Source: Microcoleus sp. (GTDB taxonomy: Bacteria; Cyanobacteriota; Cyanobacteriia; Cyanobacteriales; Microcoleaceae). From it: DNA of 64,000 nt. This document shows positions 1 through 64,000 of the stretch, in pieces (within the stretch, counting starts at the first letter, position 1; each line of letters opens with the position of its first letter). The stretch spans positions 64,001-128,000 of the forward strand of contig JAYFMW010000026.1 of assembly GCA_042408215.1 (NCBI GenBank). The letters are read 5' to 3'. Made by a program: the position numbers and the translations under genes. The notes beneath the pieces were generated by a model. It was not told where the DNA came from. It ran no database searches and worked only from the letters and a program-made list of their open reading frames with translations.

Positions 1-110
1 ACGAGGCCCGAAATTAGCGAGGCTTGGCTTTTGGCCTTGACATAACCCATGATGCCGCCAATCAGTGTTAAAATGCCGTAGCCGATCGCCGCTGTAGTAC
101 CTAAATTCAT
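1..110 (-). CDS. TMEM14-family small membrane protein (5' part, runs off the window)
   Basis: Manual translation from ATG at 110 gives MNLGTTAAIGYGILTLIGGIMGYVKAKSQASLISGL, matching the TMEM14 pattern GGxMGY.KAxSxxSLxxG. Confidence 0.75.
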   Translation of the reverse strand, partial: MNLGTTAAIGYGILTLIGGIMGYVKAKSQASLISGL

Positions 111-235
111 TTTTGATCCTTCAAATTTCATAAGTGCATCTAAATTTATACAGCGCGACCTGTAACAAAGGTCGCAAATTGTTAGAAAATTTATTAAACC
201 CCGCTGGGATATCTAACTGTTCTACAATTCCGATT

Positions 236-1540
236 ATGTCAGCCCTAACTTCTGGTGCGATCGCCCAAATCCGCTACCTCCAACGCCAAGCAGCATCCCT
301 GATGCTGTATCAATCGGTGCTGAAGAACCCCGCAGGTCAAGCCTTTCTCGACTTGCTGCAAGCCCTGCACCACAGCGAGGTCAGCGGTTTTGACTGCCTC
401 GCAGCTTACGGAAACTGGTTTAAAATTCAGGCTGCTCAAAATTTGAGCTGGAGAGACGATCTAATTTCCCAAATTCTCAAAGACGAAAACCCCTTTTCTC
501 GTCGAGTTCAACAAACAGATTTTGCGAGTTTACCCCCCGCTTTGGTGGAAGCCGCCAGACACGATTTACAAGTGTTGCAAAATCTTTACGAATGCAGTGG
601 CGACCAATTGGGTAAGTGGGTGCGGGTGGCCGGTCAACTTGAGGCAGTACCTCCGATTTGGCATTCAGAAACTGTAGCAGAAAACGCCAAATTGCCGCTA
701 CATGGCAAACTGGAAAAATGGTCGAGTGCAGCCTCAGCTTTGGCAGAACATTACCGACAGTTTGGTACTGGTTTGTTTGCTGAATATCGCGCTTTTCAGT
801 GGCGAAACGGGCAGTTGGCGAGTATTGCTCATCCCGATCGCATAAATTTGAAAGAGTTGGTTTGCTGCGATTGGCAGCGAGATGCGATCGTCAAAAATAC
901 GGAGTTTTTGCTGGCTGGTTATCCGGCTTTGCACGTATTGCTTTATGGGAGTCGCGGTTCGGGCAAGTCTTCTTTGGTGAAGTCGCTGTTAAATGAGTTT
1001 GGCGATCGCAATCTGCGCTTGATTGAAGTATCTAAATCTGATTTGCAAGATTTGCCACTAATTGTAGAACAGTTGCGGGGAGTTCCTCAAAAGTTTATTA
1101 TTTTTGTGGATGACCTTTCCTTTGAGGAAGATGATGATGCTTTTAAAGCCTTGAAAGTGGTTTTAGAAGGGAATGTTACCGCCAAAGCTCAAAATGTAGC
1201 AGTTTACGCAACATCTAATAGGCGGCATTTAATTCGAGAGTTTTTTGACGACAGGCCACGCCCCCGCGATGGTGATGAAATTCACGCTTGGGATACGGTG
1301 CAGGAAAAACTTTCATTTAGCGATCGCTTTGGCTTGACTTTAACTTTTGAACCAGCCGATCAAAACACTTATTTAACAATTGTCGCACATCTGGCACTGC
1401 TGGCTGGAATCCAACTCGCACCTGAAGATTTGGAACACCGGGCTAAAGAATGGGCCACACGTCGCAATGGGCGATCGGGTCGAACAGCGCGGCAGTTTGT
1501 TGATTTTCTGAAAGCAGAATTAGCCCTTTCTGAGAAGTAA
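236..1540 (+). CDS. DUF815-family AAA+ ATPase
   Basis: Walker A GSRGSGKSS, Walker B IIFVDD, YATSNRRHL and EKLSFSDRFGL motifs; ATG at 236 preferred as start. Confidence 0.85.
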   Translation: MSALTSGAIAQIRYLQRQAASLMLYQSVLKNPAGQAFLDLLQALHHSEVSGFDCLAAYGNWFKIQAAQNLSWRDDLISQILKDENPFSRRVQQTDFASLPPALVEAARHDLQVLQNLYECSGDQLGKWVRVAGQLEAVPPIWHSETVAENAKLPLHGKLEKWSSAASALAEHYRQFGTGLFAEYRAFQWRNGQLASIAHPDRINLKELVCCDWQRDAIVKNTEFLLAGYPALHVLLYGSRGSGKSSLVKSLLNEFGDRNLRLIEVSKSDLQDLPLIVEQLRGVPQKFIIFVDDLSFEEDDDAFKALKVVLEGNVTAKAQNVAVYATSNRRHLIREFFDDRPRPRDGDEIHAWDTVQEKLSFSDRFGLTLTFEPADQNTYLTIVAHLALLAGIQLAPEDLEHRAKEWATRRNGRSGRTARQFVDFLKAELALSEK

Positions 1541-1795
1541 ATTATGGGGTTTGTAGGGTAATATTCTCGCTTAACAGGCTTTTCGGCCTGTTCCACAGAA
1601 ATTAAATTTGCTTTCTTGTGGGGTGGGCTTCTAGCCCGCCCGAATGAGAAAGCGGAAAATTCTTAATTTTTTCCTAATTTTGTCGATCGTAAATAATCAA
1701 CCAAACTTGATATAATTACCTAAATCCCTAAATAAACCTCCCGAGCCAAGCCTTCGGAGGATGGTACTAATCCAAAACTAGACGAGGAAACTACG

Positions 1796-2242
1796 ATGGG
1801 TTTATTTGATAAAGTATCCCAGACTCGCCAACAAAGCGATGTCACGTTAGGGCCAGCAGAAGCATTTGCAGCGATCGCACTAATTGCCGTAGCAGCCGAT
1901 GGTTACATTAATGATAGCGAAAGCCAAGCGATTAGCATGACGCTATCTCGAATGCAACTGTTTAGAAGCTATCCGAATGACGTGATGAAAAAAATGCTCG
2001 ATCGGCTGCTGATGATTCTGCAAAGGCAAGGAGTTGATGTATTATTTAATGCGGCTTTAGCAACACTTCCAGACGAACTTAAAGAAACAGTTTTTGCGGT
2101 GACGGCTGATATCGCTTTAGCAGATGGCGAAGTTTCGGAGGAAGAAGAACAACTTTTGAACGATCTTTACGGTGCCCTAGGACTTTCTGAAGAGATGGCC
2201 ATCAAGATTATAGATGTGATGTTGATTAAAAACAAAGGTTGA
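1796..2242 (+). CDS. TerB-family (tellurite-resistance-like) protein
   Basis: AVAADG.I..SE and IALADG.V..EE repeats; GAGGA RBS. Confidence 0.8.
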   Translation: MGLFDKVSQTRQQSDVTLGPAEAFAAIALIAVAADGYINDSESQAISMTLSRMQLFRSYPNDVMKKMLDRLLMILQRQGVDVLFNAALATLPDELKETVFAVTADIALADGEVSEEEEQLLNDLYGALGLSEEMAIKIIDVMLIKNKG

Positions 2243-2299
2243 AAAATCAGGGGTAGGGGTAGGAGTTATGAGTGTTGAATTAAATAAAGACAAGATTTT

Positions 2300-2345
2300 C
2301 AACTCACAACTCACAACTCACAACTCACAACTCACAACTCACAAC
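2300..2345 (+). repeat. STRR heptamer tract (AACTCAC)n
   Basis: About 6 tandem copies of a 7-mer. Confidence 0.9.
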
Positions 2346-2353
2346 TACTTGAA

Positions 2354-2761
2354 ATGTCTTTCACTTACACCCGCACTGTTCATTTTCAAGATACCGATGC
2401 TGCTGGAGTTGTATACTTTGCTAACGTCTTGGCAATGTGCCACGAAGCTTACGAGGCATCTTTAGCAGCATCGGAAATCAATCTCAAAGCATTTTTTAGC
2501 AATCCCCAGCTAGCCACTCCCATAATTCATGCTACTGTAGATTTTTACCGCCCGATGTTTGTTGGCGATCGACTAACTATTCAATTGACGCCCAAACAGG
2601 TTGGCGCAGATGAATTTGAAATTGCCTATCAAGTTTTTTCGGGAGAAATAGCAGGAAAATCCGCAGCTAAGGCTCTTACTAAGCACGTCTGCATCGATGC
2701 AGTTAGCCGAACTAGAAAACAGCTATCTGAAGAATTCATGCAGTGGCTGGGACAATTTTAG
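2354..2761 (+). CDS. 1,4-dihydroxy-2-naphthoyl-CoA thioesterase (hotdog fold, Slr0204-like)
   Basis: VHFQDTDAAGVVYF motif; adjacent to men genes. Confidence 0.8.
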   Translation: MSFTYTRTVHFQDTDAAGVVYFANVLAMCHEAYEASLAASEINLKAFFSNPQLATPIIHATVDFYRPMFVGDRLTIQLTPKQVGADEFEIAYQVFSGEIAGKSAAKALTKHVCIDAVSRTRKQLSEEFMQWLGQF

Positions 2762-2806
2762 ATTTTAGATTGCTTCCTTATTCCTAATTATTTATTCATC
2801 AACATC

Positions 2807-3793
2807 ATGCCAAATCGCAATCGCAATTATGCCATCGTCGGCACGGGAGCTTTAGGCGGATTCTACGGTGCTAGACTGCAAAAAGCCGGTTTAGAAGTTA
2901 ATTTTTTGCTACGAAGCGATTACGAACACGTCAAAAAACACGGCTTGATTGTCGAGTCTCCCGAAGGTAACTTCACCCTCCCGCAAGTCCGCGCCTACCA
3001 CGACGCGCACCAAATGCCTAAATGCGACGTCGTAATTGTCGCCCTAAAAACAACTCAAAATCACTTATTGCCGAAAATATTGCCTCCTTTATTAAAAGAT
3101 AATGGCGTAGTTTTAGTCTTGCAAAACGGACTGAATATCGAAGTAGAAGTGGCTAAAATTGTCGGTGCAGAACGAGTGATTGGCGGGCTATGTTTTCTCT
3201 GTTCTTATAAAGTTGGGCCTGGTCACATCTGTCATCTAGATTACGGCACTATCACCCTGGGCGATTATTCCCAAGACTATCAACCCCTAGGAATTACTAA
3301 CAGATTGAATCAGATTGCTAGCGATTTTCAAAAAGGGGAAATTACGATTAATATGAGTGAAGATTTACTTTTGTCAAGGTGGAAAAAACTTGTTTGGAAT
3401 ATTCCTTATAATGGAATGTCTGTAGTATTGAATGCGAGAACAGATGAACTGATGGCTAATCCCGATACTCGGATTTTAGTCGAGCAAATTATGGGGGAAG
3501 TGGTAGCGGGGGCGAAAAGTTGCGATCGCATTATTCCCGATGAATTTATCCAAAATATGCTCGACTACACTCACAAAATGAAACCTTACCGCACCAGCAT
3601 GAAAATCGATTACGATGAATCGCGCCCCCTAGAAGTTGAAGCAATTTTTGGCAATCCGATACGGGTAGCGGAGCAAGCAGGAATTAAGTTACCACAAATA
3701 GAGGTACTTTACCGAATGTTGAAGTTTATGGATGCTCAAAAGCAAGAAGCAGAAAGGAAGCGACAGCTATTACAGCAGATTCCACACTTATGA
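2807..3793 (+). CDS. panE: 2-dehydropantoate 2-reductase (ApbA/PanE family)
   Basis: GTGALGG Rossmann motif, LQNGL, WKKLVWN, SMKID, LEVEAI. Confidence 0.85.
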   Translation: MPNRNRNYAIVGTGALGGFYGARLQKAGLEVNFLLRSDYEHVKKHGLIVESPEGNFTLPQVRAYHDAHQMPKCDVVIVALKTTQNHLLPKILPPLLKDNGVVLVLQNGLNIEVEVAKIVGAERVIGGLCFLCSYKVGPGHICHLDYGTITLGDYSQDYQPLGITNRLNQIASDFQKGEITINMSEDLLLSRWKKLVWNIPYNGMSVVLNARTDELMANPDTRILVEQIMGEVVAGAKSCDRIIPDEFIQNMLDYTHKMKPYRTSMKIDYDESRPLEVEAIFGNPIRVAEQAGIKLPQIEVLYRMLKFMDAQKQEAERKRQLLQQIPHL

Positions 3794-3816
3794 AGTACGG
3801 TAGGGACACAGCAATG

Positions 3817-4031
3817 CCCATTGGTGTCAACTTAACGTTAAACCCAGTCAGAGACTGCTGTTTGACCATTAAGCCTAGATCCCCCCGCATTCTTGCCCCC
3901 TACTCCCCCTTAAGAAGGGGGGGACAGGAAGCCTCTTTAAGTCCCCCTTCTTAAGGGGGATTTAGGGGGATCTAGACTCAGCTAAAAACGAGATTTCTCA
4001 AGGCTTTCAGGCTTAAGTTGACACCAATGGG
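3817..4031. mobile_element. MITE with CCCATTGGTGTCAACTTAA TIRs, nested in a REP-like palindrome
   Basis: 19-bp terminal inverted repeats, 5-bp flanking duplication CAATG, internal CCCCTTAAGAAGGGG palindromes; relatives at 24627 and 33220. Confidence 0.8.
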
Positions 4032-4051
4032 CAATGCCGTGTCCTCAGCAT

Positions 4052-5472
4052 TTATTGATATTTTATGGCAATTTCTTGCAATAGTTCCCGATTGACTTTT
4101 CCTTGAGAATTCCGGGGCAATTGTTCAACAAAAACCCAATATTTAGGTCGCTTAAACTTGCTCAATTTATCTTCTATTGCCGCTTGCAAAGCTGTGACAG
4201 TAACTGCGGAATTTGTGGGGACGTAAATCGCTGTTACTACTTGACCCCAATGTTTGTCTAGCAAACCAATGACGGCCACATCGACAACTAAATTAGTCGT
4301 CCTAATGGCGGCTTCGACTTCCGCAGGAAATACGTTTTCTCCGCCTGTGATAATTTTATCACTGTTGCGTCCGACAATGTTTAAGTAGTTATTTTCATCA
4401 AAAAATCCCAAATCGTCTAATTGGAAATATTCGCGATCGCCAAATTTGTCTGGATAATAACCCAAGGCTAAAGATTTAGCATTTACTGCAATATTTCCGA
4501 CTTGATTATAACACAATATCTCGCCTTTTTCACTACGAATTGTTACTTTAGCGTGGGGTAAAATTTGACCAGCACTGTTATTACCCGCGAGGAAATCTTC
4601 GGGTTTGAGTGTGGCAATTTGCGAAGCAGTTTCTGTCATACCGTAAGTTAGGGCTAATTTAATATGATATTTTCTAGCTGTTGCTAAAAGTTCCGGCCAA
4701 GCGGGAGCACCGCCCAAAAGTACGGTATGAAATCGGGAAAGCCAATTAGCTGTATCTGGGTTTTGCAGCAGGCGTTGCAGTTGAGTTGGAACTAGGGAAA
4801 TGAAAAATTCTTCTGGTTCGATATCGGATTTTTGACCAGATTCTAATTCTTTGAATGGCTGAATTGCCAGTTTTCCGCCGATCGTAAATGAACGCATAAA
4901 TTGCATTAAACCGCTGACGTGATATAATGGCAAAACGCAGAATGAGTTGATTTTGTCAACTTGAAAATATTGTTGGAAACCTTGCACTGATGCTGTTAGT
5001 GTTTCCCAAGTGTGGATGGCAAAACGGATTTTTCCCGACGAACCGCCGGTGGGAATCATGATCGATGGTAATTGGTAATTGCTAATTGGTAATTGGGGAT
5101 TGTTTTTCGGTTTTTCGGGTGGAGATGCGAGCGCTCCCATTTCTGTGAGATGTTGCAGTGCATTTTGCCCAATAATTAGGTCTGGTTGGACTAAATCAAA
5201 AACTTGTTGCCATTCTTGTTTTACCCAGTTGGGATTGCAGAGAAAAATCTGGGATTTGGCGTCACAAGCAGCTATGAAACTGGCAATAAATTGTATGGGT
5301 TCTGATTCTGCTAGGAAAATTATTTTCGGTGTTTCCGGTGGTTGATTTTGGGTTAATTGCTGAAATATGCGATCGACTATTTGAGCAATTTCGCGGCTGT
5401 CACAACCGATGAGCCAATTATCGGAGAAGCGAGACGCTATATCTAGAATATTTGCTGTTACATTTTTTGTCA
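4052..5472 (-). CDS. menE: o-succinylbenzoate-CoA ligase
   Basis: TGGSSGK AMP-binding loop, YGMTETASQ, DDLG, GRxxDxIITGGENV. Confidence 0.9.
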
Positions 5473-5518
5473 TAGATGCTTTCACCAAGTTTCTGAGCCC
5501 CCAGGAGTAATCTAAAAT

Positions 5519-6649
5519 CTAAAATCTAAAATCTAAAATTGAATGGTCGTCAAACCAAGAGTCGGTGCCGAAGCCTAATGCTCTAGAATTGGGAAACAAT
5601 TCTGTTGCTAAATTTAAGGCTGCTTGTCTGCCTATTTGGGTTTCAAATACTGATGAAAAAACAGCGTCTATATTGTGGGTTTGACAAAATTTTCGCAGTT
5701 GGGATGGGGAACCGCAGATGGCTGGTTTAATGACAAAGATTCCCCGCCAGCCTTGATCGTAGTATTCTTGGATGCGATCGAGATTGGCGACTGACTCATC
5801 AAGGGCGATCGGAGTTGCATAAACAGCACTCAATTCTAGCATTTCCTCAAATTGTGTGACAGGCAAGGGCTGTTCTAAAAATTCAATTTTTACGGAAAAC
5901 TTGGGAATTTCTAACACATTGTCGCAAGTTTTTAGCCATGTTTCAGCTTGCGAGTAATTGAGTCCGCCGTTGGCGTCTAATCGCAAAAGTGCTTTTTCGC
6001 GATCGCCCAAATCATCCATTGCCTTAATTAACTGCTGAAAAACATTTAATTCTTGTTCAATTGCAGCAACGCCAATTTTCCATTTAAACGTGCGATATCC
6101 CTGTTTCCAAAGCATTTGTAAAGCCGATAAAGCTGTTTCTCCCGCTGGCAATAAACCGCTGTACCGATTATTTTCTTCCTCGTTCCCAGGCTCTGCCCAT
6201 TGGTGACAGCTTAAGACTGAACCCACAATAAATGTCGCTTTTAGGCGAAGTCTAGATCCCCCTAAATCCCCCTTAAGAAGGGGGACTTTGACCCCCCCTG
6301 TCCCCCCCTTAGTAGGGGCGGTGCCCCCGTGCCCGCCCTTGGTTAGGGGGGATCTAGAGTTTGATAGTGCTGATTCGAAGCCAAATTGACAAGCCGGCAA
6401 TTCAGCGGAAATTGAGAAAATCATCTCTTCTGAAATATTAGCTGGTAACGAGTTACAAAAATCTAAAGCTTGCTCAAAACTTTCGGAACCAAACCAACTC
6501 AAAGGGGCAATTTCTCCCCAACCAATTTGACCATTTTCGTCAGTAAGTCTCAGGATAATTCCTAATCGAATCTCCCAGATGCCATGACTTGTGTGCAAGG
6601 GACGCTTAAACTTTCGTTGATAGGTACGAAATTCAAATTGATAAAGCAT
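5519..6649 (-). CDS. menC: o-succinylbenzoate synthase with in-frame repeat insertion
   Basis: GWGEIAPL, FKWKIG, LRLDANGG, EQP, ALDES, VIKP enolase-superfamily motifs. Confidence 0.9.
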   Translation of the reverse strand: MLYQFEFRTYQRKFKRPLHTSHGIWEIRLGIILRLTDENGQIGWGEIAPLSWFGSESFEQALDFCNSLPANISEEMIFSISAELPACQFGFESALSNSRSPLTKGGHGGTAPTKGGTGGVKVPLLKGDLGGSRLRLKATFIVGSVLSCHQWAEPGNEEENNRYSGLLPAGETALSALQMLWKQGYRTFKWKIGVAAIEQELNVFQQLIKAMDDLGDREKALLRLDANGGLNYSQAETWLKTCDNVLEIPKFSVKIEFLEQPLPVTQFEEMLELSAVYATPIALDESVANLDRIQEYYDQGWRGIFVIKPAICGSPSQLRKFCQTHNIDAVFSSVFETQIGRQAALNLATELFPNSRALGFGTDSWFDDHSILDFRF

Positions 6650-6666
6650 TTACTTTTTAATTAATC

Positions 6667-6771
6667 TAAGACTTACGGATAAGTGTCAAAGAAACCGGGT
6701 TTTTCGCCTGGTTAAAGGCTGAGATGCAGTATCTCGGTAAAAAACCCGGTTTCTGATCTGAGTAAGTCCTA
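6667..6771. mobile_element. MITE (AGGACTTAC-type TIR, internal GAAACCGGGTTTTT inverted pair)
   Basis: TAAGACTTACGG...GAGTAAGTCCTA ends; similar elements near 14226-14330, 45780-45890, 48910-49015 and 55600-55702. Confidence 0.65.
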
Positions 6772-7569
6772 TCCATAAAATTGTCTCACGACTGCGACAA
6801 ATTGATCGAGATTTTCAAAATGCACATTGTGACCAGCTTGTGCTATAATCTTGAGACTAGCTGCTGGACATAAACTAGCAATTTCGGCATTTATAGTTTT
6901 AAATTTATCATCATATTCTCCCGCTAGCAAGAGGAGAGGAATTTGATTTTGTGCAAGTTTTTCCCAGAGAGAGGGCTGGTTTCCTGTTCCCATGTTGCGG
7001 AGGGATTTGGCTAATTCGATCGGGTTATTTGCTAAACGGGTTTCGATGAGTCGATCGAAATTAGGAGAGTTTTTTAAAGATTGGAATAAAGGGCGATCGT
7101 ACCAACTTAATAAAAATTCTTTAAAGTTGCTATTTTCCAGTTTTTGTGCTATATGTAAATCGGATTTCATGCGGTGCGATCGCTCTTTTTCGGTCTTCAA
7201 TCCCGGCGAAGCTGACTCCAGCACTACTTTCTCGAATCTGTCAGGAAAATGCAACGTCATGTACAGTGCCAATCGCCCGCCCATTGAATAGCCTAATAAA
7301 AAACATTTGTCTATTTGTAAATCATCTAATAAGTGTATCAATGCTTGGGCTGTATTTGACATATTGTAGCAAGTTTCATCGCCGCTGACTTGGGTTTTTC
7401 CGTGGCCGGGAAGGTCAACTGCTAGACAGCAATAACTTTGAGAAAGTAAGGAAATGATTGGGTCAAAGTCTTGACAATCGCAGGTAAAGCCGTGGAGTAA
7501 TAAAATTATGGGCTGATTTTTGTTGTCAGTTAAGGAATAGTGAAACTGATAATTTTTAATTATGTTCAT
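6769..7569 (-). CDS. menH: SHCHC synthase (alpha/beta hydrolase)
   Basis: LHGF, DLPGHG, GYSMGGR, ESASPG, AGHNVH; men-cluster context. Confidence 0.9.
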   Translation of the reverse strand: MNIIKNYQFHYSLTDNKNQPIILLLHGFTCDCQDFDPIISLLSQSYCCLAVDLPGHGKTQVSGDETCYNMSNTAQALIHLLDDLQIDKCFLLGYSMGGRLALYMTLHFPDRFEKVVLESASPGLKTEKERSHRMKSDLHIAQKLENSNFKEFLLSWYDRPLFQSLKNSPNFDRLIETRLANNPIELAKSLRNMGTGNQPSLWEKLAQNQIPLLLLAGEYDDKFKTINAEIASLCPAASLKIIAQAGHNVHFENLDQFVAVVRQFYG

Positions 7570-7599
7570 CTACAATAATTAGTATAATTGCCCTATTTA

Positions 7600-8007
7600 T
7601 TAAAATCGAATTTCCGCATCGCCAACAGAGATGACTGCTTTAAAACGAGTCAGAAAATCCATACCAAGAAGACCATCTATACGAAGATTTGGCGGTATAT
7701 CGTGGGCAAATACGTCAAAGTTTTCTATGAACTGACCCACGCAATTAAACCAACATACATTAATTACAGGAACATAGATTCTTCCTTGGCCTGTAAAGAT
7801 TTCTTGCCTGCGTAGAGGATTGCGTGAATCGTAACCCAAATCCTCTAATGTTTTAATTGGTAATATTGTGTAGCAGGCTCCCGTATCCACCAGTAAACGC
7901 ACCCGATACTCATTAGCCTCACCATTATTTCCGCCAATGGTTGCTTGCACCGCGAGCAAATTTCGTCCGTGACGCAACAAGGGATAAGCTTTTTGATAAT
8001 TTGACAT
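7600..8007 (-). CDS. Retropepsin-like (clan AA) aspartyl protease
   Basis: LLVDTGA and GLLGMDFL motifs. Confidence 0.85.
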   Translation of the reverse strand: MSNYQKAYPLLRHGRNLLAVQATIGGNNGEANEYRVRLLVDTGACYTILPIKTLEDLGYDSRNPLRRQEIFTGQGRIYVPVINVCWFNCVGQFIENFDVFAHDIPPNLRIDGLLGMDFLTRFKAVISVGDAEIRF

Positions 8008-8012
8008 TTTTG

Positions 8013-8258
8013 TTACAACATAGCTACTAAATTTTCAGGGATGGGCCCGGTGTATTCTATTGCCACCGATTTTCCCTTCCTTGACAAAGCATTATTGTAA
8101 AGCAAATCGCGTTCTGGTGAGTGTGCTAAAACTTCACCTCGAATTACATTCAAATTCTCGTCCAATTCAGTGTAAGCAATTAGCACCCACTCGCTAGGAT
8201 ATAAGTGGATGATTTCTTCTAGGGTTAGGATTTTGTCAATTTCTACTGGCGTACTCAT
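8013..8258 (-). CDS. Small DUF5678-like protein paired with the aspartyl protease
   Basis: YPSEWVLI...GEVLAHS pattern; 5-bp gap to the protease gene; GAGAGG RBS. Confidence 0.65.
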   Translation of the reverse strand: MSTPVEIDKILTLEEIIHLYPSEWVLIAYTELDENLNVIRGEVLAHSPERDLLYNNALSRKGKSVAIEYTGPIPENLVAML

Positions 8259-8402
8259 GATTTGCCTCTCCTTGTTGGCGATTCAACATCAAACTGTTTG
8301 TAGTAAGGACTTTAGTCCTTATTGACTAAAATCTTGCACAAAGGACTAAATTCCTCACTACGAACCGTACCTTTATTTTACCATTATTCCCGATCGCCCG
8401 AT

Positions 8403-9299
8403 TTACAAAACAAACCCCAATCCCAGCAGTACACCGCTAACAAAATGCAGGGTGACTGCAATAAACTTACAGTTGCTGACTTTGGCTGGCTGGTCGTGAT
8501 AGTCTGTGACATGGCGGCAAAGGTCGATCGCAAAAAACACACTACCAAAAATTAACAGCGTCCAAATTGGGAAAAGCCCGATCGCCCAAAATAGCACAGT
8601 CAAAGCATAAACGCTACCGCACAACAACTGCAACACCTGGACACCTTTTTTTGTACCGAGTCGGACAATTGGCGATTTTTTACCCGCAGCCAAATCATCC
8701 GCAACTTGATGAAAGTGGGAACAAAATAAGATAATACTCGTAGTAATTCCCACGATTACCGAAGCCGCAAAATTAGTGGCAGACCAAGTTTGAGTTTGAC
8801 TGTAATAAGCAGCGGCTAAAGCTAGAGGGCCGAAGGTAAAAAAGCAGATAAATTCCCCTAAACCCTGATAGCCCAAACGAAAAGGAGGCCCTTGATAAGT
8901 GTAGCCAAGAGCGCAACACAAAACTACCAGCAAAATTACTGTTGGGTCTTTTTCCCACCAGCTTATGGCACAGATTCCCGACACTCCCAAAGCTAAAAAC
9001 AGATTAGCCAGCCAGAAAATTAAAGATTTATTTCCGGTTAAGTTAACCAAGGAATGTGCTTTGTTTTTATCTATCCCTGTTTCCGAGTCAAATACATCAT
9101 TGGTGAGATTCAGCCATGCTATAATTAAAATGGCTGACATTAAAAATGTCGAAAAGATTGACGAATTAATCGTTTGAGTTTCGGCAAAAGCAATGGCAGT
9201 TCCTACAGAAATAGGAATCACAGCAACGCTGTACATGGGTGGCTTGATTGCCGCTAGCCACAGTTTACTATTTGGAGGTTCAATTAACTTTGTTGTCAT
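8403..9299 (-). CDS. menA: DHNA phytyltransferase (UbiA family)
   Basis: AAIKPPMY, NDVFD...GID, YQGPPFRLGY, DDLAAGK; start taken as MTTKLI. Confidence 0.9.
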   Translation of the reverse strand: MTTKLIEPPNSKLWLAAIKPPMYSVAVIPISVGTAIAFAETQTINSSIFSTFLMSAILIIAWLNLTNDVFDSETGIDKNKAHSLVNLTGNKSLIFWLANLFLALGVSGICAISWWEKDPTVILLVVLCCALGYTYQGPPFRLGYQGLGEFICFFTFGPLALAAAYYSQTQTWSATNFAASVIVGITTSIILFCSHFHQVADDLAAGKKSPIVRLGTKKGVQVLQLLCGSVYALTVLFWAIGLFPIWTLLIFGSVFFAIDLCRHVTDYHDQPAKVSNCKFIAVTLHFVSGVLLGLGFVL

Positions 9300-9682
9300 T
9301 ACACAAACTTGATTCAATTGATAGCAGCGTAGTAATTTTACAATTTTATTGGTAAAGAAGGTGTCATCTGTATCAGGTTGAGTGCGTGCGGGCATCCATT
9401 CAGAGGCTGTGGGGGTACTCAAACTGTGGAAGTAGCCCGTCTGTAAACCTCTGTGGGGGCGATCGACTTTTGCCGAGAGTTAACCGATCGATCTATAAAG
9501 TTTTGTGTCTAAATGTTTCGCTCGATCGCCCCAGAGTCTGTTTTTTTGCCCTAGGGAGTCGAAACAGGGAGGGAAACTCGAAAGGTCATGTTTGGCGATC
9601 GCCCTCCCGTGCTTAGATCGAAATAGGGGTTCTAGCGGGACAAACTCGCACTCTTGCTGACAAATCTGCTATTCTCGCTTTC

Positions 9683-11116
9683 ATGACAGTAATACCGCAC
9701 CGCGCTAATCTTTTGCAAGACCGCAATCAACTGCATCAGTTGCTGTTAGATTGCCAGCAGTCTTTAACTGACAAATATCAAACAAAAATAGTTAGTATTT
9801 CTCAAGAGATTTACCCTCTCGATCCGCTAGCTGTACTGCAAGAGATTTCCGAACCTTGTCAGCGACACTTTTACTTTGAAAAAAGAGACCCCATTGCAGG
9901 CAAAAGTTTTGCGATTGCCGCCCTTGATTCAGCAATCCATCTCACAGTAGCAGGAAGCGATCGATTTGCAGCCGCGCAAAACTTTATTCGTTCAACACTT
10001 GCCAGTACAATTACCATTGGTACGGAACGCTTGCCCTTCAGCGGGCCTCACTTTTTTTGTAGCTTTGCTTTTTTTGATGAGAACATCTGCGACAATTCTT
10101 ACTTTCCTCCCGCTACCATATTTTTACCAAAATGGCAGATTTCTCGACAACAAGATAGCTGCACCATCGTCGCGACGGCCCTTGTAGAAAAAGATATAAA
10201 CGTTAAAAACATCGCTGAAAATATTTGGCAAACTTTTGATAAAATTGCATCTCGCAAATACCATAAATTAACTAATGCTATCAACAGTTCGATATCTTTG
10301 AAACAAATACCCGTGAATGATGCCAGTCAATTTAAAAGATCTGTCAAGTCTGCGTTAGAATTGATCGAGTCTCAATATTTTAGTAAAATTGTTTTATCCC
10401 AAGCAATAAATGTTATTTCTCAAACACCTTTCAGCTTAATAGATTCCTTAAACAACTTGCGCCTCAGCTATCCAGATTGTTATGTATTTTCAACCAGTAA
10501 CGGCAAAGGTAAAAATTTTATTGGCGCTAGTCCAGAACGCTTAATTAGTATTCACAACAATCAGTTATTAACAGATGCTTTAGCTGGTTCAGCACCGAGG
10601 GGAAAAACCGAGGCAGAAGATGCCAATTTAGCGAGAGGTTTATTGCATAGTGAAAAAGATATTCGAGAACATCAAGTTGTGATTGATTTTATAGTCGATC
10701 GCCTGTCTAAACTCGGTATAACTCCCAATTTTTCCCCACTTCCAAGACTGCTACAACTATCAAACATTCAGCATTTGTGGACACCCATAACTGCTCAAAT
10801 TCCCGCAGATATTCATTTATTAAAGATTTTAGCCCAACTGCATCCAACCCCAGCAGTAGCAGGCGTGCCGAGAGATATAGCCCTCGAACAAATTCGTCGC
10901 TGCGAAAGCTGCGATCGCTCTTTGTACGCAGCACCCATCGGCTGGATCGATCGCAGGGGAAACGGCGAATTTGCCGTCGGCATTCGATCGGCATTAATCG
11001 ATGGCGATCGGGCTATACTCTATGCTGGTGCTGGTATTGTGGCCGGTTCAGAACCCGAAAAAGAACTAGCTGAAATTCAGCTCAAATTACAACCACTTTT
11101 AAACGCTTTGGTTTAG
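9683..11116 (+). CDS. menF: Isochorismate synthase
   Basis: GASPERL, ALAGS, EHQVV, LHPTPAVAG, IRSA, YAGAGIV. Confidence 0.92.
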   Translation: MTVIPHRANLLQDRNQLHQLLLDCQQSLTDKYQTKIVSISQEIYPLDPLAVLQEISEPCQRHFYFEKRDPIAGKSFAIAALDSAIHLTVAGSDRFAAAQNFIRSTLASTITIGTERLPFSGPHFFCSFAFFDENICDNSYFPPATIFLPKWQISRQQDSCTIVATALVEKDINVKNIAENIWQTFDKIASRKYHKLTNAINSSISLKQIPVNDASQFKRSVKSALELIESQYFSKIVLSQAINVISQTPFSLIDSLNNLRLSYPDCYVFSTSNGKGKNFIGASPERLISIHNNQLLTDALAGSAPRGKTEAEDANLARGLLHSEKDIREHQVVIDFIVDRLSKLGITPNFSPLPRLLQLSNIQHLWTPITAQIPADIHLLKILAQLHPTPAVAGVPRDIALEQIRRCESCDRSLYAAPIGWIDRRGNGEFAVGIRSALIDGDRAILYAGAGIVAGSEPEKELAEIQLKLQPLLNALV

Positions 11117-11131
11117 CAATATATTAGAAAA

Positions 11132-14100
11132 ATGATTGATTTTCGCAACACAAACACCCTCTGGTCTTCAATATTAGCCGAAACTTTACAGCGTCTGGGA
11201 TTAACTACCGCCGTCATTTCTCCCGGTTCGCGATCGGCACCATTAACAATAGCCTTTGCCCAGAACCACAAAATAGAAACTATTCCGGTTTTAGACGAAC
11301 GTTCAGCCAGCTTTTTTGCATTAGGAATTGCCAAAAAAACCCATTTACCCGTCGCACTAATTTGCACATCTGGAACCGCCGCAGCCAACTTTTATCCTGC
11401 GATCATAGAAGCCAGAGAAAGTCGAATTCCGCTGCTAATATTCACAGCCGATCGACCTCCCGAACTGCGGGATTGCCATGCTGGACAGGCTATCGACCAA
11501 GTAAAAATCTACGGCAACTATCCCAACTGGCAAGCCGAATTAGCCATCCCTTCTGCGTCCATAGGAATGTTAGGCTATTTGCGGCAGACGATCGTGTATG
11601 CTTGGGAGCGATCGCAATTTCCAACACCCGGCCCCGTTCACCTCAACATCCCCTTTCGCGACCCACTTATACCCGTTCCAGACATTGCTGTAGAAGCTTT
11701 AGAAACACAATTTGATATCGAAGATTTCTTTGCAGGATTAGAACCGATTGTTGCAGGAGAAACCTCTACCCCCCCCAGCCCCCCCTTAGCAAGGGGGGGA
11801 GCAGGAAGTCCAATAGAACCAAGCCCCCCCTTGTTAAGGGGGGGAGAAGAAAGTACAATGCAACAATGGCAGAAGTGCAGCAGAGGGATAATTATTGCGG
11901 GCGTTGCACAGCCTCAATTTCCCGAAAAATACTGTAGTGCGATCGCCCAAATCTCCAAATCATTAAACTGGCCAGTTTTAGCAGAAGGACTATCCCCAGT
12001 CAGAAACTACGCCCAACTCAACCCCCATCTAATTTCCACCTACGATTTAATCCTGCGAAACCACGAACTAGCAGATAAACTAACCCCAGAAATCGCCATT
12101 CAAATTGGAGACTTACCCACAAGCAAAGAACTACGAAACTGGTTAGACAAAACCCAACCCAGACGATATATAATCGACCCCAGCCACCACAACTTCGATC
12201 CCCTACAGGGCAAAACAACCCACCTGCGAACCTCCGTAGAGCATCTAGCCACTGCTATTTCCCCTCAAGTCCCCCCCCTGATTAAGGGGGGGTTAGGGGG
12301 GGTTCAAGATCGGGGCAACCACGGGGGGATTGCCCCTACAGACAATCAAACAGAAAACCAGAATTTTGTAGGGGTAGTGCCCCCGTGCCTACCCCTCACC
12401 ACCAATGAGGGCAACCACGGGGGGATTGCCCCTACAGACAATCAAACAGAAAACCAGAATTTTGTAGGGGTAGTGCCCCCGTGCCTACCCCTCACCACCA
12501 ATGAGGGCAACCACGGGGGGATTGCCCCTACAGACAATCAAACAGAAAACCAGAATTTTGTAGGGGTAGTGCCCCCGTGCCTACCCCTCACCACCAATGA
12601 GGGCAACCACGGGGGGATTGCCCCTACAGACAATCAAACAGAAAACCAGAATTTTGTAGGGGTAGTGCCCCCGTGCCTACCCCTCCCCACCAATGAGGGC
12701 AACCACGGGGGGATTGCCCCTACAGACAATCAAACAGAAAACCAGAATTTTGTAGGGGTAGTGCCCCCGTGCCTACCCCTCCCCACCAATGAGGGCAACC
12801 ACGGGGGGATTGCCCCTACAGACAATCAAACAGAAAACCAGAATTTTGTAGGGGTAGTGCCCCCGTGCCTACCCCTCACCACCAATGAGGGCAACCACGG
12901 GGGGATTGCCCCTACAGACAATCAAACAGAAAACCAGAATTTTGTAGGGGTAGTGCCCCCGTGCCTACCCCTCCCCACCAATCAGGGCAACCACGGGGGG
13001 ATTGCCCCTACAGACAATCAAACAGAAAACCAGAATTTTGTAGGGGTAGTGCCCCCGTGCCTACCCCTCCCCACCAATGAGGGCAACCACGGGGGGATTG
13101 CCCCTACAGACAATCAAACAGAAAACCAGAATTTTGTAGGGGTAGTGCCCCCGTGCCTACCCCTCACCACCAATGAGGGCAACCACGGGGGGATTGCCCC
13201 TACAGACAATCAAACAGAAAACCAGAATTTTGTAGGGGTAGTGCCCCCGTGCCTACCCCTCCCCACCAATGAGGGCAACCACGGGGGGATTGCCCCTACA
13301 GACAATCAAACAGAAAACCAGAATTTTGTAGGGGTAGTGCCCCCGTGCCTACCCCTCACCACCAATGAGGGCAACCACGGGGGGATTGCCCCTACAGACA
13401 ATCAAACAGAAAACCAGAATTTTGTAGGGGTAGTGCCCCCGTGCCTACCCCTCCCCACCAATCAGGGCAACCACGGGGGGATTGCCCCTACAGACAATCA
13501 AACAGAAAACCAGAATTTTGTAGGGGTAGTGCCCCCGTGCCTACCCCTCACCTCTCCATCAAAGGAATACCTCCAACTTTGGCACAACACCGAAACCCAA
13601 ATCAGACAAACAATAGACCAAAAAATATCAGCAATTCAAAACATAATTGAACCCAAAGTTTCCTGGCTGCTGTCCCAGATTTTGCCACCAGGAACACCAA
13701 TATTTATTGCTAACAGTATGCCAGTCAGAGATGTAGAGTTTTTCTGGAAGCCGAATCACTTAGAAATAAAACCTTTTTTCAATCGCGGCGCTAACGGCAT
13801 AGACGGCACATTATCAACAGCTATGGGAATAGCTCACCGCAATCAAAGCAGCATCATGTTAACAGGGGATTTAGCACTTTTGCACGACACGAACGGTTTT
13901 TTAATTAAACATAAATTTGTCGGTCATCTGACAATTATTTTAATTAATAACAACGGCGGTGGCATCTTTGAAATGTTGCCCGTTGCCAAATTTGACCCGC
14001 CATTTGAAGAGTTTTTTGCCACGCCGCAGCAGATCAACTTTGCTCAGTTGTGTGCAACTTATGGCGTGGAACACGAGATAATTGACGATTGGGAGCAGTT

Positions 14101-14221
14101 AAAAGAAAAATTAAGTTTTTTGCCAAATAGCGGGATTCGTGTCTTAGAATTGCCAACAAATAGGCGTACAGATGCTAAATGGCGGCAAGATCATCTAGGT
14201 AAATTTGCCAAAGATTTGTAA
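11132..14221 (+). CDS. menD: SEPHCHC synthase with large in-frame repeat insertion
   Basis: SPGSRSAPL, DERSA, CTSGTA, TADRP, NRGANGIDG, GDLALLHD, NNNGGGIF; about 1029 aa because of inserts. Confidence 0.92.
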   Translation: MIDFRNTNTLWSSILAETLQRLGLTTAVISPGSRSAPLTIAFAQNHKIETIPVLDERSASFFALGIAKKTHLPVALICTSGTAAANFYPAIIEARESRIPLLIFTADRPPELRDCHAGQAIDQVKIYGNYPNWQAELAIPSASIGMLGYLRQTIVYAWERSQFPTPGPVHLNIPFRDPLIPVPDIAVEALETQFDIEDFFAGLEPIVAGETSTPPSPPLARGGAGSPIEPSPPLLRGGEESTMQQWQKCSRGIIIAGVAQPQFPEKYCSAIAQISKSLNWPVLAEGLSPVRNYAQLNPHLISTYDLILRNHELADKLTPEIAIQIGDLPTSKELRNWLDKTQPRRYIIDPSHHNFDPLQGKTTHLRTSVEHLATAISPQVPPLIKGGLGGVQDRGNHGGIAPTDNQTENQNFVGVVPPCLPLTTNEGNHGGIAPTDNQTENQNFVGVVPPCLPLTTNEGNHGGIAPTDNQTENQNFVGVVPPCLPLTTNEGNHGGIAPTDNQTENQNFVGVVPPCLPLPTNEGNHGGIAPTDNQTENQNFVGVVPPCLPLPTNEGNHGGIAPTDNQTENQNFVGVVPPCLPLTTNEGNHGGIAPTDNQTENQNFVGVVPPCLPLPTNQGNHGGIAPTDNQTENQNFVGVVPPCLPLPTNEGNHGGIAPTDNQTENQNFVGVVPPCLPLTTNEGNHGGIAPTDNQTENQNFVGVVPPCLPLPTNEGNHGGIAPTDNQTENQNFVGVVPPCLPLTTNEGNHGGIAPTDNQTENQNFVGVVPPCLPLPTNQGNHGGIAPTDNQTENQNFVGVVPPCLPLTSPSKEYLQLWHNTETQIRQTIDQKISAIQNIIEPKVSWLLSQILPPGTPIFIANSMPVRDVEFFWKPNHLEIKPFFNRGANGIDGTLSTAMGIAHRNQSSIMLTGDLALLHDTNGFLIKHKFVGHLTIILINNNGGGIFEMLPVAKFDPPFEEFFATPQQINFAQLCATYGVEHEIIDDWEQLKEKLSFLPNSGIRVLELPTNRRTDAKWRQDHLGKFAKDL
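12313..13551 (+). repeat. 13 tandem 96-bp units, each an inverted pair of REP-like palindromes
   Basis: Unit starts every 96 bp from 12313 to 13465; encodes GNHGGIAPTDNQTENQNFVGVVPPCLPL[T/P]TN[E/Q]. Confidence 0.95.
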
Positions 14222-14344
14222 TTTTCAGGAATGACGCACTCCGATCGAAGAAACCGGGTTTTTCACCGAATCTACGGGCTGCAACCCGTCTTTTCGTCAA
14301 AAAACCCGGTTTCTGACCAACCGTGCGATCGCGAACTAACTAAT

Positions 14345-14659
14345 TTAAACGGCGGCTTGAACTAGCAGCGGATCTAACTCTCCTTCTGCATCAAGTTGGT
14401 GAATGTCATCGCAGCCGCCTACGTGTTGGTTGTTAATGAAAATTTGGGGCACGCTGCGGCGTCCATTAGCGCGTTGGGCCATTGCATTTCTAGCCGCTTC
14501 GTCGCCGTCAATCTTGTATTCTGTGTAATTTACGCCTTTCCACCACAGCAAAGTTTTTGCCCGGATGCAGTACGGACAGGTTTGCCAAGTATAGATTTCA
14601 ACATTGGCTTTGATGCGATCGGGTTGGCGGCCCAAAATGGGATTGAGAAAATCAAGCAT
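14345..14659 (-). CDS. grxC: Glutaredoxin 3
   Basis: CPYC active site, SVPQIFI, GGCDD. Confidence 0.92.
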   Translation of the reverse strand: MLDFLNPILGRQPDRIKANVEIYTWQTCPYCIRAKTLLWWKGVNYTEYKIDGDEAARNAMAQRANGRRSVPQIFINNQHVGGCDDIHQLDAEGELDPLLVQAAV

Positions 14660-14922
14660 TTTTAGTATCGGGGTAAAAATTGAACTGGTTGAGGGATTAA
14701 CGATTATTTTACCTAAACGCCGTCAGTCCCACGTCCTACCCAAAGGTTAGGGTGAGATGGAATTGCCCGCCACCACCTGTGGCACTGTGACTTGGGTCAC
14801 AACTTTACGCTACTTGGATCACTTACCTTCACCAAAATAATCACATTCGTCACCTCATCAATGTCACTGATCTTTTCGGGAAACACGGAGATGATGTATA
14901 TATCGAATTCAACCGCACTGCC

Positions 14923-15138
14923 ATGAACCCCGTACAACTCCTCCCCGGCGCTATCTCTGAAATCATCGCTTCTGTAAGCGATACAGGCGTTTTGACTCTG
15001 GCCGATCGCTACGGCTTGATGGCCGCCACCTTCGACGAGTCTCTGAATGACGAAGATAGAGGCTGTGTCAACCGCTTGCTGCGGGCAGTCACCAAAGGCC
15101 GGGTGAAAATGGTCAACGAACTTTCAGCAGCAGCGTAA
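14923..15138 (+). CDS. Small hypothetical protein (71 aa)
   Basis: Plausible ORF with an LTLADRYGLMAA motif recalled from cyanobacterial small proteins. Confidence 0.6.
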   Translation: MNPVQLLPGAISEIIASVSDTGVLTLADRYGLMAATFDESLNDEDRGCVNRLLRAVTKGRVKMVNELSAAA

Positions 15139-15265
15139 GGAGGAGTTGAAGTTTTGTTCTGATGGCAAGCTGAGTCAGCGGTAGATAAAAATGGCAACTC
15201 GAAACAGCGGTAATTTGAATTCGATTTACAGTTTTCTCCTCTAACTCAACAACGGTTTTTTCTCA

Positions 15266-15294
15266 AAGCAGCCTTTTACAGGCTGCTTTTTTTT
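15266..15294. terminator. Rho-independent terminator between convergent genes
   Basis: AAAGCAGCC-loop-GGCTGCTTT followed by a T run. Confidence 0.7.
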
Positions 15295-15297
15295 GAT

Positions 15298-16164
15298 TTA
15301 ATCTCGGATTTCCAGGTTGTACTGGCGGCAGAGGGCGATCAGTTTTTGTTGGAAGCGATCGCGCACACTGTCTGGAGAGACGATCGCGCAATCTTCCCAA
15401 TAGGGGGCAATTTCGCGGAAAAACCAGAAGGTATTGAAAATCGGACGGGTGACTCGTCTAATTGGCGGATCGCCTTCTAAGTCGCTGACTTCCACATCGC
15501 CTTGCTTTCGTCTGTAGTTAAAGGCAAGCCTGCCGAATAAGTGAAATTCTACGGAAATTCGCTCTAGATCCGGCAACCAAGTTCGATCGACCGACATCAC
15601 CGCAGCATCTTCAATGCGATCGAGCAGCAGGGTCCAGTTGTGTTCGAGTCCCGGTACGTCTTGATTTCCGTCAGATTCTTCGCAGCGACACATTAAATAC
15701 TGTCGCTTTTCAATAGGGACAATCCGAGCGTGTAAGACTGTGTAACTCCAAAGGCGATCGGCTGCATCTCGATAGGAAAGGCGAAATGGTTGCTGTCTGT
15801 GGATAAAATTATCGATTTTTTGCCGCCAAGCAGGTAAAGGGTTGCTCAAAAACGCCTCGATTTGGGCCCGGAAGGGGAGAGTTAGTTCGCTGCGCGAGCT
15901 CAACAATTGGGCAATTGCCAGCGCTTCATCAATTTTGCCCGAGTCGAGCAATTGCTGTCGGGCGATGTCTAGGGCTTGGATGCGGGTTTGGGGCCAGTCG
16001 TGGTTGGGGGCGATCGTCAGTTGGCGGCGGGCGATCGCTTCTATCAGTTTGGAAATGTTCGGGCGATCGCCCCACGTCTTCCCGAATTCTTGGGCCAAGG
16101 CTTCCAACTGCGCTTTATCTCGTTCAGAAACAGACAGGGTGATCGATTGACCTTTGCGACTCAT
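15298..16164 (-). CDS. WYL-domain transcriptional regulator of the I-D locus (Sll7009-like)
   Basis: N-terminal RHH-like segment, RQYLMCRC and LDRI WYL motifs; divergent from cas3'. Confidence 0.85.
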   Translation of the reverse strand: MSRKGQSITLSVSERDKAQLEALAQEFGKTWGDRPNISKLIEAIARRQLTIAPNHDWPQTRIQALDIARQQLLDSGKIDEALAIAQLLSSRSELTLPFRAQIEAFLSNPLPAWRQKIDNFIHRQQPFRLSYRDAADRLWSYTVLHARIVPIEKRQYLMCRCEESDGNQDVPGLEHNWTLLLDRIEDAAVMSVDRTWLPDLERISVEFHLFGRLAFNYRRKQGDVEVSDLEGDPPIRRVTRPIFNTFWFFREIAPYWEDCAIVSPDSVRDRFQQKLIALCRQYNLEIRD

Positions 16165-16261
16165 AAATGTACGGACACTTCTTCATTGTACGGGCTTGAT
16201 AATCTCAATTATCGGTGTCAATATGAGGAATATCCACTTTCTACGGACACAGATTCAGCAT

Positions 16262-18442
16262 ATGTCCGATTACCAGATTACCCTCAAATCCGTTTACTCC
16301 TGTCCCGCTGCGGAAATTCCCAAAGGAGTGAAATTACCGGAAAATTGGACGCTTTCTTGGCATCAACTTGAAACTTTAAAGGCAATTCGCGATCCGAATA
16401 TTGATGTCATTTTCAACTCAGCTATTACTAGCGACGGCAAAAGTTTAGCCGCTTTCCTAGAAACATTGCAGACATATTGTTGTGCAGTGGCGCTATATCC
16501 TACTAATGAACTGGCGCGAGATCAGGAGACTCAAATTAAGCGCTATATCGAACAATTCCAGCCCGAACATCAACCCCGCGTTGTGCGACTCAGCGGCTCG
16601 GAATTAGAAATCTATGCAGAAAATGAAAAGCTGAGAAAAGCAGCCGCGATCGCATCTCGCACAGGTCAATCAGAGATTTTATTAACTAACCCTGATATCT
16701 TGCACTATCTCCACCGAGGAGCGTATTTAAGCTCTGAAGATAGCCCCGATAAACTGTGGGGTCGCATCGACAAAGATTTTGACCTGTTCATTTTTGATGA
16801 ATTTCATGTTTTTGCTGCTCCTCAGATTGCCAGCGTCATCAATACCCTGTTATTAATTAGTCATACAAACCGCCGAAAAAAGTTTGTATTTCTGTCAGCA
16901 ACTCCAGACGAGCAATTAATTAGCAGACTAGAAACAGCAGGGTTTCGCTGTCAAACTATCGACCCTTTAAAAGCAGGAAAATATCGGTTTCCCGATCGCC
17001 CTGCGGAAATCGAACAGTTGAAATCAGACTCCTGGCGGCAGATATTGAGGGAAAGTACGCTGACTTTTATTTCCCTAGAACCAACTTCAAAAGCTTCTGA
17101 AACTTGGCTGAAAGACAGCGCAAATCACATCCTGACTCACTTTAAACACAATCCGGGAAGTAAAGGAGCTATTATCCTGAATTCAATTGCTGCCGTCAAG
17201 CGGCTGACACCATTTTTTCGGAAATTGTTCGCGCCTCACGGTTTAGTTGTTGGCGAAAATACTGGGTTGTCGGGAAAAACGGAAAAAGAGCGATCGCTCT
17301 CGTCAGACTTAGTTCTCGGTACTAGCACCATTGATGTCGGGGTAGACTTCAAAATCAATTTGCTGATTTTTGAATCCGCCGATGCGGGTAACTTCATTCA
17401 AAGATTGGGAAGGTTGGGGCGACACGATGGGTGCGATCGCAATGGGGAGTTTATTCAGTTTCAAAATTTCACAGCCATCGCACTCACCCCTAATTTCTTA
17501 GTCGAACGCTTATTTGCAGGCGATACTGCGACTTTAGAGTCTAATGGAATTTACGATCGTCCTTTTTTCTATCAACAAATTCGCGAAAAGTACCGCCAAA
17601 TCAACAATTTTGAGGGATATTATTCGCGGTGGGGTGCGGTGCAGTCAGTTCAAATTTGTTGGGAATTAGGGCACAGGACAATTAAACAGCAGTACGCATC
17701 AAGTCAGAAAGCTTTTCAGGAAGCTGCTCAAAAAGTATTTAAAACTAGCTTGGGGAAAGTGGCCGGTAATATTAAACAGTGGGGCAAAGAGTGGAAAGAG
17801 CGATCGGGAAATAAAACAGGAAATCCGATCGTTGAAGATGCTAGCAGTTTTCGAGGTTCTAGTCCCCTGCAATGCGGCATCTGCGATTTAACCGATTCCC
17901 ATGAGGCAGACAAATTTAAAACTTACGATTTACCAGGAATTTTGAGCAACTTGGAAATCGAACCGATGACGGAATCTGCATTTATGCAAATGTTGAAGGA
18001 GACATCTGAACGCCTTGGGCAACCAATTGCCAAAGGTCGATTTAAACACTGTCTGGCTTTTTTGAAGTTGCGTAGTTATCGGGAGGAAAGACTGAATTGG
18101 AAATTTACTTATTCGGGAAATTTAGAGGAAAACGCTGCTGTTTGGAAAGTTCAGGTGTTGACGGGGATTGAGGTTGTGCAACCTGAGAATTATTGGATCG
18201 GGGAAATCAACAAGCGTTTGAAGAAGCAAGCATTGGTTTGTTATGTGCTGCGTTATCCGGTGGCTGAAGTGCGATCGCGCCTGCGACTGCCGGTGCACTT
18301 TCAGATTTATCCGATTTGCGATCGGTACAGTATCCACGATGGGACTGCACCTTATTCGATCGCCTTTGGGCAGTCGGCGCTGCTTGTGGACACGCTGGCC
18401 CACTGGCTCAAGAGTAAGGGGGATGAAGTATGGATTGCGTAG
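16262..18442 (+). CDS. cas3: Type I-D Cas3' helicase
   Basis: YPTNEL, DEFH, SAT, TIDVGVDF, QRLGRLGRH; no HD domain; Walker A reads TSDGKS. Confidence 0.9.
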   Translation: MSDYQITLKSVYSCPAAEIPKGVKLPENWTLSWHQLETLKAIRDPNIDVIFNSAITSDGKSLAAFLETLQTYCCAVALYPTNELARDQETQIKRYIEQFQPEHQPRVVRLSGSELEIYAENEKLRKAAAIASRTGQSEILLTNPDILHYLHRGAYLSSEDSPDKLWGRIDKDFDLFIFDEFHVFAAPQIASVINTLLLISHTNRRKKFVFLSATPDEQLISRLETAGFRCQTIDPLKAGKYRFPDRPAEIEQLKSDSWRQILRESTLTFISLEPTSKASETWLKDSANHILTHFKHNPGSKGAIILNSIAAVKRLTPFFRKLFAPHGLVVGENTGLSGKTEKERSLSSDLVLGTSTIDVGVDFKINLLIFESADAGNFIQRLGRLGRHDGCDRNGEFIQFQNFTAIALTPNFLVERLFAGDTATLESNGIYDRPFFYQQIREKYRQINNFEGYYSRWGAVQSVQICWELGHRTIKQQYASSQKAFQEAAQKVFKTSLGKVAGNIKQWGKEWKERSGNKTGNPIVEDASSFRGSSPLQCGICDLTDSHEADKFKTYDLPGILSNLEIEPMTESAFMQMLKETSERLGQPIAKGRFKHCLAFLKLRSYREERLNWKFTYSGNLEENAAVWKVQVLTGIEVVQPENYWIGEINKRLKKQALVCYVLRYPVAEVRSRLRLPVHFQIYPICDRYSIHDGTAPYSIAFGQSALLVDTLAHWLKSKGDEVWIA

Positions 18443-18443
18443 A

Positions 18444-18558
18444 ATATCAAGCCCTAATAGGGTTTGGGTTAAGTCAGGTAGGAAGGTAGAGGAACGAACG
18501 CCATTAGGAGCGCAGCTAATGTTTTCAATCCCTAATAGGGGGTTAAGCTATCAATAAA
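18444..18558 (-). CRISPR. Degenerate antisense mini-array (2 repeat-like units, 1 spacer-like unit)
   Basis: Minus strand reads ...CCCTATTAGGGATTGAAAA-(about 40 nt)-...AAACCCTATTAGGGCTTGATAT, versus array repeat end AAACCCTATCAGGGATTGAAAC. Confidence 0.75.
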
Positions 18559-18595
18559 AATTAATAAGCTTTTCTACCTGTCCACACCCTACATC

Positions 18596-18636
18596 AGTAT
18601 ACCAAGGATGACAACTATGTTTAGATCGTTTATACT
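18596..18636. promoter_or_regulatory. Back-to-back sigma70-like promoters
   Basis: Minus strand: TGGTATACT extended -10 (18604-18596). Plus strand: ATGACA-17bp-TATACT (18608-18636). Confidence 0.5.
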
Positions 18637-18844
18637 CAGACAATGGAAAGCTTCGCGGCTCTGTGAGCAACGATCGCGAGTAGGAACACAGATATGTAAT
18701 CGCAGCCCTTCTTGTTCTTTAGACAGAACGGTTTTTAGCGTCACTTTATTTGAGTGGGGGTATAACGCCCCCCTTCTGCTCCTGTCAGCAGTCAGCAGCC
18801 GTGAGTCTTTCCAGTCTGTAAAAACTCAAAAGGAGACATTCACA

Positions 18845-19096
18845 ATGCCAAAGCCAAAACGCTCTGGTGAGGGAGGGCCTTTGCTATTTATTCCCTATTC
18901 CCGGAAACCTTTTTTGGAAAACAAAAAGAAAGTTCGAGGGAGAAATCGCCACCCCTTTGAGTTGCTGGAAAAAGTTCAGAACTTATTAGAAACTGCACTG
19001 GACAGAAATGAGTTTGAGTCAGAGGAGGTCAAAGCAGAAGTCTATGACTTTTTAGTAATCCTCCGAGGCTCTAAAAAGGTATCTCAAAGGCGCTAG
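18845..19096 (+). CDS. Orphan basic 83-aa protein inside the cas locus
   Basis: AAGGAG RBS upstream of ATG; followed by hairpin GCTCTACAGG...CCTGTAGAGC. Confidence 0.6.
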   Translation: MPKPKRSGEGGPLLFIPYSRKPFLENKKKVRGRNRHPFELLEKVQNLLETALDRNEFESEEVKAEVYDFLVILRGSKKVSQRR

Positions 19097-19220
19097 ATAG
19101 TAGCACCTTACGAATTTTCATTAGTTAGGCTCTACAGGAGTAGTGTAACTACATAAGAGCCTGTAGAGCTCTTTTGTCAAAAATCTCTATCAAAGATAAG
19201 TGAGTTCTTTCATAGACTCC

Positions 19221-19363
19221 CAGGGCTGTTTCATTCTCTTGTAGGGGCGGTGCCCCCGTGCCCGCCCTAGCTCTCAAACACATACAAAATGTCGATGAAG
19301 AGGGTCGGCACGGGGGCACGACCCCTACAAAATTATCGTTTTCTTGAGAATGAAATAGCCCTG
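19221..19363. mobile_element. MITE with 18-bp TIRs and 10-bp target duplication
   Basis: CAGGGCTGTTTCATTCTC / GAGAATGAAATAGCCCTG ends; CATAGACTCC at 19211-19220 and 19364-19373; internal REP pair. Confidence 0.88.
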
Positions 19364-19386
19364 CATAGACTCCCTAGAGGCATAAA

Positions 19387-22300
19387 ATGGCTAAAAAACG
19401 TCAAAAACCAGATGAAGAGTATCAACAACTCTCATTATTTGATATCCCAGTTAATTTGAACTCTGAGCGATCGGATGATCCAGATGATGACTGGTTGCAA
19501 GATGAAGAATTAGGGTCAAACTTTCAAACGTCCGATCGCACAATCGAACCTCAAACTCGCGACTTACTAACCCTCAAACTCTTGCGATCAGCCATTCAGA
19601 GTCAAAATCCAGGCGATCGCGTCATGGCAGACTTCGCAGAATATGTCTTGCCAAATCTGCTGCGAGTTGCCATTGGCGTCACAGCCAAAGGCGGCAAATT
19701 TTTTGACGAACTCGATCGCAAACAAGGAAAAGAGAACGTCAGGCGCGATAACGCAGGCGATCAGTCCCTAAATACTCACCTGCTAAATGGATTATTTCCC
19801 GCTAATTTAATTGAACAGCGGTTAGAAAAACTCGATACCACCGTGCGGCGATCCGTAGGAGAAAAAGAACGGCGGTTAGTAATTGCTGGATTTATTCTCC
19901 ACGACTTTGAAAAATTCCCCGATGTCCCCAACGATTGCCGCAAGTTACCACTAGAAAAGCACCGTCAAATTATTGATGAAAAAGTGCGACAGTTAGGACT
20001 AGATAGCTTGATCAATCCCGACGATCCAGATGCTTATCGAGAATACATTGACGATTTGCTCTGCCTTGCTTACAACGCTCAGCGGCGTTGGGATACTAAC
20101 TGGAATTTTTCCGAATTTGGGTTAAATCCAGTGTTGCGCGATCGCACACTCCGCAGTCTTTCAGACTTAACCTGTTTAGCAGATTCCCTAGCATCTATTA
20201 TCAAACATCCCCAAGATGCAGAAAATACCAGACTAAACGAGTTAATCCACAGCCTCAGCGACGGACAATTAAAATTCACTTATCACAGCATCGCTGAAAA
20301 CAGAGGCGTACTTACTAACGTCGTCAATAACGCTTTAATGGAAGTGCATACGGCGCTGAATACCGACGCTTGCACCTACTATGAACCACTGCTTTACCTA
20401 CCAACAGGTGTAATTTACCTAGCACGGCGGGATGCTCCTGCTATTTCAATTGCAGACTTGCCCGAACGGGTAGTTAGCAAGATTAAACAACTCTGCGCCG
20501 GACAATTGCAACGGCGACAAACTGGATTTGGTAGAGATGGTAAAGGCATGAAATATGCCGAGTATTATAACCTGTTTTTTGATCCGTCAGAGTTGATGCT
20601 AGTTGCTGTTGATGCTACTTTACGCATTCTCAAAATAGGAAAAAACTCTGTTGCCAAAAGTCGCAGCGATAATCTGATCAAATTTCAGCGTCAGGATGTT
20701 TTATCTGCCGATTATAAATTCAATTTTGAGGACGATATTCGGATTGACCAAATTGCTGAACTTGGGGACTTAGTGAGTCGCAAGATTTGGGGAGAACAGG
20801 TTAATACCATCGAAACTGCACGCAAGAAAGACAAAAAACTACCCGCCCTAACTCATCTAGATATTGTCGATGAAATTGCTAAGTTTTGGAACCTGTCCGA
20901 CTATCTACCAGCCCTAAGAGAAATTCAACGGATTAATGAAAGCCTCAAAGAACTTAAACTAAAAGGCAATACAGGCGGCGTTCCTTACGAATGGTACTAT
21001 TTAGCAGCAAAGTACCTAGAACATCACCCAGGAATTGAGGATGTGCGGGAAGTTTGCGAACAGGCGATCGCCCACATTTCCCAAATGATTAAACCCATTC
21101 TTTCACAGTACAAATTGCCCGACGGTTGGGACGATTTGCGGTTGTGGGTAACGCGGGTTGTTATGTTACCCGGAAATACACCATTGGACACAGCATCCGC
21201 TGACGTATTTTTAGATGAATTGGAACGCTACCAACTCGCCAAAAAACAGGGTAGAGGAAGACAGTTAATCTGTTCGATTTCCCATTCAGCTTACACGGTG
21301 ACAGAACAAATGGAATCAGCCGTTTTGTTCACCCCTCAAGTTTACACTAACAAACAAATGTTGGGAGGTTCTAACGCCAAACGGAATATTTCTAGTATTG
21401 CAGGTTTGGAAATGATGCTGAGGCAAATTTTAATGAATCAAACTCAAGCTGTGGGCAAAAAATTTGAAGATGGCAAATATCGCTATCTCTATTTTTATCC
21501 CACATATTACTTCACCCCAGAAACAAATAAGTTTCTGCAAAAAGCCTACACTAGCATTGCCCAAACCCGCTTTGATACCAGCATACGCAATCATTTTATC
21601 AGCAAAGATTTGCAAGCCGATTTTGGGCGCGATCGCTACCAAAGCATCGATGCTTTCCTCATAGATGAAAACATCGAACCAGGAAAAGACCGCACCTTCA
21701 AACTTTCCTATCCCGAAGACCAACCTCTAACATTTTACTTCATGGCGCTTCCCCCCGGTAGAGATGCAACAGATACCGAATCTTGGGTAATGCCAGCTTG
21801 GCTAGCTTTTGCTTTCCCGATGATTCTGGATGTCAAAACCGTAGTTTCAGAGTCGCCAATTCCGCCTTTTAACGACGGTGCAGAATTTGAAGAAACCGTA
21901 TTTCTTGACAGTGTACCCCAAGCTTTTAGGGTATTGACCAAGCGCGATCGCTTTCGTCTCGACTATATTTTAGAAGGATGGGAGGAAAACGGCAAATCTT
22001 ATCCAGCACCTTTGAATGTGTTAACCGCTGCTTATGCGATTCACCTTGATGTTAATGCAAAACAAGGGAAGTCCGGTTATGACTCCAACTGGGGAAAATT
22101 AACTGAACTCGCCACTGATTTTGAAACCAGCCCGCTTTATGTGTTTAGCTACCTAAATAAGTGGGTGCGGAAACAGAAAAATGAAACGGCATCAATTCAA
22201 AAGATTAAGCTTTATGCTTATCATTTTTACCCTTGCTTTGACTCCTATGCCCAACTATAATTTCATGATCAGAGGAACGGATCGACTGAGACAACCGCAT

Positions 22301-22791
22301 CAAGCCTAAACCACCCTGCCAAAAATTGACAGGAATTGTATCGCAGGTTCTATACCGCTGACAAGTAAGCGATACAATCCCAAGGCAAATGCTGTGCTGA
22401 AACCGATTGATATTGCCTCTAAAACCATCCTGGAAGCCGATCGCAGTTTTCAAGGTGAGCATCTTCCTACGTGTTGGGCTCCGTTGCGTGCTGAAGCCTG
22501 TTCGGGGAAAAGCTCGATGGATCGCGTTCACTGCTTCTACTGCTGAAGGGCGCTGGGATTTGGCTCAGCAAGCGGGAGGAAGAACGAGAGGCAATTTTAG
22601 AGTTTGCTCGCTACTTTGTTGAGGAGGTGTTTGAGCAATCATTTGCGGGCGATCGCGCTCGTTTAGCAGGTCGCCAAATCAACTTAATCCGAGATACCTG
22701 CGAATTTCTTTACCGTTTAGAGAATGACAAAGACAATCGTGATAGAGATGACAAATCTCCTGACGATTTACAAGAAGAAGCTGACAATTAA
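19387..22791 (+). CDS. cas10d: Cas10d (Csc3); C-terminal Cas11d region frameshifted in this sequence
   Basis: DQSLNTHLLN and LHDFEK (HD nuclease); ORF stops at 22260 but LKPID, AEGRW and FAGDRARLAGRQINLIRDTCEF continue in other frames to TAA at 22791. Confidence 0.88.
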
Positions 22792-22860
22792 AGCTGAATT
22801 TTTTGTTCGATCGGCTACAGGCTAACTACAAAACTAACATTTTTACATAGGACACAAATC

Positions 22861-23874
22861 ATGCCTTTCTTGAAAACAGTTGACTCTAAATTTTTCCATG
22901 CTAACATCCCCTACAAACCAATGGGTAAATATGTACACTTTCTGACTGTGCGGGTGACGGAATCTTATCCCCTATTTCAGACAGATGGAGAACTGAATAA
23001 AGCGCGGGTGAGGTCAGGAATTCAAGACCAAAAACCAATCAGTCGCCTGACCATGTTTAAGCGCAAGCAATCTACACCAGAACGTTTGGTCGGTCGCGAG
23101 TTGCTGCGTAACTACGGTTTTATGACCGCTGAAGACTGCGAATACAATGTCAAGTTTGCCATGAATAACCCTGATTGCATTATCTACGGATTTGCGATCG
23201 GTGACTCTGGTTCAGAGAAGTCAAAAGTCGTAGTTGACACAGCATTTTCAATTACCGCTTTTGACGAATCTCACGAGACTTTTACCCTCAATGCTCCCTT
23301 TGAAAATGGCACAATGGCATCTAAGGGTGAAGCAGGTTCCAAACCAGGCGAAGTTACCAGCCGCATCAATCAGCAAGACCACATCAAACCCCAGATTTTC
23401 TTTCCTAGCATTGTCACCCTGAAAGATCCTACCGAAGCTAGTTTTTTGTATGTTTTCAACAACATCCTGAGAACGCGGCACTATGGGGCTCAAACCACCC
23501 GCACAGGTAGAGTCAGAAATGAGTTAATTGGTGTGGTATTTGCAGATGGCGAAATTACCAGTAACCTCCGCTGGACGCAAGCAATTTACGACAAATTGCA
23601 GCTTGACAATAAGCTGAATTCCAACAACCCTCTCAATGAAGATGATGTGATTATAGCTGCTAGCGCTGCTATCCAAACATTAATGTCTGAGGAATTTATC
23701 GTGCATCAGGACTTTATTGGGAATAAGTTTACACCATTAGTGACAGAGGTTAAAGCTGTTATTGGCAATGAAGATGAACTCAAAAAGATGTTGAAAAAAG
23801 CTGATGACGAGGCTAAAGCTTACGCGAAGAAGCATATCAAGGGTAAAGCGGGATCTACAGCAGCAGCGGAGTAA
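22861..23874 (+). CDS. csc2: Cas7d (Csc2)
   Basis: FKRKQSTPERL, DCIIYGFAIG, YGAQTTRTG. Confidence 0.9.
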   Translation: MPFLKTVDSKFFHANIPYKPMGKYVHFLTVRVTESYPLFQTDGELNKARVRSGIQDQKPISRLTMFKRKQSTPERLVGRELLRNYGFMTAEDCEYNVKFAMNNPDCIIYGFAIGDSGSEKSKVVVDTAFSITAFDESHETFTLNAPFENGTMASKGEAGSKPGEVTSRINQQDHIKPQIFFPSIVTLKDPTEASFLYVFNNILRTRHYGAQTTRTGRVRNELIGVVFADGEITSNLRWTQAIYDKLQLDNKLNSNNPLNEDDVIIAASAAIQTLMSEEFIVHQDFIGNKFTPLVTEVKAVIGNEDELKKMLKKADDEAKAYAKKHIKGKAGSTAAAE

Positions 23875-23879
23875 CAACA

Positions 23880-24587
23880 ATGGCTATTATTTACCGCTGT
23901 CAAATCGAGTTGCACGATAGCCTTTATTTTGCAACTCGCGAGATAGGGAGACTTTACGAAACAGAGCCGGTAATTCACAATTACGCGCTTTGTTACGCCC
24001 TCGGTTTGGTGGATAGCGAAATCTATGCCACCACCGTTTCCGAAGAACATTCCTATCGCTATTTCTGTCCCGAACAAATCCCCAAATACGAGCCGCATTT
24101 AACGGCGCTCAACCAACAGGGGATTTATGTTACTCCAGGGCGATCGCTTTTTCACTCCTCCACTCTCAATACTTGGAAATACGCCAACAACAACTATCAC
24201 GTTGAGATGGAAAAAACCCAGAAAAATATCCCCAGTTTTGGCAGAACCAAAGAAATTGCTCCTGAAAGCAAATTTGAGTTTTTCATCATCTCAGAAAAGG
24301 CTTTGAAACTGGCTAAATGGATTCGTTTGGGAAAGTGGATGAGCAAAGCAGCAGTCGAAATTGTAGAACAGAAGGAAGTGAAACGCTCAACTTCTGAAGC
24401 TGACTTGATTTTTCCCTATTTGCTCAATCCTTTAGATGTGATGTTTTCTCATCAAGTGATTAGCTACGATGTGGTAAATATGCCCCCAGTTAGTTTGATT
24501 CAAAATGTCAAAATGAGAGGGCGATATTACCTATTTGAAAACCTCAAAATTCCAGCCTGTATGCAATATCGCTTTAAGGCTGATTAA
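23880..24587 (+). CDS. csc1: Cas5d (Csc1)
   Basis: FATRE, IHNYALCYAL, WIRLGKWMSK, LNPLD. Confidence 0.9.
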   Translation: MAIIYRCQIELHDSLYFATREIGRLYETEPVIHNYALCYALGLVDSEIYATTVSEEHSYRYFCPEQIPKYEPHLTALNQQGIYVTPGRSLFHSSTLNTWKYANNNYHVEMEKTQKNIPSFGRTKEIAPESKFEFFIISEKALKLAKWIRLGKWMSKAAVEIVEQKEVKRSTSEADLIFPYLLNPLDVMFSHQVISYDVVNMPPVSLIQNVKMRGRYYLFENLKIPACMQYRFKAD

Positions 24588-24626
24588 TACGAGGCAGAGC
24601 CTCTAGAAATGCGTTCCCAGATAGAA

Positions 24627-24839
24627 CCCATTGGTGACAACAAACACGTTAAACGTAATACCGGTCTGCTGTTTGATGATTAGGCCCCGATCCCCCCTAA
24701 CCCCCCTTAAGAAGGGGGGAACCGGAAATAGATCTTTCGTCACCCCCTACTCCCCTTCTTAAGGGGGATTTAGGGGGTTCTAGACTCGGCTCTGAACGAG
24801 AGATACAAAGGTTTTAAGGCTTAAGTTGTCATCAATGGG
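24627..24839. mobile_element. MITE of the CCCATTGGTG family, nested in a REP-like repeat
   Basis: CCCATTGGTGACAAC / GTTGTCATCAATGGG ends; flanks TAGAA and TGGAA. Confidence 0.75.
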
Positions 24840-24886
24840 TGGAACCTAGAAACGAGAAATTAAACCAACTTTAACCATTAACCAAT

Positions 24887-25770
24887 ATGCCACACAGCCT
24901 AGTCCTAAACCTCCTCCCCCAGGCCCCAATTCCCCCCGGATACCTCACCGGAAGACACCTGCACGCCCTATTCCTCACCCTCGTGAGCACCGCAGACAAA
25001 AAACTCGGCGACTACCTCCACGAAGCCACCGCCCAAAAATCCTTCACCCTCAGCCCTTTACAAACCAAAAAATGCCCTTTCAAAAAACATCATTCCCTCC
25101 AATGGGAACACACAGAACCAATTCCAGAACATACCCTCTGCTGGTGGCGAATTACTCTCCTTGATGACAGTTTATTCAGCAAATTAACTCACCTTTGGCT
25201 CAATCTTAATCCCGCTCATCCCTGGCACCTGGGCCCGGCGGATTTGCTGATTACGAATATCTTCGGCACTGCTCAATTAAATCAACCTTGGGCTAATGCT
25301 TGTACTTACTCTCAATTGTACGAACAAGCTTCGGAAACTAACCGCTTAATTGCTTTTAGTTTTGCGACTCCTACTACTTTTAGGCAGGGGAAATTCGATT
25401 CGGTGATTCCTACTAGAGAATGCGTTTTTAACAGTCTTCTCAGTCGCTGGAATAAGTACAGCCCGCATCGCAGATTCCCGATCTTTCCTTCGATGCACTG
25501 TTTTCGACATTTGTCAATATAAAAAGCGAAAAAGTGACTAACTATGAAATCAATTTTGTGGGGATGGTTGGGGAGGTTAGTTATCGGATCTTGGGTGATG
25601 TGGAACCTTTGGCGATTAAGCAAATTAATGCTTTGGCTGATTTTGCTCTTTACTGCGGGGTTGGGAGGAAAACTCCGATGGGGATGGGAATGACACGGCG
25701 AATTGCGATCGCACCTTCTCAAAAAATTACCAAGCAAAATGCAGAATTATCGTTCCCGATTCAAGGGTAA
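24887..25770 (+). CDS. cas6: Cas6 endoribonuclease (frameshifted near 25460-25535)
   Basis: GRHLHALF, FTLSPL, FATPTTFRQ; Gly loop YCGVGRKTPMGMG lies in a second frame. Confidence 0.85.
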
Positions 25771-25830
25771 TAGCTTTGTATTTGTCGTTAACTCATTTCA
25801 AACTGAAACGTTGCACCATTCTCAATAAAT

Positions 25831-26061
25831 CTGTAGGGGCGGGTTCGCCAAGGACTTTAAAGATAGCAAACAGATTAAATAAACCCGCCCCCACCCACGA
25901 AAAAACCCGATCGAGTCATTTTTGCTCCACGCACAGGGCTAAGCATTTTGGTCTAATATTTGACGTTTTATCTGGAACTTTTCGCCCGAATGCTTAGTGG
26001 GGAGGGCGGGTTTATTTAACTTGTTTGCAAGCTTGAAGATTGCTGGCGAACCCGCCCCTAC
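25831..26061. repeat. Composite REP (BIME-like) palindrome between cas6 and cas4
   Basis: TGTAGGGGCGGGTTCGCCA ... TGGCGAACCCGCCCCTACA outer inverted arms with inner REP pairs. Confidence 0.75.
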
Positions 26062-26137
26062 AGGGTTATTTAAAATGGTGCTAAATGTCAGTTATCCAGA
26101 TTTTTTCACTATCTAATTTAGGAAAATTGGTGTAACT

Positions 26138-26731
26138 ATGAACGATTTTGATTACATTTCGATCGCACTTCTCAACCAATACTCTTACTGTCCTCACCGC
26201 TGTTGGCGAATGTCTTGTGCGGGAGAATTTGCGGATAACCAGTATACCATCGAAGGGACGACTTTGCACGATCGCGTCCACACGATGGGCGAAATCAACC
26301 GCGACGAAACTTGGCAAATTCGGGCGATTTGGCTGAAGTCTGAGAAGTATATGCTGATTGGGAAATCCGACTTAATTGAATCAACCGATGGTGAGTTGTA
26401 TCCCGTCGAGTACAAGCGGGGGCGGAAGGGGGAATGGGATAATGATGAGTTGCAAGTTTGCGCTCAAGCGCTTTGTTTGGAGGAGATGACGGGGAAAAGT
26501 ATTGCGACTGGATATGTGTATTACGCGCAGTCGCATCAGCGGCAATTAGTGGAGATTTCTGAGCGGTTGAGACGGGAGGCAATTGTGACTATTTCTGCAA
26601 TCCAAATTTTACTGCAAACGGGCAAAATGCCTCCAGCTAATTATAGCAAACGCTGTCAGGGTTGCAGTCTTTATCCGCAATGTTTGCCGCAAGCTGCGGA
26701 GAAAGTCCTGCGCTATCAAGAAGCAAGTTAA
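26138..26731 (+). CDS. cas4: Cas4
   Basis: YCPHR, GKSDLIE..PVEYK, QALCLEE, CQGCSLYPQC. Confidence 0.93.
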   Translation: MNDFDYISIALLNQYSYCPHRCWRMSCAGEFADNQYTIEGTTLHDRVHTMGEINRDETWQIRAIWLKSEKYMLIGKSDLIESTDGELYPVEYKRGRKGEWDNDELQVCAQALCLEEMTGKSIATGYVYYAQSHQRQLVEISERLRREAIVTISAIQILLQTGKMPPANYSKRCQGCSLYPQCLPQAAEKVLRYQEAS

Positions 26732-26753
26732 CCTACAAATAGGAGAGTTCACA

Positions 26754-27761
26754 ATGGGAACAGTTTACATTACTCAAGAAGATGCTTTTATCGGCAAGAA
26801 TGACGAACGTCTTACCGTTAAAGCAGACAAAAAAAATTTGTTGGATGTGCCGTTAATTAAAATTGATGGTGTTGTTGCTTTGGGACGCGCCACAGTTTCT
26901 CCGGCTGTGGTTGTGGAACTTTTGGAACGTCACATTCCTTTAAGCTTTCTGACTGAAACGGACGTTATTTAGGCAGGCTGGAACCGGAAATGACGTAAAA
27001 ATATTTTTGTGCGAAAAGCTCAGTGGCAAGCAGCAGGCGAATCTGAAAAGTCAGTACATTTAGTCAGGGGTTTTGTACGAGGTAAACTCAAAAATTACCG
27101 CAATACTTTGTTGGAATGTCAGCGCAAATATTCTCCACAAGATTTTGAAAAATCGATCGCCCAATTGAAACAAGTCATCGCGTCAATAGACAAAACTGCG
27201 AGTATTAATTCCCTGCGAGGATTAGAGGGGGCGGGTAGTGCGACTTATTTTGGCTGCTTCAATCGGCTGATTCGCGTGCCTGAATTTAGCTTTGAAGTTC
27301 GCCGTCGTCGTCCGCCGACCGATCCGGTAAATTCTCTGTTAAGTTTGGGATATTCTCTGTTGCGGCACGATGTTCAAAGTGCGGTGAATATTGTGGGGTT
27401 CGATCCGTATTTGGGATATCTTGCATTTCGAGCGCTATGGCCGTCCTTCCTTAGCACTGGATTTGATGGAAGAATTTCGACCGTTGGTAGTTGATGCTGT
27501 AGTGTTAACAGCGATCAATTTGCAGAAAGTTGCTCCTAATGATTTTACGGCAGAACCGTTGAGCGGTGCGGTTTCTTTGACAAAAGAAGCGCTGCACAAT
27601 TTTTTACGACTTTACGAGCAAAAGAAACAGTCAAAATTTAAGCATCCAGTGATGGGAAAGTCGTGTGCACTTATCAAGAAGCTTTTGAAATTCAAGGGCG
27701 GCTGATGGCTAAGTATTTGATGGGTGAAATTGACAAGTATCCACCTTTAGTTTTGTACTAG
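26754..27761 (+). CDS. cas1: Cas1 (split over several frames)
   Basis: LRGLEG, RRPPTDPVNSLLS, GFDPYLGY, LALDLMEEFRP; frameshifts near 26960-27000, 27420 and 27660. Confidence 0.88.
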
Positions 27762-27763
27762 AT

Positions 27764-28039
27764 ATGCACATTCTGATTTCTTACGATGTCCCGGAGGATA
27801 AGCGCCGGACAAAGATTCACAAAATGCTCAAATCCTATGGGCAGTGGATGCAGTACAGTGTGTTTGAGTGTGCTGATTTGACTGAGACTCAGTACGCTAA
27901 GTTGCGATCGCGCCTGAACAAAGTCATCAAACCGAACGAAGACAGCATTTTGTTTTTTCGGCTGTGCGCGTGCTGTCAGGGTAAAATTGAACGTATTGGT
28001 GGGGTAGTGCCTGCCGATCGGACAATATTTTTTGCCTAG
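27764..28039 (+). CDS. cas2: Cas2
   Basis: ISYDV, QYSVFEC. Confidence 0.93.
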   Translation: MHILISYDVPEDKRRTKIHKMLKSYGQWMQYSVFECADLTETQYAKLRSRLNKVIKPNEDSILFFRLCACCQGKIERIGGVVPADRTIFFA

Positions 28040-28290
28040 TTTCCGTGAATCGGTAGGTGTTAAAATAGGGGTATCAAATTTTTCGGCTGAAACTCATGTG
28101 CAGCAAGAGTTTGATGCCCCTCGTCTGAAAAAACGATTCACGGAAAGTCTGAAAGCTTTACAGGATAACGTTTTGGAGTGAATATGGAAATTTGGCTATT
28201 GACAAGTCGAAGGCTGGAATGGTACTTTTGTTTTAGATTCACGGAACTGAACCTTGAAAACCAAATACACTCTGGCTTCTGGAGCGGGCG
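28040..28290 (+). promoter_or_regulatory. CRISPR leader
   Basis: TTGACA at 28199 with TGGTACTTT downstream; GATTCACGGAA motif three times (one inverted); ACCTTGAAAA. Confidence 0.75.
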
Positions 28291-31200
28291 GCCGCAAAAT
28301 ACCTAAAACCCTATCAGGGATTGAAACCCTGGCAAATTCAACTCTTCCATTACTCGATCGCGTGCCGCAAAATACCTAAAACCCTATCAGGGATTGAAAC
28401 GCCGGTGGGGATATTCATGCGATTATTTCTGCCGCCGCAAAATACCTAAAACCCTATCAGGGATTGAAACGATAATTTTTTTTCAGCAAGCCACTGAACA
28501 TCGCGCCGCAAAATACCTAAAACCCTATCAGGGATTGAAACTCCATAATCGATCGAGCTAAAGCCGACTGCGATCGGGGCCGCAAAATACCTAAAACCCT
28601 ATCAGGGATTGAAACGGGCAGATTGATTTTGAGCTGCGATCGCAAGCTGTGGGCTAGGCCGCAAAATACCTAAAACCCTATCAGGGATTGAAACGATCAA
28701 GCATCTCCCGAGCTTCAACGTATAATCTGTGAGCCGCAAAATACCTAAAACCCTATCAGGGATTGAAACACAGTGCTCTATGACGAGTAACGCAATGGCC
28801 GCCAGCCGCAAAATACCTAAAACCCTATCAGGGATTGAAACGCTGAATGAATCATCGCTCAGTAAAAAATTACCATGCCGCAAAATACCTAAAACCCTAT
28901 CAGGGATTGAAACTTAGCGGCTAATGCTACTGATACCGTAGCATTAGCGCCGCAAAATACCTAAAACCCTATCAGGGATTGAAACCCCGCAATTGGGCTA
29001 AGCGGCTGTTCGTCGCTTCTTTCGCCGCAAAATACCTAAAACCCTATCAGGGATTGAAACCAGAATCACCGTTCTCAGAACGTGCAGCTAGCTTGGCCGC
29101 AAAATACCTAAAACCCTATCAGGGATTGAAACAGCCATTTTGCCGACATCGGCAAAATGGGCACCCCAGCCGCAAAATACCTAAAACCCTATCAGGGATT
29201 GAAACGAAAATGGCTGCTACGATGCCTCTATTTCTAAATGCCGCAAAATACCTAAAACCCTATCAGGGATTGAAACTTATTTTGAGATAATCCTGGCTAT
29301 AGATGACGGGCCGCAAAATACCTAAAACCCTATCAGGGATTGAAACAGAGGAAGTGTGTTCGCCCACGGGCGAAAAAACCTATGCCGCAAAATACCTAAA
29401 ACCCTATCAGGGATTGAAACTTCGCGGTGTTTTTAGCTTAATCTGCAAAGCGCTAAAGCGCCGCAAAATACCTAAAACCCTATCAGGGATTGAAACAATC
29501 TCGGATTAGCCCTAGCACCGCCTAATACGAGCCGCAAAATACCTAAAACCCTATCAGGGATTGAAACTTAACCGACTTGACCCCCTTGTCGATCGCAGAT
29601 GCGCCGCAAAATACCTAAAACCCTATCAGGGATTGAAACGAACTAACTACAGCTTGTTGGACGCTAGGAAGAAGTGCACCGCCGCAAAATACCTAAAACC
29701 CTATCAGGGATTGAAACAATCAGAACAGGAGCTAATATCTGTGCCGTTGAGCCGCAAAATACCTAAAACCCTATCAGGGATTGAAACAACACTAACTTAC
29801 GGGGAGCAATCCCTCTTTTCTTTCGCCGCAAAATACCTAAAACCCTATCAGGGATTGAAACGGAAGCAATATTAACAATACCCCGTCCGCTCTTTTGCCG
29901 CAAAATACCTAAAACCCTATCAGGGATTGAAACATTATAGTTACTTATATAAATCAAATTTGTAGCAAATTGCCGCAAAATACCTAAAACCCTATCAGGG
30001 ATTGAAACAGAACCGGGGAGGATTAGGACTAAACAATGGGGTGCCGCAAAATACCTAAAACCCTATCAGGGATTGAAACTCCATCAAGATTACCTATCGC
30101 GCCCCGGTACAACCCCACGCCGCAAAATACCTAAAACCCTATCAGGGATTGAAACCTCGTGGCTAGCGATCGCCTCCCGTACTTTCTCCCATGCCGCAAA
30201 ATACCTAAAACCCTATCAGGGATTGAAACCGTTGCTTGGACTTTTTCTGGCGTTACTTTGGATTCAGCCGCAAAATACCTAAAACCCTATCAGGGATTGA
30301 AACGTAGGAGTCTTGGTGACTCGCTATATGCTCTTCTAGCCGCAAAATACCTAAAACCCTATCAGGGATTGAAACACAAAATTGGCTCCGAGAAAACGAA
30401 AGCTTGATGGCCGCAAAATACCTAAAACCCTATCAGGGATTGAAACGATTGACATTTAGCCGATGTTCGGCAGACCTGCGCCGCAAAATACCTAAAACCC
30501 TATCAGGGATTGAAACGAACTTGCGCTTGAATTTGTGACGTTTTTTGCTGAACAGCGCCGCAAAATACCTAAAACCCTATCAGGGATTGAAACCTATTTC
30601 CTTGTGATACCGTTGCAGCCACAAAGGGCCGCAAAATACCTAAAACCCTATCAGGGATTGAAACTCAATACAGGAATCTTCATCAGGGAATTGAATAGCC
30701 GCAAAATACCTAAAACCCTATCAGGGATTGAAACGGATGCCCCCGCAGCGGAACAACAATTTGTCAAAGTTTGCGCCGCAAAATACCTAAAACCCTATCA
30801 GGGATTGAAACCTGTGTCTGGTTTTCTGAGCGCCGCCAGATTGTAACTGCCGCAAAATACCTAAAACCCTATCAGGGATTGAAACTGATAATCTTAAAAG
30901 CACTTCGCCAGCGCCATATAGCCGCAAAATACCTAAAACCCTATCAGGGATTGAAACTGGGTAGATGAGATAGATGATTGCAATAGGTGGGCCGCAAAAT
31001 ACCTAAAACCCTATCAGGGATTGAAACGGGCCACAGGCTATTGTATATTTTGTCCTCTTTGGGCCGCAAAATACCTAAAACCCTATCAGGGATTGAAACA
31101 TCTATTAATTTCACTCCAATTAATGACGATTTTTGCGCCGCAAAATACCTAAAACCCTATCAGGGATTGAAACTATTGCCAGCAAACCATTTTGCCTGCT

Positions 31201-32707
31201 GCAAAAATTGCCGGCCGCAAAATACCTAAAACCCTATCAGGGATTGAAACTTTTTCCTGCGAATTCCTCCTCCCATTTCTTGAGCCGCAAAATACCTAAA
31301 ACCCTATCAGGGATTGAAACGAGAGCTATTCCCGTCACTCATCGCTTCGGCCATCAGCCGCAAAATACCTAAAACCCTATCAGGGATTGAAACCTGCAAA
31401 CTTGCAAGCTGCTTCAAACTTCCAACTTGCCGCAAAATACCTAAAACCCTATCAGGGATTGAAACGTCCTCTACCCCCGTCGTTTCAGTGATTACTGCTG
31501 GGCCGCAAAATACCTAAAACCCTATCAGGGATTGAAACAAACATCCAAGACTTTAATTCCTTATGCGCCGCCCAAGCCGCAAAATACCTAAAACCCTATC
31601 AGGGATTGAAACTACACCCACCGAAACTGAGTATCAAAGATATAAACAGCCGCAAAATACCTAAAACCCTATCAGGGATTGAAACTTAATCAAAATCCGG
31701 CTGTTAGTAGCAGCCGGGAGCCGCAAAATACCTAAAACCCTATCAGGGATTGAAACGTTCCCAGTGCCAAAGATGCAGAAATTTCAACATACGCCGCAAA
31801 ATACCTAAAACCCTATCAGGGATTGAAACCAGGCGCAGAAAGGACTCTAGGTGGTGGATTGACGCCGCAAAATACCTAAAACCCTATCAGGGATTGAAAC
31901 ACCTTTCGGTGGGCGAAATTGGTGCTACCGATGTGCCGCAAAATACCTAAAACCCTATCAGGGATTGAAACATTACAGGACTATTTCTAATTTCACAAGT
32001 AGCAATTGCCGCAAAATACCTAAAACCCTATCAGGGATTGAAACGTAGTTAACTTTTCGATGGATTGGGCAATGAGAGGCGCCGCAAAATACCTAAAACC
32101 CTATCAGGGATTGAAACTTTCTCTCTAAATTGAATTGCTATTTGTGAATTTTTGCGCCGCAAAATACCTAAAACCCTATCAGGGATTGAAACGCCGAACT
32201 CCCTGGCAAGGCTTACGGAGGTGGCACAGCCGCAAAATACCTAAAACCCTATCAGGGATTGAAACATTGCCGGAGCTAAACACGACGCATCAATTCAATT
32301 ATTAAGCCGCAAAATACCTAAAACCCGATCAGGGATTGAAACATTGCCATCGATCCACACGCAGGATTTAATTCTTGCCGCAAAATACCTAAAACCCTAT
32401 CAGGGATTGAAACCGATTAGTTCAAGGTGACACGCAATTAATACTTGAGCCGCAAAATACCTAAAACCCGATCGGGGATTGAAACAGGGATTCACGCTTT
32501 GTTGATAACAACACGACAGCCGCACGCCGCAAAATACCTAAAACCCTATCAGGGATTGAAACAAGCTTTTGCGGTATAGGTGCAATCATATTAAATAATG
32601 GCCGCAAAATACCTAAAACCCTATCAGGGATTGAAACTTGATGGAGTTTTTATCTCTCTAAGTTTTAACTGCCGCAAAATACCTAAAACCCTATCAGGGA
32701 TTGAAAC
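28291..32707 (+). CRISPR. Type I-D CRISPR array, 61 repeats and 60 spacers
   Basis: 37-bp repeat GCCGCAAAATACCTAAAACCCTATCAGGGATTGAAAC with about 73-bp period; counted manually. Confidence 0.97.
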
Positions 32708-32710
32708 AAG

Positions 32711-32912
32711 TACATTGATTTACTGTAGCTACACGCTTGGGATTTTACCACACCCGTCGAAGAAGTCATGGGCGCTTTTGACCATTTAGTACGCGCCGGC
32801 AAAGTTTTCTACATCAGCATTTCCGATACACCAGCTTGGATTATTTCTCCAGCAAATACGATCGCCCATTTACGCGACAGGACACAATTTATCGGATTAC
32901 AAATAGAATACA
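32711..32912 (+). pseudogene. Aldo/keto reductase internal fragment
   Basis: Translates as YIDLL*LHAWDFTTPVEEVMGAFDHLVRAGKVFYISISDTPAW...IGLQIEY. Confidence 0.75.
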
Positions 32913-32914
32913 AC

Positions 32915-33009
32915 TATAGCAACCGCCAAGGCTGTTAAGGCGCTGGAGTCATTGCTCCCTTCGACTCCGCTCAGGGAGCAATGACTCCAGCGCCTTGGCG
33001 ACTGCTATA
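32915..33009. mobile_element. Hairpin MITE with TATAGC ends
   Basis: TATAGCAACCGCCAAGG / CCTTGGCGACTGCTATA ends; at least 23-bp perfect internal inverted repeat. Confidence 0.7.
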
Positions 33010-33219
33010 CAAGAAAATCTCCCTTGTTTGGACTTTGAATTAACCCCGGAACAAATGCAGAAATTAGACGCATTAAGTGCGATTTAATTGGGTTTTACCC
33101 ACGATTTTTGCAAAAGTTCGATGGTACAAGATTTTGCCTTCGGAGGGGGAATAGCCAAAATTTACAATCGCCGACTTTGAAATCACTTTTTTAGATATCG
33201 GGTAGGGACACTCCAAGAG

Positions 33220-33430
33220 CCCATTGGTGTCAACTTAAGGTAAAACCCAGTCATAGAATGGTGTTTGACTATTAAGGCCTGATCCCCCCTAGCCCCCCTT
33301 AAGAAGGGGGGGACAAGAGTCTTCTCAAAGTCACCCCCTACTCCCCTTCTTAAGGGGGATTTAGGGGGATCTAGACTATGGTAAAAACGAGATTTATCAA
33401 GGCTTTTAGGCTTAAGTTGACACCAATAGG
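33220..33430. mobile_element. MITE of the CCCATTGGTG family, nested in a GTAGGGACAC REP
   Basis: Same TIRs and internal palindromes as 3817-4031. Confidence 0.78.
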
Positions 33431-34079
33431 CACGCTTGAGTGTCCCTACTTTTTTAGCCGTGTCCCTACTTTTTTAGGGACGCTTTTTTAGTAATATTTT
33501 CCGACACTTAAATCAACGCGGATTTAAAAGTTTGATGGCTGATTTGTAAATCTTTGTGAAGTCAGAAAGACCTGTGATATAATTTAGTATAATCCGATAC
33601 AAGAATTGGCGATCGGCGATCGCGCGAGTTGAGAAAAAACACCGTAGATCCAATCAAAGGGTAACAAAAAGTAGAGCTCAACTTGTCTTTACTTGGCCAA
33701 ATACAGCGAGAAAAGGCGATCGCCATTACCGCAGTAATCGCCTGTTAAGAGCCACTAGACAAGCTCCATCGGCATTTTAAGCTGATTTTAACCCCACTAC
33801 AAGCTGCGATCGAGATCGAAGTCATCCTTAAGATAGAAGTAATAGCAGAAGAACTAAGTTATATTGATCGACAATAGCAAGTTTAATAATATCAACTTAT
33901 CTCAAACTTTCATTTCCGAAAAAAAAGCAGATCGGCGTGTTTTTCCGCAGGTAAGCAGTTGCTTGCGAAAACTGAATGTGGCGCTTGCTGGGTCAGAAAA
34001 ATTCTCAGATAGATGCTGGAATTTTTCTGCAACACACTGCTGAAAACTAGATCGTCTTGACAAATTTACGAGGCTAATT

Positions 34080-35390
34080 ATGTCCCCCTTAGAAAACTCA
34101 GTCAACAATAATTATAGCAATAACGGTGCTGGATGGGAGATCCGATTTACCTCAATAGATACAGCGCGATCGCCCTCTCAACTAGCCCCGACACCCAAAT
34201 CGCGCGCCAACTTATCAAACGAGTCTTCTTTAGATACACCCGATCTCGTTTGTCTGTCACATTTGCGCTGGAATTTCGTCTACCAGCGACCCCAACACCT
34301 CCTGAGTCGCTGCGCCAAAAACCGCCGCGTATTCTTTGTTGAAGAACCGATTTTTAGTCCTGGTACTGATTGGCGGCTTGATGTCAGCATCCACGCCAGC
34401 GGAGTTTGGGTAATAGTACCGCACCTCAGCGAAGAAATCAGCGAAGAAACAGCACAAAAAATTCAGCAAGAAATGCTGAATGACTTGTTTCAAGCAGCAG
34501 AAATTCAGCAGTACATCCTGTGGTATTACACCCCAATGGCTGTCGGTTTTACCAACCACTTAAAGCCGCTAGCCGTAGTCTACGACTGCATGGACGAACT
34601 GTCAGCATTCCAAGGTGCTCACCCCGCTTTAAAAGCTAACGAAAGTCAACTGTTAAAGCGCGCCAACGTAGTATTTACTGGCGGACACAGCCTTTACGAA
34701 GCCAAACAGCATCAGCACCCAAATATTCATGCTTTCCCCAGCAGCATCGAAAAAGAACACTTTGCTACAGCCAAGTATTTTGTAGAAGAACCGGCAGATC
34801 AAAAAGATATTCCTCACCCGCGTTTGGGATTTTTTGGTGTCATAGACGAACGCATGGATATCGAACTGCTGCGCGGCATTGCTGAAGCGAAACCGGATTG
34901 GCATTTAGTCATTATTGGCCCTGTCGTCAAGATCGATCGGGCAATTCTGCCTACTAACCCAAACATTCATTATCTCGGCGGTAAATCATATCAACAACTG
35001 CCTGAATATCTGGCCGGGTGGGATATAGCAATGCTGCCCTTTGCGATTAACGAATCGACTAAATTCATTAGTCCCACCAAAACTCCCGAATACCTGGCCG
35101 CCGGCAAACCAGTCATTTCTACTCCGATCCGCGACGTGGTTCGGCCCTACGGAGAAAAAGGCTTAGTTCGGATTGCTAGCAATGCGTCAGAATTCGTCGC
35201 CTGCGCTGAAGAAATTATGAATGAAAGTGCAGATAGCACAAATTGGCTGGACGAAGTTGATGCCTTTTTAGCAGATAACTCTTGGGACAAAACCTGGGGG
35301 GAAATGCTGGGGCTCATCGAAAGTGCGATCGCAGAAAGAAGTCAACAGTCAGCAGTCAGTAGTCAGCAGTCAGTAGTCAGCAGTCAGTAG
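34080..35390 (+). CDS. GT-B glycosyltransferase associated with UDP-galactopyranose mutase
   Basis: SHLRWNFVYQRPQHL, YDCMDELSAF, SPTKTPEYLAAGKPV. Confidence 0.85.
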   Translation: MSPLENSVNNNYSNNGAGWEIRFTSIDTARSPSQLAPTPKSRANLSNESSLDTPDLVCLSHLRWNFVYQRPQHLLSRCAKNRRVFFVEEPIFSPGTDWRLDVSIHASGVWVIVPHLSEEISEETAQKIQQEMLNDLFQAAEIQQYILWYYTPMAVGFTNHLKPLAVVYDCMDELSAFQGAHPALKANESQLLKRANVVFTGGHSLYEAKQHQHPNIHAFPSSIEKEHFATAKYFVEEPADQKDIPHPRLGFFGVIDERMDIELLRGIAEAKPDWHLVIIGPVVKIDRAILPTNPNIHYLGGKSYQQLPEYLAGWDIAMLPFAINESTKFISPTKTPEYLAAGKPVISTPIRDVVRPYGEKGLVRIASNASEFVACAEEIMNESADSTNWLDEVDAFLADNSWDKTWGEMLGLIESAIAERSQQSAVSSQQSVVSSQ

Positions 35391-35745
35391 TCAGTAGTCA
35401 GTAGTCAGTAGTCAGTAGTCAGTAGTCAGCAGTCAGTAGTCAGCAGTCAGTAGTCAGCAGTCAGTAGTCAGTAGTCAGTAGTCAGTAGTCAGTAGTCAGT
35501 AGTCAGTAGTCAGTAGTCAGTAGTCAGTAGTCAGTAGTCAACAGTCAGAAGTCAGAAGTCAGAGGGAAGAAGTCAGAGGGAAGAAGTCAGAGGTCAGAAA
35601 AACAATTGAACTTTTTAAGTTACCAATGCCCCATTCCCAATTCCCCATTCCCAATGCCCAATGCTCTTCGGCCCAATGCCCCATTCCCAATGCCCCATTC
35701 CCAATGCCCAATGCCCAATTCCCCATTCCCAATTCCCAATTCCCA
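35340..35745 (+). repeat. STRR tracts (CAGTAGT)n and (CCCATTC/CCCAATG)n
   Basis: Tandem heptamers. Confidence 0.9.
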
Positions 35746-35756
35746 GAGGTATTTTA

Positions 35757-36974
35757 ATGTTTGATTACTTAATTGTCGGAGCCGGATTTGCAGGTAGCGT
35801 CATTGCCGAACGGCTAGCAACTCAAGCCGGAAAAAAAGTATTGATAATTGACACCCGCAATCACATCGGCGGCAACGCCTACGATCACTACGATAACCAC
35901 GGCATCCTGGTACACAAATACGGGCCCCACATTTTTCATACCAATTCCCGCCCAGTTTTCCAGTACCTTTCGCGGTTCACCGATTGGCGGCCCTACGAAC
36001 ACCGCGTCTTGGCCAGCGTGGACGGTCAACTATTACCAATTCCCATCAACCTCAACACCGTAAATAAACTTTACGGACTCAATCTTACATCATTTGAAGT
36101 CGCAGATTTTTTTGCTAAATTAGCAGAACCAATGGAGTATATTCGCACTTCGGAAGATGTTGTCGTCAGCAAAGTGGGTCGCGAACTTTACGAGAAATTT
36201 TTCCATAATTACACTCGCAAACAGTGGGGAATAGACCCGTCGCAACTCGATAAATCAGTGATTGCGCGCGTGCCAACTAGAATTAATCGGGACGATCGGT
36301 ATTTCACAGATACCTATCAAGCAATGCCGCTGCACGGCTACACTCGGATGTTTGAAAAAATGCTGGCTCATCCAAACATTAAGGTGATGCTGAATACAGA
36401 CTACCGCGAGATTGAGGATATTATTCCTTACGGGGAAATGATTTACACCGGGCCGGTTGATTCCTATTTCAATTATTGCTACGGCAAACTTCCTTACCGT
36501 TCTTTGGAATTCAAGCATGAAACGCTCAACGTACCCGTACACCAAGTAGCACCGGTGGTAAATTACCCCAACGAGCATTTATATACTCGCTGCACGGAGT
36601 TTAAATATCTCACCGGACAAGAGCACCTAAAAACTAGCATTGTCTACGAATATCCTCAAGCTGAGGGAGACCCTTACTACCCTGTTCCGCGACCGGAAAA
36701 TGCCGAAATTTACAAGAAATATAAGGCTTTAGCTGACGCAACTCCGGGAGTTTCTTTTGTAGGGAGGCTGGCAACTTACAGGTATTACAACATGGATCAA
36801 GTTGTAGCTCAAGCCTTGACAACTTACACTCAAATTATTACCAAGCCGGTGATTGAATTGGCGGGGCATCTTAACGGTTCCGCCTCGAATTTAAGCTTGA
36901 ATGGAGTTGCCGCAGCCACAGCACCTCTAGAAGTCGCTGTTGCTAACGGCAATGGCAAATCTGTTAGCCATTAG
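35757..36974 (+). CDS. glf: UDP-galactopyranose mutase
   Basis: [38 protein letters not shown]. Confidence 0.93.
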
Positions 36975-37092
36975 CTTAGCTGGCAGGATTTTGTAAGAGC
37001 TGGTCAAAAAGTAGGGTGTGCGAAAGCGCACCTTACTGCGATCTCCTTTCATCCCACTTACAAAAAACAATCTAATAAGTATCGAGGTAAAA

Positions 37093-37479
37093 ATGAGCGC
37101 GATCGTGAAAATTGTTTTGTCTGGTGAAGTTTTGGAAAGTTCTCAATTTTTGCAATTTCACAAAGAAATAGAGCGCCTGATAGAAAACGGTGGCAAAATT
37201 CTGATGCTCGATTTCTCAAAGATCAATTCTCTGAAAAATTCCGAGTTGATGGCTGTAGTGGCGATCGTGAAATTAGTGAGAGATAGCGATTGCATTCTTT
37301 TGATATCTTCTATGAGCGAACAAGTTAGAATGCTATTTGAACTCACGGGACTCGAACAAATATTTCAGTGTTTGTCGGCTCCTGAAGAAGTCGCTCTCAA
37401 AACAGAAATAATCGATCCGTTAGGAGGTCTGCCAAGATACTCGGCGATTGAAATCGCTACTACACAAACGAGAGATTGA
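37093..37479 (+). CDS. STAS-domain (anti-anti-sigma-like) protein
   Basis: LDFSKI...QVRMLFELTGL; lacks the canonical DSSG motif. Confidence 0.7.
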   Translation: MSAIVKIVLSGEVLESSQFLQFHKEIERLIENGGKILMLDFSKINSLKNSELMAVVAIVKLVRDSDCILLISSMSEQVRMLFELTGLEQIFQCLSAPEEVALKTEIIDPLGGLPRYSAIEIATTQTRD

Positions 37480-37763
37480 GGGTTTTCAATAGGGATTTAG
37501 TGTAGTTTTTCCGATCGGATCATGTCCGGCAAATCACTTACTATAAACGCTTATTTGTCATTCTTCGCTTCTCTCAGAATGACAACTACTCAAGGGGACT
37601 TGATATCATTTGTCCGCTGAAGGCTCAGTCTGTTTGACTTAAATCTCAGGCTGTTTGAAGTGAAAAGTTTTGATTTTTTAGCGGAAAATTAACTCGCTAA
37701 AAACTTGTCAAAGTCGGGACAATTGTCGCTAACCTATAAATATAACTTAGGGTAGATGTCTGG

Positions 37764-39644
37764 ATGAGTTGGTTAGGTAGAGAACTAGAAAATTGCGAGA
37801 TAGAAGAGTCTGCAACTCTTGATAGCAAGGTGACTATTAGAGGGCGAAAAACTGGTTATCCGCGCCCCCAATTGCGCCGGAGTAACTGGATTTGTCTCAA
37901 CGGTCAGTGGAGGTTTGCTTATGACGATGGGGGACGCTGTGTGCAGCCGATCGACATTACCGAGTGGACTCACACCATCGAAGTCCCCTTTGCTCCAGAA
38001 TCGGTCAAAAGTGGCATCGGCGACACGAGTTTTCACGCTAACTGCTGGTACGATCGCGAATTTGACCTGCCGCACACAGAAAGCAGAGTGCTCCTGCACT
38101 TCGGGGCCGTAGACTACCGCGCCCGCGTCTGGGTGAACGGTCAGTTTGTCATGGAACACGAAGGCGGTCACACTCCTTTCAGCGCCGACATTACAGCAGT
38201 TTTAAACTTACTAGGGCCGCAGCGGGTGACAGTCTGGGCCCAAGACGACCCCCAAGACTTGGCGAAACCCCGCGGCAAGCAAGATTGGCAGGTGGAACCC
38301 CACAGCATCTGGTACCCGCGCACGACTGGCATTTGGCAGACGGTATGGGTAGAATTGGTGCCTCATACTTATATCGATCGCATCCGGTGGACTCCGCAGT
38401 TCGAGCGCTGGGAAATCGGTTTTGAGGCGTTGGTCGCGGGCGATCGCCAATCGGGGATTCAAATTAAAGTTAAACTGTCGATCGGCTGCTTACTGCTAGT
38501 CAACGACACCTACGAAGTCATCAACAGCGAAATCCACCGGCGCATCGCCCTCTCAGACCCTGGTATCGACGACTACCGCAACGAATTGCTGTGGAGTCCC
38601 GAAAAACCGACATTAATCAACGCTCAAGTGCAGTTGTGGGCGGACGGCAAATTGCTCGACGAGGTAAAATCTTATACCGCCATGCGGACGGTCAGCATCC
38701 AGCGCGATCGCTTCATGCTAAACGGCCGCCCCTACTATTTGCGACTGGTACTCGACCAAGGTTACTGGCCAGACACCCTAATGACGGCCCCCTCCGACGA
38801 GGCCCTACGCTACGATGTCGAATTAGTCAAAGCAATGGGTTTCAACGGCGTCCGCAAACACCAGAAAATCGAAGACCCCCGCTTTTTGTACTGGGCTGAC
38901 TTGCTGGGGCTCTTAGTTTGGGAAGAAATGCCCAGCGCCTACCGCTTCACTCCCAAAGCCGTTGACCGGCTGACGCGGGAGTGGACGGAAGCGATCGATC
39001 GCGACTCCAGCCACCCCTGTATCGTAGTCTGGGTGCCGTTCAACGAATCCTGGGGAGTTCCGAATTTAGTCGAAGCGGCAGCCCACCGCCACTACGTGCG
39101 ATCGCTATATTTTTTGACAAAAACCTTAGACCCCACTCGCCCCGTAATTGGGAACGACGGCTGGGAAAGCACAGATACCGATATCCTCGCCATTCACGAC
39201 TACGACAACAACCCCACAACTCTGGCCAAACGTTACGGGCCCGAAGTCCAGCTAGCCGATTTGTTCGATCGCAGGCGTCCCGGCGGGCGGGTACTCACCC
39301 TCGACGGCCACCCCCACCAAGGACAGCCCGTGATGCTGACCGAATTCGGCGGCATCGCCTGCGCCGGCCGCGAAAACCCAGATTATCTCAGGGTTTGGGG
39401 CTACGTGCGGGCGTCCGACACCCAGGAATTGCAACAGCGCTACAGCGCGCTGCTGAAGGTGGTAAATCGAGTGGAAATGTTCAGCGGATTTTGCTACACG
39501 CAGTTGACCGATACTTTCCAAGAAGCTAACGGTTTGCTGTATGCCGATCGCACTCCCAAGTTTTCCATAAAGGCGATCGCGGCGGCAACTCTCGGTTGGG
39601 ATATTCCAGAAGAAAGTGTACAGCAAGCAATTACTCAGTGTTAA
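37764..39644 (+). CDS. Glycoside hydrolase family 2
   Basis: [37 protein letters not shown]. Confidence 0.88.
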
Positions 39645-39868
39645 TGGGGAATTGGGAATTGGGAATTGGGAATTGGGAATTGGTAATTGGGAATTGGTAA
39701 TTGGTAATTGGGAATTGGTAATTGGTAATTGATAATTGCCCGCAGTTCCAAGTTATTGGATATAGCAAGTCTCAATCATTTATGAACCTCTTCCCCATTC
39801 CCCATTCCCCATTCCCCATTCCCCATTCCCCATTCCCCATTCCCCATTCCCCATTCCCCATTCCCCAT
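39645..39868. repeat. STRR tracts (GGGAATT)n and inverted (CCCCATT)n
   Basis: Tandem heptamers in opposite orientation. Confidence 0.85.
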
Positions 39869-39880
39869 TACCTAGATATA

Positions 39881-40999
39881 ATGTTTCAAAGTTTTTTCAT
39901 GGGCGGATTTGAATGTTCAACCCACCGATTGCTTTCTGGAAAACGCCTCGATGTCACAGCCGCCACCGGCCACGATAAATTTGCAGTCGCCGACTACCAA
40001 CGCTTGCAACAGCAAGGCATTTACACAGTCCGCGAAGGCCTCCGCTGGCACTTAATTGAACAGTCGCCCCAAAAATACGATTTTTCCAGCGTCCTGCCAA
40101 TAATCCGCGCCGCCCGCGACATGAAAATGCAGGTAATTTGGGATTTGTTTCACTACGGCTGGCCCGACGATATTGATATTTTCAGTCCCGAATTTGTGCC
40201 AAGGTTTGCAAACATGGTGCGCGCTTTTATGGAAGTGCTGGCTAACGAAACCGACCAAACACCTTTCGTGACACCTGTCAATGAAATTTCATTTATTGCT
40301 TGGGCGGGCGGCGATGTTGCTTATATCAATCCTTTTGGAAAAGGGCGGGGAGACGAGCTGAAAATCCAGTTAATCAAAGCATCGATCGCCGCGATAGAAT
40401 CAGTTTGGGAAATCAATCCCCGCAGTCGCATCGTTCAAATCGACCCAGTAATTAACATTATTGCCGACCCGAAAAGACCGCAGGATCGAGACGAGGCGGA
40501 AGGTTATCGCTTATCTCAATATCAAGCTTGGGATATGTTGGCGGGACGTTTTCGCCCCGAACTCGGCGGCAAGGAAAAATATCTCGATATTATTGGGGTT
40601 AATTATTACGATCGCAATCAGTGGATTCACAATGAAGAACCGATGAAATACACCGATCCGCTGTACCGCCCATTTCGCGCCATCCTGCAAGAAGTTTTCG
40701 ATCGCTACGGCCGCCCCTTATTCATCGCAGAAACAGGCACTGAAGACGATTTTAGACCTGTCTGGTTGAATTATGTGTGCACGGAGGTAGCGGCGGCGAT
40801 TAAAGCCGGAGTTCCGGTGGATGGAGTCTGTTTGTATCCGATTGTCAATCATCCGGGTTGGGATGACGATCGCCACTGCTACAATGGTCTTTGGGATTAT
40901 TGCAATGAATTGGGCGATCGAGAAATTTACCAGCCTTTGGCGGATGAATTGCAGTTTCAAAGGCAGCAAATTGAACCGTTGATGAAGTTGCAGAATTGA
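39881..40999 (+). CDS. Beta-glucosidase-like clan GH-A hydrolase
   Basis: FMGGFECS, PVNEIS, GVNYY, IAETG. Confidence 0.8.
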   Translation: MFQSFFMGGFECSTHRLLSGKRLDVTAATGHDKFAVADYQRLQQQGIYTVREGLRWHLIEQSPQKYDFSSVLPIIRAARDMKMQVIWDLFHYGWPDDIDIFSPEFVPRFANMVRAFMEVLANETDQTPFVTPVNEISFIAWAGGDVAYINPFGKGRGDELKIQLIKASIAAIESVWEINPRSRIVQIDPVINIIADPKRPQDRDEAEGYRLSQYQAWDMLAGRFRPELGGKEKYLDIIGVNYYDRNQWIHNEEPMKYTDPLYRPFRAILQEVFDRYGRPLFIAETGTEDDFRPVWLNYVCTEVAAAIKAGVPVDGVCLYPIVNHPGWDDDRHCYNGLWDYCNELGDREIYQPLADELQFQRQQIEPLMKLQN

Positions 41000-41314
41000 C
41001 AATAAGTTAGTTATCCCGTTTGTGAAGGAGGCGATTGAAAAATCGGCGATTGAAATCGCTTCTACACAAACGAAGTCCGCCTGCGCGGACTAAGAGATTG
41101 AGGGGTATTTAAGCCGGATTTGGGATTAGATCTAAAAGGGCGATCGATCTCCCCCTTTCCCCATACTTCCCGCCACCAAAATTGACTAATTTCTCGCTCA
41201 CTGCCAAACTCTAGGCGTAACCACACCCGTGCGAGTATTCCAAGCATGGGTGAGAAATTAATAAAAAACATGAACCAAATTTATCGCTGAAATATAGATA
41301 ATGACAGCGCCGAA

Positions 41315-41590
41315 TCACATATCCGTTTTCGCAAACTCTTCTTCTAAGGCATTTAATGCTTGTTGGACTGATAATCTTAGTTCAGCTTCATCAATATCAA
41401 ATTCAGGATCGAATAAATCAGAATCGCCACAATAAGCATCTACATCACCAAACAACTTGTCTAAAATTTGGAACTCCCTTTCTGAGTCGAAACGTTTTTC
41501 TTTTTTAAATATCTCCAAAAATCGGAACTCAAATTCATTGCTGCTGATTTTATTATTAACAAAATCTTTCAGCAATCTAATATATTTCAT
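41315..41590 (-). CDS. Colicin-D-type immunity protein
   Basis: L..F....IS..EF...F...F and LDKLFGDVDAY pattern; acidic; downstream of the toxin gene. Confidence 0.75.
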   Translation of the reverse strand: MKYIRLLKDFVNNKISSNEFEFRFLEIFKKEKRFDSEREFQILDKLFGDVDAYCGDSDLFDPEFDIDEAELRLSVQQALNALEEEFAKTDM

Positions 41591-41591
41591 A

Positions 41592-41695
41592 TATAGCAAT
41601 CCTAAATGATTTGCAAAATTATACGCGAGCAAAGATGCTCACACTGCAAGGATTCTGGTCTCGATCGATTTTGCGACTGATTTAGGATCGCTATA
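41592..41695. mobile_element. MITE with TATAGCAATCCTAAAT TIRs
   Basis: Matching right end ATTTAGGATCGCTATA; TA flanks. Confidence 0.75.
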
Positions 41696-41759
41696 TATGA
41701 ATTTTTTACAATCTAGTATTTTTAGAAGGGCAGGAAAAAAGTTCCAGCCCTTTTTATTA

Positions 41760-42185
41760 TCAGCCTCCTCCAATATTACCAGTATCTATAATCGCCTTAA
41801 GTTGGTTTTCCTTCAATTTCCAACCACTGATAAAATATCCCTTATCATCAAAAAAGACATTTAAAGCTGTTTGCGGATCAAAATAATGAACTACTGGCAT
41901 TCTTCTGAAAGTTCCCCTCCTCACTTTCGTAGTGCTACTTTGTAAATGATTTTCTATAGCGATTTGAAATTTTGTTAAATTCTGTAAACTCCAACTTTCT
42001 TGAATACCAAAATCACTAGCGTGCTTAAATTTTTCTTGAAGTTGCTTATTTTGAAAATATATGCGTTTTTTTATACTTTGTTTTATGTGTTTTCTAGATT
42101 TTTTTCCAGATTTTGTTATACATTTTTTTCCAGATTTTATTATTTTAGATTTTTTGGGAGTAGATTTTTTTCTAAAGTTCATCAT
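41760..42185 (-). CDS. Stand-alone colicin-D-like tRNase toxin domain with Lys-rich N-terminus
   Basis: QLQEKFKHASDFG, GTFR, YFDPQT..NV, FISGWKL. Confidence 0.8.
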   Translation of the reverse strand: MMNFRKKSTPKKSKIIKSGKKCITKSGKKSRKHIKQSIKKRIYFQNKQLQEKFKHASDFGIQESWSLQNLTKFQIAIENHLQSSTTKVRRGTFRRMPVVHYFDPQTALNVFFDDKGYFISGWKLKENQLKAIIDTGNIGGG

Positions 42186-42373
42186 TCTAGAGAGTAACTA
42201 TTTTTTACACAAACAAAATACTGATAGTATTCTTGTAAAAAATTTGCTCTGTAGTCTTGTGTAGTCCTGTGGCAGTTTTCAGGCTTGCGGGCCATCGGAA
42301 TAGTCTCCGGCGTCTGCGGCATCAGCAGTTTGCCCTCTGTATCCAGAGCGTGTTATTCAATTGTCTTCTATTA

Positions 42374-42402
42374 AGTTTAGCATACGAAAACTACCTTGTC
42401 AA
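42374..42402 (-). promoter_or_regulatory. Near-consensus sigma70 promoter upstream of the toxin gene
   Basis: TTGACA-17bp-TAAACT with TG extension. Confidence 0.65.
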
Positions 42403-42519
42403 TTCAAGCTATATGGCTCGTGGTAGAGTCATATAGCTTGACTAGGTGACCATCAAGAAAAAAAGCTTGCTAAACAAAGGTTTTAAGGGTATTTAGGCTT
42501 TTTATCATGTAATCGAGGA

Positions 42520-43965
42520 TCAACTCAGCATAAAAGAGTCAAGCTCATCTACATTGTGAATAATCTTGGAATCAGGAACGCCATAAGCTTCAGCTAATTC
42601 GATACTAGCTTGCAATCTCAATTCAAGGTTTAAGTTAGAGTCAAAAGCTGCTTCCGCTAAGTTACCTAATCGTTCATAGGTAGCAACAAGATTAGCAACG
42701 GCTGCCTTATAAGCGCGGTCAATTTTAGCGAGGGACTGTTGATAATATTGTTCCACTTGTCGAGCAAGATGAGTATCTTGTCCCAATAACTGCTTGCAAA
42801 AACCAGTCACCATTCGACCTGCGATCGCACCAATGACTGCGCCAACAACAGGAATCGGAATCAAAGCTTGTCCGATAGTAGCTCCAGCAGCAACAATGGC
42901 TGAATCAGCACAAGCAAATAAACTTAATTCAACGAATTGCTCGCGAGTAATTTCCCTTCGATTCAAACTGCCGACCAAGCTAGCAATTTCCATACCAGCA
43001 CTAACAAAAGCACCAGCTAAAGGTGCAGACATTTGGGCAAAATTAGTTAAGCCATAAATAGCCGTTGCCGATATACCACTAAGCGCAGATCCTTTTGCGG
43101 TATCAAGTCCAATTTCTTGCCAATCTTCGAGGGTTAACTCACCCTTAAAAACGTTTTTACCTTGCTTATACTTGGCGTAAAGCTTAGTAGCAAATCGAAT
43201 ACTACCCCCAATAACCGCGCCTTTAACAGCAACGTGACCAAAATCAGCCAGAGTAGGTTGAGCGTCGTTGCGTATCCCATCCTTAATTTGTTTGTTTTCT
43301 TGCTTTAATTCATGCTCTTTGCGGTCTAGCGTATCGTCAACTTTGCCTATTTGCACATCTTCATAGTTAGACGATCCAGCTTGAACAGTCTGACTGAAAG
43401 GACGACCAGACATCTGCTCTATTTCTTGAGCTTTTTCTTGTATTTTTTGAGCAGTACGACTTGTTATTCCCTCGACTTGTTGCCCTTTCAATATTTTATC
43501 AATAACTTCATATTGGTTTTTAGGGATATGGTAATATGACCCATCTCTGCCAAAGTTTTCGTATTTCTTCATGTGGTCGAGAACGTGGTCTAAATTATTT
43601 CCAAGTCCATTAACAAATTTAGACTGTACTTTAATACCATCAATTAAATAATCTTCCGGTGCTGTTCTACCCACTCCCTCAAAAGTAGCGCGAGTTTCAG
43701 AGGAGTTCAAAAGAGATTTTGCATTGCGAATACCAACTTCCACTTGTTCCGCAATTTCACCATGTTTTGTGCTTGTGTTTCCCAGAATTTTTTCGGGACT
43801 ACCTACAAAATCACGAACTCGATCAATCTCTCCGACCGCTGCAAAAAACGCTCGGTCTTGTTTACTGAGTTCCGTTGCAAGCTGTTCTGCATGGCGCAGA
43901 TTTTCCTGGGCTACTATTGCAGCAACGAATTGAGTTGTCAGATGTCTATCTTCTCTTTTTTCCAT
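42520..43965 (-). CDS. Hypothetical protein: possible nuclease-like N-terminus, Gly-rich hydrophobic C-terminal helices
   Basis: HGEIAE..PEDY...VQSKF; PIPVVGAVIGAIAG. Confidence 0.7.
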   Translation of the reverse strand: MEKREDRHLTTQFVAAIVAQENLRHAEQLATELSKQDRAFFAAVGEIDRVRDFVGSPEKILGNTSTKHGEIAEQVEVGIRNAKSLLNSSETRATFEGVGRTAPEDYLIDGIKVQSKFVNGLGNNLDHVLDHMKKYENFGRDGSYYHIPKNQYEVIDKILKGQQVEGITSRTAQKIQEKAQEIEQMSGRPFSQTVQAGSSNYEDVQIGKVDDTLDRKEHELKQENKQIKDGIRNDAQPTLADFGHVAVKGAVIGGSIRFATKLYAKYKQGKNVFKGELTLEDWQEIGLDTAKGSALSGISATAIYGLTNFAQMSAPLAGAFVSAGMEIASLVGSLNRREITREQFVELSLFACADSAIVAAGATIGQALIPIPVVGAVIGAIAGRMVTGFCKQLLGQDTHLARQVEQYYQQSLAKIDRAYKAAVANLVATYERLGNLAEAAFDSNLNLELRLQASIELAEAYGVPDSKIIHNVDELDSFMLS

Positions 43966-44028
43966 GTTTAAAAAATTGCAGCATTACTCCCTAATTGCTA
44001 GAGCATAATGCTGCACTCCAAATTCTAA

Positions 44029-44880
44029 TTACATTTTCAGGTCTACGGTCTTTTTAATAGACTCGCTCAGGGAAGTAATGGAATTGATTAAAGTCCCCAG
44101 CCTTTGTTTGAGAGCTTGGCTAAAATTCAGGTAATTCAAAGGTGCATTCTGCTTGAAGTATTGCAGTTCACTTTGAATAAGGTTAGCTAGTTTGACAGTT
44201 TCCCCCTCAAGAAGATTGACTTCTTTCTTTGTTATGTTGACTTTAGCTGTGTCACCTTCAATTTCAAGAGCGCGGTTGTTGGCTTCGTCACCAATTTTTT
44301 CATTCTCGCTACTTTTCCACAAAGCACTACCAGCCAAAGCTACACCACCAATCCCCCAGCCAATCGGTCCCGCGAGTGCCAGCAGTGCATTTCCAGCCAC
44401 CATACCGCCACCACCCACAGTAAGAGCGCCACCTCCTAACCAAGCTAAAGCAGCATTAACGGCGGCTGCACCGGAAAGAGAAGCAATCGCAGTACCCGTT
44501 GAGGCTGTTCCGAAAGTTGTGGCAATTGCCATTGCTGCTGCTGGCCCAAAACAGGCAACTCCTGCTCCAGCCATGACTCCTGCACCACCTGCTGCTGCTA
44601 CATTGCTGTTATGAGCCGAATAAATTAGATCCCAATCTTTGCCAGTAATTTCCTTGAGCTGAAACTTCAGTTTTGTAACGACTTTGCTAAACTCTTTTGG
44701 CGAATTGGCCAACGTGTTAATGTAATTTTCGCATAGTTGGATAATCTCAACCCCACGATTGACTCGCGTTTGATAAAGACTTCCAGCGGCATTTTGTAAA
44801 TACTCACAATCTCTTTGGTACTTTTCTACTGCACGGCGCAGTCTATATTGTGCCTCTTTTTTGTATTCGTGGTTAAACAT
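44029..44880 (-). CDS. Hypothetical coiled-coil protein with long Gly/Ala hydrophobic hairpin
   Basis: TFGTASTGTAIASLSGAAAVNAALAWLGGG...GPIGWGIGG. Confidence 0.7.
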   Translation of the reverse strand: MFNHEYKKEAQYRLRRAVEKYQRDCEYLQNAAGSLYQTRVNRGVEIIQLCENYINTLANSPKEFSKVVTKLKFQLKEITGKDWDLIYSAHNSNVAAAGGAGVMAGAGVACFGPAAAMAIATTFGTASTGTAIASLSGAAAVNAALAWLGGGALTVGGGGMVAGNALLALAGPIGWGIGGVALAGSALWKSSENEKIGDEANNRALEIEGDTAKVNITKKEVNLLEGETVKLANLIQSELQYFKQNAPLNYLNFSQALKQRLGTLINSITSLSESIKKTVDLKM

Positions 44881-45102
44881 TTACGGGTAAATACCTAATT
44901 ATGAGGAGTTTGTGTTGATAACTCTGTCGAGCAGAAAACCCCACCCCGCAAGAAGTGAGCCTTTCCGGGATTCCAGGTGTAAAATTAATCACGATCCTGC
45001 TTTCCCTGATACTAATCTAACTACCTTTAAAAAAGAAACTAATAAGCACTAGGAATTGTGTTAGACTTTGATTAGGAAAAATCCAAAAACCTATCTCCTC
45101 CA

Positions 45103-45594
45103 ATGGCATCCTCTAACGATCGCTTCCCCGAAGCCGCCCGCGACTGGGACTTAGAAACCCTTTACACAGACCTCGCATCCGCCAAAGGCAAGCGTCTCAC
45201 GCCCACAGAGAAACAACATCTACGGGGTCTACTCTGCGGCCACAGTCCCACCGAAATTGCCGAAACGCTCAGTAAAAACCCCAAGGGGATTGCCGTAGAC
45301 TTTTGTAACACCTTATACCACTATGTAAAAAGTCTTGTAGGCAAAGCTGATGAAAAGGTAGAAAACTGGAGGAAAATTTGTGAATGGCTGGAGGACGCAG
45401 GATATAAAACTCTGTCGTCTCCCGAACCTGAATCAGGCGATTGTTTACCCATAAAATTTTTAATAAAAAAAGCAAATATAATTCTAGATAAAAATCAAAT
45501 CATAGTTGATATAAACCTGCGAATAGTAGCATCCTCAACTTCAGAAATTCCCATCATAGAAAACTTCGATATCAATGGTAATGGTTCAAACTAA
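45103..45594 (+). CDS. HTH-domain hypothetical protein
   Basis: LTPTEKQHLRGLLCGHSPTEIAETL helix-turn-helix-like segment. Confidence 0.65.
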   Translation: MASSNDRFPEAARDWDLETLYTDLASAKGKRLTPTEKQHLRGLLCGHSPTEIAETLSKNPKGIAVDFCNTLYHYVKSLVGKADEKVENWRKICEWLEDAGYKTLSSPEPESGDCLPIKFLIKKANIILDKNQIIVDINLRIVASSTSEIPIIENFDINGNGSN

Positions 45595-45918
45595 CGAAAG
45601 TGCGATCGCACGCATCATACCAAATCATGCTTAAATACCCCCTTTATTCTTCAGTCCGCGAAGGCGGACTTTGTTTGTGTAGACGCGGTTTCAACCGCCG
45701 AGTAAACTTTTTAACATAAATTCCGACTTTAGATAGGGGCGAATTCTCAAAGCACGAAGTTATACTCCTAATATCTCTACTCCTAGACGCAGCCGCAGTC
45801 AGAAACCGGGTTTTTTACGAAAATCTTTAGTTGTAGCCTGTAAATTAAGTAAAAACCCGGTTTCTTTGGTCTTAATGCGTAAGTCCCGATCTATTAAAAA
45901 CGCCCGCCCCTACAAAAA

Positions 45919-47005
45919 ATGTACATCCAAACATTGCGAAAACCAGACGGCCGCCCACTGACACTCTACAGCCGCTACCCAATCCCAGAAGGTATCGCGG
46001 CCGTAAGTCCTAGCCATGAACCCGTACAAGCAAACCCGCACTTTAGGTGGCATCCTTTGCGCGGAGAATGGGTAGCATACGCCAGCCACCGTCAGGGAAG
46101 AACTTTCATGCCGCCGCCAGAATACAACCCGCTGGCTGCTACAATTAACCCCAAATTTCCTACAGAATTGCCGCCCGGAGATTACGATGTCGCAGTGTTT
46201 GACAACCGCTTTCCCTCGATGACTTTGCAGGTAAATAATGCACCTGTAAGTATTGTGGAAACTTTGCCCGCTAAGGGCATTTGCGAAGTCGTAGTTTTTA
46301 CTCAAAATCCGCTGGCTTCCCTGGGTTCTTTGGAGTTATCTCACTTAGAATTGTTGTTAGAAGTATGGGCAGATCGCACTTCAGTTATTGGCAGTAATCC
46401 CGAAATTCAATACGTCTTACCCTTTGAAAATCGCGGCGTCGAAGTAGGAGTGACTTTGCACCATCCCCACGGTCAAATTTACGCTTATCCCTTCGTGCCA
46501 CCGGTGCCGGCGCGGATGTTAGAATGTCAGTCAGTTTACTATCAAAAAAATAGTTCCGGTTTGCTGCAAGATTTGATTCAAAAAGAGATTGCTGACAAAC
46601 AGCGAATTCTTTATTTGGACTGAAGAGGCGATCGCCTTTGTCCCCGCTTGCGCCCGCTACCCTTACGAAGTTTGGATTGCGCCCATAACTCCCGCTGCTA
46701 CATTCATCGATCTTACCGAAAAACAGCGCCAATCCCTCGCCAAAGCCTTAAAAACCGTCGCCCTCAAATATGACGGTTTGTGGCACCGCCCATTCCCTTA
46801 TTTGATGGCTTGGTTTCAAGCGCCCACAGACGGAAAACCGCACCCAGAGGCGCATTTGCACGCCCAATTTTATCCGCCCTATCGATCGCGCGATCGGCTA
46901 AAATATCTAGCAGGAACCGAACTAGCAGCCGGAATGTTTGCCAACGACGCATTACCCGAAGAAAAAGCCCAAGAATTGCAAGCAGTATCAGTCAATCTAT
47001 TTTAG
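45919..47005 (+). CDS. galT: Galactose-1-phosphate uridylyltransferase (frameshift near 46620)
   Basis: RQGRT, FDNRFP, FENRG, HPHGQ; C-terminus (KYLAGTE) in a second frame. Confidence 0.88.
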
Positions 47006-47214
47006 ATTTTAGATTTTAGATTTTAGATTGTAGATTGTAGATTTTAGATTTTAGATTTTAGAGATTTACCGTGGAGTGGGGGCGGGTTTAGGAGACGAGC
47101 ATTTTTAGGCAATTATTGTTGGTAAACCCGCCCCTACAAGATTGCGGTTAATCGACCAGACATGATATTACATCCGTTACATCCGTTACACAATCCGCTG
47201 CCGAACTTTCATAT

Positions 47215-48312
47215 ATGACAAACTCATTCAACAAAGAAGTCGATCGCAAACTCGAATTAATCCGCCAAACCTTAACAGAAACAGGAGCGATCGCCCTTCG
47301 ATTGCGAGGCACGGACTGGTTTGCTTGGGCCACAGCCGGCGGTTCCAACACAGTATTGCTCACCGCAGAAACCGGAGTTGCAGAACTCTTAATCACTGCC
47401 GAAAACGCTTGGGTTCTCACCGATCAAATCGAAGCTCAACGCTTGCAAGATGAAGAATTGCCAGACAACTTTCAAATGCACATCTATCCTTGGGCAGATC
47501 TAGCACAGCGCGAAGCTTTTGTCAAGGAAATTACTGGTGGCGGTAACGTGATGAGCGATCGGCCAAATTCCCAAGAAACACCAATAATCGCATCTTTACA
47601 ATCCCACAAACAGGTAATGATGTCAAGCGAATTAGAGCGATATCGGCGAGTGGGACGTTTAGCCAGCGAAGCGATGACAGAGGTACTTTCAGCCGCCAAA
47701 CCAACATGGACAGAATATCAGCTAGCGGGAGCAGGTGCTGAGGCATTGTGGGCGAGAGGCTTGCATCCAGCCCTTACTTTAGCAGCAGGAGAAAGGCGTT
47801 TGCCGATGTACCGCCACAGCACCCCAACGGGCGAACAAATCGGGCGGCAAGCAATGTTAGTATTTTGCGCCAGGGGATACGGTTTGTATGCGAATTTAAC
47901 CAGGTTTGTCTGTTTCGGTTCCCTTGAGGAAAAGCATTCTGAGTTGCACCGAAAAGTCAGAGAAATTGAAGCCGCAGCGCTGAATTTTTGCCAGCCCGGA
48001 GTATCGCTGAATGCTGTTTACTATGCGCTGAAAACAGCTTACGAACAGCACGGATATTCTCAAGCAATTCGGGAACACCATCAAGGCGGAACTACTGGAT
48101 ATTTGGCGCGGGAAATTGTCGCAAATCCGACTACTTCAGATATCTTAGCCCCGAATATGGCTGTGGCTTGGAATCCGAGTTTGTCGGGAGCAAAAATTGA
48201 GGATACGTTTGTAATTCACAGCGATGGAAAATTGGAAAATTTGGCATTCGATCCGAATTGGCCGAGTGTAGATGTAGAGGGAAGGTTGCGCCCAGTGCCG
48301 CTGGAAATATAG
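47215..48312 (+). CDS. M24 (Xaa-Pro) peptidase-like protein
   Basis: HHQGG, AWNPS, KIEDT. Confidence 0.8.
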   Translation: MTNSFNKEVDRKLELIRQTLTETGAIALRLRGTDWFAWATAGGSNTVLLTAETGVAELLITAENAWVLTDQIEAQRLQDEELPDNFQMHIYPWADLAQREAFVKEITGGGNVMSDRPNSQETPIIASLQSHKQVMMSSELERYRRVGRLASEAMTEVLSAAKPTWTEYQLAGAGAEALWARGLHPALTLAAGERRLPMYRHSTPTGEQIGRQAMLVFCARGYGLYANLTRFVCFGSLEEKHSELHRKVREIEAAALNFCQPGVSLNAVYYALKTAYEQHGYSQAIREHHQGGTTGYLAREIVANPTTSDILAPNMAVAWNPSLSGAKIEDTFVIHSDGKLENLAFDPNWPSVDVEGRLRPVPLEI

Positions 48313-48358
48313 CAGAAGGAAAGCACGAGGCTGATTTTGACACGGATACAGGGATTAA

Positions 48359-48811
48359 TTATACTCTCAATACAGGTCTTTCGGGATTTTCAGGATTGGG
48401 AACTAGACGCTGATTCTTACAATCTACCAGCAAATCTAATGTTTCTAACACAGTTTGACCGATGAGCACCATATCGCCTAAAACCATTGCCGCCTCAATC
48501 GTCTCCCGCCCTTCTATTTCAATCAGAATAGGCCCTGTCAATCCCACTATTTCTTGTCGGCCATCAGCATATTTGGCTATTTCCTGACTCCGAATTCTTA
48601 AGCCCAAATGTTCGCAGACTTCTAAAGGAATTGCTGTGCGTACTGCACCAGTATCTATCAGTGCTTCTGCTTCGTACACGCGCAACAAATTTGGATTGAG
48701 CAATCCTCTCTTGACTAACTCTTCATCAATTGCATTCGTTAGCTTGACTTTGACTCGAACTGCAACCTTATTTTTGCTGACTTGAATTCGATCGCGATCG
48801 AGATTTATCAT
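48359..48811 (-). CDS. Clan AA aspartyl protease
   Basis: ALIDTGA, LIGQTVLE.LDL. Confidence 0.8.
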   Translation of the reverse strand: MINLDRDRIQVSKNKVAVRVKVKLTNAIDEELVKRGLLNPNLLRVYEAEALIDTGAVRTAIPLEVCEHLGLRIRSQEIAKYADGRQEIVGLTGPILIEIEGRETIEAAMVLGDMVLIGQTVLETLDLLVDCKNQRLVPNPENPERPVLRV

Positions 48812-49028
48812 ATCGCCTCTTTTCGTCTAGAAAGTCTACCTTTGATTCTAGCTTTAAATTGGTGCAGCCACAGGTTTTAACCTGTAGGCTGCAACCGCAC
48901 CCAGAATATTAGAACTAAGGCAAAAAAAACCCGGTTTCTCTAAAAGATTGTCCATCGAACCGAGAGATATTGACGCAGAAACCGGGTTTTTGACCCTGGG
49001 TGCTGACCGGACTGAATATATCTAAAGA

Positions 49029-50066
49029 TTACTCATCTTCAGCATAGATAAACCGATACAATTCACTAGGATCTGGCTCGGCGCTTTTCTCAGCAAAATC
49101 CACCGCATCATCAATTACTGCTTCAATCTTTTTGTCGATCGCCTTTAATTCTTCAGCAGTCGCCAAATTGCGATCGATCAAATCAGCAGCCAACTTCTTA
49201 ATCGGATCGCGAGGGAACCAAAATTCCTTCTCTTCCTTAGAACGCAACTCATCAGGATCGGCCAAAGAATGCCCCCTAAAACGATAAGTCAACGCCTCAA
49301 TCACCGTCGGTCCCTCACCAGCCCGCGCCCGCGCCACAGCTTCTTTAGCTACTTCTCGCACCGCCAAAACATCCATCCCATCAACCTCAACCCCAGCCAT
49401 ACCAAAAGCATGAGCCTTCTTGTAAATCAATGGGTCAGAAGTAGCACGTTCATGGGACATCCCGATCGCCCATTTGTTGTTTTCCACCACATAAAGAATC
49501 GGCAACTTCCACAAAGCCGCCATATTCAAACACTCAAAAAACTGACCGTTATTCGCAGCACCATCGCCAAAAAAACAAGCAGTCACACCATCGGAGCCCT
49601 CATCTCCCAAAGCTTCACGGCGATACTTAGATTGAAAAGCCGCCCCCGTAGCCACAGGAATCCCCTCAGCCACAAAAGCATAACCTCCCAACAGTCGATG
49701 TTCCGCCGAAAACATATGCATCGAACCGCCACGGCCCTTCGAGCAACCTGTCTCTTTCCCGAACAACTCCGCCATCACTTCCCGCGCCGGCACTCCGGCG
49801 CTCAAAGCGTGTACGTGGTCGCGATAGGTGCTGCTAACATAGTCCGTGTCATCCCGGCGCATCGATCGAATCACCCCAGTAGAAACAGCCTCCTGGCCGT
49901 TGTACAAGTGAACAAAACCGAACATTTTGCCCCGGTAATACATCTCGGCGCACTTGTCCTCAAAAAAGCGCCCCAAAACCATATCTTCGTAAAGCATCAA
50001 ACCTTCATCACGAGAAATACTGACGCTTGTTGCGTCAAAAACTGGCAAAGTCCGTTCCTGAACCAT
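49029..50066 (-). CDS. pdhA: Pyruvate dehydrogenase E1 alpha subunit
   Basis: [30 protein letters not shown]. Confidence 0.96.
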
Positions 50067-50102
50067 AAATCTTTAATACCCGATCGGCTTCCTAGACATC
50101 AT

Positions 50103-50568
50103 AAAAAAGTTCGGTAAGTGGGAAACTCAGAGTCTTTAGACCTGAGAGGGAAACGACGCGGGTGGTTTTAACCACCGTGAATCTTTTTTTTCATCACCGC
50201 CTTGGGATTGCTTAGCTTGGGGTACTTTTGTAATGCACTTTCAACGGGACACTTCGGCTACGCTCAGTGCATCGCAATTACCGTTTCAAGCTTCACAACC
50301 CGCGATCGCATGATGTTTGCCCTTGTGAGGCCTCCCTTTCGGGGTAAAGTTCGCTTCGTCAATGCGATCTGGGCTTGTTAGGTTGGCAACACTGTAAAGC
50401 GTGACTTTAGAACTGTTTAATTGACAACGACAGAGCAAGGAACTAGCGTCGCATCAAGCGGGTGTCGTGACCCAAATAACGGAGTTTTTTCAAACTGAGA
50501 CTGGTCAATATAGCTTGGTTTGAGCATGGCTCTTACAAGCTCAGTGGCTTTAGCCCTGAGTTATTGAC
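50103..50568 (-). mobile_element. Non-autonomous IscB-type IS200/IS605 element (omega/HEARO RNA retained, ORF deleted)
   Basis: GTCAATAACTCAGGGCTAAAGCCACTGAG left hairpin; CTCAGGTCTAAAGACTCTGAGTTTCC right hairpin; ORF collapses at a HIP1 site right after ATG. Confidence 0.75.
50312..50568 (-). ncRNA. HEARO / omega RNA scaffold
   Basis: Ordered motifs TTGACCAG.CTCAG, CGTT, ACACC..GATGC, CTAGT..CTCTG, TAAACAG, CAGTG, CATTG.CGAAG..AACTTTACCCCGAAAGG (recognised from memory, not scored). Confidence 0.72.
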
Positions 50569-50588
50569 TATTTAAACGCAGATGAGAC

Positions 50589-50887
50589 TTGACACTCCCC
50601 GGTCTAAAGACACGGGGATGCTTAAGGACAAACTTTGGGGGATGAATCCACCCAAATCTTGATGCTTAAAGGGTTTGTCAATAACCCACTACCCACTCGC
50701 CCATTGCTGAGTCTATGGCTACTTGTGGTAGGCATTTGCTGGTATAGACCTGCGTCTGTGTATCCATCCCACATTTTTATGGTAACAGAATGTGGTTTGT
50801 GTCTTGCATAAAGAGGGCTGGCTGGATAAATCCTGCAACGCCCTTTCATCCCTGGACTAAAGTCACAGGGTTTTCAGGGTATTCTTT
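50589..50887 (-). mobile_element. Non-autonomous TnpB-type IS200/IS605 derivative
   Basis: Left hairpin CCCTGTGACTTTAGTCCAGGG preceded by TTAT; right end CCCCGTGTCTTTAGACCGGGGAGTGTCAA; no transposase or TnpB ORF. Confidence 0.7.
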
Positions 50888-51089
50888 ATAAGCGCAGCAG
50901 AAAATGGTCGAACATTTTCAAAGCAGGTCACAAATCTTTGTTAAAATCAGCTTGAATAGGCGATTTCACCAAGACTCGGACAACCAAATCTCGTGTCAAG
51001 TCGGTTAAGTTGTCCATAATGCTTTTGTTAAAAACCAACCTTAGTTAAGATAGGCTAATTCAGTTGCTAGCGCTTTGGGGAAGTGGACA

Positions 51090-53414
51090 GTGTTAATTCC
51101 ACTAGATTATTACCGGATTTTGGGTCTACCGATTCAAGCTACTGCCGAACAGTTGCATCAGGCTCATCGCGATCGCACTTTACAGCTTCCACGCAGGGAG
51201 TATTCCGAAGTTGCGATCGTCGCCCGCAAACAACTGCTCGATGAAGCCTGCGCCGTTCTGTCAGACTCAGACGGGCGCAAAGCTTACGATGCCAGTTTTT
51301 TAGCCAAAACTTACGATCGCGAGTCAGAAGCCGGAAGTTCAGCCCGACCCCTGTCTAGGTCAAAAATCCTTGACTCAGGTACCGGCACAGTTTTGCAAGA
51401 CTCAGAAGAAACCTCGGAGCCAGAATCCAGGGCTTTAGACGCCACTCCCGACCCCCACACTCCAAGTATAGAAATCGATGACAACCAATTCGTAGGAGCC
51501 CTGCTCATACTGCAAGAACTGGGGGAATACGAAATCGTACAGAAGCTGGGTCGCCCGTATCTCAACAATGGCAGCATCGCGATCGCCGAAGGTCGTTTCG
51601 GCGACAAAGAACTCGTGCGGCCCGACATAGTTTTAACCGTAGCCCTAGCCTACCTAGAACTCGGTCGCGAACAATGGCAGCAAGGTCAATACGACTCAGC
51701 CACCAAATCATTAGAAGCAGGTCAAGAACTACTGCTGCGCGAAAGCCTATTTCCAAGTGTGAGGGGTGAAATGCAAGCCGACATATACAAACTCCGTCCG
51801 TACAACATTTTAGAGTTACTGTCCCTCCCCGAAGAAAAAGTCGCCCAGCGTCGCCGTGGACTGCAAATCCTGCGAGAAATGCTCCAAGAACGGGGCGGCA
51901 TAGACGGCTCAGGGGACGATCGATCGGGCTTGGGAATAGAAGACTTCCTGCGCTTCGTCCAGCAACTACGCAAGCACCTAACCAGCAGCGAGCAGCAGAC
52001 CCTATTTGAAGCCGAAGCCGGCCGCCCCTCCGCAGTCGCCACCTACCTCTCGGTCTACACCCTATTAGCCCAAGGATTTGCAGCCAGACAGCCCTCCATG
52101 ATCCGCCGCGCCAAGCTGATGTTAATGCAGTTGGGCCGCCGCCAAGACGTTCACCTCGAAAAAGCCGTGTGTTCCCTGCTGCTCGGCCAGACAGAAGAAG
52201 CCAGCAGAGCCCTCGAACTCAGTTCCGAAAAAGAACCCCTCGCCTTCATTCGCGAAAATTCCCAAGATTCTCCCGATTTGTTGCCCGGGCTGTGCTTGTA
52301 CACCGAACACTGGCTACAAGAAGAAGTGTTTCCCCACTTCCGCGACTTGGTAAACCAATCCGTCTCCTTAAAAGATTACTTTGCCGACCCCAAAGTACAA
52401 GCCTACCTAGAAGCATTACCCTCAGACGCAGAAACCGCCAACGAATGGGTAGTCGTGCAGCCCCGTGACCGCAAGCCCCAACCACGACTGCAATCGAGCA
52501 GCACACTCCAACCCGCCGCCACAGCTTCACCACGAGCAGGTACTGTCACCTTGACCCCGGTAGCAGCAGGCGCCGGAACCCCACCTGGACGCCCCAAATA
52601 CGAGGGGAAGGCTGCCACGCACCTCCCCCCCACAGCCACCAAGAGCGCCACAGCAGCCACGACCTTGCGCCCGTCGCCAACGACCTCAAAAGAGCGCAGA
52701 CGCCCAAATTCATCCCGCCGCTGGGCGACAGGCGCTCTTTCAACGGGTGCCCTGGTCGATCGGGCCCGCACAGCCAGAACACAAATTTCAGCCAAACTCA
52801 AGTCCATGCCTCGCAATAGGCTGGCTCTGTTCGTAGTCGCAGGTGTTCTGGGCTTCTTAATCCTGTGGTGGATACTCAGTCTTTTGGCCAACGCCCTACA
52901 AGCCGTGTCAGGCCCATCCAGCCCATCCCCGCAAGGAGAGCCAACCCAAATCAGCCCGGAAGCCCCACCCAGAGAAATCCCCGCACCCGCAGCCACTCCC
53001 CCAGAGCCTCCCGCCCCAGCCCCAGCTTCTGGCCCAATCACAGAGGAAGTAGGCGGGCAAATAATTAAAAGCTGGCTGGCCGCCAAAGCAGCAGCCTTGG
53101 GCCCCAACCACGCTGTCGATGAATTAAAGCAAGTGCTGACAGAACCGGCTCTATCTCGCTGGCAATTGATGGCAGAAGCTCAACAGCGAAACAACGCCCA
53201 CCAGCAATACGAACACACCCTCGAAGTTAAAGAAGTTCGCCCCAATCCAACCAACCCCGATCGGGCAGAAGTAGAAGCCCAAGTAACAGAAAAAGCCGAT
53301 GTCTTCGAGGGCACGAGCCAAACTACTTCCCGCAACGAAAACCTGCGGGTGCGCTACGAATTAATCCGCCAAGATGGACAGTGGCGAATTATGGATTGGC
53401 AAGTTATGAAGTAG
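51090..53414 (+). CDS. ftn2: Cell division protein Ftn2/ZipN (ARC6 homolog)
   Basis: IPLDYYRILG J-like domain, KLRPYNILELL, DLLPGLC, C-terminal TM plus IMS domain. Confidence 0.9.
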   Translation: MLIPLDYYRILGLPIQATAEQLHQAHRDRTLQLPRREYSEVAIVARKQLLDEACAVLSDSDGRKAYDASFLAKTYDRESEAGSSARPLSRSKILDSGTGTVLQDSEETSEPESRALDATPDPHTPSIEIDDNQFVGALLILQELGEYEIVQKLGRPYLNNGSIAIAEGRFGDKELVRPDIVLTVALAYLELGREQWQQGQYDSATKSLEAGQELLLRESLFPSVRGEMQADIYKLRPYNILELLSLPEEKVAQRRRGLQILREMLQERGGIDGSGDDRSGLGIEDFLRFVQQLRKHLTSSEQQTLFEAEAGRPSAVATYLSVYTLLAQGFAARQPSMIRRAKLMLMQLGRRQDVHLEKAVCSLLLGQTEEASRALELSSEKEPLAFIRENSQDSPDLLPGLCLYTEHWLQEEVFPHFRDLVNQSVSLKDYFADPKVQAYLEALPSDAETANEWVVVQPRDRKPQPRLQSSSTLQPAATASPRAGTVTLTPVAAGAGTPPGRPKYEGKAATHLPPTATKSATAATTLRPSPTTSKERRRPNSSRRWATGALSTGALVDRARTARTQISAKLKSMPRNRLALFVVAGVLGFLILWWILSLLANALQAVSGPSSPSPQGEPTQISPEAPPREIPAPAATPPEPPAPAPASGPITEEVGGQIIKSWLAAKAAALGPNHAVDELKQVLTEPALSRWQLMAEAQQRNNAHQQYEHTLEVKEVRPNPTNPDRAEVEAQVTEKADVFEGTSQTTSRNENLRVRYELIRQDGQWRIMDWQVMK

Positions 53415-53680
<266 letters not shown>

Positions 53681-53785
53681 GCAGCCCCAAGCGATTAACA
53701 AATAACAAATAACAAATAACCACTGACTAATGCCTTCTTCCTGATAATTATTTGAATTTTTAATGGCTGAATAGGGGGTTGTAAA

Positions 53786-54250
53786 TTGCAGGTTATTGTT
53801 GAAGGCTGGCGTTTTATCGATCGCTCCTCTTGCGTAGCAAATCAATTTCAACTGCTGGAAATGCTCGATCGCCCTGAAGGAGAAATTTTCCACCGCGATC
53901 TGCCCTATATAGACCCAGATTGGCAAACAACAACCAGTTTATTCGATCGCCCAACTGATATCGTTGACCGTTGCATCGGTATTGTTCAAACCATCAACAG
54001 TCAACAGCCAACAGCCAACAGTCAACAGTCAACAACCAACAGTCAACAGTCAACAGTCAACAGTCAACAGTCAACATCACCTGACGGTGCAACCGGAATT
54101 GATATGAAACATTACTGCACAGCATTCCCAGCCCTTCCCCAAATCAGTTTGCCCATGTCACCCTCCGAATGTCTTACCCTTGGAACTTTGCAGCATTAAC
54201 GAGCGCCAAAACATGGGTATTTGCACCTACTGAATGGGTAATTATTACTC
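53786..54250 (+). pseudogene. Disrupted duplicate of the glycosyltransferase N-terminus
   Basis: IVEGWRF...NQFQLLEML...IFHRDLPY and FAPTEW fragments match 54415-55590; interrupted by an STRR-containing element. Confidence 0.7.
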
Positions 54251-54414
54251 AGGTCGAAACCAAGGGAGAGAACCAGAATATTTTAAATGGTGACTGTTAA
54301 ATTATGAATAGCGAGCTCTTTAAAATAAAACTAAAAACTTCCCTCTTCCTAAGGACAATTAACTAATAACTAATCACCAATAACTAATAACTAATAACTA
54401 ATAACTAATAACTA

Positions 54415-55590
54415 ATGACTAATGACTTATTCTGTATAGTTGAAGGATGGCGTTTTTTGCCACATTCCTACGCCATCGTCAATCAATTTCAGCTACTAGA
54501 AATGCTGAAATACCCCAACTTAGAAATTTTCCACAAAGATATCCCCTATCTCGACGAAAATTGGCAGCCAGCAACCGGTTTGTTAGACGCAACTGCTGAA
54601 GCAGCAATCAAAAATATTCCTCACCCTTCCGAGTCTCTAGAAGCAGACGCTACCTTACGGATATCAGTACCTTACAATTTTGCACCCTCAAATACAAAAC
54701 GGACGTGCTTGTTTGCCACCACAGAATGGGGAATTCTGCACAACGAAAAGTTTAGAATAACAGGGGCGGCTTCCCTCCGCAAAGGACACAGCAACTCCGA
54801 TCTAATTATTATTACACCTTCCCATTGGTCGAGAACCGGATTTATCCGCAGCGGTGCAAATCCCGATCGCACAATTGTCATACCCTGCGGCATCGATCCA
54901 AATATTTACAAACCTTTAACAAAATTAGAGCGCGAAGCTTTGCGAAAACAGCTAGGATGGGACGGATTTGTATTTTTGAATGTTGGCGCAGGCACTCCCA
55001 ATAAAGGCATCGATTTATTGTTAAAAGCTTTCGCAGTTGTAGTTGAAAGTTATCCCGAAGCCAGATTAGTATTGAAAGGAGAAGAATCAGTATATGCGTC
55101 GGATTCTCTGCTCGCTCAAAACATAGACGAACTAACCTTTGACGAAGCCGAAAAAATTTTGCCTCGCATGGCATACTTGGGAGAAACATTGCCTTTTGAT
55201 AAAATGGCTCAACTCGATCAAGCCGCCGATGCTTACATCTCTCCTTATTTAGTAGAAGGGTTCAATTTGCCAGCACTAGAAGCAATTGCTTGTGGCTTGC
55301 CGGTCATCTGCACCAAAGGCGGCCCGACGGATGATTTTACAACTCCAGACTTTGCTTTGCACGTCGAAAGTACGCTTCAAGAAGGTACTTCTAACGATCG
55401 GCCGATATTTCGCCTGATGCCGAATTTAGAACATTTGATCGCCTTAATGAAAAATATTATAGAACAGCCGGAATTGTGCGATCGCGCCGGCGTTGCAGGC
55501 CCCAAATTTGTAGCTGCTGGGTTTACCTGGAAACAGGTTGTAGACCAATTGCTAGAGGTACTTTTGCCAACAATTCGATCGCAAAATTAA
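54415..55590 (+). CDS. GT4-like glycosyltransferase
   Basis: NKGIDLLL, EGFNLPALEAIACGLPVI. Confidence 0.85.
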   Translation: MTNDLFCIVEGWRFLPHSYAIVNQFQLLEMLKYPNLEIFHKDIPYLDENWQPATGLLDATAEAAIKNIPHPSESLEADATLRISVPYNFAPSNTKRTCLFATTEWGILHNEKFRITGAASLRKGHSNSDLIIITPSHWSRTGFIRSGANPDRTIVIPCGIDPNIYKPLTKLEREALRKQLGWDGFVFLNVGAGTPNKGIDLLLKAFAVVVESYPEARLVLKGEESVYASDSLLAQNIDELTFDEAEKILPRMAYLGETLPFDKMAQLDQAADAYISPYLVEGFNLPALEAIACGLPVICTKGGPTDDFTTPDFALHVESTLQEGTSNDRPIFRLMPNLEHLIALMKNIIEQPELCDRAGVAGPKFVAAGFTWKQVVDQLLEVLLPTIRSQN

Positions 55591-55760
55591 AATAGTGCGA
55601 TCGGGGGCCCAGAAACCGGGTTTTTCAACAGTATTAAACGCTCACATCCAGTATTTTCGTAAAAAAACCCGGTTTCGACGAGTCGGAGTGCGTCCAGGAC
55701 TGTATAAGATACAATAAGAACCACCAGTTCAAGCGATCGACCTTATTTGACAGTCAAGCT

Positions 55761-56930
55761 ATGCAATCTACAACAAATCAGTCCGAGACAGCACCGGCAA
55801 TGGACGCGCCCAAACACGGCTTACCAGTTACAATCATTACAGGATTCCTCGGCAGTGGCAAAACAACCCTGCTCAACCATATCCTGACCAACCAGCAAGG
55901 TTTAAAAACCGCAGTTCTGGTCAACGAATTTGGCGAAATCGGCATCGACAACGAACTCATTGTCAGTACCGACGACAACATGGTAGAGTTGAATAATGGC
56001 TGCATCTGCTGCACGATTAATGAAGATTTGGTAAATGCAGTTTACAAAGTCTTAGAACGTCAAGAAAATCTCGATTATCTAGTAGTAGAAACAACCGGAC
56101 TCGCCGACCCGCTACCAGTAGCTCTGACTTTCTTAGGCACTGAATTGCGAGACATGACTCGTCTCGATTCAATAGTTACAGTAGTAGACGCGGCCAATTA
56201 CAGTTTGGATTTGTTCAACTCTCAAGCAGCTTACAGTCAAATTGCTTACGGCGATATTATTATCCTCAACAAAACTGATTTGGTGGAGGAAGCAGATTTA
56301 GATTTGTTGGAAGTTAAGATTCGCGATGTCAAAGATGGTGCTCGTATTCTGCGAACAGTAAAATCGCAAGTTCCCCTGCCACTCGTCCTCAGTGTAGGAT
56401 TGTTTGAATCTGACAAGTATTTCCAATCTGAAGAAACTGCTAGCAGTCACGACCATCACGACCATCACGACCACGGACAGGACCACGACCATCACGACCA
56501 CGGCCACGACCATCACGACCACGGCCACGACCATCACGAACATCACGAACATCACGAACATCACGAACATCACGACCACGCTCATCACGACCATTCCGAC
56601 CATTTGGAAAATGACGGATTTACCTCATTGTCATTTCAGAGCGACAAGCCGTTTTCTTTGAGAAAATTTCAATATTTCTTAGACCACCAACTGCCAACAA
56701 ATGTGTTTCGGGCGAAAGGGATTATGTGGTTTGAAGAAAGTCCCAAACGGCATATTTTCCACTTGAGCGGCAAGCGATTTTCCATCGACGATGATGAGTG
56801 GAAAGGTGAACCGAAAAACCAGATTGTCCTCATCGGTCAGGGTTTGGATATCGAGAGTTTGCGATCGCAAATCGAAAACTGTATCTGTATGCCTTCACCT
56901 AATCGCGGCAAAGGGTTTGGGAAAAACTAA
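55761..56930 (+). CDS. COG0523/CobW-family metallochaperone GTPase with His-rich tract
   Basis: GFLGSGKTT, NEFG, GCICC, ETTGLADP, NKTD, His-rich linker. Confidence 0.92.
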   Translation: MQSTTNQSETAPAMDAPKHGLPVTIITGFLGSGKTTLLNHILTNQQGLKTAVLVNEFGEIGIDNELIVSTDDNMVELNNGCICCTINEDLVNAVYKVLERQENLDYLVVETTGLADPLPVALTFLGTELRDMTRLDSIVTVVDAANYSLDLFNSQAAYSQIAYGDIIILNKTDLVEEADLDLLEVKIRDVKDGARILRTVKSQVPLPLVLSVGLFESDKYFQSEETASSHDHHDHHDHGQDHDHHDHGHDHHDHGHDHHEHHEHHEHHEHHDHAHHDHSDHLENDGFTSLSFQSDKPFSLRKFQYFLDHQLPTNVFRAKGIMWFEESPKRHIFHLSGKRFSIDDDEWKGEPKNQIVLIGQGLDIESLRSQIENCICMPSPNRGKGFGKN

Positions 56931-57210
56931 ACACAAGGCGATTTAACTGGTTCCCAGGCCTGGAGTCTGGGAACCAGTTAATTATCAATTACCGATTATA
57001 CCAATTTAATGGGTCGTTGCATATATCTCGATCCCCCTAAATCCCCCTTAATAAGGGAGTAGGGTGTGAGTAGGGGTTGACGAAAGAGCAGAATCTTGTT
57101 CCCCCCTTATTAAGGGGGGTTAGGGGGGATCAGATTCTATGCAGCCTCATAAAAAACTGGTATTACTAATTACCGATTACCAATTACCGATTACCAATTA
57201 CCGATTCTGA

Positions 57211-57666
57211 ATGCGAATCATCATCCAGCGAGTTAAATCGTCTCAAGTCGAAGTCAACGATCGCATTATTGGCAAAATTGGCCGCGGACTCAACCTGCTG
57301 GTAGGTATTGCAGATACTGACACCGAAGCAGAACTAGACTGGATGTCTCGCAAATGCCTGGAATTGCGTTTGTTTCCTGACTCAGCCAGGGACACTGGCC
57401 GCTGGGACAAATCTGTACAAGACATCGGTGGCGAGTTGCTCGTAATCAGTCAATTTACGCTTTATGGCGACTGCCGCAAAGGTCGCCGTCCTTCCTTTGA
57501 TAGATCGGCGGCTCCTGAACGAGCCGAAATTCTTTATGACAAATTTGTCAAAATGTTGCGCGAGAGTGGCTTAAAGGTCGAAACAGGCTTGTTTGGAGCT
57601 ATGATGCAAGTTTCGATAGATAATGACGGGCCGGTGACTTTGGTGTTAGAGAGAGAAGCAGGGTGA
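57211..57666 (+). CDS. dtd: D-aminoacyl-tRNA deacylase
   Basis: IQRV, SQFTL, KGRRPSF, NDGPVT. Confidence 0.95.
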
Positions 57667-57828
57667 ATTATGAATTTATAATAAAAATAGTTGCAGTGAG
57701 TATTGTCACAATTAAAGGTGATTATTGTCATGTAACCGCTAAGTTAATTGTGAGATGATTACTTAAATTTAGTCAATTTGCATAGTTTATGCCAGTCTGA
57801 CTCATTTAAACATTTTATTTTTAAATTT

Positions 57829-60800
57829 ATGTTAACCCCAGTAACTAAACCATCTGTTCGAGTTACCGAAATCGGTGAGTACATCCATTATCAATCTTGC
57901 GATCGCCGCTTTAAGCTAGAGCATAATAACCGACAGCTTGCCCGAGAGCTTCCGTTTGTAGAACGCCTCTTCAACTCCTTAGATCCAGTTCTCCAAGAGG
58001 CTGGGCGACTGAGAGAGAACGAATGGGAAACTTCTCTCCAAAAAAATGGTCTTATTGACCTCACTTTGTACAGCCAAAAGTCTGCTGATAAAAAGAAGAC
58101 ACCCTGGACTACCTTTGTCGCGCAATTGCAAGGTATAAGTTCAGGACAAAGAGCATATGGACGCGAAATTTCCATTCAAGGAGACGAGGGAGCTTTCCAG
58201 ATCAAAGGCCAAATTGACTTTGTACTAATTCTGTGGGAAGCCGATCGACCAAAGCTGCGAATTGTTGAATGCAAAGCCAGTCGTCGAGACCGTACCTACC
58301 ACCGCGTGCAGGTTGCTCTATACCGGATGCTAGTACGGCAGCTTATTCAGGTGAGTCCAGTGGCTCTTGGTGGCGTAGAACTCAGACCAGAAGATATCGA
58401 GTGCGTGGTTGCTAGGATTGATGAGAGTACAAATAAAAGTCAGCTCATCCTCGATCTAGAACCGTTTAAGCTAGATACAGAAGAAGCAGACATTAATCGC
58501 CTCCTGGCATCTGAGGGTTCCCTAAACCGGGTAGTTCAGGCTGATTTAGCCGATTTGGACTATCAAATCGATCCCAAGTGTGATGGCTGTGTTTTCAATA
58601 TTCACTGCCTATCCGAAAGTGCTCGATTCCGTCGTCTTGAACTAATTGGCTTAGATCCATCAGCAGTAAGAGTCTTGCGAGGGGCCGGGATTGACAAAAT
58701 CGATGACTTGGCTGAACTCGACTTACATGGACAGCAGGCGGTTCAAGTGCGGCAAGATCCAAGCTTTAGCGATAACCTAGAACTTATCCAGTTAAAAGCA
58801 AAAACTCGCAGGCGTACACTTCCAGGCGGAAATATCAACCCAGATTCCTATGAAGTGGAGTTGTTACCTTATGCTGGTCAAGGTCAACTTCCAGAACACG
58901 TAATTAATAGTGAGCGGCTGATTCGCGTTTATCTTTCTGTGGATTACGACTATGTAGAAAACAGGATTGGAGCGCTGGCAGCTCATGTGACCAAAAGCGA
59001 GGGACAATTACATACAAGCTTCACGCAGGTAAATGGACATTGGCAGCCAGACCCCACAGTCAAGGAACGGTGGGAGGTAGGGCGCGATCGAAATAATCGC
59101 CCAGTCTATGAAGAGCGTTCGCTCCAAGGTAGAGAAGTTATTGAGTTTCAAACTTCCCCGTGGACGGGGGAATACAGAGAAGACACAGGCGCTGAGAAAC
59201 AGCTAATTCAAGGGTTTCTAATGAAGCTGGTTGAGGCTATTCATGAAGTAGCCGAGGCCGAAACGGCTCCCATTCACTTTTATGTTTGGTCTCGATCAGA
59301 GATGACTCAGTTGCTCGAAGGATGCTCCCGCGTCAGCTCGCAGTTGCTCGGCAACCTCCGAGAACTGCTAGGATGCCGTGAGAGTTTGGAGCAACTCATC
59401 TACTCTTGCTTGCACGATGAAGTCGATCGGCGTTTTGCTTTGGGATGGACAGGCAGAGGCTTAGCTGTCGTTACTTCTCTGTCGTGGTTTGGGAGGCGCT
59501 ATCATTGGCGGCGGCGGGTGTCTGGTGCCGAGGTCGATCTAGAGCAAGCTTTTACACAGGATATCTTCGATTTTAAGACTGATTTGGATTTAGATGCTCA
59601 GGGGCAGTGGGCAGCTAAACCTTCTGAGCAAGTCAGCAAGCACAAGTTTGAAATCCGCAGTCGCTTTTATGATTCCTTAACAGCACCCTACTGGCGCGCT
59701 TACTGGCGAAAATTGCCAGATCCAACAGACCCAAATCTATCGCCAGCAGTTGCTAAGGCAATTGAACGCTACAACAGCGCCCGGAAACCTAACTATCTCA
59801 AGGATTATTTTCGCGCCCGCGTACACGCGCTGCGGTGGGTTGAAGAAAGCATTCGTTCTAAGAACTCAGAGATAGTAAAACCATCTCTTGTCATCGCTGA
59901 TTTACTGGAATTTACGCTTGGAGTAGATAATGCGGCTCAGGCGGGGATTGACTATCTCCGACTGGATCAGCACGTTAAAGTTACAAACTGGATTGCTACT
60001 CACTTAGTCCCACCTGTCTATCGCGTCCCTCTAGGGCGCACTATTCCTATTAGTGATGTTGTCTCGCACGGCAACAATAAGCTGACAGCCACTATCAACC
60101 TCGATCGGTATGGTATTAACTATGAAGTTTTCGAGACTAACTGCACGATCGAAAAAGGCAATTTTGTAAGGATTAGCCCTTGTTTTAACGATCCGCATTG
60201 CGGTCAAACATTCGGTCAACTTCTACGCGGTGGAAGTACGTGTGTTGTGGATAATATTGACTGGGAGACTAGACAGATTGAGCTTTCAGTAATACAAACA
60301 AATAAACCAGACCGCTATCAACTCCCCGGTCGGTTTTATAACCAAGAGGAAGACATTTTTTCCTATGCTACTTTAGATGAAAGTCCTTCTGATTTTGTAG
60401 CCGGAAAGGTTGACAACAGACTAATAAGTCGTTTGGGAAATCATGTATGTCAGTGGTTCGATCCTGAGCGTCCTCAGATTCCTCCGCAACAGGCTCTAGC
60501 AGCACAGAAGCTAGAACAATACCAGAATCTACTGGAGTCCTTGACATTGCCTAACGGACAGAAATTGGCTACCGATCAAGTAGCTGCTGCTGTCAGCGGC
60601 TTAACCGCTAGAATTCAACTTTTACAGGGGCCTCCAGGAACTGGCAAGACACAGACAACTGCGATCGCTACTTTTTTAAGAATTTTGGCGCGTTGTTCGA
60701 TCGGAGATATCGTTCTCATTGCAGCGCCTACCCATACGGCTGTAAACAACTTGCTGTTGCGCCTCGATAGCCTCTTGCCAATCCTTCAGCAACAGGCAGA

Positions 60801-61929
60801 TCGATCGGGATTAACAGTACCGCCAATAAAACTTAGCCGAGTTGACCGTAAAGAGGGTGAGTATTTTATCGAAAAAAATGTTGAATGTTTTCCCTCTAAG
60901 CCTTGTGCAGCCAAGTTGAAGAAAATGCGTTCAGATGCTGTCTTGGTCATCGGCGGTACAACCAGTGCTCTTTTGAAATTATCGCTGGAAATGAAAGGTA
61001 TCCAAGTGCCTATACTAATCGTTGATGAAGCAAGCATGATGGTGTTTCCACACTTTTTGTCACTGGCTACATTAGTAAAAAGTGACGGAGAAATCATGCT
61101 AGCCGGAGATCATCGGCAGCTCTCACCAATTGTTGCTCATAATTGGGAGCAGGAAGACCGTCCCCCCATTCAATTATACAAGCCTTATGTGAGTGCATAT
61201 GATGCGGTTAAAAATATTAAAATTACAGGAGTTTCAGATTTAGCTATTCTGAGTTCTGCGTTGAGTTTTACTTTCCGTTTGCCACCGCTAATTTGTAATT
61301 TAATTTCCCGTATTTACAGACTGGATAATATTGAACTCAAAGGAAGGTTGCCGGATTCAAATAGTCTTTTACAGGAGGAGTCAAGAGGTCTAATTCTTGT
61401 TCTTCATGCTGAGCGCCAGTCAAAACGCAGCAATATGCTTGAGGTGCGGATTATTGAGAAAATTATTGCTGCGGCCAAAACTAAAAGAGCAATAGAAAAC
61501 GAATCTGTTGCTATTGTCACTCCACACCGAGCGCAGCGAACACTGCTTAAAAATTATTTGAATGACTCCGGCGACCTCATCGATGTAATTGATACTGTTG
61601 AAAGCTTACAAGGTGACGAGCGACCTTATATAATTGTGTCGGCAACAGCCAGCGACCCCTCAGCAATTAGTAAAAATGTGGAATTTATCTTAGACCTCAA
61701 TCGGTCTAATGTGGCTTTTTCTCGGGCTCAGAAACAATTGATTGTGGTCTGCTCTAAGACGCTGCTAGATCACATTCCAGCCGAATTGGAACATTACGAG
61801 GAGACAATGCTTTGGAAGTCTTTGCGAGCTGTGTGTTCGCAGCTCATCGGTACTGAGATTGTTGATGGGCATCAGGTACAAGTTTTTATGCCACCACCCG
61901 ATATTCTAGAAAACCTGTCGCGCATTTAA
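57829..61929 (+). CDS. RecB/Cas4-like nuclease fused to SF1 (DNA2/UPF1-like) helicase
   Basis: GQIDF..ECK..Q...Y, CDGC..C; GPPGTGKT, DEAS, GDHRQL, TPHRAQ, LQGDE, NVAFSRA. Confidence 0.82.
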   Translation: MLTPVTKPSVRVTEIGEYIHYQSCDRRFKLEHNNRQLARELPFVERLFNSLDPVLQEAGRLRENEWETSLQKNGLIDLTLYSQKSADKKKTPWTTFVAQLQGISSGQRAYGREISIQGDEGAFQIKGQIDFVLILWEADRPKLRIVECKASRRDRTYHRVQVALYRMLVRQLIQVSPVALGGVELRPEDIECVVARIDESTNKSQLILDLEPFKLDTEEADINRLLASEGSLNRVVQADLADLDYQIDPKCDGCVFNIHCLSESARFRRLELIGLDPSAVRVLRGAGIDKIDDLAELDLHGQQAVQVRQDPSFSDNLELIQLKAKTRRRTLPGGNINPDSYEVELLPYAGQGQLPEHVINSERLIRVYLSVDYDYVENRIGALAAHVTKSEGQLHTSFTQVNGHWQPDPTVKERWEVGRDRNNRPVYEERSLQGREVIEFQTSPWTGEYREDTGAEKQLIQGFLMKLVEAIHEVAEAETAPIHFYVWSRSEMTQLLEGCSRVSSQLLGNLRELLGCRESLEQLIYSCLHDEVDRRFALGWTGRGLAVVTSLSWFGRRYHWRRRVSGAEVDLEQAFTQDIFDFKTDLDLDAQGQWAAKPSEQVSKHKFEIRSRFYDSLTAPYWRAYWRKLPDPTDPNLSPAVAKAIERYNSARKPNYLKDYFRARVHALRWVEESIRSKNSEIVKPSLVIADLLEFTLGVDNAAQAGIDYLRLDQHVKVTNWIATHLVPPVYRVPLGRTIPISDVVSHGNNKLTATINLDRYGINYEVFETNCTIEKGNFVRISPCFNDPHCGQTFGQLLRGGSTCVVDNIDWETRQIELSVIQTNKPDRYQLPGRFYNQEEDIFSYATLDESPSDFVAGKVDNRLISRLGNHVCQWFDPERPQIPPQQALAAQKLEQYQNLLESLTLPNGQKLATDQVAAAVSGLTARIQLLQGPPGTGKTQTTAIATFLRILARCSIGDIVLIAAPTHTAVNNLLLRLDSLLPILQQQADRSGLTVPPIKLSRVDRKEGEYFIEKNVECFPSKPCAAKLKKMRSDAVLVIGGTTSALLKLSLEMKGIQVPILIVDEASMMVFPHFLSLATLVKSDGEIMLAGDHRQLSPIVAHNWEQEDRPPIQLYKPYVSAYDAVKNIKITGVSDLAILSSALSFTFRLPPLICNLISRIYRLDNIELKGRLPDSNSLLQEESRGLILVLHAERQSKRSNMLEVRIIEKIIAAAKTKRAIENESVAIVTPHRAQRTLLKNYLNDSGDLIDVIDTVESLQGDERPYIIVSATASDPSAISKNVEFILDLNRSNVAFSRAQKQLIVVCSKTLLDHIPAELEHYEETMLWKSLRAVCSQLIGTEIVDGHQVQVFMPPPDILENLSRI

Positions 61930-62568
61930 ATTGCATATTTCAACTTGAAAGGATTGATCACCTTTAATATTTAATTCGATCGACTCAGCATCGCTGTTGT
62001 CAATTTTCGGGTCTAAACTTCTGTAAGGACTTACCGCCGCCATCAAAGCAACCGGGCTTATTTAATAAAATACATCGCTTCGGGCCTCGCTTTGGAGCTA
62101 GAAATCTGGCTTCGGTCAATCAACCTGCCTTCTGTCAGACCAATTTCTGAATTAACCGGGTTTCCCAACTGCTGTGGCGTAGGTTGAGAATACATTGCGG
62201 CTCACTACATTCCCGCTACTGGCGATTCCACAATCTCCAACCCCCAAAACCACCTCAAACAGCCAGTTGGTAAATTGTCCACTCAGAGGCCTTCCAGCAC
62301 CCTGAGCTCAAAGAGCGATCGCGATCGCTTCACAAAAGCTCAGAATGCTTGTACAGTATGGGTTTAAGGGCAATAAAAGCAATCCCCCACAGCCAAAGAT
62401 TAAAATCCAATGAAGCCGCCAAAACTGTCACCTGAGAGTGTGGAACATCGGCTTCACTGTACTATTTGTACCTCCCGTACATTCAATGTATTGAGAGTTG
62501 AATCAGCGCAACGAGCGAAACCGCCAGCAACTGCAACACTCTCTGACACCTACTACCCGATCAAAGCC

Positions 62569-63807
62569 ATGACTGTCAAAACTGCCACCAACTCCCTTAA
62601 CTGCACGCCCGTTTCTACCATCAACTCGCTTCAAGTCGCAGTCAGCGAACAAATCGCCGAAATCAATAGCGTTCCCAGCATCAATATCCTCGCTTTGGCT
62701 GACTTCGCCCTCAAAGAATTGCAAGCAGAAATGAAAACTCCCAGCCGTAGCGCTCAATCCGTGGCGATGCGGATTGCTAAGGAAGTCGAACGGATTTGCC
62801 AAAAAAGCGATCGCATCCAAATTTCCGGCGAAGTTCAAGCTTGGCAAATTACTCTAGCCGAACACCGCTTGCAAAAAACCTTGGAATTCTATCGCCTCGG
62901 TTCCAGACAAGGCCGCGTCGAACTCCACTCTCACCTCGCGGCGATGATTTACCGCCATGTTGCTTCTTTTCGATCGAACTTGAACTTCCAAGCTCGCTAC
63001 AACATGATTGAAGACTTTTTGCAAGGCTTTTACATTGAATCTCTGCGAGCTTTCCGCCGCGAACACCAGCTCGATGTCACATACCAGCCCCGCACACAGC
63101 TAGAATTGGCTGAGTACATGGCTTTTACCGAACAGTACGCCAAACGCCAAATCGGCTTACCGGGCCGCAACCGCCAACGCCTGATCGTGCTCCGCGCTCA
63201 AGGATTTGCCAAGGGCCAACCTCCCGAAACTGCGATCGACATTGAAATGGCTGTAGAATCTGGCAAGGGTGAAGATGCCGAAATGCACAGCCGCTCTCCG
63301 GCGCTGCAACAAGTGCGCGAGCAAATGGTGGCTGAAACTGTCGATCCGGCTGATGCTGTGTTGCGCGATCGAGTAGTCTCAGAATTGATCGCTTATCTGG
63401 AATCGCAAAATCAGCCAGAATGCGTGGACTACCTAACTTTAAAATTGCAAGACCTTTCTGCTTCTGAAATCGATCGCGTTCTCGGTTTGTCTGCTAGACA
63501 ACGCGACTACTTGCAACAACGTTTCAAGTACCACGTCGAAAAATTTGCCCGCACTCAAAACTGGAAATTAGTTCACGAATGGCTTGGTGCTGATCTCGAT
63601 CAAAAGCTGGGAATGACTTCGGACAAGTGGGAAACATTTCAAGCTCAACTTTCCTCGGAACAACAACAACTGTTAGCGATGAAGCGGAATCAAGAAAGCG
63701 ATAGTGCGATCGCCACTGCCATCAAATGCACTCCCAAACAAGTCCAAAAACGCTGGGCGCAACTGTTGGATCTGGCTAGCCAGACTCGCAACAATAGCCA
63801 AGGTTAA
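62569..63807 (+). CDS. hetZ: HetZ-related protein
   Basis: EVERIC..S.RI, IEDFLQGFYIE, ELAEYMAFTEQYAKR, RDYLQQRFKYH; start uncertain (62410 or 62569). Confidence 0.75.
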   Translation: MTVKTATNSLNCTPVSTINSLQVAVSEQIAEINSVPSINILALADFALKELQAEMKTPSRSAQSVAMRIAKEVERICQKSDRIQISGEVQAWQITLAEHRLQKTLEFYRLGSRQGRVELHSHLAAMIYRHVASFRSNLNFQARYNMIEDFLQGFYIESLRAFRREHQLDVTYQPRTQLELAEYMAFTEQYAKRQIGLPGRNRQRLIVLRAQGFAKGQPPETAIDIEMAVESGKGEDAEMHSRSPALQQVREQMVAETVDPADAVLRDRVVSELIAYLESQNQPECVDYLTLKLQDLSASEIDRVLGLSARQRDYLQQRFKYHVEKFARTQNWKLVHEWLGADLDQKLGMTSDKWETFQAQLSSEQQQLLAMKRNQESDSAIATAIKCTPKQVQKRWAQLLDLASQTRNNSQG

Positions 63808-64000
63808 CGGGTACTTTACCATGAATGTAACCGTTTTCTTGAGGCTGGAAAATGCGATCGGGTGCGGCTGACTGCAAAGAATGTCCGCCCCTGTCCCCTC
63901 TCAAATCTACAAGACCTGCTGCTAAATTATGACTGCTTTTGATCGAATTCAATATATTAAAAAAACATTACTTTTTTTGAAGATTTCTCTTTCCCAAGTT

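Follow-up and report, generated by a model that had tools for sequence, protein, structure and literature searches.

A large multi-copy array of REP sequences is established in menD of this Microcoleus sp. genome. The reading considered probable here is that a selfish REP array was amplified locally and fills a linker of the sole menD, where it is probably expressed as part of the protein, giving a predicted disordered loop on an enzyme that is still active; on this reading the array itself would serve no function. The window analysed is the whole stretch of 64 000 nucleotides that contains the gene. A preliminary description of it had proposed a REPIN/BIME-like unit amplified in frame within an enzyme gene, and this proposal held, the gene being intact and single-copy.

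Architecture and copy number of the array

The following features of the window are referred to below (position 1 is its first letter):

4052–9422, minus strand: homologues of menA, menH, menC and menE (Pfam; men names read from domains and order)
6312–6338, plus strand: single REP, variant C of the array's family, in frame within menC
9683–11116, plus strand: menF-type chorismate-binding gene (Pfam; menF name read from domains and order)
11132–14221, plus strand: menD (SEPHCHC synthase), 1029 aa, without internal stop
11765–11847, plus strand: site 1, two in-frame C-run/G-run palindromes in the linker between domains I and II; pLDDT <50 at residues 214–234
12271–12302, plus strand: older C-run/G-run palindrome (PPLIKGGLGG), into or beside which the REP element was inserted
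12313–13552, plus strand: array of 13 arm A and 13 arm B REPs, ca. 413 aa, at site 2, the linker between domains II and III
12313–12339, minus strand: first REP arm A, GTAG foot and imperfect GC-rich hairpin, recurring every 96 bp
12340–12367, plus strand: 28-nt linker, resembling a fusion of one element's right flank with the following element's left flank
12368–12394, plus strand: first REP arm B, GTAG foot and imperfect hairpin, recurring every 96 bp, final copy ending at 13546
12395–12408, plus strand: 14-nt spacer of the B-A doublet, containing both variable positions
19241–19328, no strand assigned: REP doublet of the array's family with longer inverted flanks, outside long ORFs

By TRF, 12.9 tandem 96-bp units (99 % matches, no indels) were found at 12313–13552, a tract of 1.24 kb in which each unit consists of 27 (arm A), 28, 27 (arm B) and 14 nt. 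This agrees with the 13 tandem 96-bp units described earlier as lying in frame in MenD (12.9 copies, ca. 413 aa, open frame), and the same is true of the one Cys per 32-aa unit and of the restriction of unit differences to two positions, which are 86 (A/C, Thr/Pro) and 95 (G/C, Glu/Gln). The 12 junctions carry A-G six times, C-G four times and C-C twice, and the rare allele recurs in an identical three-unit context (units 5–7 and 10–12). Over three units only one of the six frames is free of stops, namely that of menD.

Both 27-nt arms have the foot and the imperfect GC-rich palindrome (20–40 bp) of GTAG-type REPs. Three units fold at −151.7 kcal mol−1 (z −11.2), and none of 100 shuffled sequences was equally stable. 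In the best fold, arm B pairs with the arm A of the following unit; with inverted REPs, GTAG ends outside and B-spacer-A pairing this structure has the form of a REPIN hairpin. The inverted REP pair of the preliminary description was retained, and its phasing, with the hairpin running from A to B, was corrected. The full 96-bp unit occurs in the genome in menD only, the longest match elsewhere not exceeding 43 nt; members of the same REP family do lie near 6313 and 19241, as had been observed. The further palindromes recorded at 11765–11850 and 12268–12303 are present (11779–11799, 11824–11844 and 12271–12302), but belong to a second family of the form C-run/TT..AA/G-run, with 829 copies in the genome.

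Copy number was assessed on Logan contigs of four runs (X1, X2, X3 and X20). X1–X3 come from two studies, X2 and X3 being one sample; the stretch is absent from X20. In X1, X2 and X3 alike, contigs match both flanks at ≥99 %, and within the tract they give way to junction alleles of higher depth, each a separate contig at 2–8× flank depth, with all three alleles present in X1. Contig depth divided by flank depth gives 11.0 (X1), 6.0 (X2) and 13.3 (X3) junctions as against 12 in the window, values that are good to a factor of two only, because X2 and X3, one sample, disagree twofold, and that may include other organisms in the summed depth. X1 could be the source sample, and X2/X3 carry several substitutions relative to the window. 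Multi-copy arrays persist in at least two distinguishable strains.

Since the summed junction alleles stand at 6–13× flank depth in near-identical strains, the array is not an assembly stutter. The earlier argument to that effect is upheld by contig depth, though no read spans the tract, and the same non-spanning contigs give no sign, in these strains, of an allele of one or two units. Away from the arrays, ligA, topA and cobN (L145, L066 and L148) are split by single-base frameshifts, most likely assembly errors; such frameshifts together with resolved long arrays make the assembly look like a long-read consensus. An assembler that stuttered on a true allele of one or two units would suit these frameshift errors, the lack of a record spanning the whole tract in X1–X3 and the exactly one unit carried by the 98 % identical homologue P0003. 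It would not account for junction alleles recovered as separate contigs, at 2–8× flank depth each, in X1, X2 and X3 from two studies, and is regarded as extremely unlikely. That the units number exactly 13 is probable.

The MenD enzyme, its linkers and their history

The menD product scores 465.7 bits against TIGR00173 (cut-off 244.2) and has three ThDP-enzyme Pfam domains, which places it in the MenD family. Profile positions 2–337 are matched before the insert and 339–434 after it. A second intact menD, which the preliminary description had regarded as evidence against its reading if this copy were silent, is absent from the genome searched, the remaining TIGR00173 matches being weak ThDP-enzyme paralogues. 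The gene starts 15 nt behind menF; menB is intact, as are the men genes nearby. The nearest named relatives are Microcoleus and Tychonema (85–92 % identity). Elsewhere in the window, at 15298–22260 and 28877–32486, CRISPR-like repeat arrays (TRF) follow ORFs that we take to resemble a WYL regulator, cas3' and cas10d.

None of the 22 columns that are invariant in a 136-sequence alignment has been lost, in line with the earlier remark that conserved motifs are intact on both sides of the array. With the insert excluded, dN/dS was 0.10–0.17 against 10 of 10 relatives tested, an average over a long branch that is silent on the short time since expansion. Close homologues among those listed have 596–756 aa; MenD is therefore ca. 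1.7 times the usual length and not, as had been stated, nearly doubled. Its computed mass is 111 kDa.

Alignment to Listeria MenD chains places the array in the variable region that separates domains II and III, and the insert of lesser size (11765–11847) between domains I and II. In an AlphaFold model built on the 136-sequence alignment, 535 residues have pLDDT ≥90, no structure is predicted for residues ca. 390–805, and the insert is without secondary structure at pLDDT ca. 30–35. The model matches solved MenD structures at TM 0.89–0.91 (normalised by target); it describes one chain, leans on relatives that lack the insert and is silent on oligomer formation. A first model from 30 close sequences (mean pLDDT 43, rmsd 12–16 Å to MenD) was uninformative and was discarded. 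Disorder-promoting residues make up 72 % of the insert, which contains hardly any basic ones. The insert is predicted to be a disordered loop and the MenD that carries it is likely still a working enzyme; we infer both that activity is retained and that the tract is translated as such a loop.

The main rival is a crippled allele, in which transcription or translation would be impeded by the hairpins, or assembly blocked by the 43-kDa loop; the strain would then get by on little phylloquinone, for which plastoquinone can substitute. Such an allele could persist, because loss of menD is viable in Synechocystis, whose menD mutants are described as surviving with plastoquinone in photosystem I (PMC5299476). 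The very stable predicted RNA structure would fit, as would the length of the frame: a single menD match was obtained in 73 of 79 genomes of the genus, and in no other of the 73 does the frame exceed 778 codons, the next longest. The gene has, however, no stop, frameshift or lost invariant residue, its men neighbours and menB are intact, no terminator-like site lies on the sense strand within the array, aroE carries an equally large array, and multi-copy arrays have persisted in more than one strain. Crippling of the allele is for these reasons held to be improbable.

The tract might also be removed after transcription or translation, as an intron, by ribosome bypass or as an intein, leaving MenD of normal size. 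RNA hairpins do bring distant parts together, but no intron or ribozyme of Rfam matched the tract (four sub-threshold hits to a microRNA model were chance hits), and the Rfam and promoter/terminator scans as a whole gave chance-level results. No intein domain was found in Pfam, and the frame is kept across 19 insert lengths in relatives, which would be unneeded if removal took place at the RNA level. Removal is given next to no weight, and the reading of a translated loop is retained.

Site 2 was surveyed in 32 Microcoleus-type loci, of which three, interrupted at this position, were excluded. The remaining 29 show 19 lengths, with a palindrome in 28 and the frame kept in 27; the two out-of-frame loci break in C/G runs, where sequencing errors are common. 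Several assemblies of the genus break at site 2, one of them within a similar unit. Nostocales loci have short linkers only. Among the best 120 of 6800 homologues, site 2 measures 28–163 aa, as against 443 aa here (ca. 2.7 times the longest), so that tolerance of short inserts need not extend to the array. To judge from these comparisons, site 2 is a hypervariable, genus-wide insertion hotspot. Peptides of arm A or B occur in 11 of the same best 120 of 6800 homologues, including the following:

P0070: intact element with both flanks
P0014: right half
P0015, P0099 and P0112: A-B-A
P0003 and P0069: one unit
P0083: two units

The homologues thus form a series of 0, 0.5, 1, 1.5 and 2 units, and those 96–99 % identical over the C-terminal domain have no unit (P0001, P0002 and P0004–6) or one (P0003). 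The series 0-1-2-13 is not a proven order, because the short-read homologues with one or two units may be collapsed arrays.

Site 1 is tandemly expanded in other strains (L019, L023, L024 and P0119), up to 143 aa, so the two menD linkers expand independently. In P0215, a MenD of another lineage, a whole RAYT-like HUH/Y domain lies in frame in the domain I–II linker between two copies of a short peptide, and P0233, P0124 and P0247 have inserts in the same two linkers.

A contingency or tuning locus, which the preliminary description had offered as a possibility, would set the level or activity of MenD by fast and reversible change of copy number, for example in response to light or redox state via the 13 cysteines. 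Instability is to be expected of near-identical units, contig depth hints at allele ratios that vary from strain to strain, and site 2 varies among homologues that are 96–99 % identical. Against this, the inserted sequence is not conserved, relatives using other palindromes and frames at site 2; most hairpin arrays lie outside genes; the unit steps keep the frame, so that switching of frame by 96-bp steps is impossible; and the only two out-of-frame relatives break at C/G runs, which are error-prone in sequencing. With 27 of 29 relatives in frame and a cytoplasmic enzyme as host, the proposal found no positive support and is considered very unlikely. No locus-specific purpose is needed, since the same amplification is seen in 122 arrays outside long ORFs.

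For an array without function of its own, a path from insertion through partial duplication to tandem expansion is plausible, its order being deduced by comparison of sequences. A REP element with inverted flanks would have entered a C/G palindrome already present in the linker, probably by the agency of a RAYT transposase belonging to the family whose genes lie between such REPs in relatives. Partial duplication, as suggested by the homologues, would then have yielded A-B-A with the fused 28-nt junction, and with it the 96-bp direct repeat. Slippage or unequal recombination, aided by the hairpins, may have expanded this repeat in several rounds; the three interspersed alleles and the recurring three-unit context fit several rounds of duplication, and the same process of tandem-array formation is seen across the genome. 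Finally, selection would purge arrays from genes, sparing those that have a period divisible by three, an open frame and a site in a permissive linker.

REP family, candidate RAYT and arrays across the genome

In the genome 97 loci together hold 148 copies of the REP family; 41 of these loci lie within ORFs of ≥200 aa, among them valS, cysS, ligA, thrB, rnhA and recJ. Arm A itself has 41 copies (none for a reversed-pattern control) and 8–19 copies in four other genomes of the genus. More than one REP was found at 15 of the 97 loci by strict matching, which would miss degenerate partners, and a B...A/C doublet with longer inverted flanks occurs at other loci of the genome. Four of the six possible frames occur among the in-gene REPs of this family; one REP frame has a TAG stop, and the arginine-rich sixth frame is used at none of the 41 in-gene loci.

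The preliminary description had suggested a search for a RAYT gene flanked by this REP. The search succeeded in relatives but not in this genome. A RAYT-type family (86–100 % identity) was found in seven of 61 genomes of the genus, with menD-type REPs flanking all seven loci, as against none of the six loci of the next-nearest RAYT group. The copies of arm A that flank the RAYT gene in L126 are identical to that of the array, and in the relative G046 a 183-aa HUH/Y protein gene has an exact arm A and an arm B variant on both sides. Arms A and B are absent from the 30 best-scoring RAYT loci of the genus; the REP-flanked match was one of 20 weaker hits that had been picked by hand, and a degenerate pair was seen at a second. 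Against NF047646 (cut-off 80) the candidate cognate RAYT reaches a sub-threshold score of 63.8. The menD repeat is, on this comparison of loci, a GTAG REP for which the genus offers a candidate cognate RAYT.

In the genome itself, rated 99.98 % complete, no cognate RAYT was found, the best tblastn match of the L126 protein reaching 34 % over 101 aa; the latest expansions therefore probably took place without it. RAYT candidates among the matches listed comprised 20 to Y1_Tnp and 10 to NF047646. L057, L054 and L052 (RAYT-like/IS200-like, with flanking repeats) were considered as cognate RAYT and rejected, as they carry other repeat families. Each of these HUH transposase genes (L057/L085, L054/L100 and L052) has tandem arrays of its own repeat family on either side. 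The GAAACCGGGTTTC-type family has no obvious GTAG foot, yet forms the most arrays of any family (at least 44 of 137).

For the amplification step only, RAYT-primed rolling-circle replication is an alternative to slippage or recombination. The architecture is that of the BIME basic module, for which a rolling-circle model has been put forward (PMC2817692), and the three RAYT-like/IS200-like genes inspected all sit between arrays of their own repeats. The failure to find a cognate RAYT, the poor fit of three mixed alleles to one burst from one template, and the equal frequency with which arrays are formed by C/G palindromes lacking a GTAG foot make this route rather doubtful, and slippage or recombination is kept as the preferred step.

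Across the genome 135 tandem hairpin arrays of five repeat families were counted, that of menD ranking sixth by copies. The hairpin filter had been loosened to include the menD unit; the recJ array fails it and is not included in the in-ORF figures. Only 13 of the 135, that of menD among them, lie in long ORFs (reduced from 15 after two ordinary protein-domain repeats had been dropped), though such ORFs cover 65 % of the genome. A period divisible by three was not used as evidence, because it is partly built into the in-ORF definition. Among the other 122 arrays a crude search for gene-breaking cases gave five candidates and no clearly broken housekeeping gene. The following in-frame arrays were found in other genes:

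L061:4591–6693 (G000:C17:488590–490692), minus strand: aroE, 700 aa, 8.3 × 138-bp C/G-palindrome units in frame
G000:C27:30571–32865, minus strand: ORF L060, 764 aa, 12.7 × 129-bp palindrome units, ca. 546 aa
L061:32–2149: recJ, 8 × 24 bp, menD REP family
L063: polA, 4.8 × 69 bp
L066: topA, 5.6 × 33 bp
L065: rsmE, 5.1 × 42 bp
L062: cobN, 9.9 × 45 bp

The host domain of the L060 array presumably resembles a CHAT protease domain. The aroE, polA, topA and rsmE genes are each single-copy. The aroE linker measures 428 aa in the assembly, as against 23–105 aa in 28 of 29 loci of relatives, one lying at a contig edge. An autotroph should need aroE, which, if essential, is a better test of tolerance than menD. 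Hairpin amplification is therefore a general process in this genome, its products removed from the bulk of the coding DNA and persisting in linkers. A bolder reading, in which REP arrays of this lineage act as a genome-wide accordion that gives active core enzymes (MenD, AroE and others) disordered domains of 400–550 residues and tunes their dosage or behaviour by rapid copy-number shifts between strains, is put forward as a tentative and unlikely idea. On this view, cyanobacterial housekeeping proteins may often contain giant repeat-encoded domains that have gone unnoticed, since short-read assemblies break or collapse at such sites.

Comparison with known systems

No report of giant in-frame REP arrays in Microcoleus or in menD was found in the literature searched, a body that did not extend to supplements and key subscription papers. 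Elhai et al. reportedly described in 2008, as SDR, small cyanobacterial palindromic repeats, some of which insert in frame, and that work may already cover these repeat families. The menD array is an extreme case of a known phenomenon, its new point being size, and does not indicate a new molecular mechanism.

Intragenic GTAG REPs, single, paired or clustered, are described as lying in frame in housekeeping genes, where they are thought to be neutral in linkers and loops (Di Nocera et al. 2013, PMC3733652). The inserts given in that survey have mostly 20–30 aa and its clusters 43–82 aa, whereas the menD array has ca. 413 aa and two further arrays of this genome ca. 380 and 546 aa. Rickettsia palindromic elements offer a second parallel, as selfish palindromes translated as inserts in metabolic enzymes; as the review describes them they are single insertions of ca. 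150 bp, and its account reports no tandem amplification, the likeness being one of description (PMC10969869).

In its architecture the menD array is like BIME-2 or modular BIMEs, in which inverted REPs alternate with two alternating linkers, head to tail (PMC2817692, PMC3116915). Tandem REPIN clusters and BIMEs are reported to vary in length between strains, with REPs flanking the RAYT gene (PMC2817692, PMC3116915). They are described in these sources as extragenic; the menD array is coding and in frame, and is for this reason called BIME-like rather than a BIME. In P. fluorescens SBW25 the largest ordered REPIN cluster reported there has four REPINs and more than 700 bp, and the largest REP arrays have 12 REPs (PMC3116915, PMC2817692), as against 26 REPs and 1.24 kb in menD.

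TnpA-REP/RAYT subclass 2.4 is characterised as abundant in cyanobacteria, with long GTAG REPs and in-frame REP insertions (PMC6006769). The L126 protein has the H-F-H, WQ and YILNNP motifs of the subclass 2.4 consensus, and is likened to that subclass by motifs only (PMC6006769). The in-frame REPs reported for the subclass lie in the transposase gene itself (PMC6006769), whereas here they lie in a metabolic enzyme of a genome in which the transposase was not found.

Relative to these systems, the known size of translated REP inserts is pushed from tens of residues to ca. 400, and one array is tied to a candidate transposase family and to graded alleles (0 to 13 units) at one site. Such alleles are under-counted, because short-read assemblies break at the menD linker. 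Two questions become testable in menD: whether BIME-like amplification proceeds by RAYT rolling circle or by slippage and recombination where the cognate RAYT is missing, and how much disorder encoded by selfish DNA an oligomeric enzyme tolerates.

What the first reader, a model, noticed from the sequence alone, without database searches (positions are those of the whole stretch)
18444..19096. Hidden antisense mini-CRISPR plus divergent orphan ORF between cas3' and cas10d (CreTA/CreR-like cassette in type I-D)
Seen: two degenerate copies of the array repeat lie on the minus strand (18558-18522 and 18480-18444). Both keep the CCCT..AGGG stem, and the first keeps an ATTGAAA handle (17 of the last 19 nt match). 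They flank one ~40-nt unit, CATTAGCTGCGCTCCTAATGGCGTTCGTTCCTCTACCTTCC, which has a CATTAG/CTAATG hairpin. Back-to-back promoters at 18596-18636 would drive this RNA and, divergently, a 200-nt leader plus an 83-aa basic ORF with a strong RBS. Established: crRNA-like CreA/CreR RNAs in cas intergenic regions guide Cascade to repress a toxin or cas promoter. Inference: a Cas6-processed regulatory guide with a possible new protein or RNA toxin. I found no convincing GTN-PAM plus seed target in this window.
Basis: partly seen in the sequence, partly recalled or inferred. Interest (0 to 1): 0.82.

Follow-up and report, generated by a model that had tools for sequence, protein, structure and literature searches.

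The report
Guide-RNA switch inside a CRISPR locus
A tiny two-repeat CRISPR-like gene hidden between two CRISPR genes of a filamentous cyanobacterium most likely makes a guide RNA that steers the cell's own CRISPR complex onto the leader of a neighbouring small gene of unknown function, a kind of self-regulation already predicted for such loci, but here the target looks unusual.

Summary
Two degenerate copies of the array repeat lie on the minus strand at 18558-18522 and 18480-18444. They flank a 41-nt spacer directly after the cas3' stop of a type I-D locus, next to divergent promoter-like sites and an 83-aa ORF.

The cassette (mini-array, leader, ORF) was found in 13 genomes, in four genera of one family plus one genome of another family. 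It always lies between cas3' and cas10d.

This class was already described computationally: type I-D mini-arrays that regulate cargo genes (Shmakov et al. 2023). This scan has noted similar elements in I-C, I-E, I-F and I-G loci, none in I-D.

Two things are new here:
- I found no GTN PAM plus seed target. Sibling cassettes at the same hotspot do have one.
- Guide positions 4-33 match a conserved site in the ORF's leader (window 18665-18694). The mismatches fall on every sixth position, the signature of a Cas7-held guide. The site has no PAM and lies on the strand that makes the guide complementary to the mRNA.

I favour PAM-independent binding of the leader RNA by Cascade. DNA-level repression is the main rival. 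The ORF's function is unknown and toxicity is untested. In this genome cas6 is frameshifted and cas1 is a pseudogene.

The parts
16154..18442 (+). cas3' (type I-D helicase); the mini-array starts 2 nt after its stop codon
   Evidence: TIGR03158, E 9.9e-115
18444..18480 (-). distal degenerate repeat (psiR2), the more decayed copy; hairpin kept, 3' handle decayed
   Evidence: 23/37 identical to the array repeat; hairpin in the predicted fold; present in 13 of 13 cassette loci
18481..18521 (-). 41-nt spacer-like guide segment; positions 7-33 are invariant within the genus and 78-85% identical between genera
18522..18558 (-). proximal degenerate repeat (psiR1); it would give the 8-nt 5' handle of the guide after Cas6 cleavage
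   Evidence: 17 of 19 in the 3' part; the only hit outside the array; 0 expected by shuffles
18596..18623 (-). promoter-like site that would drive the mini-array (inferred)
   Evidence: consensus scan, 9 of 12 with TG; conserved in the genus and in L041
18608..18636 (+). promoter-like site that would drive the leader and the 83-aa ORF (inferred); its first hexamer abuts that of the minus-strand site
   Evidence: consensus scan, 10 of 12, spacing 17; the second hexamer aligns in all 11 loci
18657..18697 (-). conserved site matching the guide (written on the minus strand). The paired part is guide positions 4-33 = 18694-18665, about +21 to +50 of the inferred transcript. Mismatches lie at positions 6, 12, 18, 24 and 30, plus 10 and 20. 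The flank at the PAM place is ATT, not GTN.
18845..19096 (+). 83-aa basic protein gene of unknown function (cargo), with a disordered N-terminus and three predicted helices
   Evidence: conserved in 13 genomes; dN/dS 0.15-0.5 with saturated synonymous sites; AlphaFold2 pLDDT 73
19129..19176 (+). terminator-like hairpin (10-bp stem, long loop, 4 T) closing the cassette; relatives have 6 T
   Evidence: read from the sequence; not called by the scan, which allows loops of 3-8 only
19387..22260 (+). cas10d, first gene of the effector block (csc2 22861-23874, csc1 23880-24587, cas6 24887-25522 frameshifted)
   Evidence: TIGR03174, TIGR03157, TIGR03159, PF19308
28291..32707 (+). CRISPR array, 61 repeats, source of the repeat that the mini-array copies

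Best explanation
The region is a self-contained regulatory cassette inserted between cas3' and cas10d of a type I-D CRISPR-Cas locus. On the minus strand a two-repeat mini-array encodes a crRNA-like guide. After Cas6 cleavage this would carry an 8-nt handle, a 41-nt guide segment and a hairpin tail (inferred). Diverging from it, a promoter-like site would drive a leader of about 200 nt, an 83-aa protein gene and a terminator-like hairpin.

Guide positions 4-33 pair with a conserved site near the 5' end of that leader. The guide is complementary to the mRNA and to the non-template DNA strand. The site has no GTN PAM, and guide positions 1-3 do not pair.

I propose that type I-D Cascade loaded with this guide binds the leader transcript without needing a PAM and so holds down expression of the small gene. 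Loss of Cascade or of the guide would release it.

Shown: the anatomy, the conservation, the six-nucleotide periodic pairing and the absence of a canonical target.

Inferred: transcription and processing of the guide, loading into Cascade, RNA rather than DNA as the bound molecule, and the sign of the effect.

My odds that this is a working regulatory guide of some kind are about 0.75. The 0.4 given here is for the RNA-level version.
For: 1. Real repeat copies with correct geometry.

2. Conservation.
- The ORF was found in 12 of 144 genomes of the family, in 4 of 15 genera.
- All 12 carry the mini-array beside it, between cas3' and cas10d.
- A 13th cassette lies in another family.

3. The degenerate repeats follow the host array repeat. 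In L043 both the array and the mini-array have the same changed loop.

4. Selection.
- Synonymous sites of the ORF are saturated between genera (pS 0.7-0.88).
- Guide positions 7-33 stay 78-85% identical and the leader site 81-96% identical.

5. The match.
- It scores 25 of 41 in the window, and 0 of 500 spacer shuffles reach it (maximum 24).
- It lies at the syntenic place in 13 of 13 loci.

6. Periodicity.
- Within positions 4-33, all five sixth positions are mismatched in the window (hypergeometric P 1.5e-4).
- In the other lineages 3 to 5 of 5 are mismatched, with P from 0.0004 to 0.068.
- These lineages are related, not independent.

7. Changes on both sides that keep the pairing occur at position 4 in L043 and at positions 11 and 15 in L042.

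8. No seed dependence. Among near-identical genus members the guide varies only at positions 1, 5, 6 and beyond 34.

9. Positive control for the search method.
- With the same script, 10 of 16 loci tested show GTN plus 9-10 of 10 seed matches, 60-150 nt from the mini-array. All 10 are sibling cassettes with other cargo.
- 0 of 4 loci of this cassette type do.

10. Published biochemistry (passages read in PMC9123187). Synechocystis type I-D Cascade binds complementary ssRNA at about 11 nM whatever the flanking sequence. It showed no detectable binding to dsDNA with an AAC PAM and minimal binding with a CGT PAM.

11. Contigs from RNA libraries of three studies cover the leader and the ORF:
- 18594-19103 with no difference;
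- 18588-19106;
- two that begin at 18656.
This is compatible with transcription but does not prove it.
Against: - No direct evidence that the guide is made, cut or loaded.
- RNA binding by type I-D Cascade was shown only for a fully matched target in vitro. Here 23 of 30 positions pair.
- The site lies about 148 nt upstream of the start codon, so it is unclear how binding would lower expression.
- The guide and the site lie on the same strand and could be related by descent or gene conversion. The spacers of several cassette types are visibly homologous, so the cases are not independent.
- In this genome cas6 carries a net +2 frameshift. Guide processing may therefore be lost here, unless the second Cas6 beside a type III locus substitutes.
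- All 13 loci come from related cyanobacteria.
Confidence: 0.4

Rival explanations
1. Same guide, but it acts on DNA as in CreA/CreR and CrePA. Cascade binds the double-stranded site at about +21 to +50 and blocks RNA polymerase just after the promoter, despite the non-canonical flank.
For: - All experimentally studied crRNA-like regulators act this way. Sources: the abstracts of PMC9458426 and PMC10097628 in the listing; the abstract and section headings of 10.1101/2024.01.05.574328; sections 22 and 24 of PMC10120712.
- The site lies directly downstream of the promoter-like site.
- Sibling cassettes use GTN plus seed DNA-type targets.
- The flank is ATT in 10 of the 13 loci, so T at -2 is kept there.
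Against: - No GTN occurs at the flank in any of the 13 loci: ATT in 10, and ACT, ATG and CGT in one each.
- Guide positions 1-3 are unpaired: positions 2 and 3 mismatch in all 13 loci, position 1 in 3.
- Published gel shifts show PAM-dependent dsDNA binding.
- The guide's 5' end drifts freely among close relatives.
Confidence: 0.25
2. A decaying relic. The mini-array is a leftover of array or cassette shuffling, and the leader match is a remnant of a duplication or of an old self-derived spacer. Neither has a present function, at least in this genome.
For: - This locus is eroding. cas1 has at least 6 in-frame stops and cas6 is frameshifted.
- The window's guide differs from its closest relatives at positions 1 and 5.
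- Related genomes show empty sites and a single-repeat remnant.
Against: - The guide and the site are the best conserved non-coding blocks across genera whose synonymous sites are saturated.
- Mismatches concentrate on every sixth position.
- The repeats co-vary with the host array repeat.
Confidence: 0.1
3. The guide is used by a co-resident type III complex, which targets RNA without a PAM. The unpaired 5' end of the guide would allow binding of the leader RNA without setting off Cas10.
For: - The genome holds a Csm1/Cas10 gene (C20:526794-529046, 593 bits) with a Cas6 gene about 4 kb away.
- Two further arrays with the same repeat core lie elsewhere (81 and 61 copies).
- The roles of the 5' region in type III activation are recalled, not tested here.
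Against: - The cassette is tied to the type I-D locus in all 13 genomes.
- I did not test whether those genomes have type III systems.
- No array with this repeat core lies on the type III contig.
Confidence: 0.07
4. The two hairpins only serve the cas3' transcript, as terminators or stabilisers, or act as Cas6 decoys. The stretch between them is not a guide.
For: The distal hairpin begins 10 nt after the cas3' stop. Both hairpins also form on the + strand because the stem is palindromic.
Against: - No T-run follows the hairpins on the + strand, and the terminator scan calls nothing there.
- This reading explains neither the conserved 38-42-nt spacing, nor the handle, nor the conserved guide segment with its periodic match.
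Confidence: 0.03

Closest known systems
Type I-D mini-arrays implicated in cargo-gene regulation (Shmakov et al. 2023, PMC10120712; sections 22 and 24 and the figure 6 legend read). A computational prediction, not tested for I-D.
   Same: - A two-repeat mini-array directly after cas3, read opposite to cas3.
- The proximal repeat is better kept than the distal one.
- Small cargo genes lie between the mini-array and cas10d.
- The site is a hotspot where cargo and spacer vary while the position stays fixed. I saw the same here: 23 of 28 related loci with downstream DNA have a repeat-like unit there, with at least five cargo types including MNT/HepT toxin-antitoxin pairs and an HTH protein.
   Different: - That paper reports targets of 10 bp or more next to the proper PAM, with a 5' seed, in promoter regions.
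- This cassette has none. It has a PAM-less, seed-less, 30-nt periodic match inside the transcribed leader.
- I could not see whether this cassette is in their lists. The two supplementary files held do not contain the genus names I searched, and the other files are not held.
CrePA of Acinetobacter type I-F (Shu et al., bioRxiv 10.1101/2024.01.05.574328; abstract and section headings seen)
   Same: A crRNA-like RNA beside a small protein gene inside a cas locus. The effector represses the protein gene, and release follows when the effector is inhibited.
   Different: - Subtype I-F, with a promoter target repressed on DNA.
- CreP is a shown bacteriostatic toxin that blocks cell division.
- The ORF here has no detected similarity to any family and its toxicity is unknown.
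CreTA of Haloarcula type I-B and Acinetobacter type I-F (abstracts of PMC9458426 and PMC10097628 seen in the listing)
   Same: Degenerate repeats make a guide (CreA) that steers Cascade to silence a neighbouring gene.
   Different: - CreT is a small toxic RNA, whereas here the cargo is a conserved protein gene under purifying selection.
- A PAM-flanked partial target in the toxin promoter, as I recall it and as says of such targets, is absent here.
CreR-type cas autoregulators (named in reviews found; the original paper was not read)
   Same: A mini-array between cas3 and the large-subunit gene, with a guide partly matching a site upstream of effector genes.
   Different: - Here the site belongs to a cassette with its own terminator-like hairpin before cas10d.
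- Only one RNA-library contig of a relative runs from the leader into cas10d.
- Autoregulation of the effector operon is therefore possible but not shown.
ssRNA binding by Synechocystis type I-D Cascade (Schwartz et al. 2022, PMC9123187; passages read)
   Same: PAM-independent, guide-specific RNA binding by the same kind of complex. This gives a mechanism that fits a PAM-less, mRNA-complementary site.
   Different: That work was done in vitro with a fully matched artificial target, and no natural RNA target is named. A review lists the physiological role of single-strand targeting as an open question (PMC10212523).

Membership tests
Type I-D CRISPR-Cas locus | cas3' helicase separate from cas10d (HD-bearing large subunit), with csc2/cas7d and csc1/cas5d | tested here: met
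   TIGR03158, TIGR03174, TIGR03157 and TIGR03159, all far above their cut-offs
Regulatory mini-array (crRNA-like RNA gene) of type I loci, as in Shmakov et al. 2023 | Two repeat-like units separated by a spacer-sized gap, outside the array and inside the cas locus | tested here: met
   37-nt units 41 nt apart; 38-42 nt apart in relatives
Regulatory mini-array (crRNA-like RNA gene) of type I loci, as in Shmakov et al. 2023 | The repeat beside the guide's 5' end is better kept than the distal one; the unit reads opposite to cas3 | tested here: met
   3' 19 nt: 17 of 19 for the proximal unit against 15 of 19 for the distal unit (counted by hand); both are on the minus strand
Regulatory mini-array (crRNA-like RNA gene) of type I loci, as in Shmakov et al. 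2023 | Conserved in position in related cas loci | tested here: met
   13 of 13 cassette loci; 23 of 28 related cas3' loci with downstream DNA have a repeat-like unit at the same place
Regulatory mini-array (crRNA-like RNA gene) of type I loci, as in Shmakov et al. 2023 | Partial match of the guide's 5' seed to a site next to the subtype's PAM (GTN) in a promoter region | tested here: not met
   - No GTN site with more than 8 of 10 seed matches between the mini-array and cas10d in 9 loci.
- Genome-wide, 0 sites with 10 of 10 and 20 with 9 of 10, against about 27 expected by my own estimate.
- The same method finds such targets in 10 sibling loci.
Regulatory mini-array (crRNA-like RNA gene) of type I loci, as in Shmakov et al. 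2023 | The RNA is transcribed, cut by Cas6 and bound by the effector | not testable with these tools
   Only contigs of RNA libraries were available. These cannot show a small processed RNA.
CreTA / CrePA (CRISPR-repressed toxin with RNA antitoxin) | The neighbouring gene product is toxic when derepressed | not testable with these tools
   No similarity to any toxin family. An indirect hint against strict addiction is that the ORF is intact although cas6 is frameshifted. A second Cas6 exists, however.
CreTA / CrePA (CRISPR-repressed toxin with RNA antitoxin) | The guide targets the toxin promoter next to a PAM, so that Cascade represses transcription | tested here: not met
   The site is downstream of the promoter-like site and has ATT, ACT, ATG or CGT where the PAM should be
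CreR (cas autorepression) | The target controls the promoter of the effector (large subunit) operon | tested here: inconclusive
   - A terminator-like hairpin separates the ORF from cas10d.
- One RNA-library contig of a relative bridges the leader, the ORF and cas10d (X3).
- In a sibling cassette (L060) the homologous long site lies about 170 nt upstream of cas10d.

The most novel reading that the evidence does not exclude
The long, PAM-less, six-periodic match is a natural RNA target of type I-D Cascade. A chromosomal guide would direct this type I/III hybrid complex onto the 5' leader of an mRNA of its own locus. Binding would be by pairing without PAM or seed, so that no DNA cleavage is licensed. 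This would give a physiological role to the ssRNA binding so far seen only in vitro. It would also define a second, RNA-level mode of crRNA-like regulation beside the DNA-level mode used by sibling cassettes. Two sibling cassette types seem to carry both kinds of site.
Probability: 0.3. Interest if true: 0.8.

Novelty: new variant of a known kind. Interest (0 to 1): 0.58.

Why it matters
Guide RNAs that turn a CRISPR complex into a regulator of its own locus are known from experiments in types I-B, I-F, I-E and II. For type I-D they are only predicted.

This case adds a well-conserved type I-D example. Its target does not follow the DNA rules: it has no PAM and no seed. It does carry the every-sixth-base signature of a Cas7-held guide, and it is complementary to the message.

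If the target is the RNA, this would answer a question that a 2023 review of type I-D lists as open: whether single-strand targeting by this hybrid complex has a physiological role. It would also suggest a natural design for PAM-free RNA binding by a type I complex.

The 83-aa cargo protein has a strongly conserved basic N-terminal motif. Its family is tiny: 12 clusters among 1.84 billion representatives. It is a candidate new effector or regulator linked to CRISPR.

If the site proves to be an ordinary DNA roadblock, the finding is simply one more member of a known class.

Tried and rejected
- Seed-anchored target searches, with and without GTN, found nothing above chance. I searched the window, 3-kb loci, 20-kb loci, the region from the mini-array to cas10d and the whole genome. 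The longest exact genome matches were 13 nt.

- The RNA-library contigs laid do not cover 18471-18587, the mini-array. Contigs cannot show a small RNA, so this says nothing.

- For the 83-aa protein:
  - no Pfam, NCBIfam or PADLOC family;
  - no Foldseek match in the PDB at E 0.001 or better;
  - the VIA-align wide search gave a best Z of 4.3, only generic helical hairpins;
  - the protein atlas gave no named neighbour;
  - a profile of the family found no homologue in 19 sibling-cassette loci.

- I rejected the 162-aa ORF 18608-19096 listed. Its upstream extension is open only in the genus (160-185 aa). In the other three genera the frame is 86-88 aa, and the ribosome-binding site before the internal start is conserved.

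- Rfam gave only two sub-threshold microRNA-family hits on the palindromic mobile element at 19237-19333.

- The exact-pattern scan of genome contigs was too unspecific.

- The supplements of the Shmakov preprint gave 0 occurrences of four genus names in the 2 files held. The locus lists themselves are not held.

- Literature searches for experimental work on type I-D crRNA-like RNAs found none in the library.

I answered the question afterwards from stored loci without typed letters.

- I ran no complex prediction because I claim no protein-protein binding.

Full report
**What is there.** The window holds a complete type I-D locus on the + strand:
- a WYL-domain regulator gene on the minus strand (15298-16164, PADLOC WYL, E 1.2e-9);
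- cas3' (16154-18442), cas10d (19387-22260), csc2, csc1, cas6, cas4, cas1 and cas2;
- an array of 61 repeats of 37 nt at 28291-32707.

The gap of 945 nt between cas3' and cas10d holds the finding.

**Check of the observation.**
- A search with the 3' 19 nt of the repeat, allowing 3 mismatches, gave 62 hits. 61 are in the array and one lies at 18522-18540 on the minus strand with 2 mismatches. Shuffles gave none.
They keep the stem-loop and lie 41 nt apart.
- The proximal unit keeps the handle with one changed last base; the distal one has a decayed handle.
- The distal unit starts 2 nt after the cas3' stop.
Such scans are weak evidence.
- The ORF is 18845-19096 (83 aa) with a strong ribosome-binding site.

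**Conservation.**
- The 83-aa protein has relatives named by their sources as hypothetical proteins of Microcoleus.
- In whole genomes it was found in 12 of 144 genomes of the family (4 of 15 genera).
- All 12 have the two-repeat unit beside it on the opposite strand.
- In the 11 fetched contexts and the window the order is always cas3', mini-array, ORF, cas10d. The WYL regulator gene stands upstream in the 11 of 12 whose contig reaches that far.
- A pattern built from the handle and guide found one more cassette in another family of the order (7 of 401 genomes matched, 6 already known).
- The degenerate repeats follow the host's own array repeat. In L043 the array and both mini-array units share a different loop.
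- The ORF is a real gene. Between genera synonymous differences are saturated (pS 0.7-0.88) while non-synonymous ones are 0.2-0.35.
- The N-terminal basic motif is nearly invariant.
- The family is tiny: 12 clusters at E 0.001 or better among 1.84 billion representatives, two of which are long repetitive proteins that are probably spurious.

**The target.**
- I found no GTN plus seed target in the window, in 20-kb contexts or in the genome.
- A local alignment of each guide against its own neighbourhood found, in 12 of 12 loci (and in the 13th), one conserved match on the same strand, 134-229 nt upstream of the proximal repeat.
- In the window this is 18697-18657. Guide positions 4-33 pair at 23 of 30 places.
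- The mismatches are at positions 6, 10, 12, 18, 20, 24 and 30, so all five sixth positions are among them (P 1.5e-4). Other lineages show 3-5 of 5.
- Every sixth base of a guide held by a Cas7 backbone is turned away from the target. This is stated for I-F in the Shmakov text; for type I-D I recall it and did not check it.
- 0 of 500 guide shuffles reach the observed 25 of 41.
- Three positions changed on both sides in single lineages.
- The guide and the site are the best conserved non-coding blocks of the region.
- The site begins about 21 nt downstream of the start inferred from the + strand promoter-like site. It lies on the strand that makes the guide complementary to the mRNA.
- The three bases where a PAM would stand are ATT (10 loci), ACT, ATG or CGT, never GTN.
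- Guide positions 2 and 3 never pair and position 1 pairs in only 10 of 13 loci.
- Positions 1, 5 and 6 of the guide vary among otherwise near-identical relatives.

**Sibling cassettes as a control.**
- A search with the Cas3' C-terminus matched 62 of 144 family genomes.
- Of the 30 loci returned I examined 28. One had no downstream DNA and one was skipped.
- 23 have a repeat-like unit directly after cas3'.
- Their spacers and cargo differ. The cargo includes a 90-aa coiled-coil-like protein, a 63-aa protein, an HTH protein, and nucleotidyltransferase/HepT toxin-antitoxin pairs.
- With the same script, 10 of 16 loci tested show a GTN PAM followed by 9-10 of 10 seed matches, with mismatches at positions 6 and 12, on the + strand 60-150 nt from the mini-array. 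All 10 are sibling cassettes. None of the 4 loci of the present type does.
- So the method finds canonical targets where they exist.
- Two sibling types (L058 group, L060 group) carry, besides the canonical site, a long PAM-less match on the minus strand with 4 of 5 sixth positions mismatched (read by hand).
- Their spacers are visibly related to the present one, so these are not independent cases.
- In L060 that long site lies between the HTH gene and cas10d.

**Expression.**
- Contigs from RNA libraries of three studies hold the leader and ORF:
  - 18594-19103 without any difference (X1);
  - 18588-19106 (X2);
  - two contigs of relatives that both begin at 18656, one of which runs on into cas10d across the place of the mobile element (X3, X4).
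- DNA can be present in such libraries, and contigs show no strand. This is compatible with transcription and at most a weak hint for a start near 18643.

**Mechanism.**
- The class is known. Shmakov et al. describe type I-D mini-arrays after cas3, read opposite to it, with cargo genes before cas10d and predicted PAM-flanked targets.
- What fits badly here is DNA binding. Published gel shifts show no detectable binding of type I-D Cascade to dsDNA with an AAC PAM and minimal binding with a CGT PAM. The same complex binds complementary ssRNA at about 11 nM whatever the flank.
- A PAM-less, seed-less, mRNA-complementary, six-periodic site is what one would expect for RNA-level binding. I therefore favour that (0.4) over a DNA roadblock (0.25).
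- The sign and route of the effect are inferred. The site is about 148 nt from the start codon.
- A co-resident type III complex could in principle use the guide.

**State of this genome.**
- cas1 has at least six in-frame stops.
- cas6 has two single-base insertions relative to relatives, which shift the frame for the last 80 residues.
- The effector genes are intact.
- A second Cas6 gene lies beside a type III locus.
- The ORF is intact. This is a mild argument against a strict toxin-addiction reading, but it does not settle it.

**Verdict.** This is a real, conserved regulatory mini-array cassette. It is a member of a computationally described class, with an unusual target that may point to RNA-level action of type I-D Cascade. 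The cargo protein remains of unknown function.

Noticed in passing
window 26700-27758: cas1 is a pseudogene. One reading frame aligns over 352 residues to a relative's Cas1 (72% identity) but holds at least six in-frame stop codons. cas2 and cas4 look intact.
   Followed up: partly
window 25460-25525: cas6 is frameshifted. Two single-base insertions relative to relatives put the last ~80 residues in another frame, with a stop at 25520-25522. It is the only gene of this Cas6 type in the genome. A different Cas6 lies at C20:533268-533621.
   Followed up: partly
window 19210-19364: A ~155-nt palindromic mobile element is inserted between the cassette terminator and cas10d, flanked by an 11-nt direct duplication. 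It is absent from relatives and from RNA-library contigs of relatives, and has many copies in this genome and genus. Its end supplies the first hexamer of a promoter-like site at 19344-19371 just before cas10d.
   Followed up: partly
window 12313-13552: A 96-nt unit repeated 12.9 times (99% identical) lies inside the menD ORF (11132-14221, 1029 aa) and splits its family match in two. The unit contains a GC-rich palindrome like that of the mobile element.
   Followed up: no
L052, L058, L060, L061, L077, L078, L080 (related genomes, site after cas3'): The site after cas3' is a hotspot. At least five different spacer and cargo combinations occur there, most with canonical GTN plus seed targets. 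Two types have, in addition, a long PAM-less periodic site. 'Empty' loci (G080) and a single-repeat remnant (G113) also occur.
   Followed up: partly
window 15298-16164 (minus strand): The 288-aa gene diverging from cas3' is a WYL-domain regulator (PADLOC WYL, E 1.2e-9). [quoted passage not shown] Its start overlaps the annotated TTG start of cas3', which is probably too far upstream, because the family match begins at residue 70.
   Followed up: no
genome contigs C10:106341-112139, C12:69123-73513, C17:710114-710252, C20:526794-533621: Two more arrays (81 and 61 repeats) and a three-repeat cluster share the same repeat core. A type III locus (Csm1/Cas10 and a Cas6) lies on another contig, without such an array beside it.
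   Followed up: no
P0018 (112 aa, from the representative search): One distant relative joins an N-terminal half like the 63-aa cargo of a sibling cassette to a C-terminal half like the 83-aa protein. This hints that these small cargo proteins are related or modular.
   Followed up: no

Follow-up and report, generated by a model that had tools for sequence, protein, structure and literature searches.

Two protein-less elements upstream of pdhA

In the 64,000-nt stretch of cyanobacterial DNA that was analysed (the window), a pyruvate dehydrogenase E1 alpha-like gene (pdhA; 49029..50066, minus strand; Pfam E1_dh, 2.7e-86) is the host gene downstream of two different non-autonomous IS200/IS605-family elements, which share one 28-nt site (TTAT-N20-ATGA). 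On the minus strand, we read TTAT (50891-50888), a 299-nt TnpB-type element (AAAGAAT...GGGGAGTGTCAA, 50887-50589), a 20-nt spacer (GTCTCATCTGCGTTTAAATA, 50588-50569), a 466-nt HEARO element (GTCAATAAC...ACTTTTTT, 50568-50103) and ATGA (50102-50099), with the start of pdhA 32 nt past the ATGA. The elements lie tail to tail, so that both right ends face the spacer, their transposase 'top' strands are opposite and their RNAs have the same sense.

The original prediction called for an empty allele, TTAT-20 nt-ATGA, upstream of pdhA, and we found one in the close relative G008. There, within flanks 98% identical to the window locus, both insertions are absent and the sequence reads ...CTGCTGCGC TTAT GTCTCATCTGCGTTTAAATA ATGA TGTCTAGG... 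Because this allele carries TTAT, the 20 nt and ATGA, it fixes both pairs of boundaries independently, and the two motifs, retained there, are flanks (TAM or target) rather than element sequence, as had been proposed. The TTAT (50888..50891, minus strand) lies 5' of the TnpB-type left end, and the same motif precedes 12/12 full 299-nt copies and all 8 of the full-length tnpB elements examined; the ATGA (50099..50102, minus strand) lies 3' of the HEARO element. The empty site is scarless and free of target duplication, and each element has subterminal imperfect hairpins at both ends without terminal inverted repeats, the features that define PATEs. Four ORFs of 50-75 aa within the two elements gave no Pfam family above cut-off, in agreement with the claim that neither element encodes a protein.

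The 299-nt element (50589..50887, minus strand; 'element A') was recognised as a protein-less TnpB-type IS200/IS605 derivative of the PATE/MITE kind by the homology of its ends: the first ~72 nt and the last ~132-140 nt match both ends of tnpB elements 1.45-1.62 kb in length, whose TnpB has 405 aa, with 86-89% identity over the last 132-140 nt. A left-end hairpin (CCCTGtGACTTTAGTCCAGGG, 50850..50870, minus strand), read from the sequence, stands 17 nt from TTAT. The right-end hairpin (CCCCGtGTCTTTAGACCGGGG, 50597..50617, minus strand; read from sequence and fold) is followed by AGTGTCAA, and its stem co-varies among the aligned right-end subfamilies and persists in 48-50 of the 50 unique family members. 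Twelve genomic copies span the full 299 nt (96.3-100% identity), and each of the 12 has a 3' flank of its own. Conservation of the final 145 nt extends to 62 copies (50 unique); 40 pairs make up their consensus fold, and every pair is retained in 46-50 of the 50 sequences, with compensatory change at only 7. A single-sequence fold has z = -2.2. This closer family was used in place of a global alignment of 70 right-end subfamilies, which gave only 3 consensus pairs.

When 49900-51200 was scanned against Rfam at E values up to 10, no match fell in the TnpB-type element; the four matches other than HEARO (E 1.3-9.7) all lay outside it, among them snoR79 at 50161-50201 (E 9.7) in the tail of the HEARO element. 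As no Rfam model matches, it is homology with tnpB-encoding elements at their 3' ends that assigns the element to the TnpB type, and of the two RNA-model matches that had been anticipated only that of the HEARO was obtained. The 299-nt element is the remnant of a tnpB element and keeps the left end and the right-end region that is the source of TnpB omega-RNAs; its 132-140 nt of right-end homology may contain the whole omega-RNA scaffold.

The HEARO RNA, the IscB omega-RNA scaffold, occupies 50344..50568 (minus strand) and matches RF02033 over model positions 1-211 of 211 at 114.1 bits (cut-off 83; E 8.6e-23). This match begins exactly at GTCAA and is the sole one in an Rfam gathering scan of the whole window. 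Together with a 241-nt tail that includes the distal end, it makes up a 466-nt protein-less IscB-type (ISC) element (50103..50568, minus strand), which is missing as one block from the G008 allele and whose distal ~85-157 nt recur with other HEARO elements in the genome. A hairpin 8 nt from the HEARO 5' end (CTCAGgGCTAAAGCcaCTGAG, 50540..50560, minus strand) is the first internal stem of the HEARO model and, on the plus strand, a transposase-type right-end hairpin; another, read from the sequence 23 nt from the distal end (CTCAGgtctaaagactCTGAG, 50126..50146, minus strand), is the left-end hairpin on the plus strand. A bulged-T, TTTA-loop design is common to CCCTGtGACTTTAGTCCAGGG and the other three end hairpins. 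The exact end pattern TTCCCACTTACCGA..TTTTT occurs at 28 places in the genome and is followed by ATGA in 28/28; at 19 of these ends, the ATG opens an ORF of at least 80 aa. The ORF list and Pfam gave no IscB (RRXRR and HNH) ORF directly downstream of the window HEARO. By these matches, the 466-nt element is a remnant of an iscB (ISC) element with a complete predicted HEARO omega-RNA. The RF02033 match, the TnpB-end homology and the G008 allele together bear out the kinds and boundaries first assigned to the two elements.

Full-length tnpB and iscB elements with related ends, as well as Y1 transposases, had been expected elsewhere and are present in the same genome. Six of the 8 full-length tnpB elements examined (1.45-1.62 kb) contain an ORF of 405-431 aa; the one scanned with Pfam matched OrfB_IS605 (8.2e-18) and Cas12f1-like TNB (9.3e-8). 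In the putative TnpB of this family, the usual CxxC zinc-ribbon cysteines are absent by eye, and a PDB sequence search with it returned 0 matches. The genome holds 70 HEARO matches, 64 of them above cut-off, and 18 of the 70 have an ORF of 402-445 aa within 100 nt downstream (the one scanned is RRXRR, 3e-72, plus HNH); the nearest iscB-linked HEARO, C8:38348, is only ~78% identical to that of the window. Y1_Tnp matches number 20, of which 13 score at least 86.8 bits and 12 of those 13 lack internal stops; by this genome scan, a Y1 (HUH) transposase is available in trans.

The spacer as a predicted guide for two nucleases

The spacer (50569..50588, minus strand) is flank DNA with the TnpB-type right end on its 5' side and the HEARO scaffold on its 3' side; it stands between TTAT and ATGA in the empty allele and occurs once in the 7.36-Mb genome. 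According to passages of 10.1101/2023.03.14.532601, the guide of TnpB comes from the sequence that follows the right end, and the TAM adjoins the left end. The TnpB-type family here has the same layout, a conserved TTAT before the left end and a variable sequence at the guide position past the right end. For the HEARO, the guide position is outside the transposon, 5' of the scaffold and with a 3' motif, since the G008 allele keeps the 20 nt and ATGA. The predicted geometry therefore agrees with the TnpB and IscB rules as given in passages of 10.1101/2023.03.14.532601 and PMC4810608. Because neither insertion disturbs the motif and target of the other, the same 20 nt would serve as TnpB-type 3' guide and as HEARO 5' guide. 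Alleles without the TnpB-type element (TTAT+N20) would be open to cutting by TnpB supplied in trans, and those without the HEARO element (N20+ATGA) to cutting by IscB. Assuming trans-compatibility, the empty site would be a common target of the two nuclease families.

In public RNA libraries, seen as contigs that do not show RNA ends and whose depths cannot rank expression, a 481-nt contig at 50138-50618 takes in the HEARO and the spacer and reaches 30 nt into the TnpB-type right end; a second covers 49900-50139. No contig from these runs has a joint that skips exactly either element. The minus strand showed no consensus promoter, and promoter and terminator scan counts were not above those of shuffles.

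It had also been suggested that one transcript could form a scaffold-guide-scaffold dual RNA; as a functional entity, this would be bound by TnpB and IscB together and act as a unit. The two scaffolds and the spacer are indeed co-linear on one strand, and the 481-nt contig runs across them. However, that contig may come from DNA in the library, and each mature RNA would need the spacer as its free guide, so that cleavage on either side would leave one functional RNA per transcript, the guide being kept by only one of them. Moreover, other loci have spacers of 27-56 nt, longer than guides usually are, and single-element alleles show each element persisting alone. We consider such a dual RNA very unlikely.

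Allelic states and recurrence of the pairing

The same arrangement is found at four loci in the genome under study (G000). At C1, aligned alleles carry only the TnpB-type element in G005 and G008, only the HEARO in G422 and both in G000, and empty alleles in several relatives are suggested by 22-nt gaps in match coordinates (sequences not aligned). At C8, the TnpB-type element stands alone in G005 and the HEARO alone in G008; the spacer there was originally 56 nt, and a 21-nt deletion in G000 leaves 35 nt, so that the HEARO guide no longer matches its own empty site. The C5 locus is empty in G014 and G012 and has only the HEARO in G422, a HEARO that differs from that of G000 in its 5' half. 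These single-element alleles are as precise as the empty site at the window locus. Because relatives carry empty, TnpB-element-only or HEARO-only alleles, the elements move independently. Duplication of a composite element as a unit was considered and rejected: between C1 and the window, the TnpB-type elements are 99% identical and the HEAROs only ~72-77%, and single-element alleles exist.

The original prediction had kept two independent insertions at a hotspot as its fallback, and as an account of origin this is what the allele data at C1, C8 and C5 favour. Very probably, two independent IS200/IS605-type insertions entered one short site, and the sequence left between them is the predicted TnpB-type 3' guide and IscB-type 5' guide. 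Each element would have been inserted separately by a Y1 transposase (TnpA) acting in trans, with TTAT on the minus strand as the motif 5' of the incoming TnpB-type element and TCAT on the plus strand as that of the HEARO element.

Pairing is far more frequent than genome-wide occupancy predicts. A same-strand TnpB-type right end lies 20-35 nt upstream of 4 of the 70 HEARO copies; conversely, a HEARO start follows 4/137 right ends, at distances of 20, 22, 27 and 35 nt. The next nearest distances are -46 (opposite strand, nested) and then at least 665. A truly nested case, a HEARO inside a TnpB-type right end, is seen at C7:188858. Among same-strand TTAT sites 15-60 nt upstream of HEAROs, 4/12 are occupied, compared with 137/19,030 non-coding TTAT sites genome-wide (0.086, or ~0.09, expected; Poisson P 2e-6). 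The reciprocal count gave 4/18 occupied ATGA sites downstream of right ends against 70/15,828 (expected 0.08). These statistics give every site the same tolerance, an assumption that is certain to be off to some extent. Use of TTAT is shown for at most 2 of the 4 paired right ends, the C5 TnpB-type element being preceded by ..TATAT and the C8 motif having been read by eye only. We also considered whether both families survive only in transcribed 5' leaders. A cruder count, with 17/137 right ends at 20-45 nt, had hinted at a gene-start excess; this idea was rejected for the TnpB-type family by control counts: a same-strand gene begins no more than 60 nt downstream of 12/137 right ends and of 352/4,000 non-coding TTAT sites picked at random. 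Of the right ends, 47 have their next gene on the same strand and 34 on the opposite strand (control, 1,418 and 1,259).

A motif pattern search of 29 other same-genus genomes, including ten added ones with 0 matches, did not find the arrangement. Most of these assemblies are fragmented, and adjacent repeats may not assemble; fragmentation does not excuse all of the negatives, because G418 (6 contigs, only 7 HEAROs) and G006 (60 contigs, 35 HEAROs) gave none. Across the order, a search of 401 genomes for the right-end motif, 15-45 nt and a HEARO start gave 19 matches outside G000, in 17 genomes; an Rfam-confirmed HEARO was present in 1/19 (G398, 43-nt spacer), and at two loci the contigs, of 255 and 508 nt, are too short for a verdict. 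This pattern is tied to one right-end motif and is no measure of how common the arrangement is.

What makes the pairing recur is a separate question, for which a local hotspot is the leading view, with site tolerance and single-stranded DNA from nuclease cutting both candidates as its cause. If tolerance is the cause, the few short non-coding stretches that offer both motifs would collect both families without interaction, and a shared guide would be an accident of spacing. The existence of all allelic states, which implies independent gains and losses, is in keeping with this, as are the varied spacers (20, 22, 27 and 35 nt, the last originally 56), expected from chance motif positions, and the strong restriction of HEARO ends to ATGA sites that often open an ORF. 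We regard this explanation as a tentative possibility, since occupancy near a partner element is ~45-50 times the genome-wide rate, all four pairs have one orientation despite 15 available opposite-strand sites, no pairs occur between 46 and 665 nt, and right ends have no general preference for gene starts. That strand and distance specificity (4/4 on the same strand at 20-35 nt, with 0/15 opposite-strand sites occupied) would be in keeping with coupled insertion, in which the second element is drawn to the site by the nuclease of the first. TnpA requires single-stranded DNA. A cut in the empty allele, by IscB at N20+ATGA or by TnpB at TTAT+N20, would be followed by end resection that exposes such DNA, and the 3'-ended strand would carry the target motif of the other family in the right orientation for TnpA to insert there; an R-loop at the guide would have much the same effect. 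The failure of a gene-start niche as the cause, with TnpB-type right ends otherwise resembling random non-coding TTAT sites in their position relative to genes, is consistent with this coupling, and the use of opposite top strands would mean that the lagging-strand template of a single fork direction cannot have received both elements. Transposition of ISDra2 is reported to be triggered by radiation-induced genome fragmentation (PMC2806898), and nucleases of these families cut donor joints, according to passages of 10.1101/2023.03.14.532601. Yet the case comprises four events in one genome, and the arrangement was not found in the other same-genus genomes searched; resection is usually kilobases long and by itself makes no prediction of the nearest site, C8 began with a 56-nt spacer, and cutting has no direct evidence. 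The 5'-half differences between the C5 HEAROs hint at repeated independent insertions at one site, which a plain hotspot explains too. Coupled insertion is, in our estimate, rather unlikely. Its general form, in which RNA-guided cutting by the nuclease of one transposon makes a single-stranded landing pad for a second, unrelated transposon, giving mutual recruitment and then joint policing of a guide-length site, we consider quite unlikely.

The two elements could also be decayed relics that are no longer transcribed, bound or mobilised, with a spacer that guides nothing. The lack of proteins in cis, of a promoter match and of proof of RNA would fit, as would the C8 deletion, which altered the spacer and left the HEARO guide mismatched to its own empty site. 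However, the 96-99% identity of the 299-nt element to 11 other copies indicates recent spread, and both insertions are absent from a relative with 98% identical flanks. Moreover, the HEARO matches its full model, and intact-length tnpB, iscB and tnpA ORFs are present in the genome. We judge inert relics unlikely.

Implications and comparison with known systems

Cas12 and Cas9 descend from TnpB and IscB, nucleases that in nature retain their transposons by cutting the emptied site. At the loci described here, two nuclease families would converge on one target, with neither insertion destroying the motif and target of the other. With all four allelic states in close relatives, the loci form a natural test bed for whether the nucleases cooperate, compete for one transcript or bias insertion, and they supply matched natural TAM/guide pairs (TTAT-N20 and N20-ATGA) for two compact nucleases in one organism. 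If nuclease cutting attracts TnpA insertion, this would be a simple natural form of RNA-guided transposition; such coupling would link RNA-guided DNA cleavage to the target choice of TnpA and offer a route to convergent pairs of guide-bearing elements.

The component parts are of known kinds, and the shared-guide arrangement is found in no paper within the literature searched. No description of TnpB-type and IscB-type elements sharing a guide was found there, including in passages of the 2026 review PMC13565253; subscription papers and supplements could hold cases. PATE-type elements, as described in passages of that literature, have subterminal hairpins, take their guide from the right-end flank and adjoin a flank motif at the left end, with no transposase or nuclease in cis and with full-length relatives and TnpA elsewhere in the genome, all as here. 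Those elements are described singly, whereas here two of different nuclease families face one spacer and have a common guide flank.

Cyanobacterial ISC elements such as ISC1-1_MA have a 5'-GTCA terminus and insert between N and ATGA without duplication (passages of Kapitonov et al. 2016, PMC4810608). In ISC and IS605B partners, iscB and tnpB lie on opposite strands relative to shared ends, and the same or a related Y1 transposase was inferred (PMC4810608). The GTCA terminus, the N-ATGA target, the opposite-strand iscB/tnpB ends and the inferred Y1 transposase recur at the window locus. In contrast, the IS605B TnpB partner uses the ISC target while the TnpB-type family here uses TTAT, the window ISC element, unlike ISC1-1_MA, has lost iscB, and pairing around a common spacer is absent from the description of these elements in the passages of PMC4810608. 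As with HEARO RNAs of RF02033, the match is full-length and above the gathering score, and the guide position is immediately 5' of GTCA; no HNH/IscB ORF comes next in the window copy, which has 241 nt of transposon end instead. Lastly, the clustering of mobile elements in one intergenic region resembles nested or tandem IS200/IS605 insertions. Unlike in those, neither element here interrupts the other, the ends and target motifs are intact, and the spacing equals the length of a guide.

Anatomy of the window locus

Read on the minus strand, the locus consists of TTAT (50891-50888), a 299-nt TnpB-type element ending GGGGAGTGTCAA (50887-50589), the 20-mer spacer GTCTCATCTGCGTTTAAATA (50588-50569), a 466-nt HEARO element starting GTCAATAAC (50568-50103) and ATGA (50102-50099). 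This ATGA opens only a 9-codon ORF, and the minus-strand E1_dh (pdhA-like) gene starts 32 nt further on; a divergent ARC6/Ftn2-like gene lies on the other side.

With E values as high as 10 allowed, 50589-50891 still matched no Rfam family. BLAST against the 7.36-Mb, 30-contig source genome, G000, in which the window is C26:64001-128000, nevertheless recovered a repeat with exactly the predicted boundaries, in which 12 copies span all 299 nt at 96.3-100% identity, each directly preceded by TTAT and each with a different 3' flank. Elements of 1.45-1.62 kb also carry its first ~72 nt at one end and its last ~132-140 nt at the other, separated by 1.3-1.4 kb. All eight of those examined were preceded by TTAT and six carried an ORF of 405-431 aa, one of which, when scanned against Pfam, matched OrfB_IS605 (8.2e-18) and the Cas12f1-like TNB domain (9.3e-8). 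Because its ends are common to these tnpB-encoding elements, we read the 299-nt element as a protein-less, internally deleted derivative of a tnpB element that retains the right-end region, the predicted source of TnpB guide RNAs. There are 62 copies of this 145-nt region, 50 of them unique. Their consensus fold comprises 40 pairs, each conserved in 46-50 of the 50 sequences, with compensatory changes at 7 pairs only; for the fold of the window copy, z = -2.2.

The HEARO scaffold was the sole match of the Rfam gathering scan over all 64 kb (RF02033, 50344-50568, minus strand, full model, 114.1 bits against a cut-off of 83, E 8.6e-23), and it starts exactly at the GTCAA named in the original prediction. 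The genome holds 70 HEARO matches, 64 above the cut-off. An ORF of 402-445 aa lies within 100 nt downstream in 18 of the 70, and the one scanned against Pfam contains RRXRR (3e-72) and HNH domains, identifying it by sequence as an IscB. No IscB ORF follows the scaffold of the window copy; a 241-nt tail does, terminating in TTCCCACTTACCGA..TTTTT. This end motif occurs at 28 places, all directly followed by ATGA (for example C5:596342, C8:84299 and C6:209966). In 19 of the 28 that ATG begins an ORF of at least 80 aa, which places these elements precisely at the junction of a host gene's leader and start codon, in the orientation of the gene. HEARO copy number varied widely across the genus, with 7 matches at E up to 1e-10 in G418, 35 in G006, 77 in G422, 27 in G008, 17 in G005 and 70 in G000.

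The genome also has 20 Y1 transposase matches, and the tnpB and iscB ORFs found elsewhere in it agree with the expectation that nucleases would be available in trans. A 405-aa TnpB ORF with paralogues lies at C17:348719-349936; by eye, this family is without the CxxC...CxxC zinc-ribbon cysteines ahead of the last RuvC motif (..NADVNGAANI) and has no obvious glutamate at the usual second RuvC motif. The 405-aa protein had no sequence match in the PDB, and its nuclease activity is putative.

The empty site and a predicted shared guide

The empty allele TTAT-20nt-ATGA, which had been predicted, is present in a relative, G008, as ...CTGCTGCGC TTAT GTCTCATCTGCGTTTAAATA ATGA TGTCTAGG..., with flanks 98% identical to those of the source genome. 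TTAT and ATGA thus belong to the flanking DNA, and each element inserted cleanly, leaving no scar; the 20-mer, which occurs once in the source genome, is host DNA. Only empty and dual alleles were found at this locus, and more distant relatives have neither TTAT nor ATGA there. Together, sequence reading, the RF02033 match, the genomic repeat and the empty site uphold the predicted elements, boundaries and spacer.

The four end hairpins are alike: on the strand relevant to the transposase, each has an outer stem of 5 bp, a bulged T and a GNC/GNC inner stem capped by a TTTA loop. For the two hairpins of the HEARO element this is the plus strand, which fits two published statements and points to elements lying right end to right end with opposite top strands, both RNAs being of the same predicted sense. 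After the TnpB-type insertion N20+ATGA is still intact, as is TTAT+N20 after the HEARO insertion. Each thus spares the other's motif and target, so that one spacer is the predicted 3' guide of the TnpB-type RNA and 5' guide of the HEARO RNA. Guides are usually ~16-20 nt long.

Recurrence and probable independent insertion

The right-end motif GGGAGT[AG]TCAA occurs 137 times in the source genome, and four of these precede a HEARO start on the same strand by 20, 22, 27 or 35 nt (the window, C1:90967, C5:595816 and C8:83915). The next-nearest lies at -46, nested on the opposite strand, and then at least 665 nt away. At C7:188813-188858 the nesting is genuine, unlike in the window: a TnpB-type right end encloses an oppositely oriented HEARO element, whose 20-nt 'guide' consists of right-end sequence. 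Copying of one unit was ruled out: the other HEAROs share ~72-77% identity with the window HEARO, against 99% between the C1 TnpB-type element and its window counterpart, so the dual loci are separate events. The C5 TnpB-type element is preceded by ..TATAT rather than TTAT, and the C8 motif was read by eye only. A further terminus resembling a right end (...GGGGAGTATGTCAA) is present at C5:595557-595816, ~220 nt upstream of the HEARO-facing one, which suggests that several small protein-less elements are stacked there.

Relatives carry single-element alleles of these loci. At C1, G005 and G008 have TTAT, TnpB-type element, spacer and ATGA with HEARO absent, G422 has TTAT, spacer, HEARO element and ATGA with the TnpB-type element absent, and G000 has both; several relatives appear empty, judging from 22-nt gaps in hit coordinates. 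At C8, G005 has only the TnpB-type element (L048), G008 only the HEARO (L047) and G000 both, with a 21-nt deletion shortening its spacer from 56 to 35 nt (C8:83916-83950), so that the guide of its HEARO has lost the match to that HEARO's empty site. C5 is empty in G014 and G012, holds a HEARO in G422 and both elements in G000. The C5 HEAROs of G422 (L054, G422:C245) and G000 (C5:595844-596342) have the 3' part in common and different 5' halves (GTCAACCACCCA... against GTCAGTAACTCA...), suggesting independent insertions at one ATGA or exchange between HEARO copies. The two kinds of element thus move independently, and two independent insertions, the fallback of the original prediction, are our best reading of the origin.

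Random placement would yield ~0.01 such pairs by our own arithmetic. Given site availability, HEAROs have 12 same-strand TTAT sites 15-60 nt upstream, and 4 of these are occupied; genome-wide the figure is 137 of 19,030 non-coding TTAT sites (expected 0.086, P ~2e-6, a null that treats sites as equally tolerant, which real sites are not). Reciprocally, right ends have 18 ATGA sites 15-60 nt downstream, of which 4 hold a HEARO, compared with 70 of 15,828 (expected 0.08). A plain hotspot, tolerated DNA bearing both motifs, remains one explanation. We propose as another that the first element's nuclease would cut the empty allele and resection would expose the strand on which the motif of the other family lies in the orientation seen here. 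This coupling is favored by the strand specificity of the pairs (0 of 15 opposite-strand TTAT sites 15-60 nt upstream are occupied) and by the opposite top strands of the two elements, and it has a precedent in ISDra2, which is reported to transpose after genome fragmentation (PMC2806898); however, pairs are few and spacer lengths variable. Both explanations remain. Within 15-60 nt upstream of the 66 non-dual HEAROs, unoccupied TTAT numbered 8 on the same strand and 15 on the opposite, about half, in small numbers. The idea that both families persist only inside transcribed leaders was dropped, since TnpB-type right ends have the same placement relative to genes as randomly chosen non-coding TTAT sites (within 60 nt in 12 of 137 cases, against 352 of 4,000).

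Public-run contigs, distribution and known counterparts

The weakest part of the original interpretation is that one RNA might carry both scaffolds. In one public RNA library, a 481-nt contig spans 50138-50618 (HEARO, spacer and 30 nt of right end) and another contig runs from pdhA to 50139; DNA runs gave a 222-nt contig over 50394-50615. These runs were seen as assembled contigs, which show neither RNA ends nor levels, and RNA libraries can contain DNA. No joint skipping either element was found among the contigs, nor any minus-strand promoter in a consensus scan.

A motif-specific pattern search confirmed one case beyond the source genome, in G398, from another family of the same order (L017, G398:C8:60060-60124; right-end motif, 43-nt spacer, HEARO of 125.9 bits). 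It found none in 29 other, mostly fragmented assemblies of the genus, the less fragmented G006 (60 contigs, 35 HEAROs) included.

In the main text of the freely readable papers searched, we found no description of a convergent TnpB-type and IscB-type pair with a common guide, nor of the recurrence of such pairs and their four allelic states. The components themselves are of known kinds: PATEs, HEARO and the ISC N|ATGA target.
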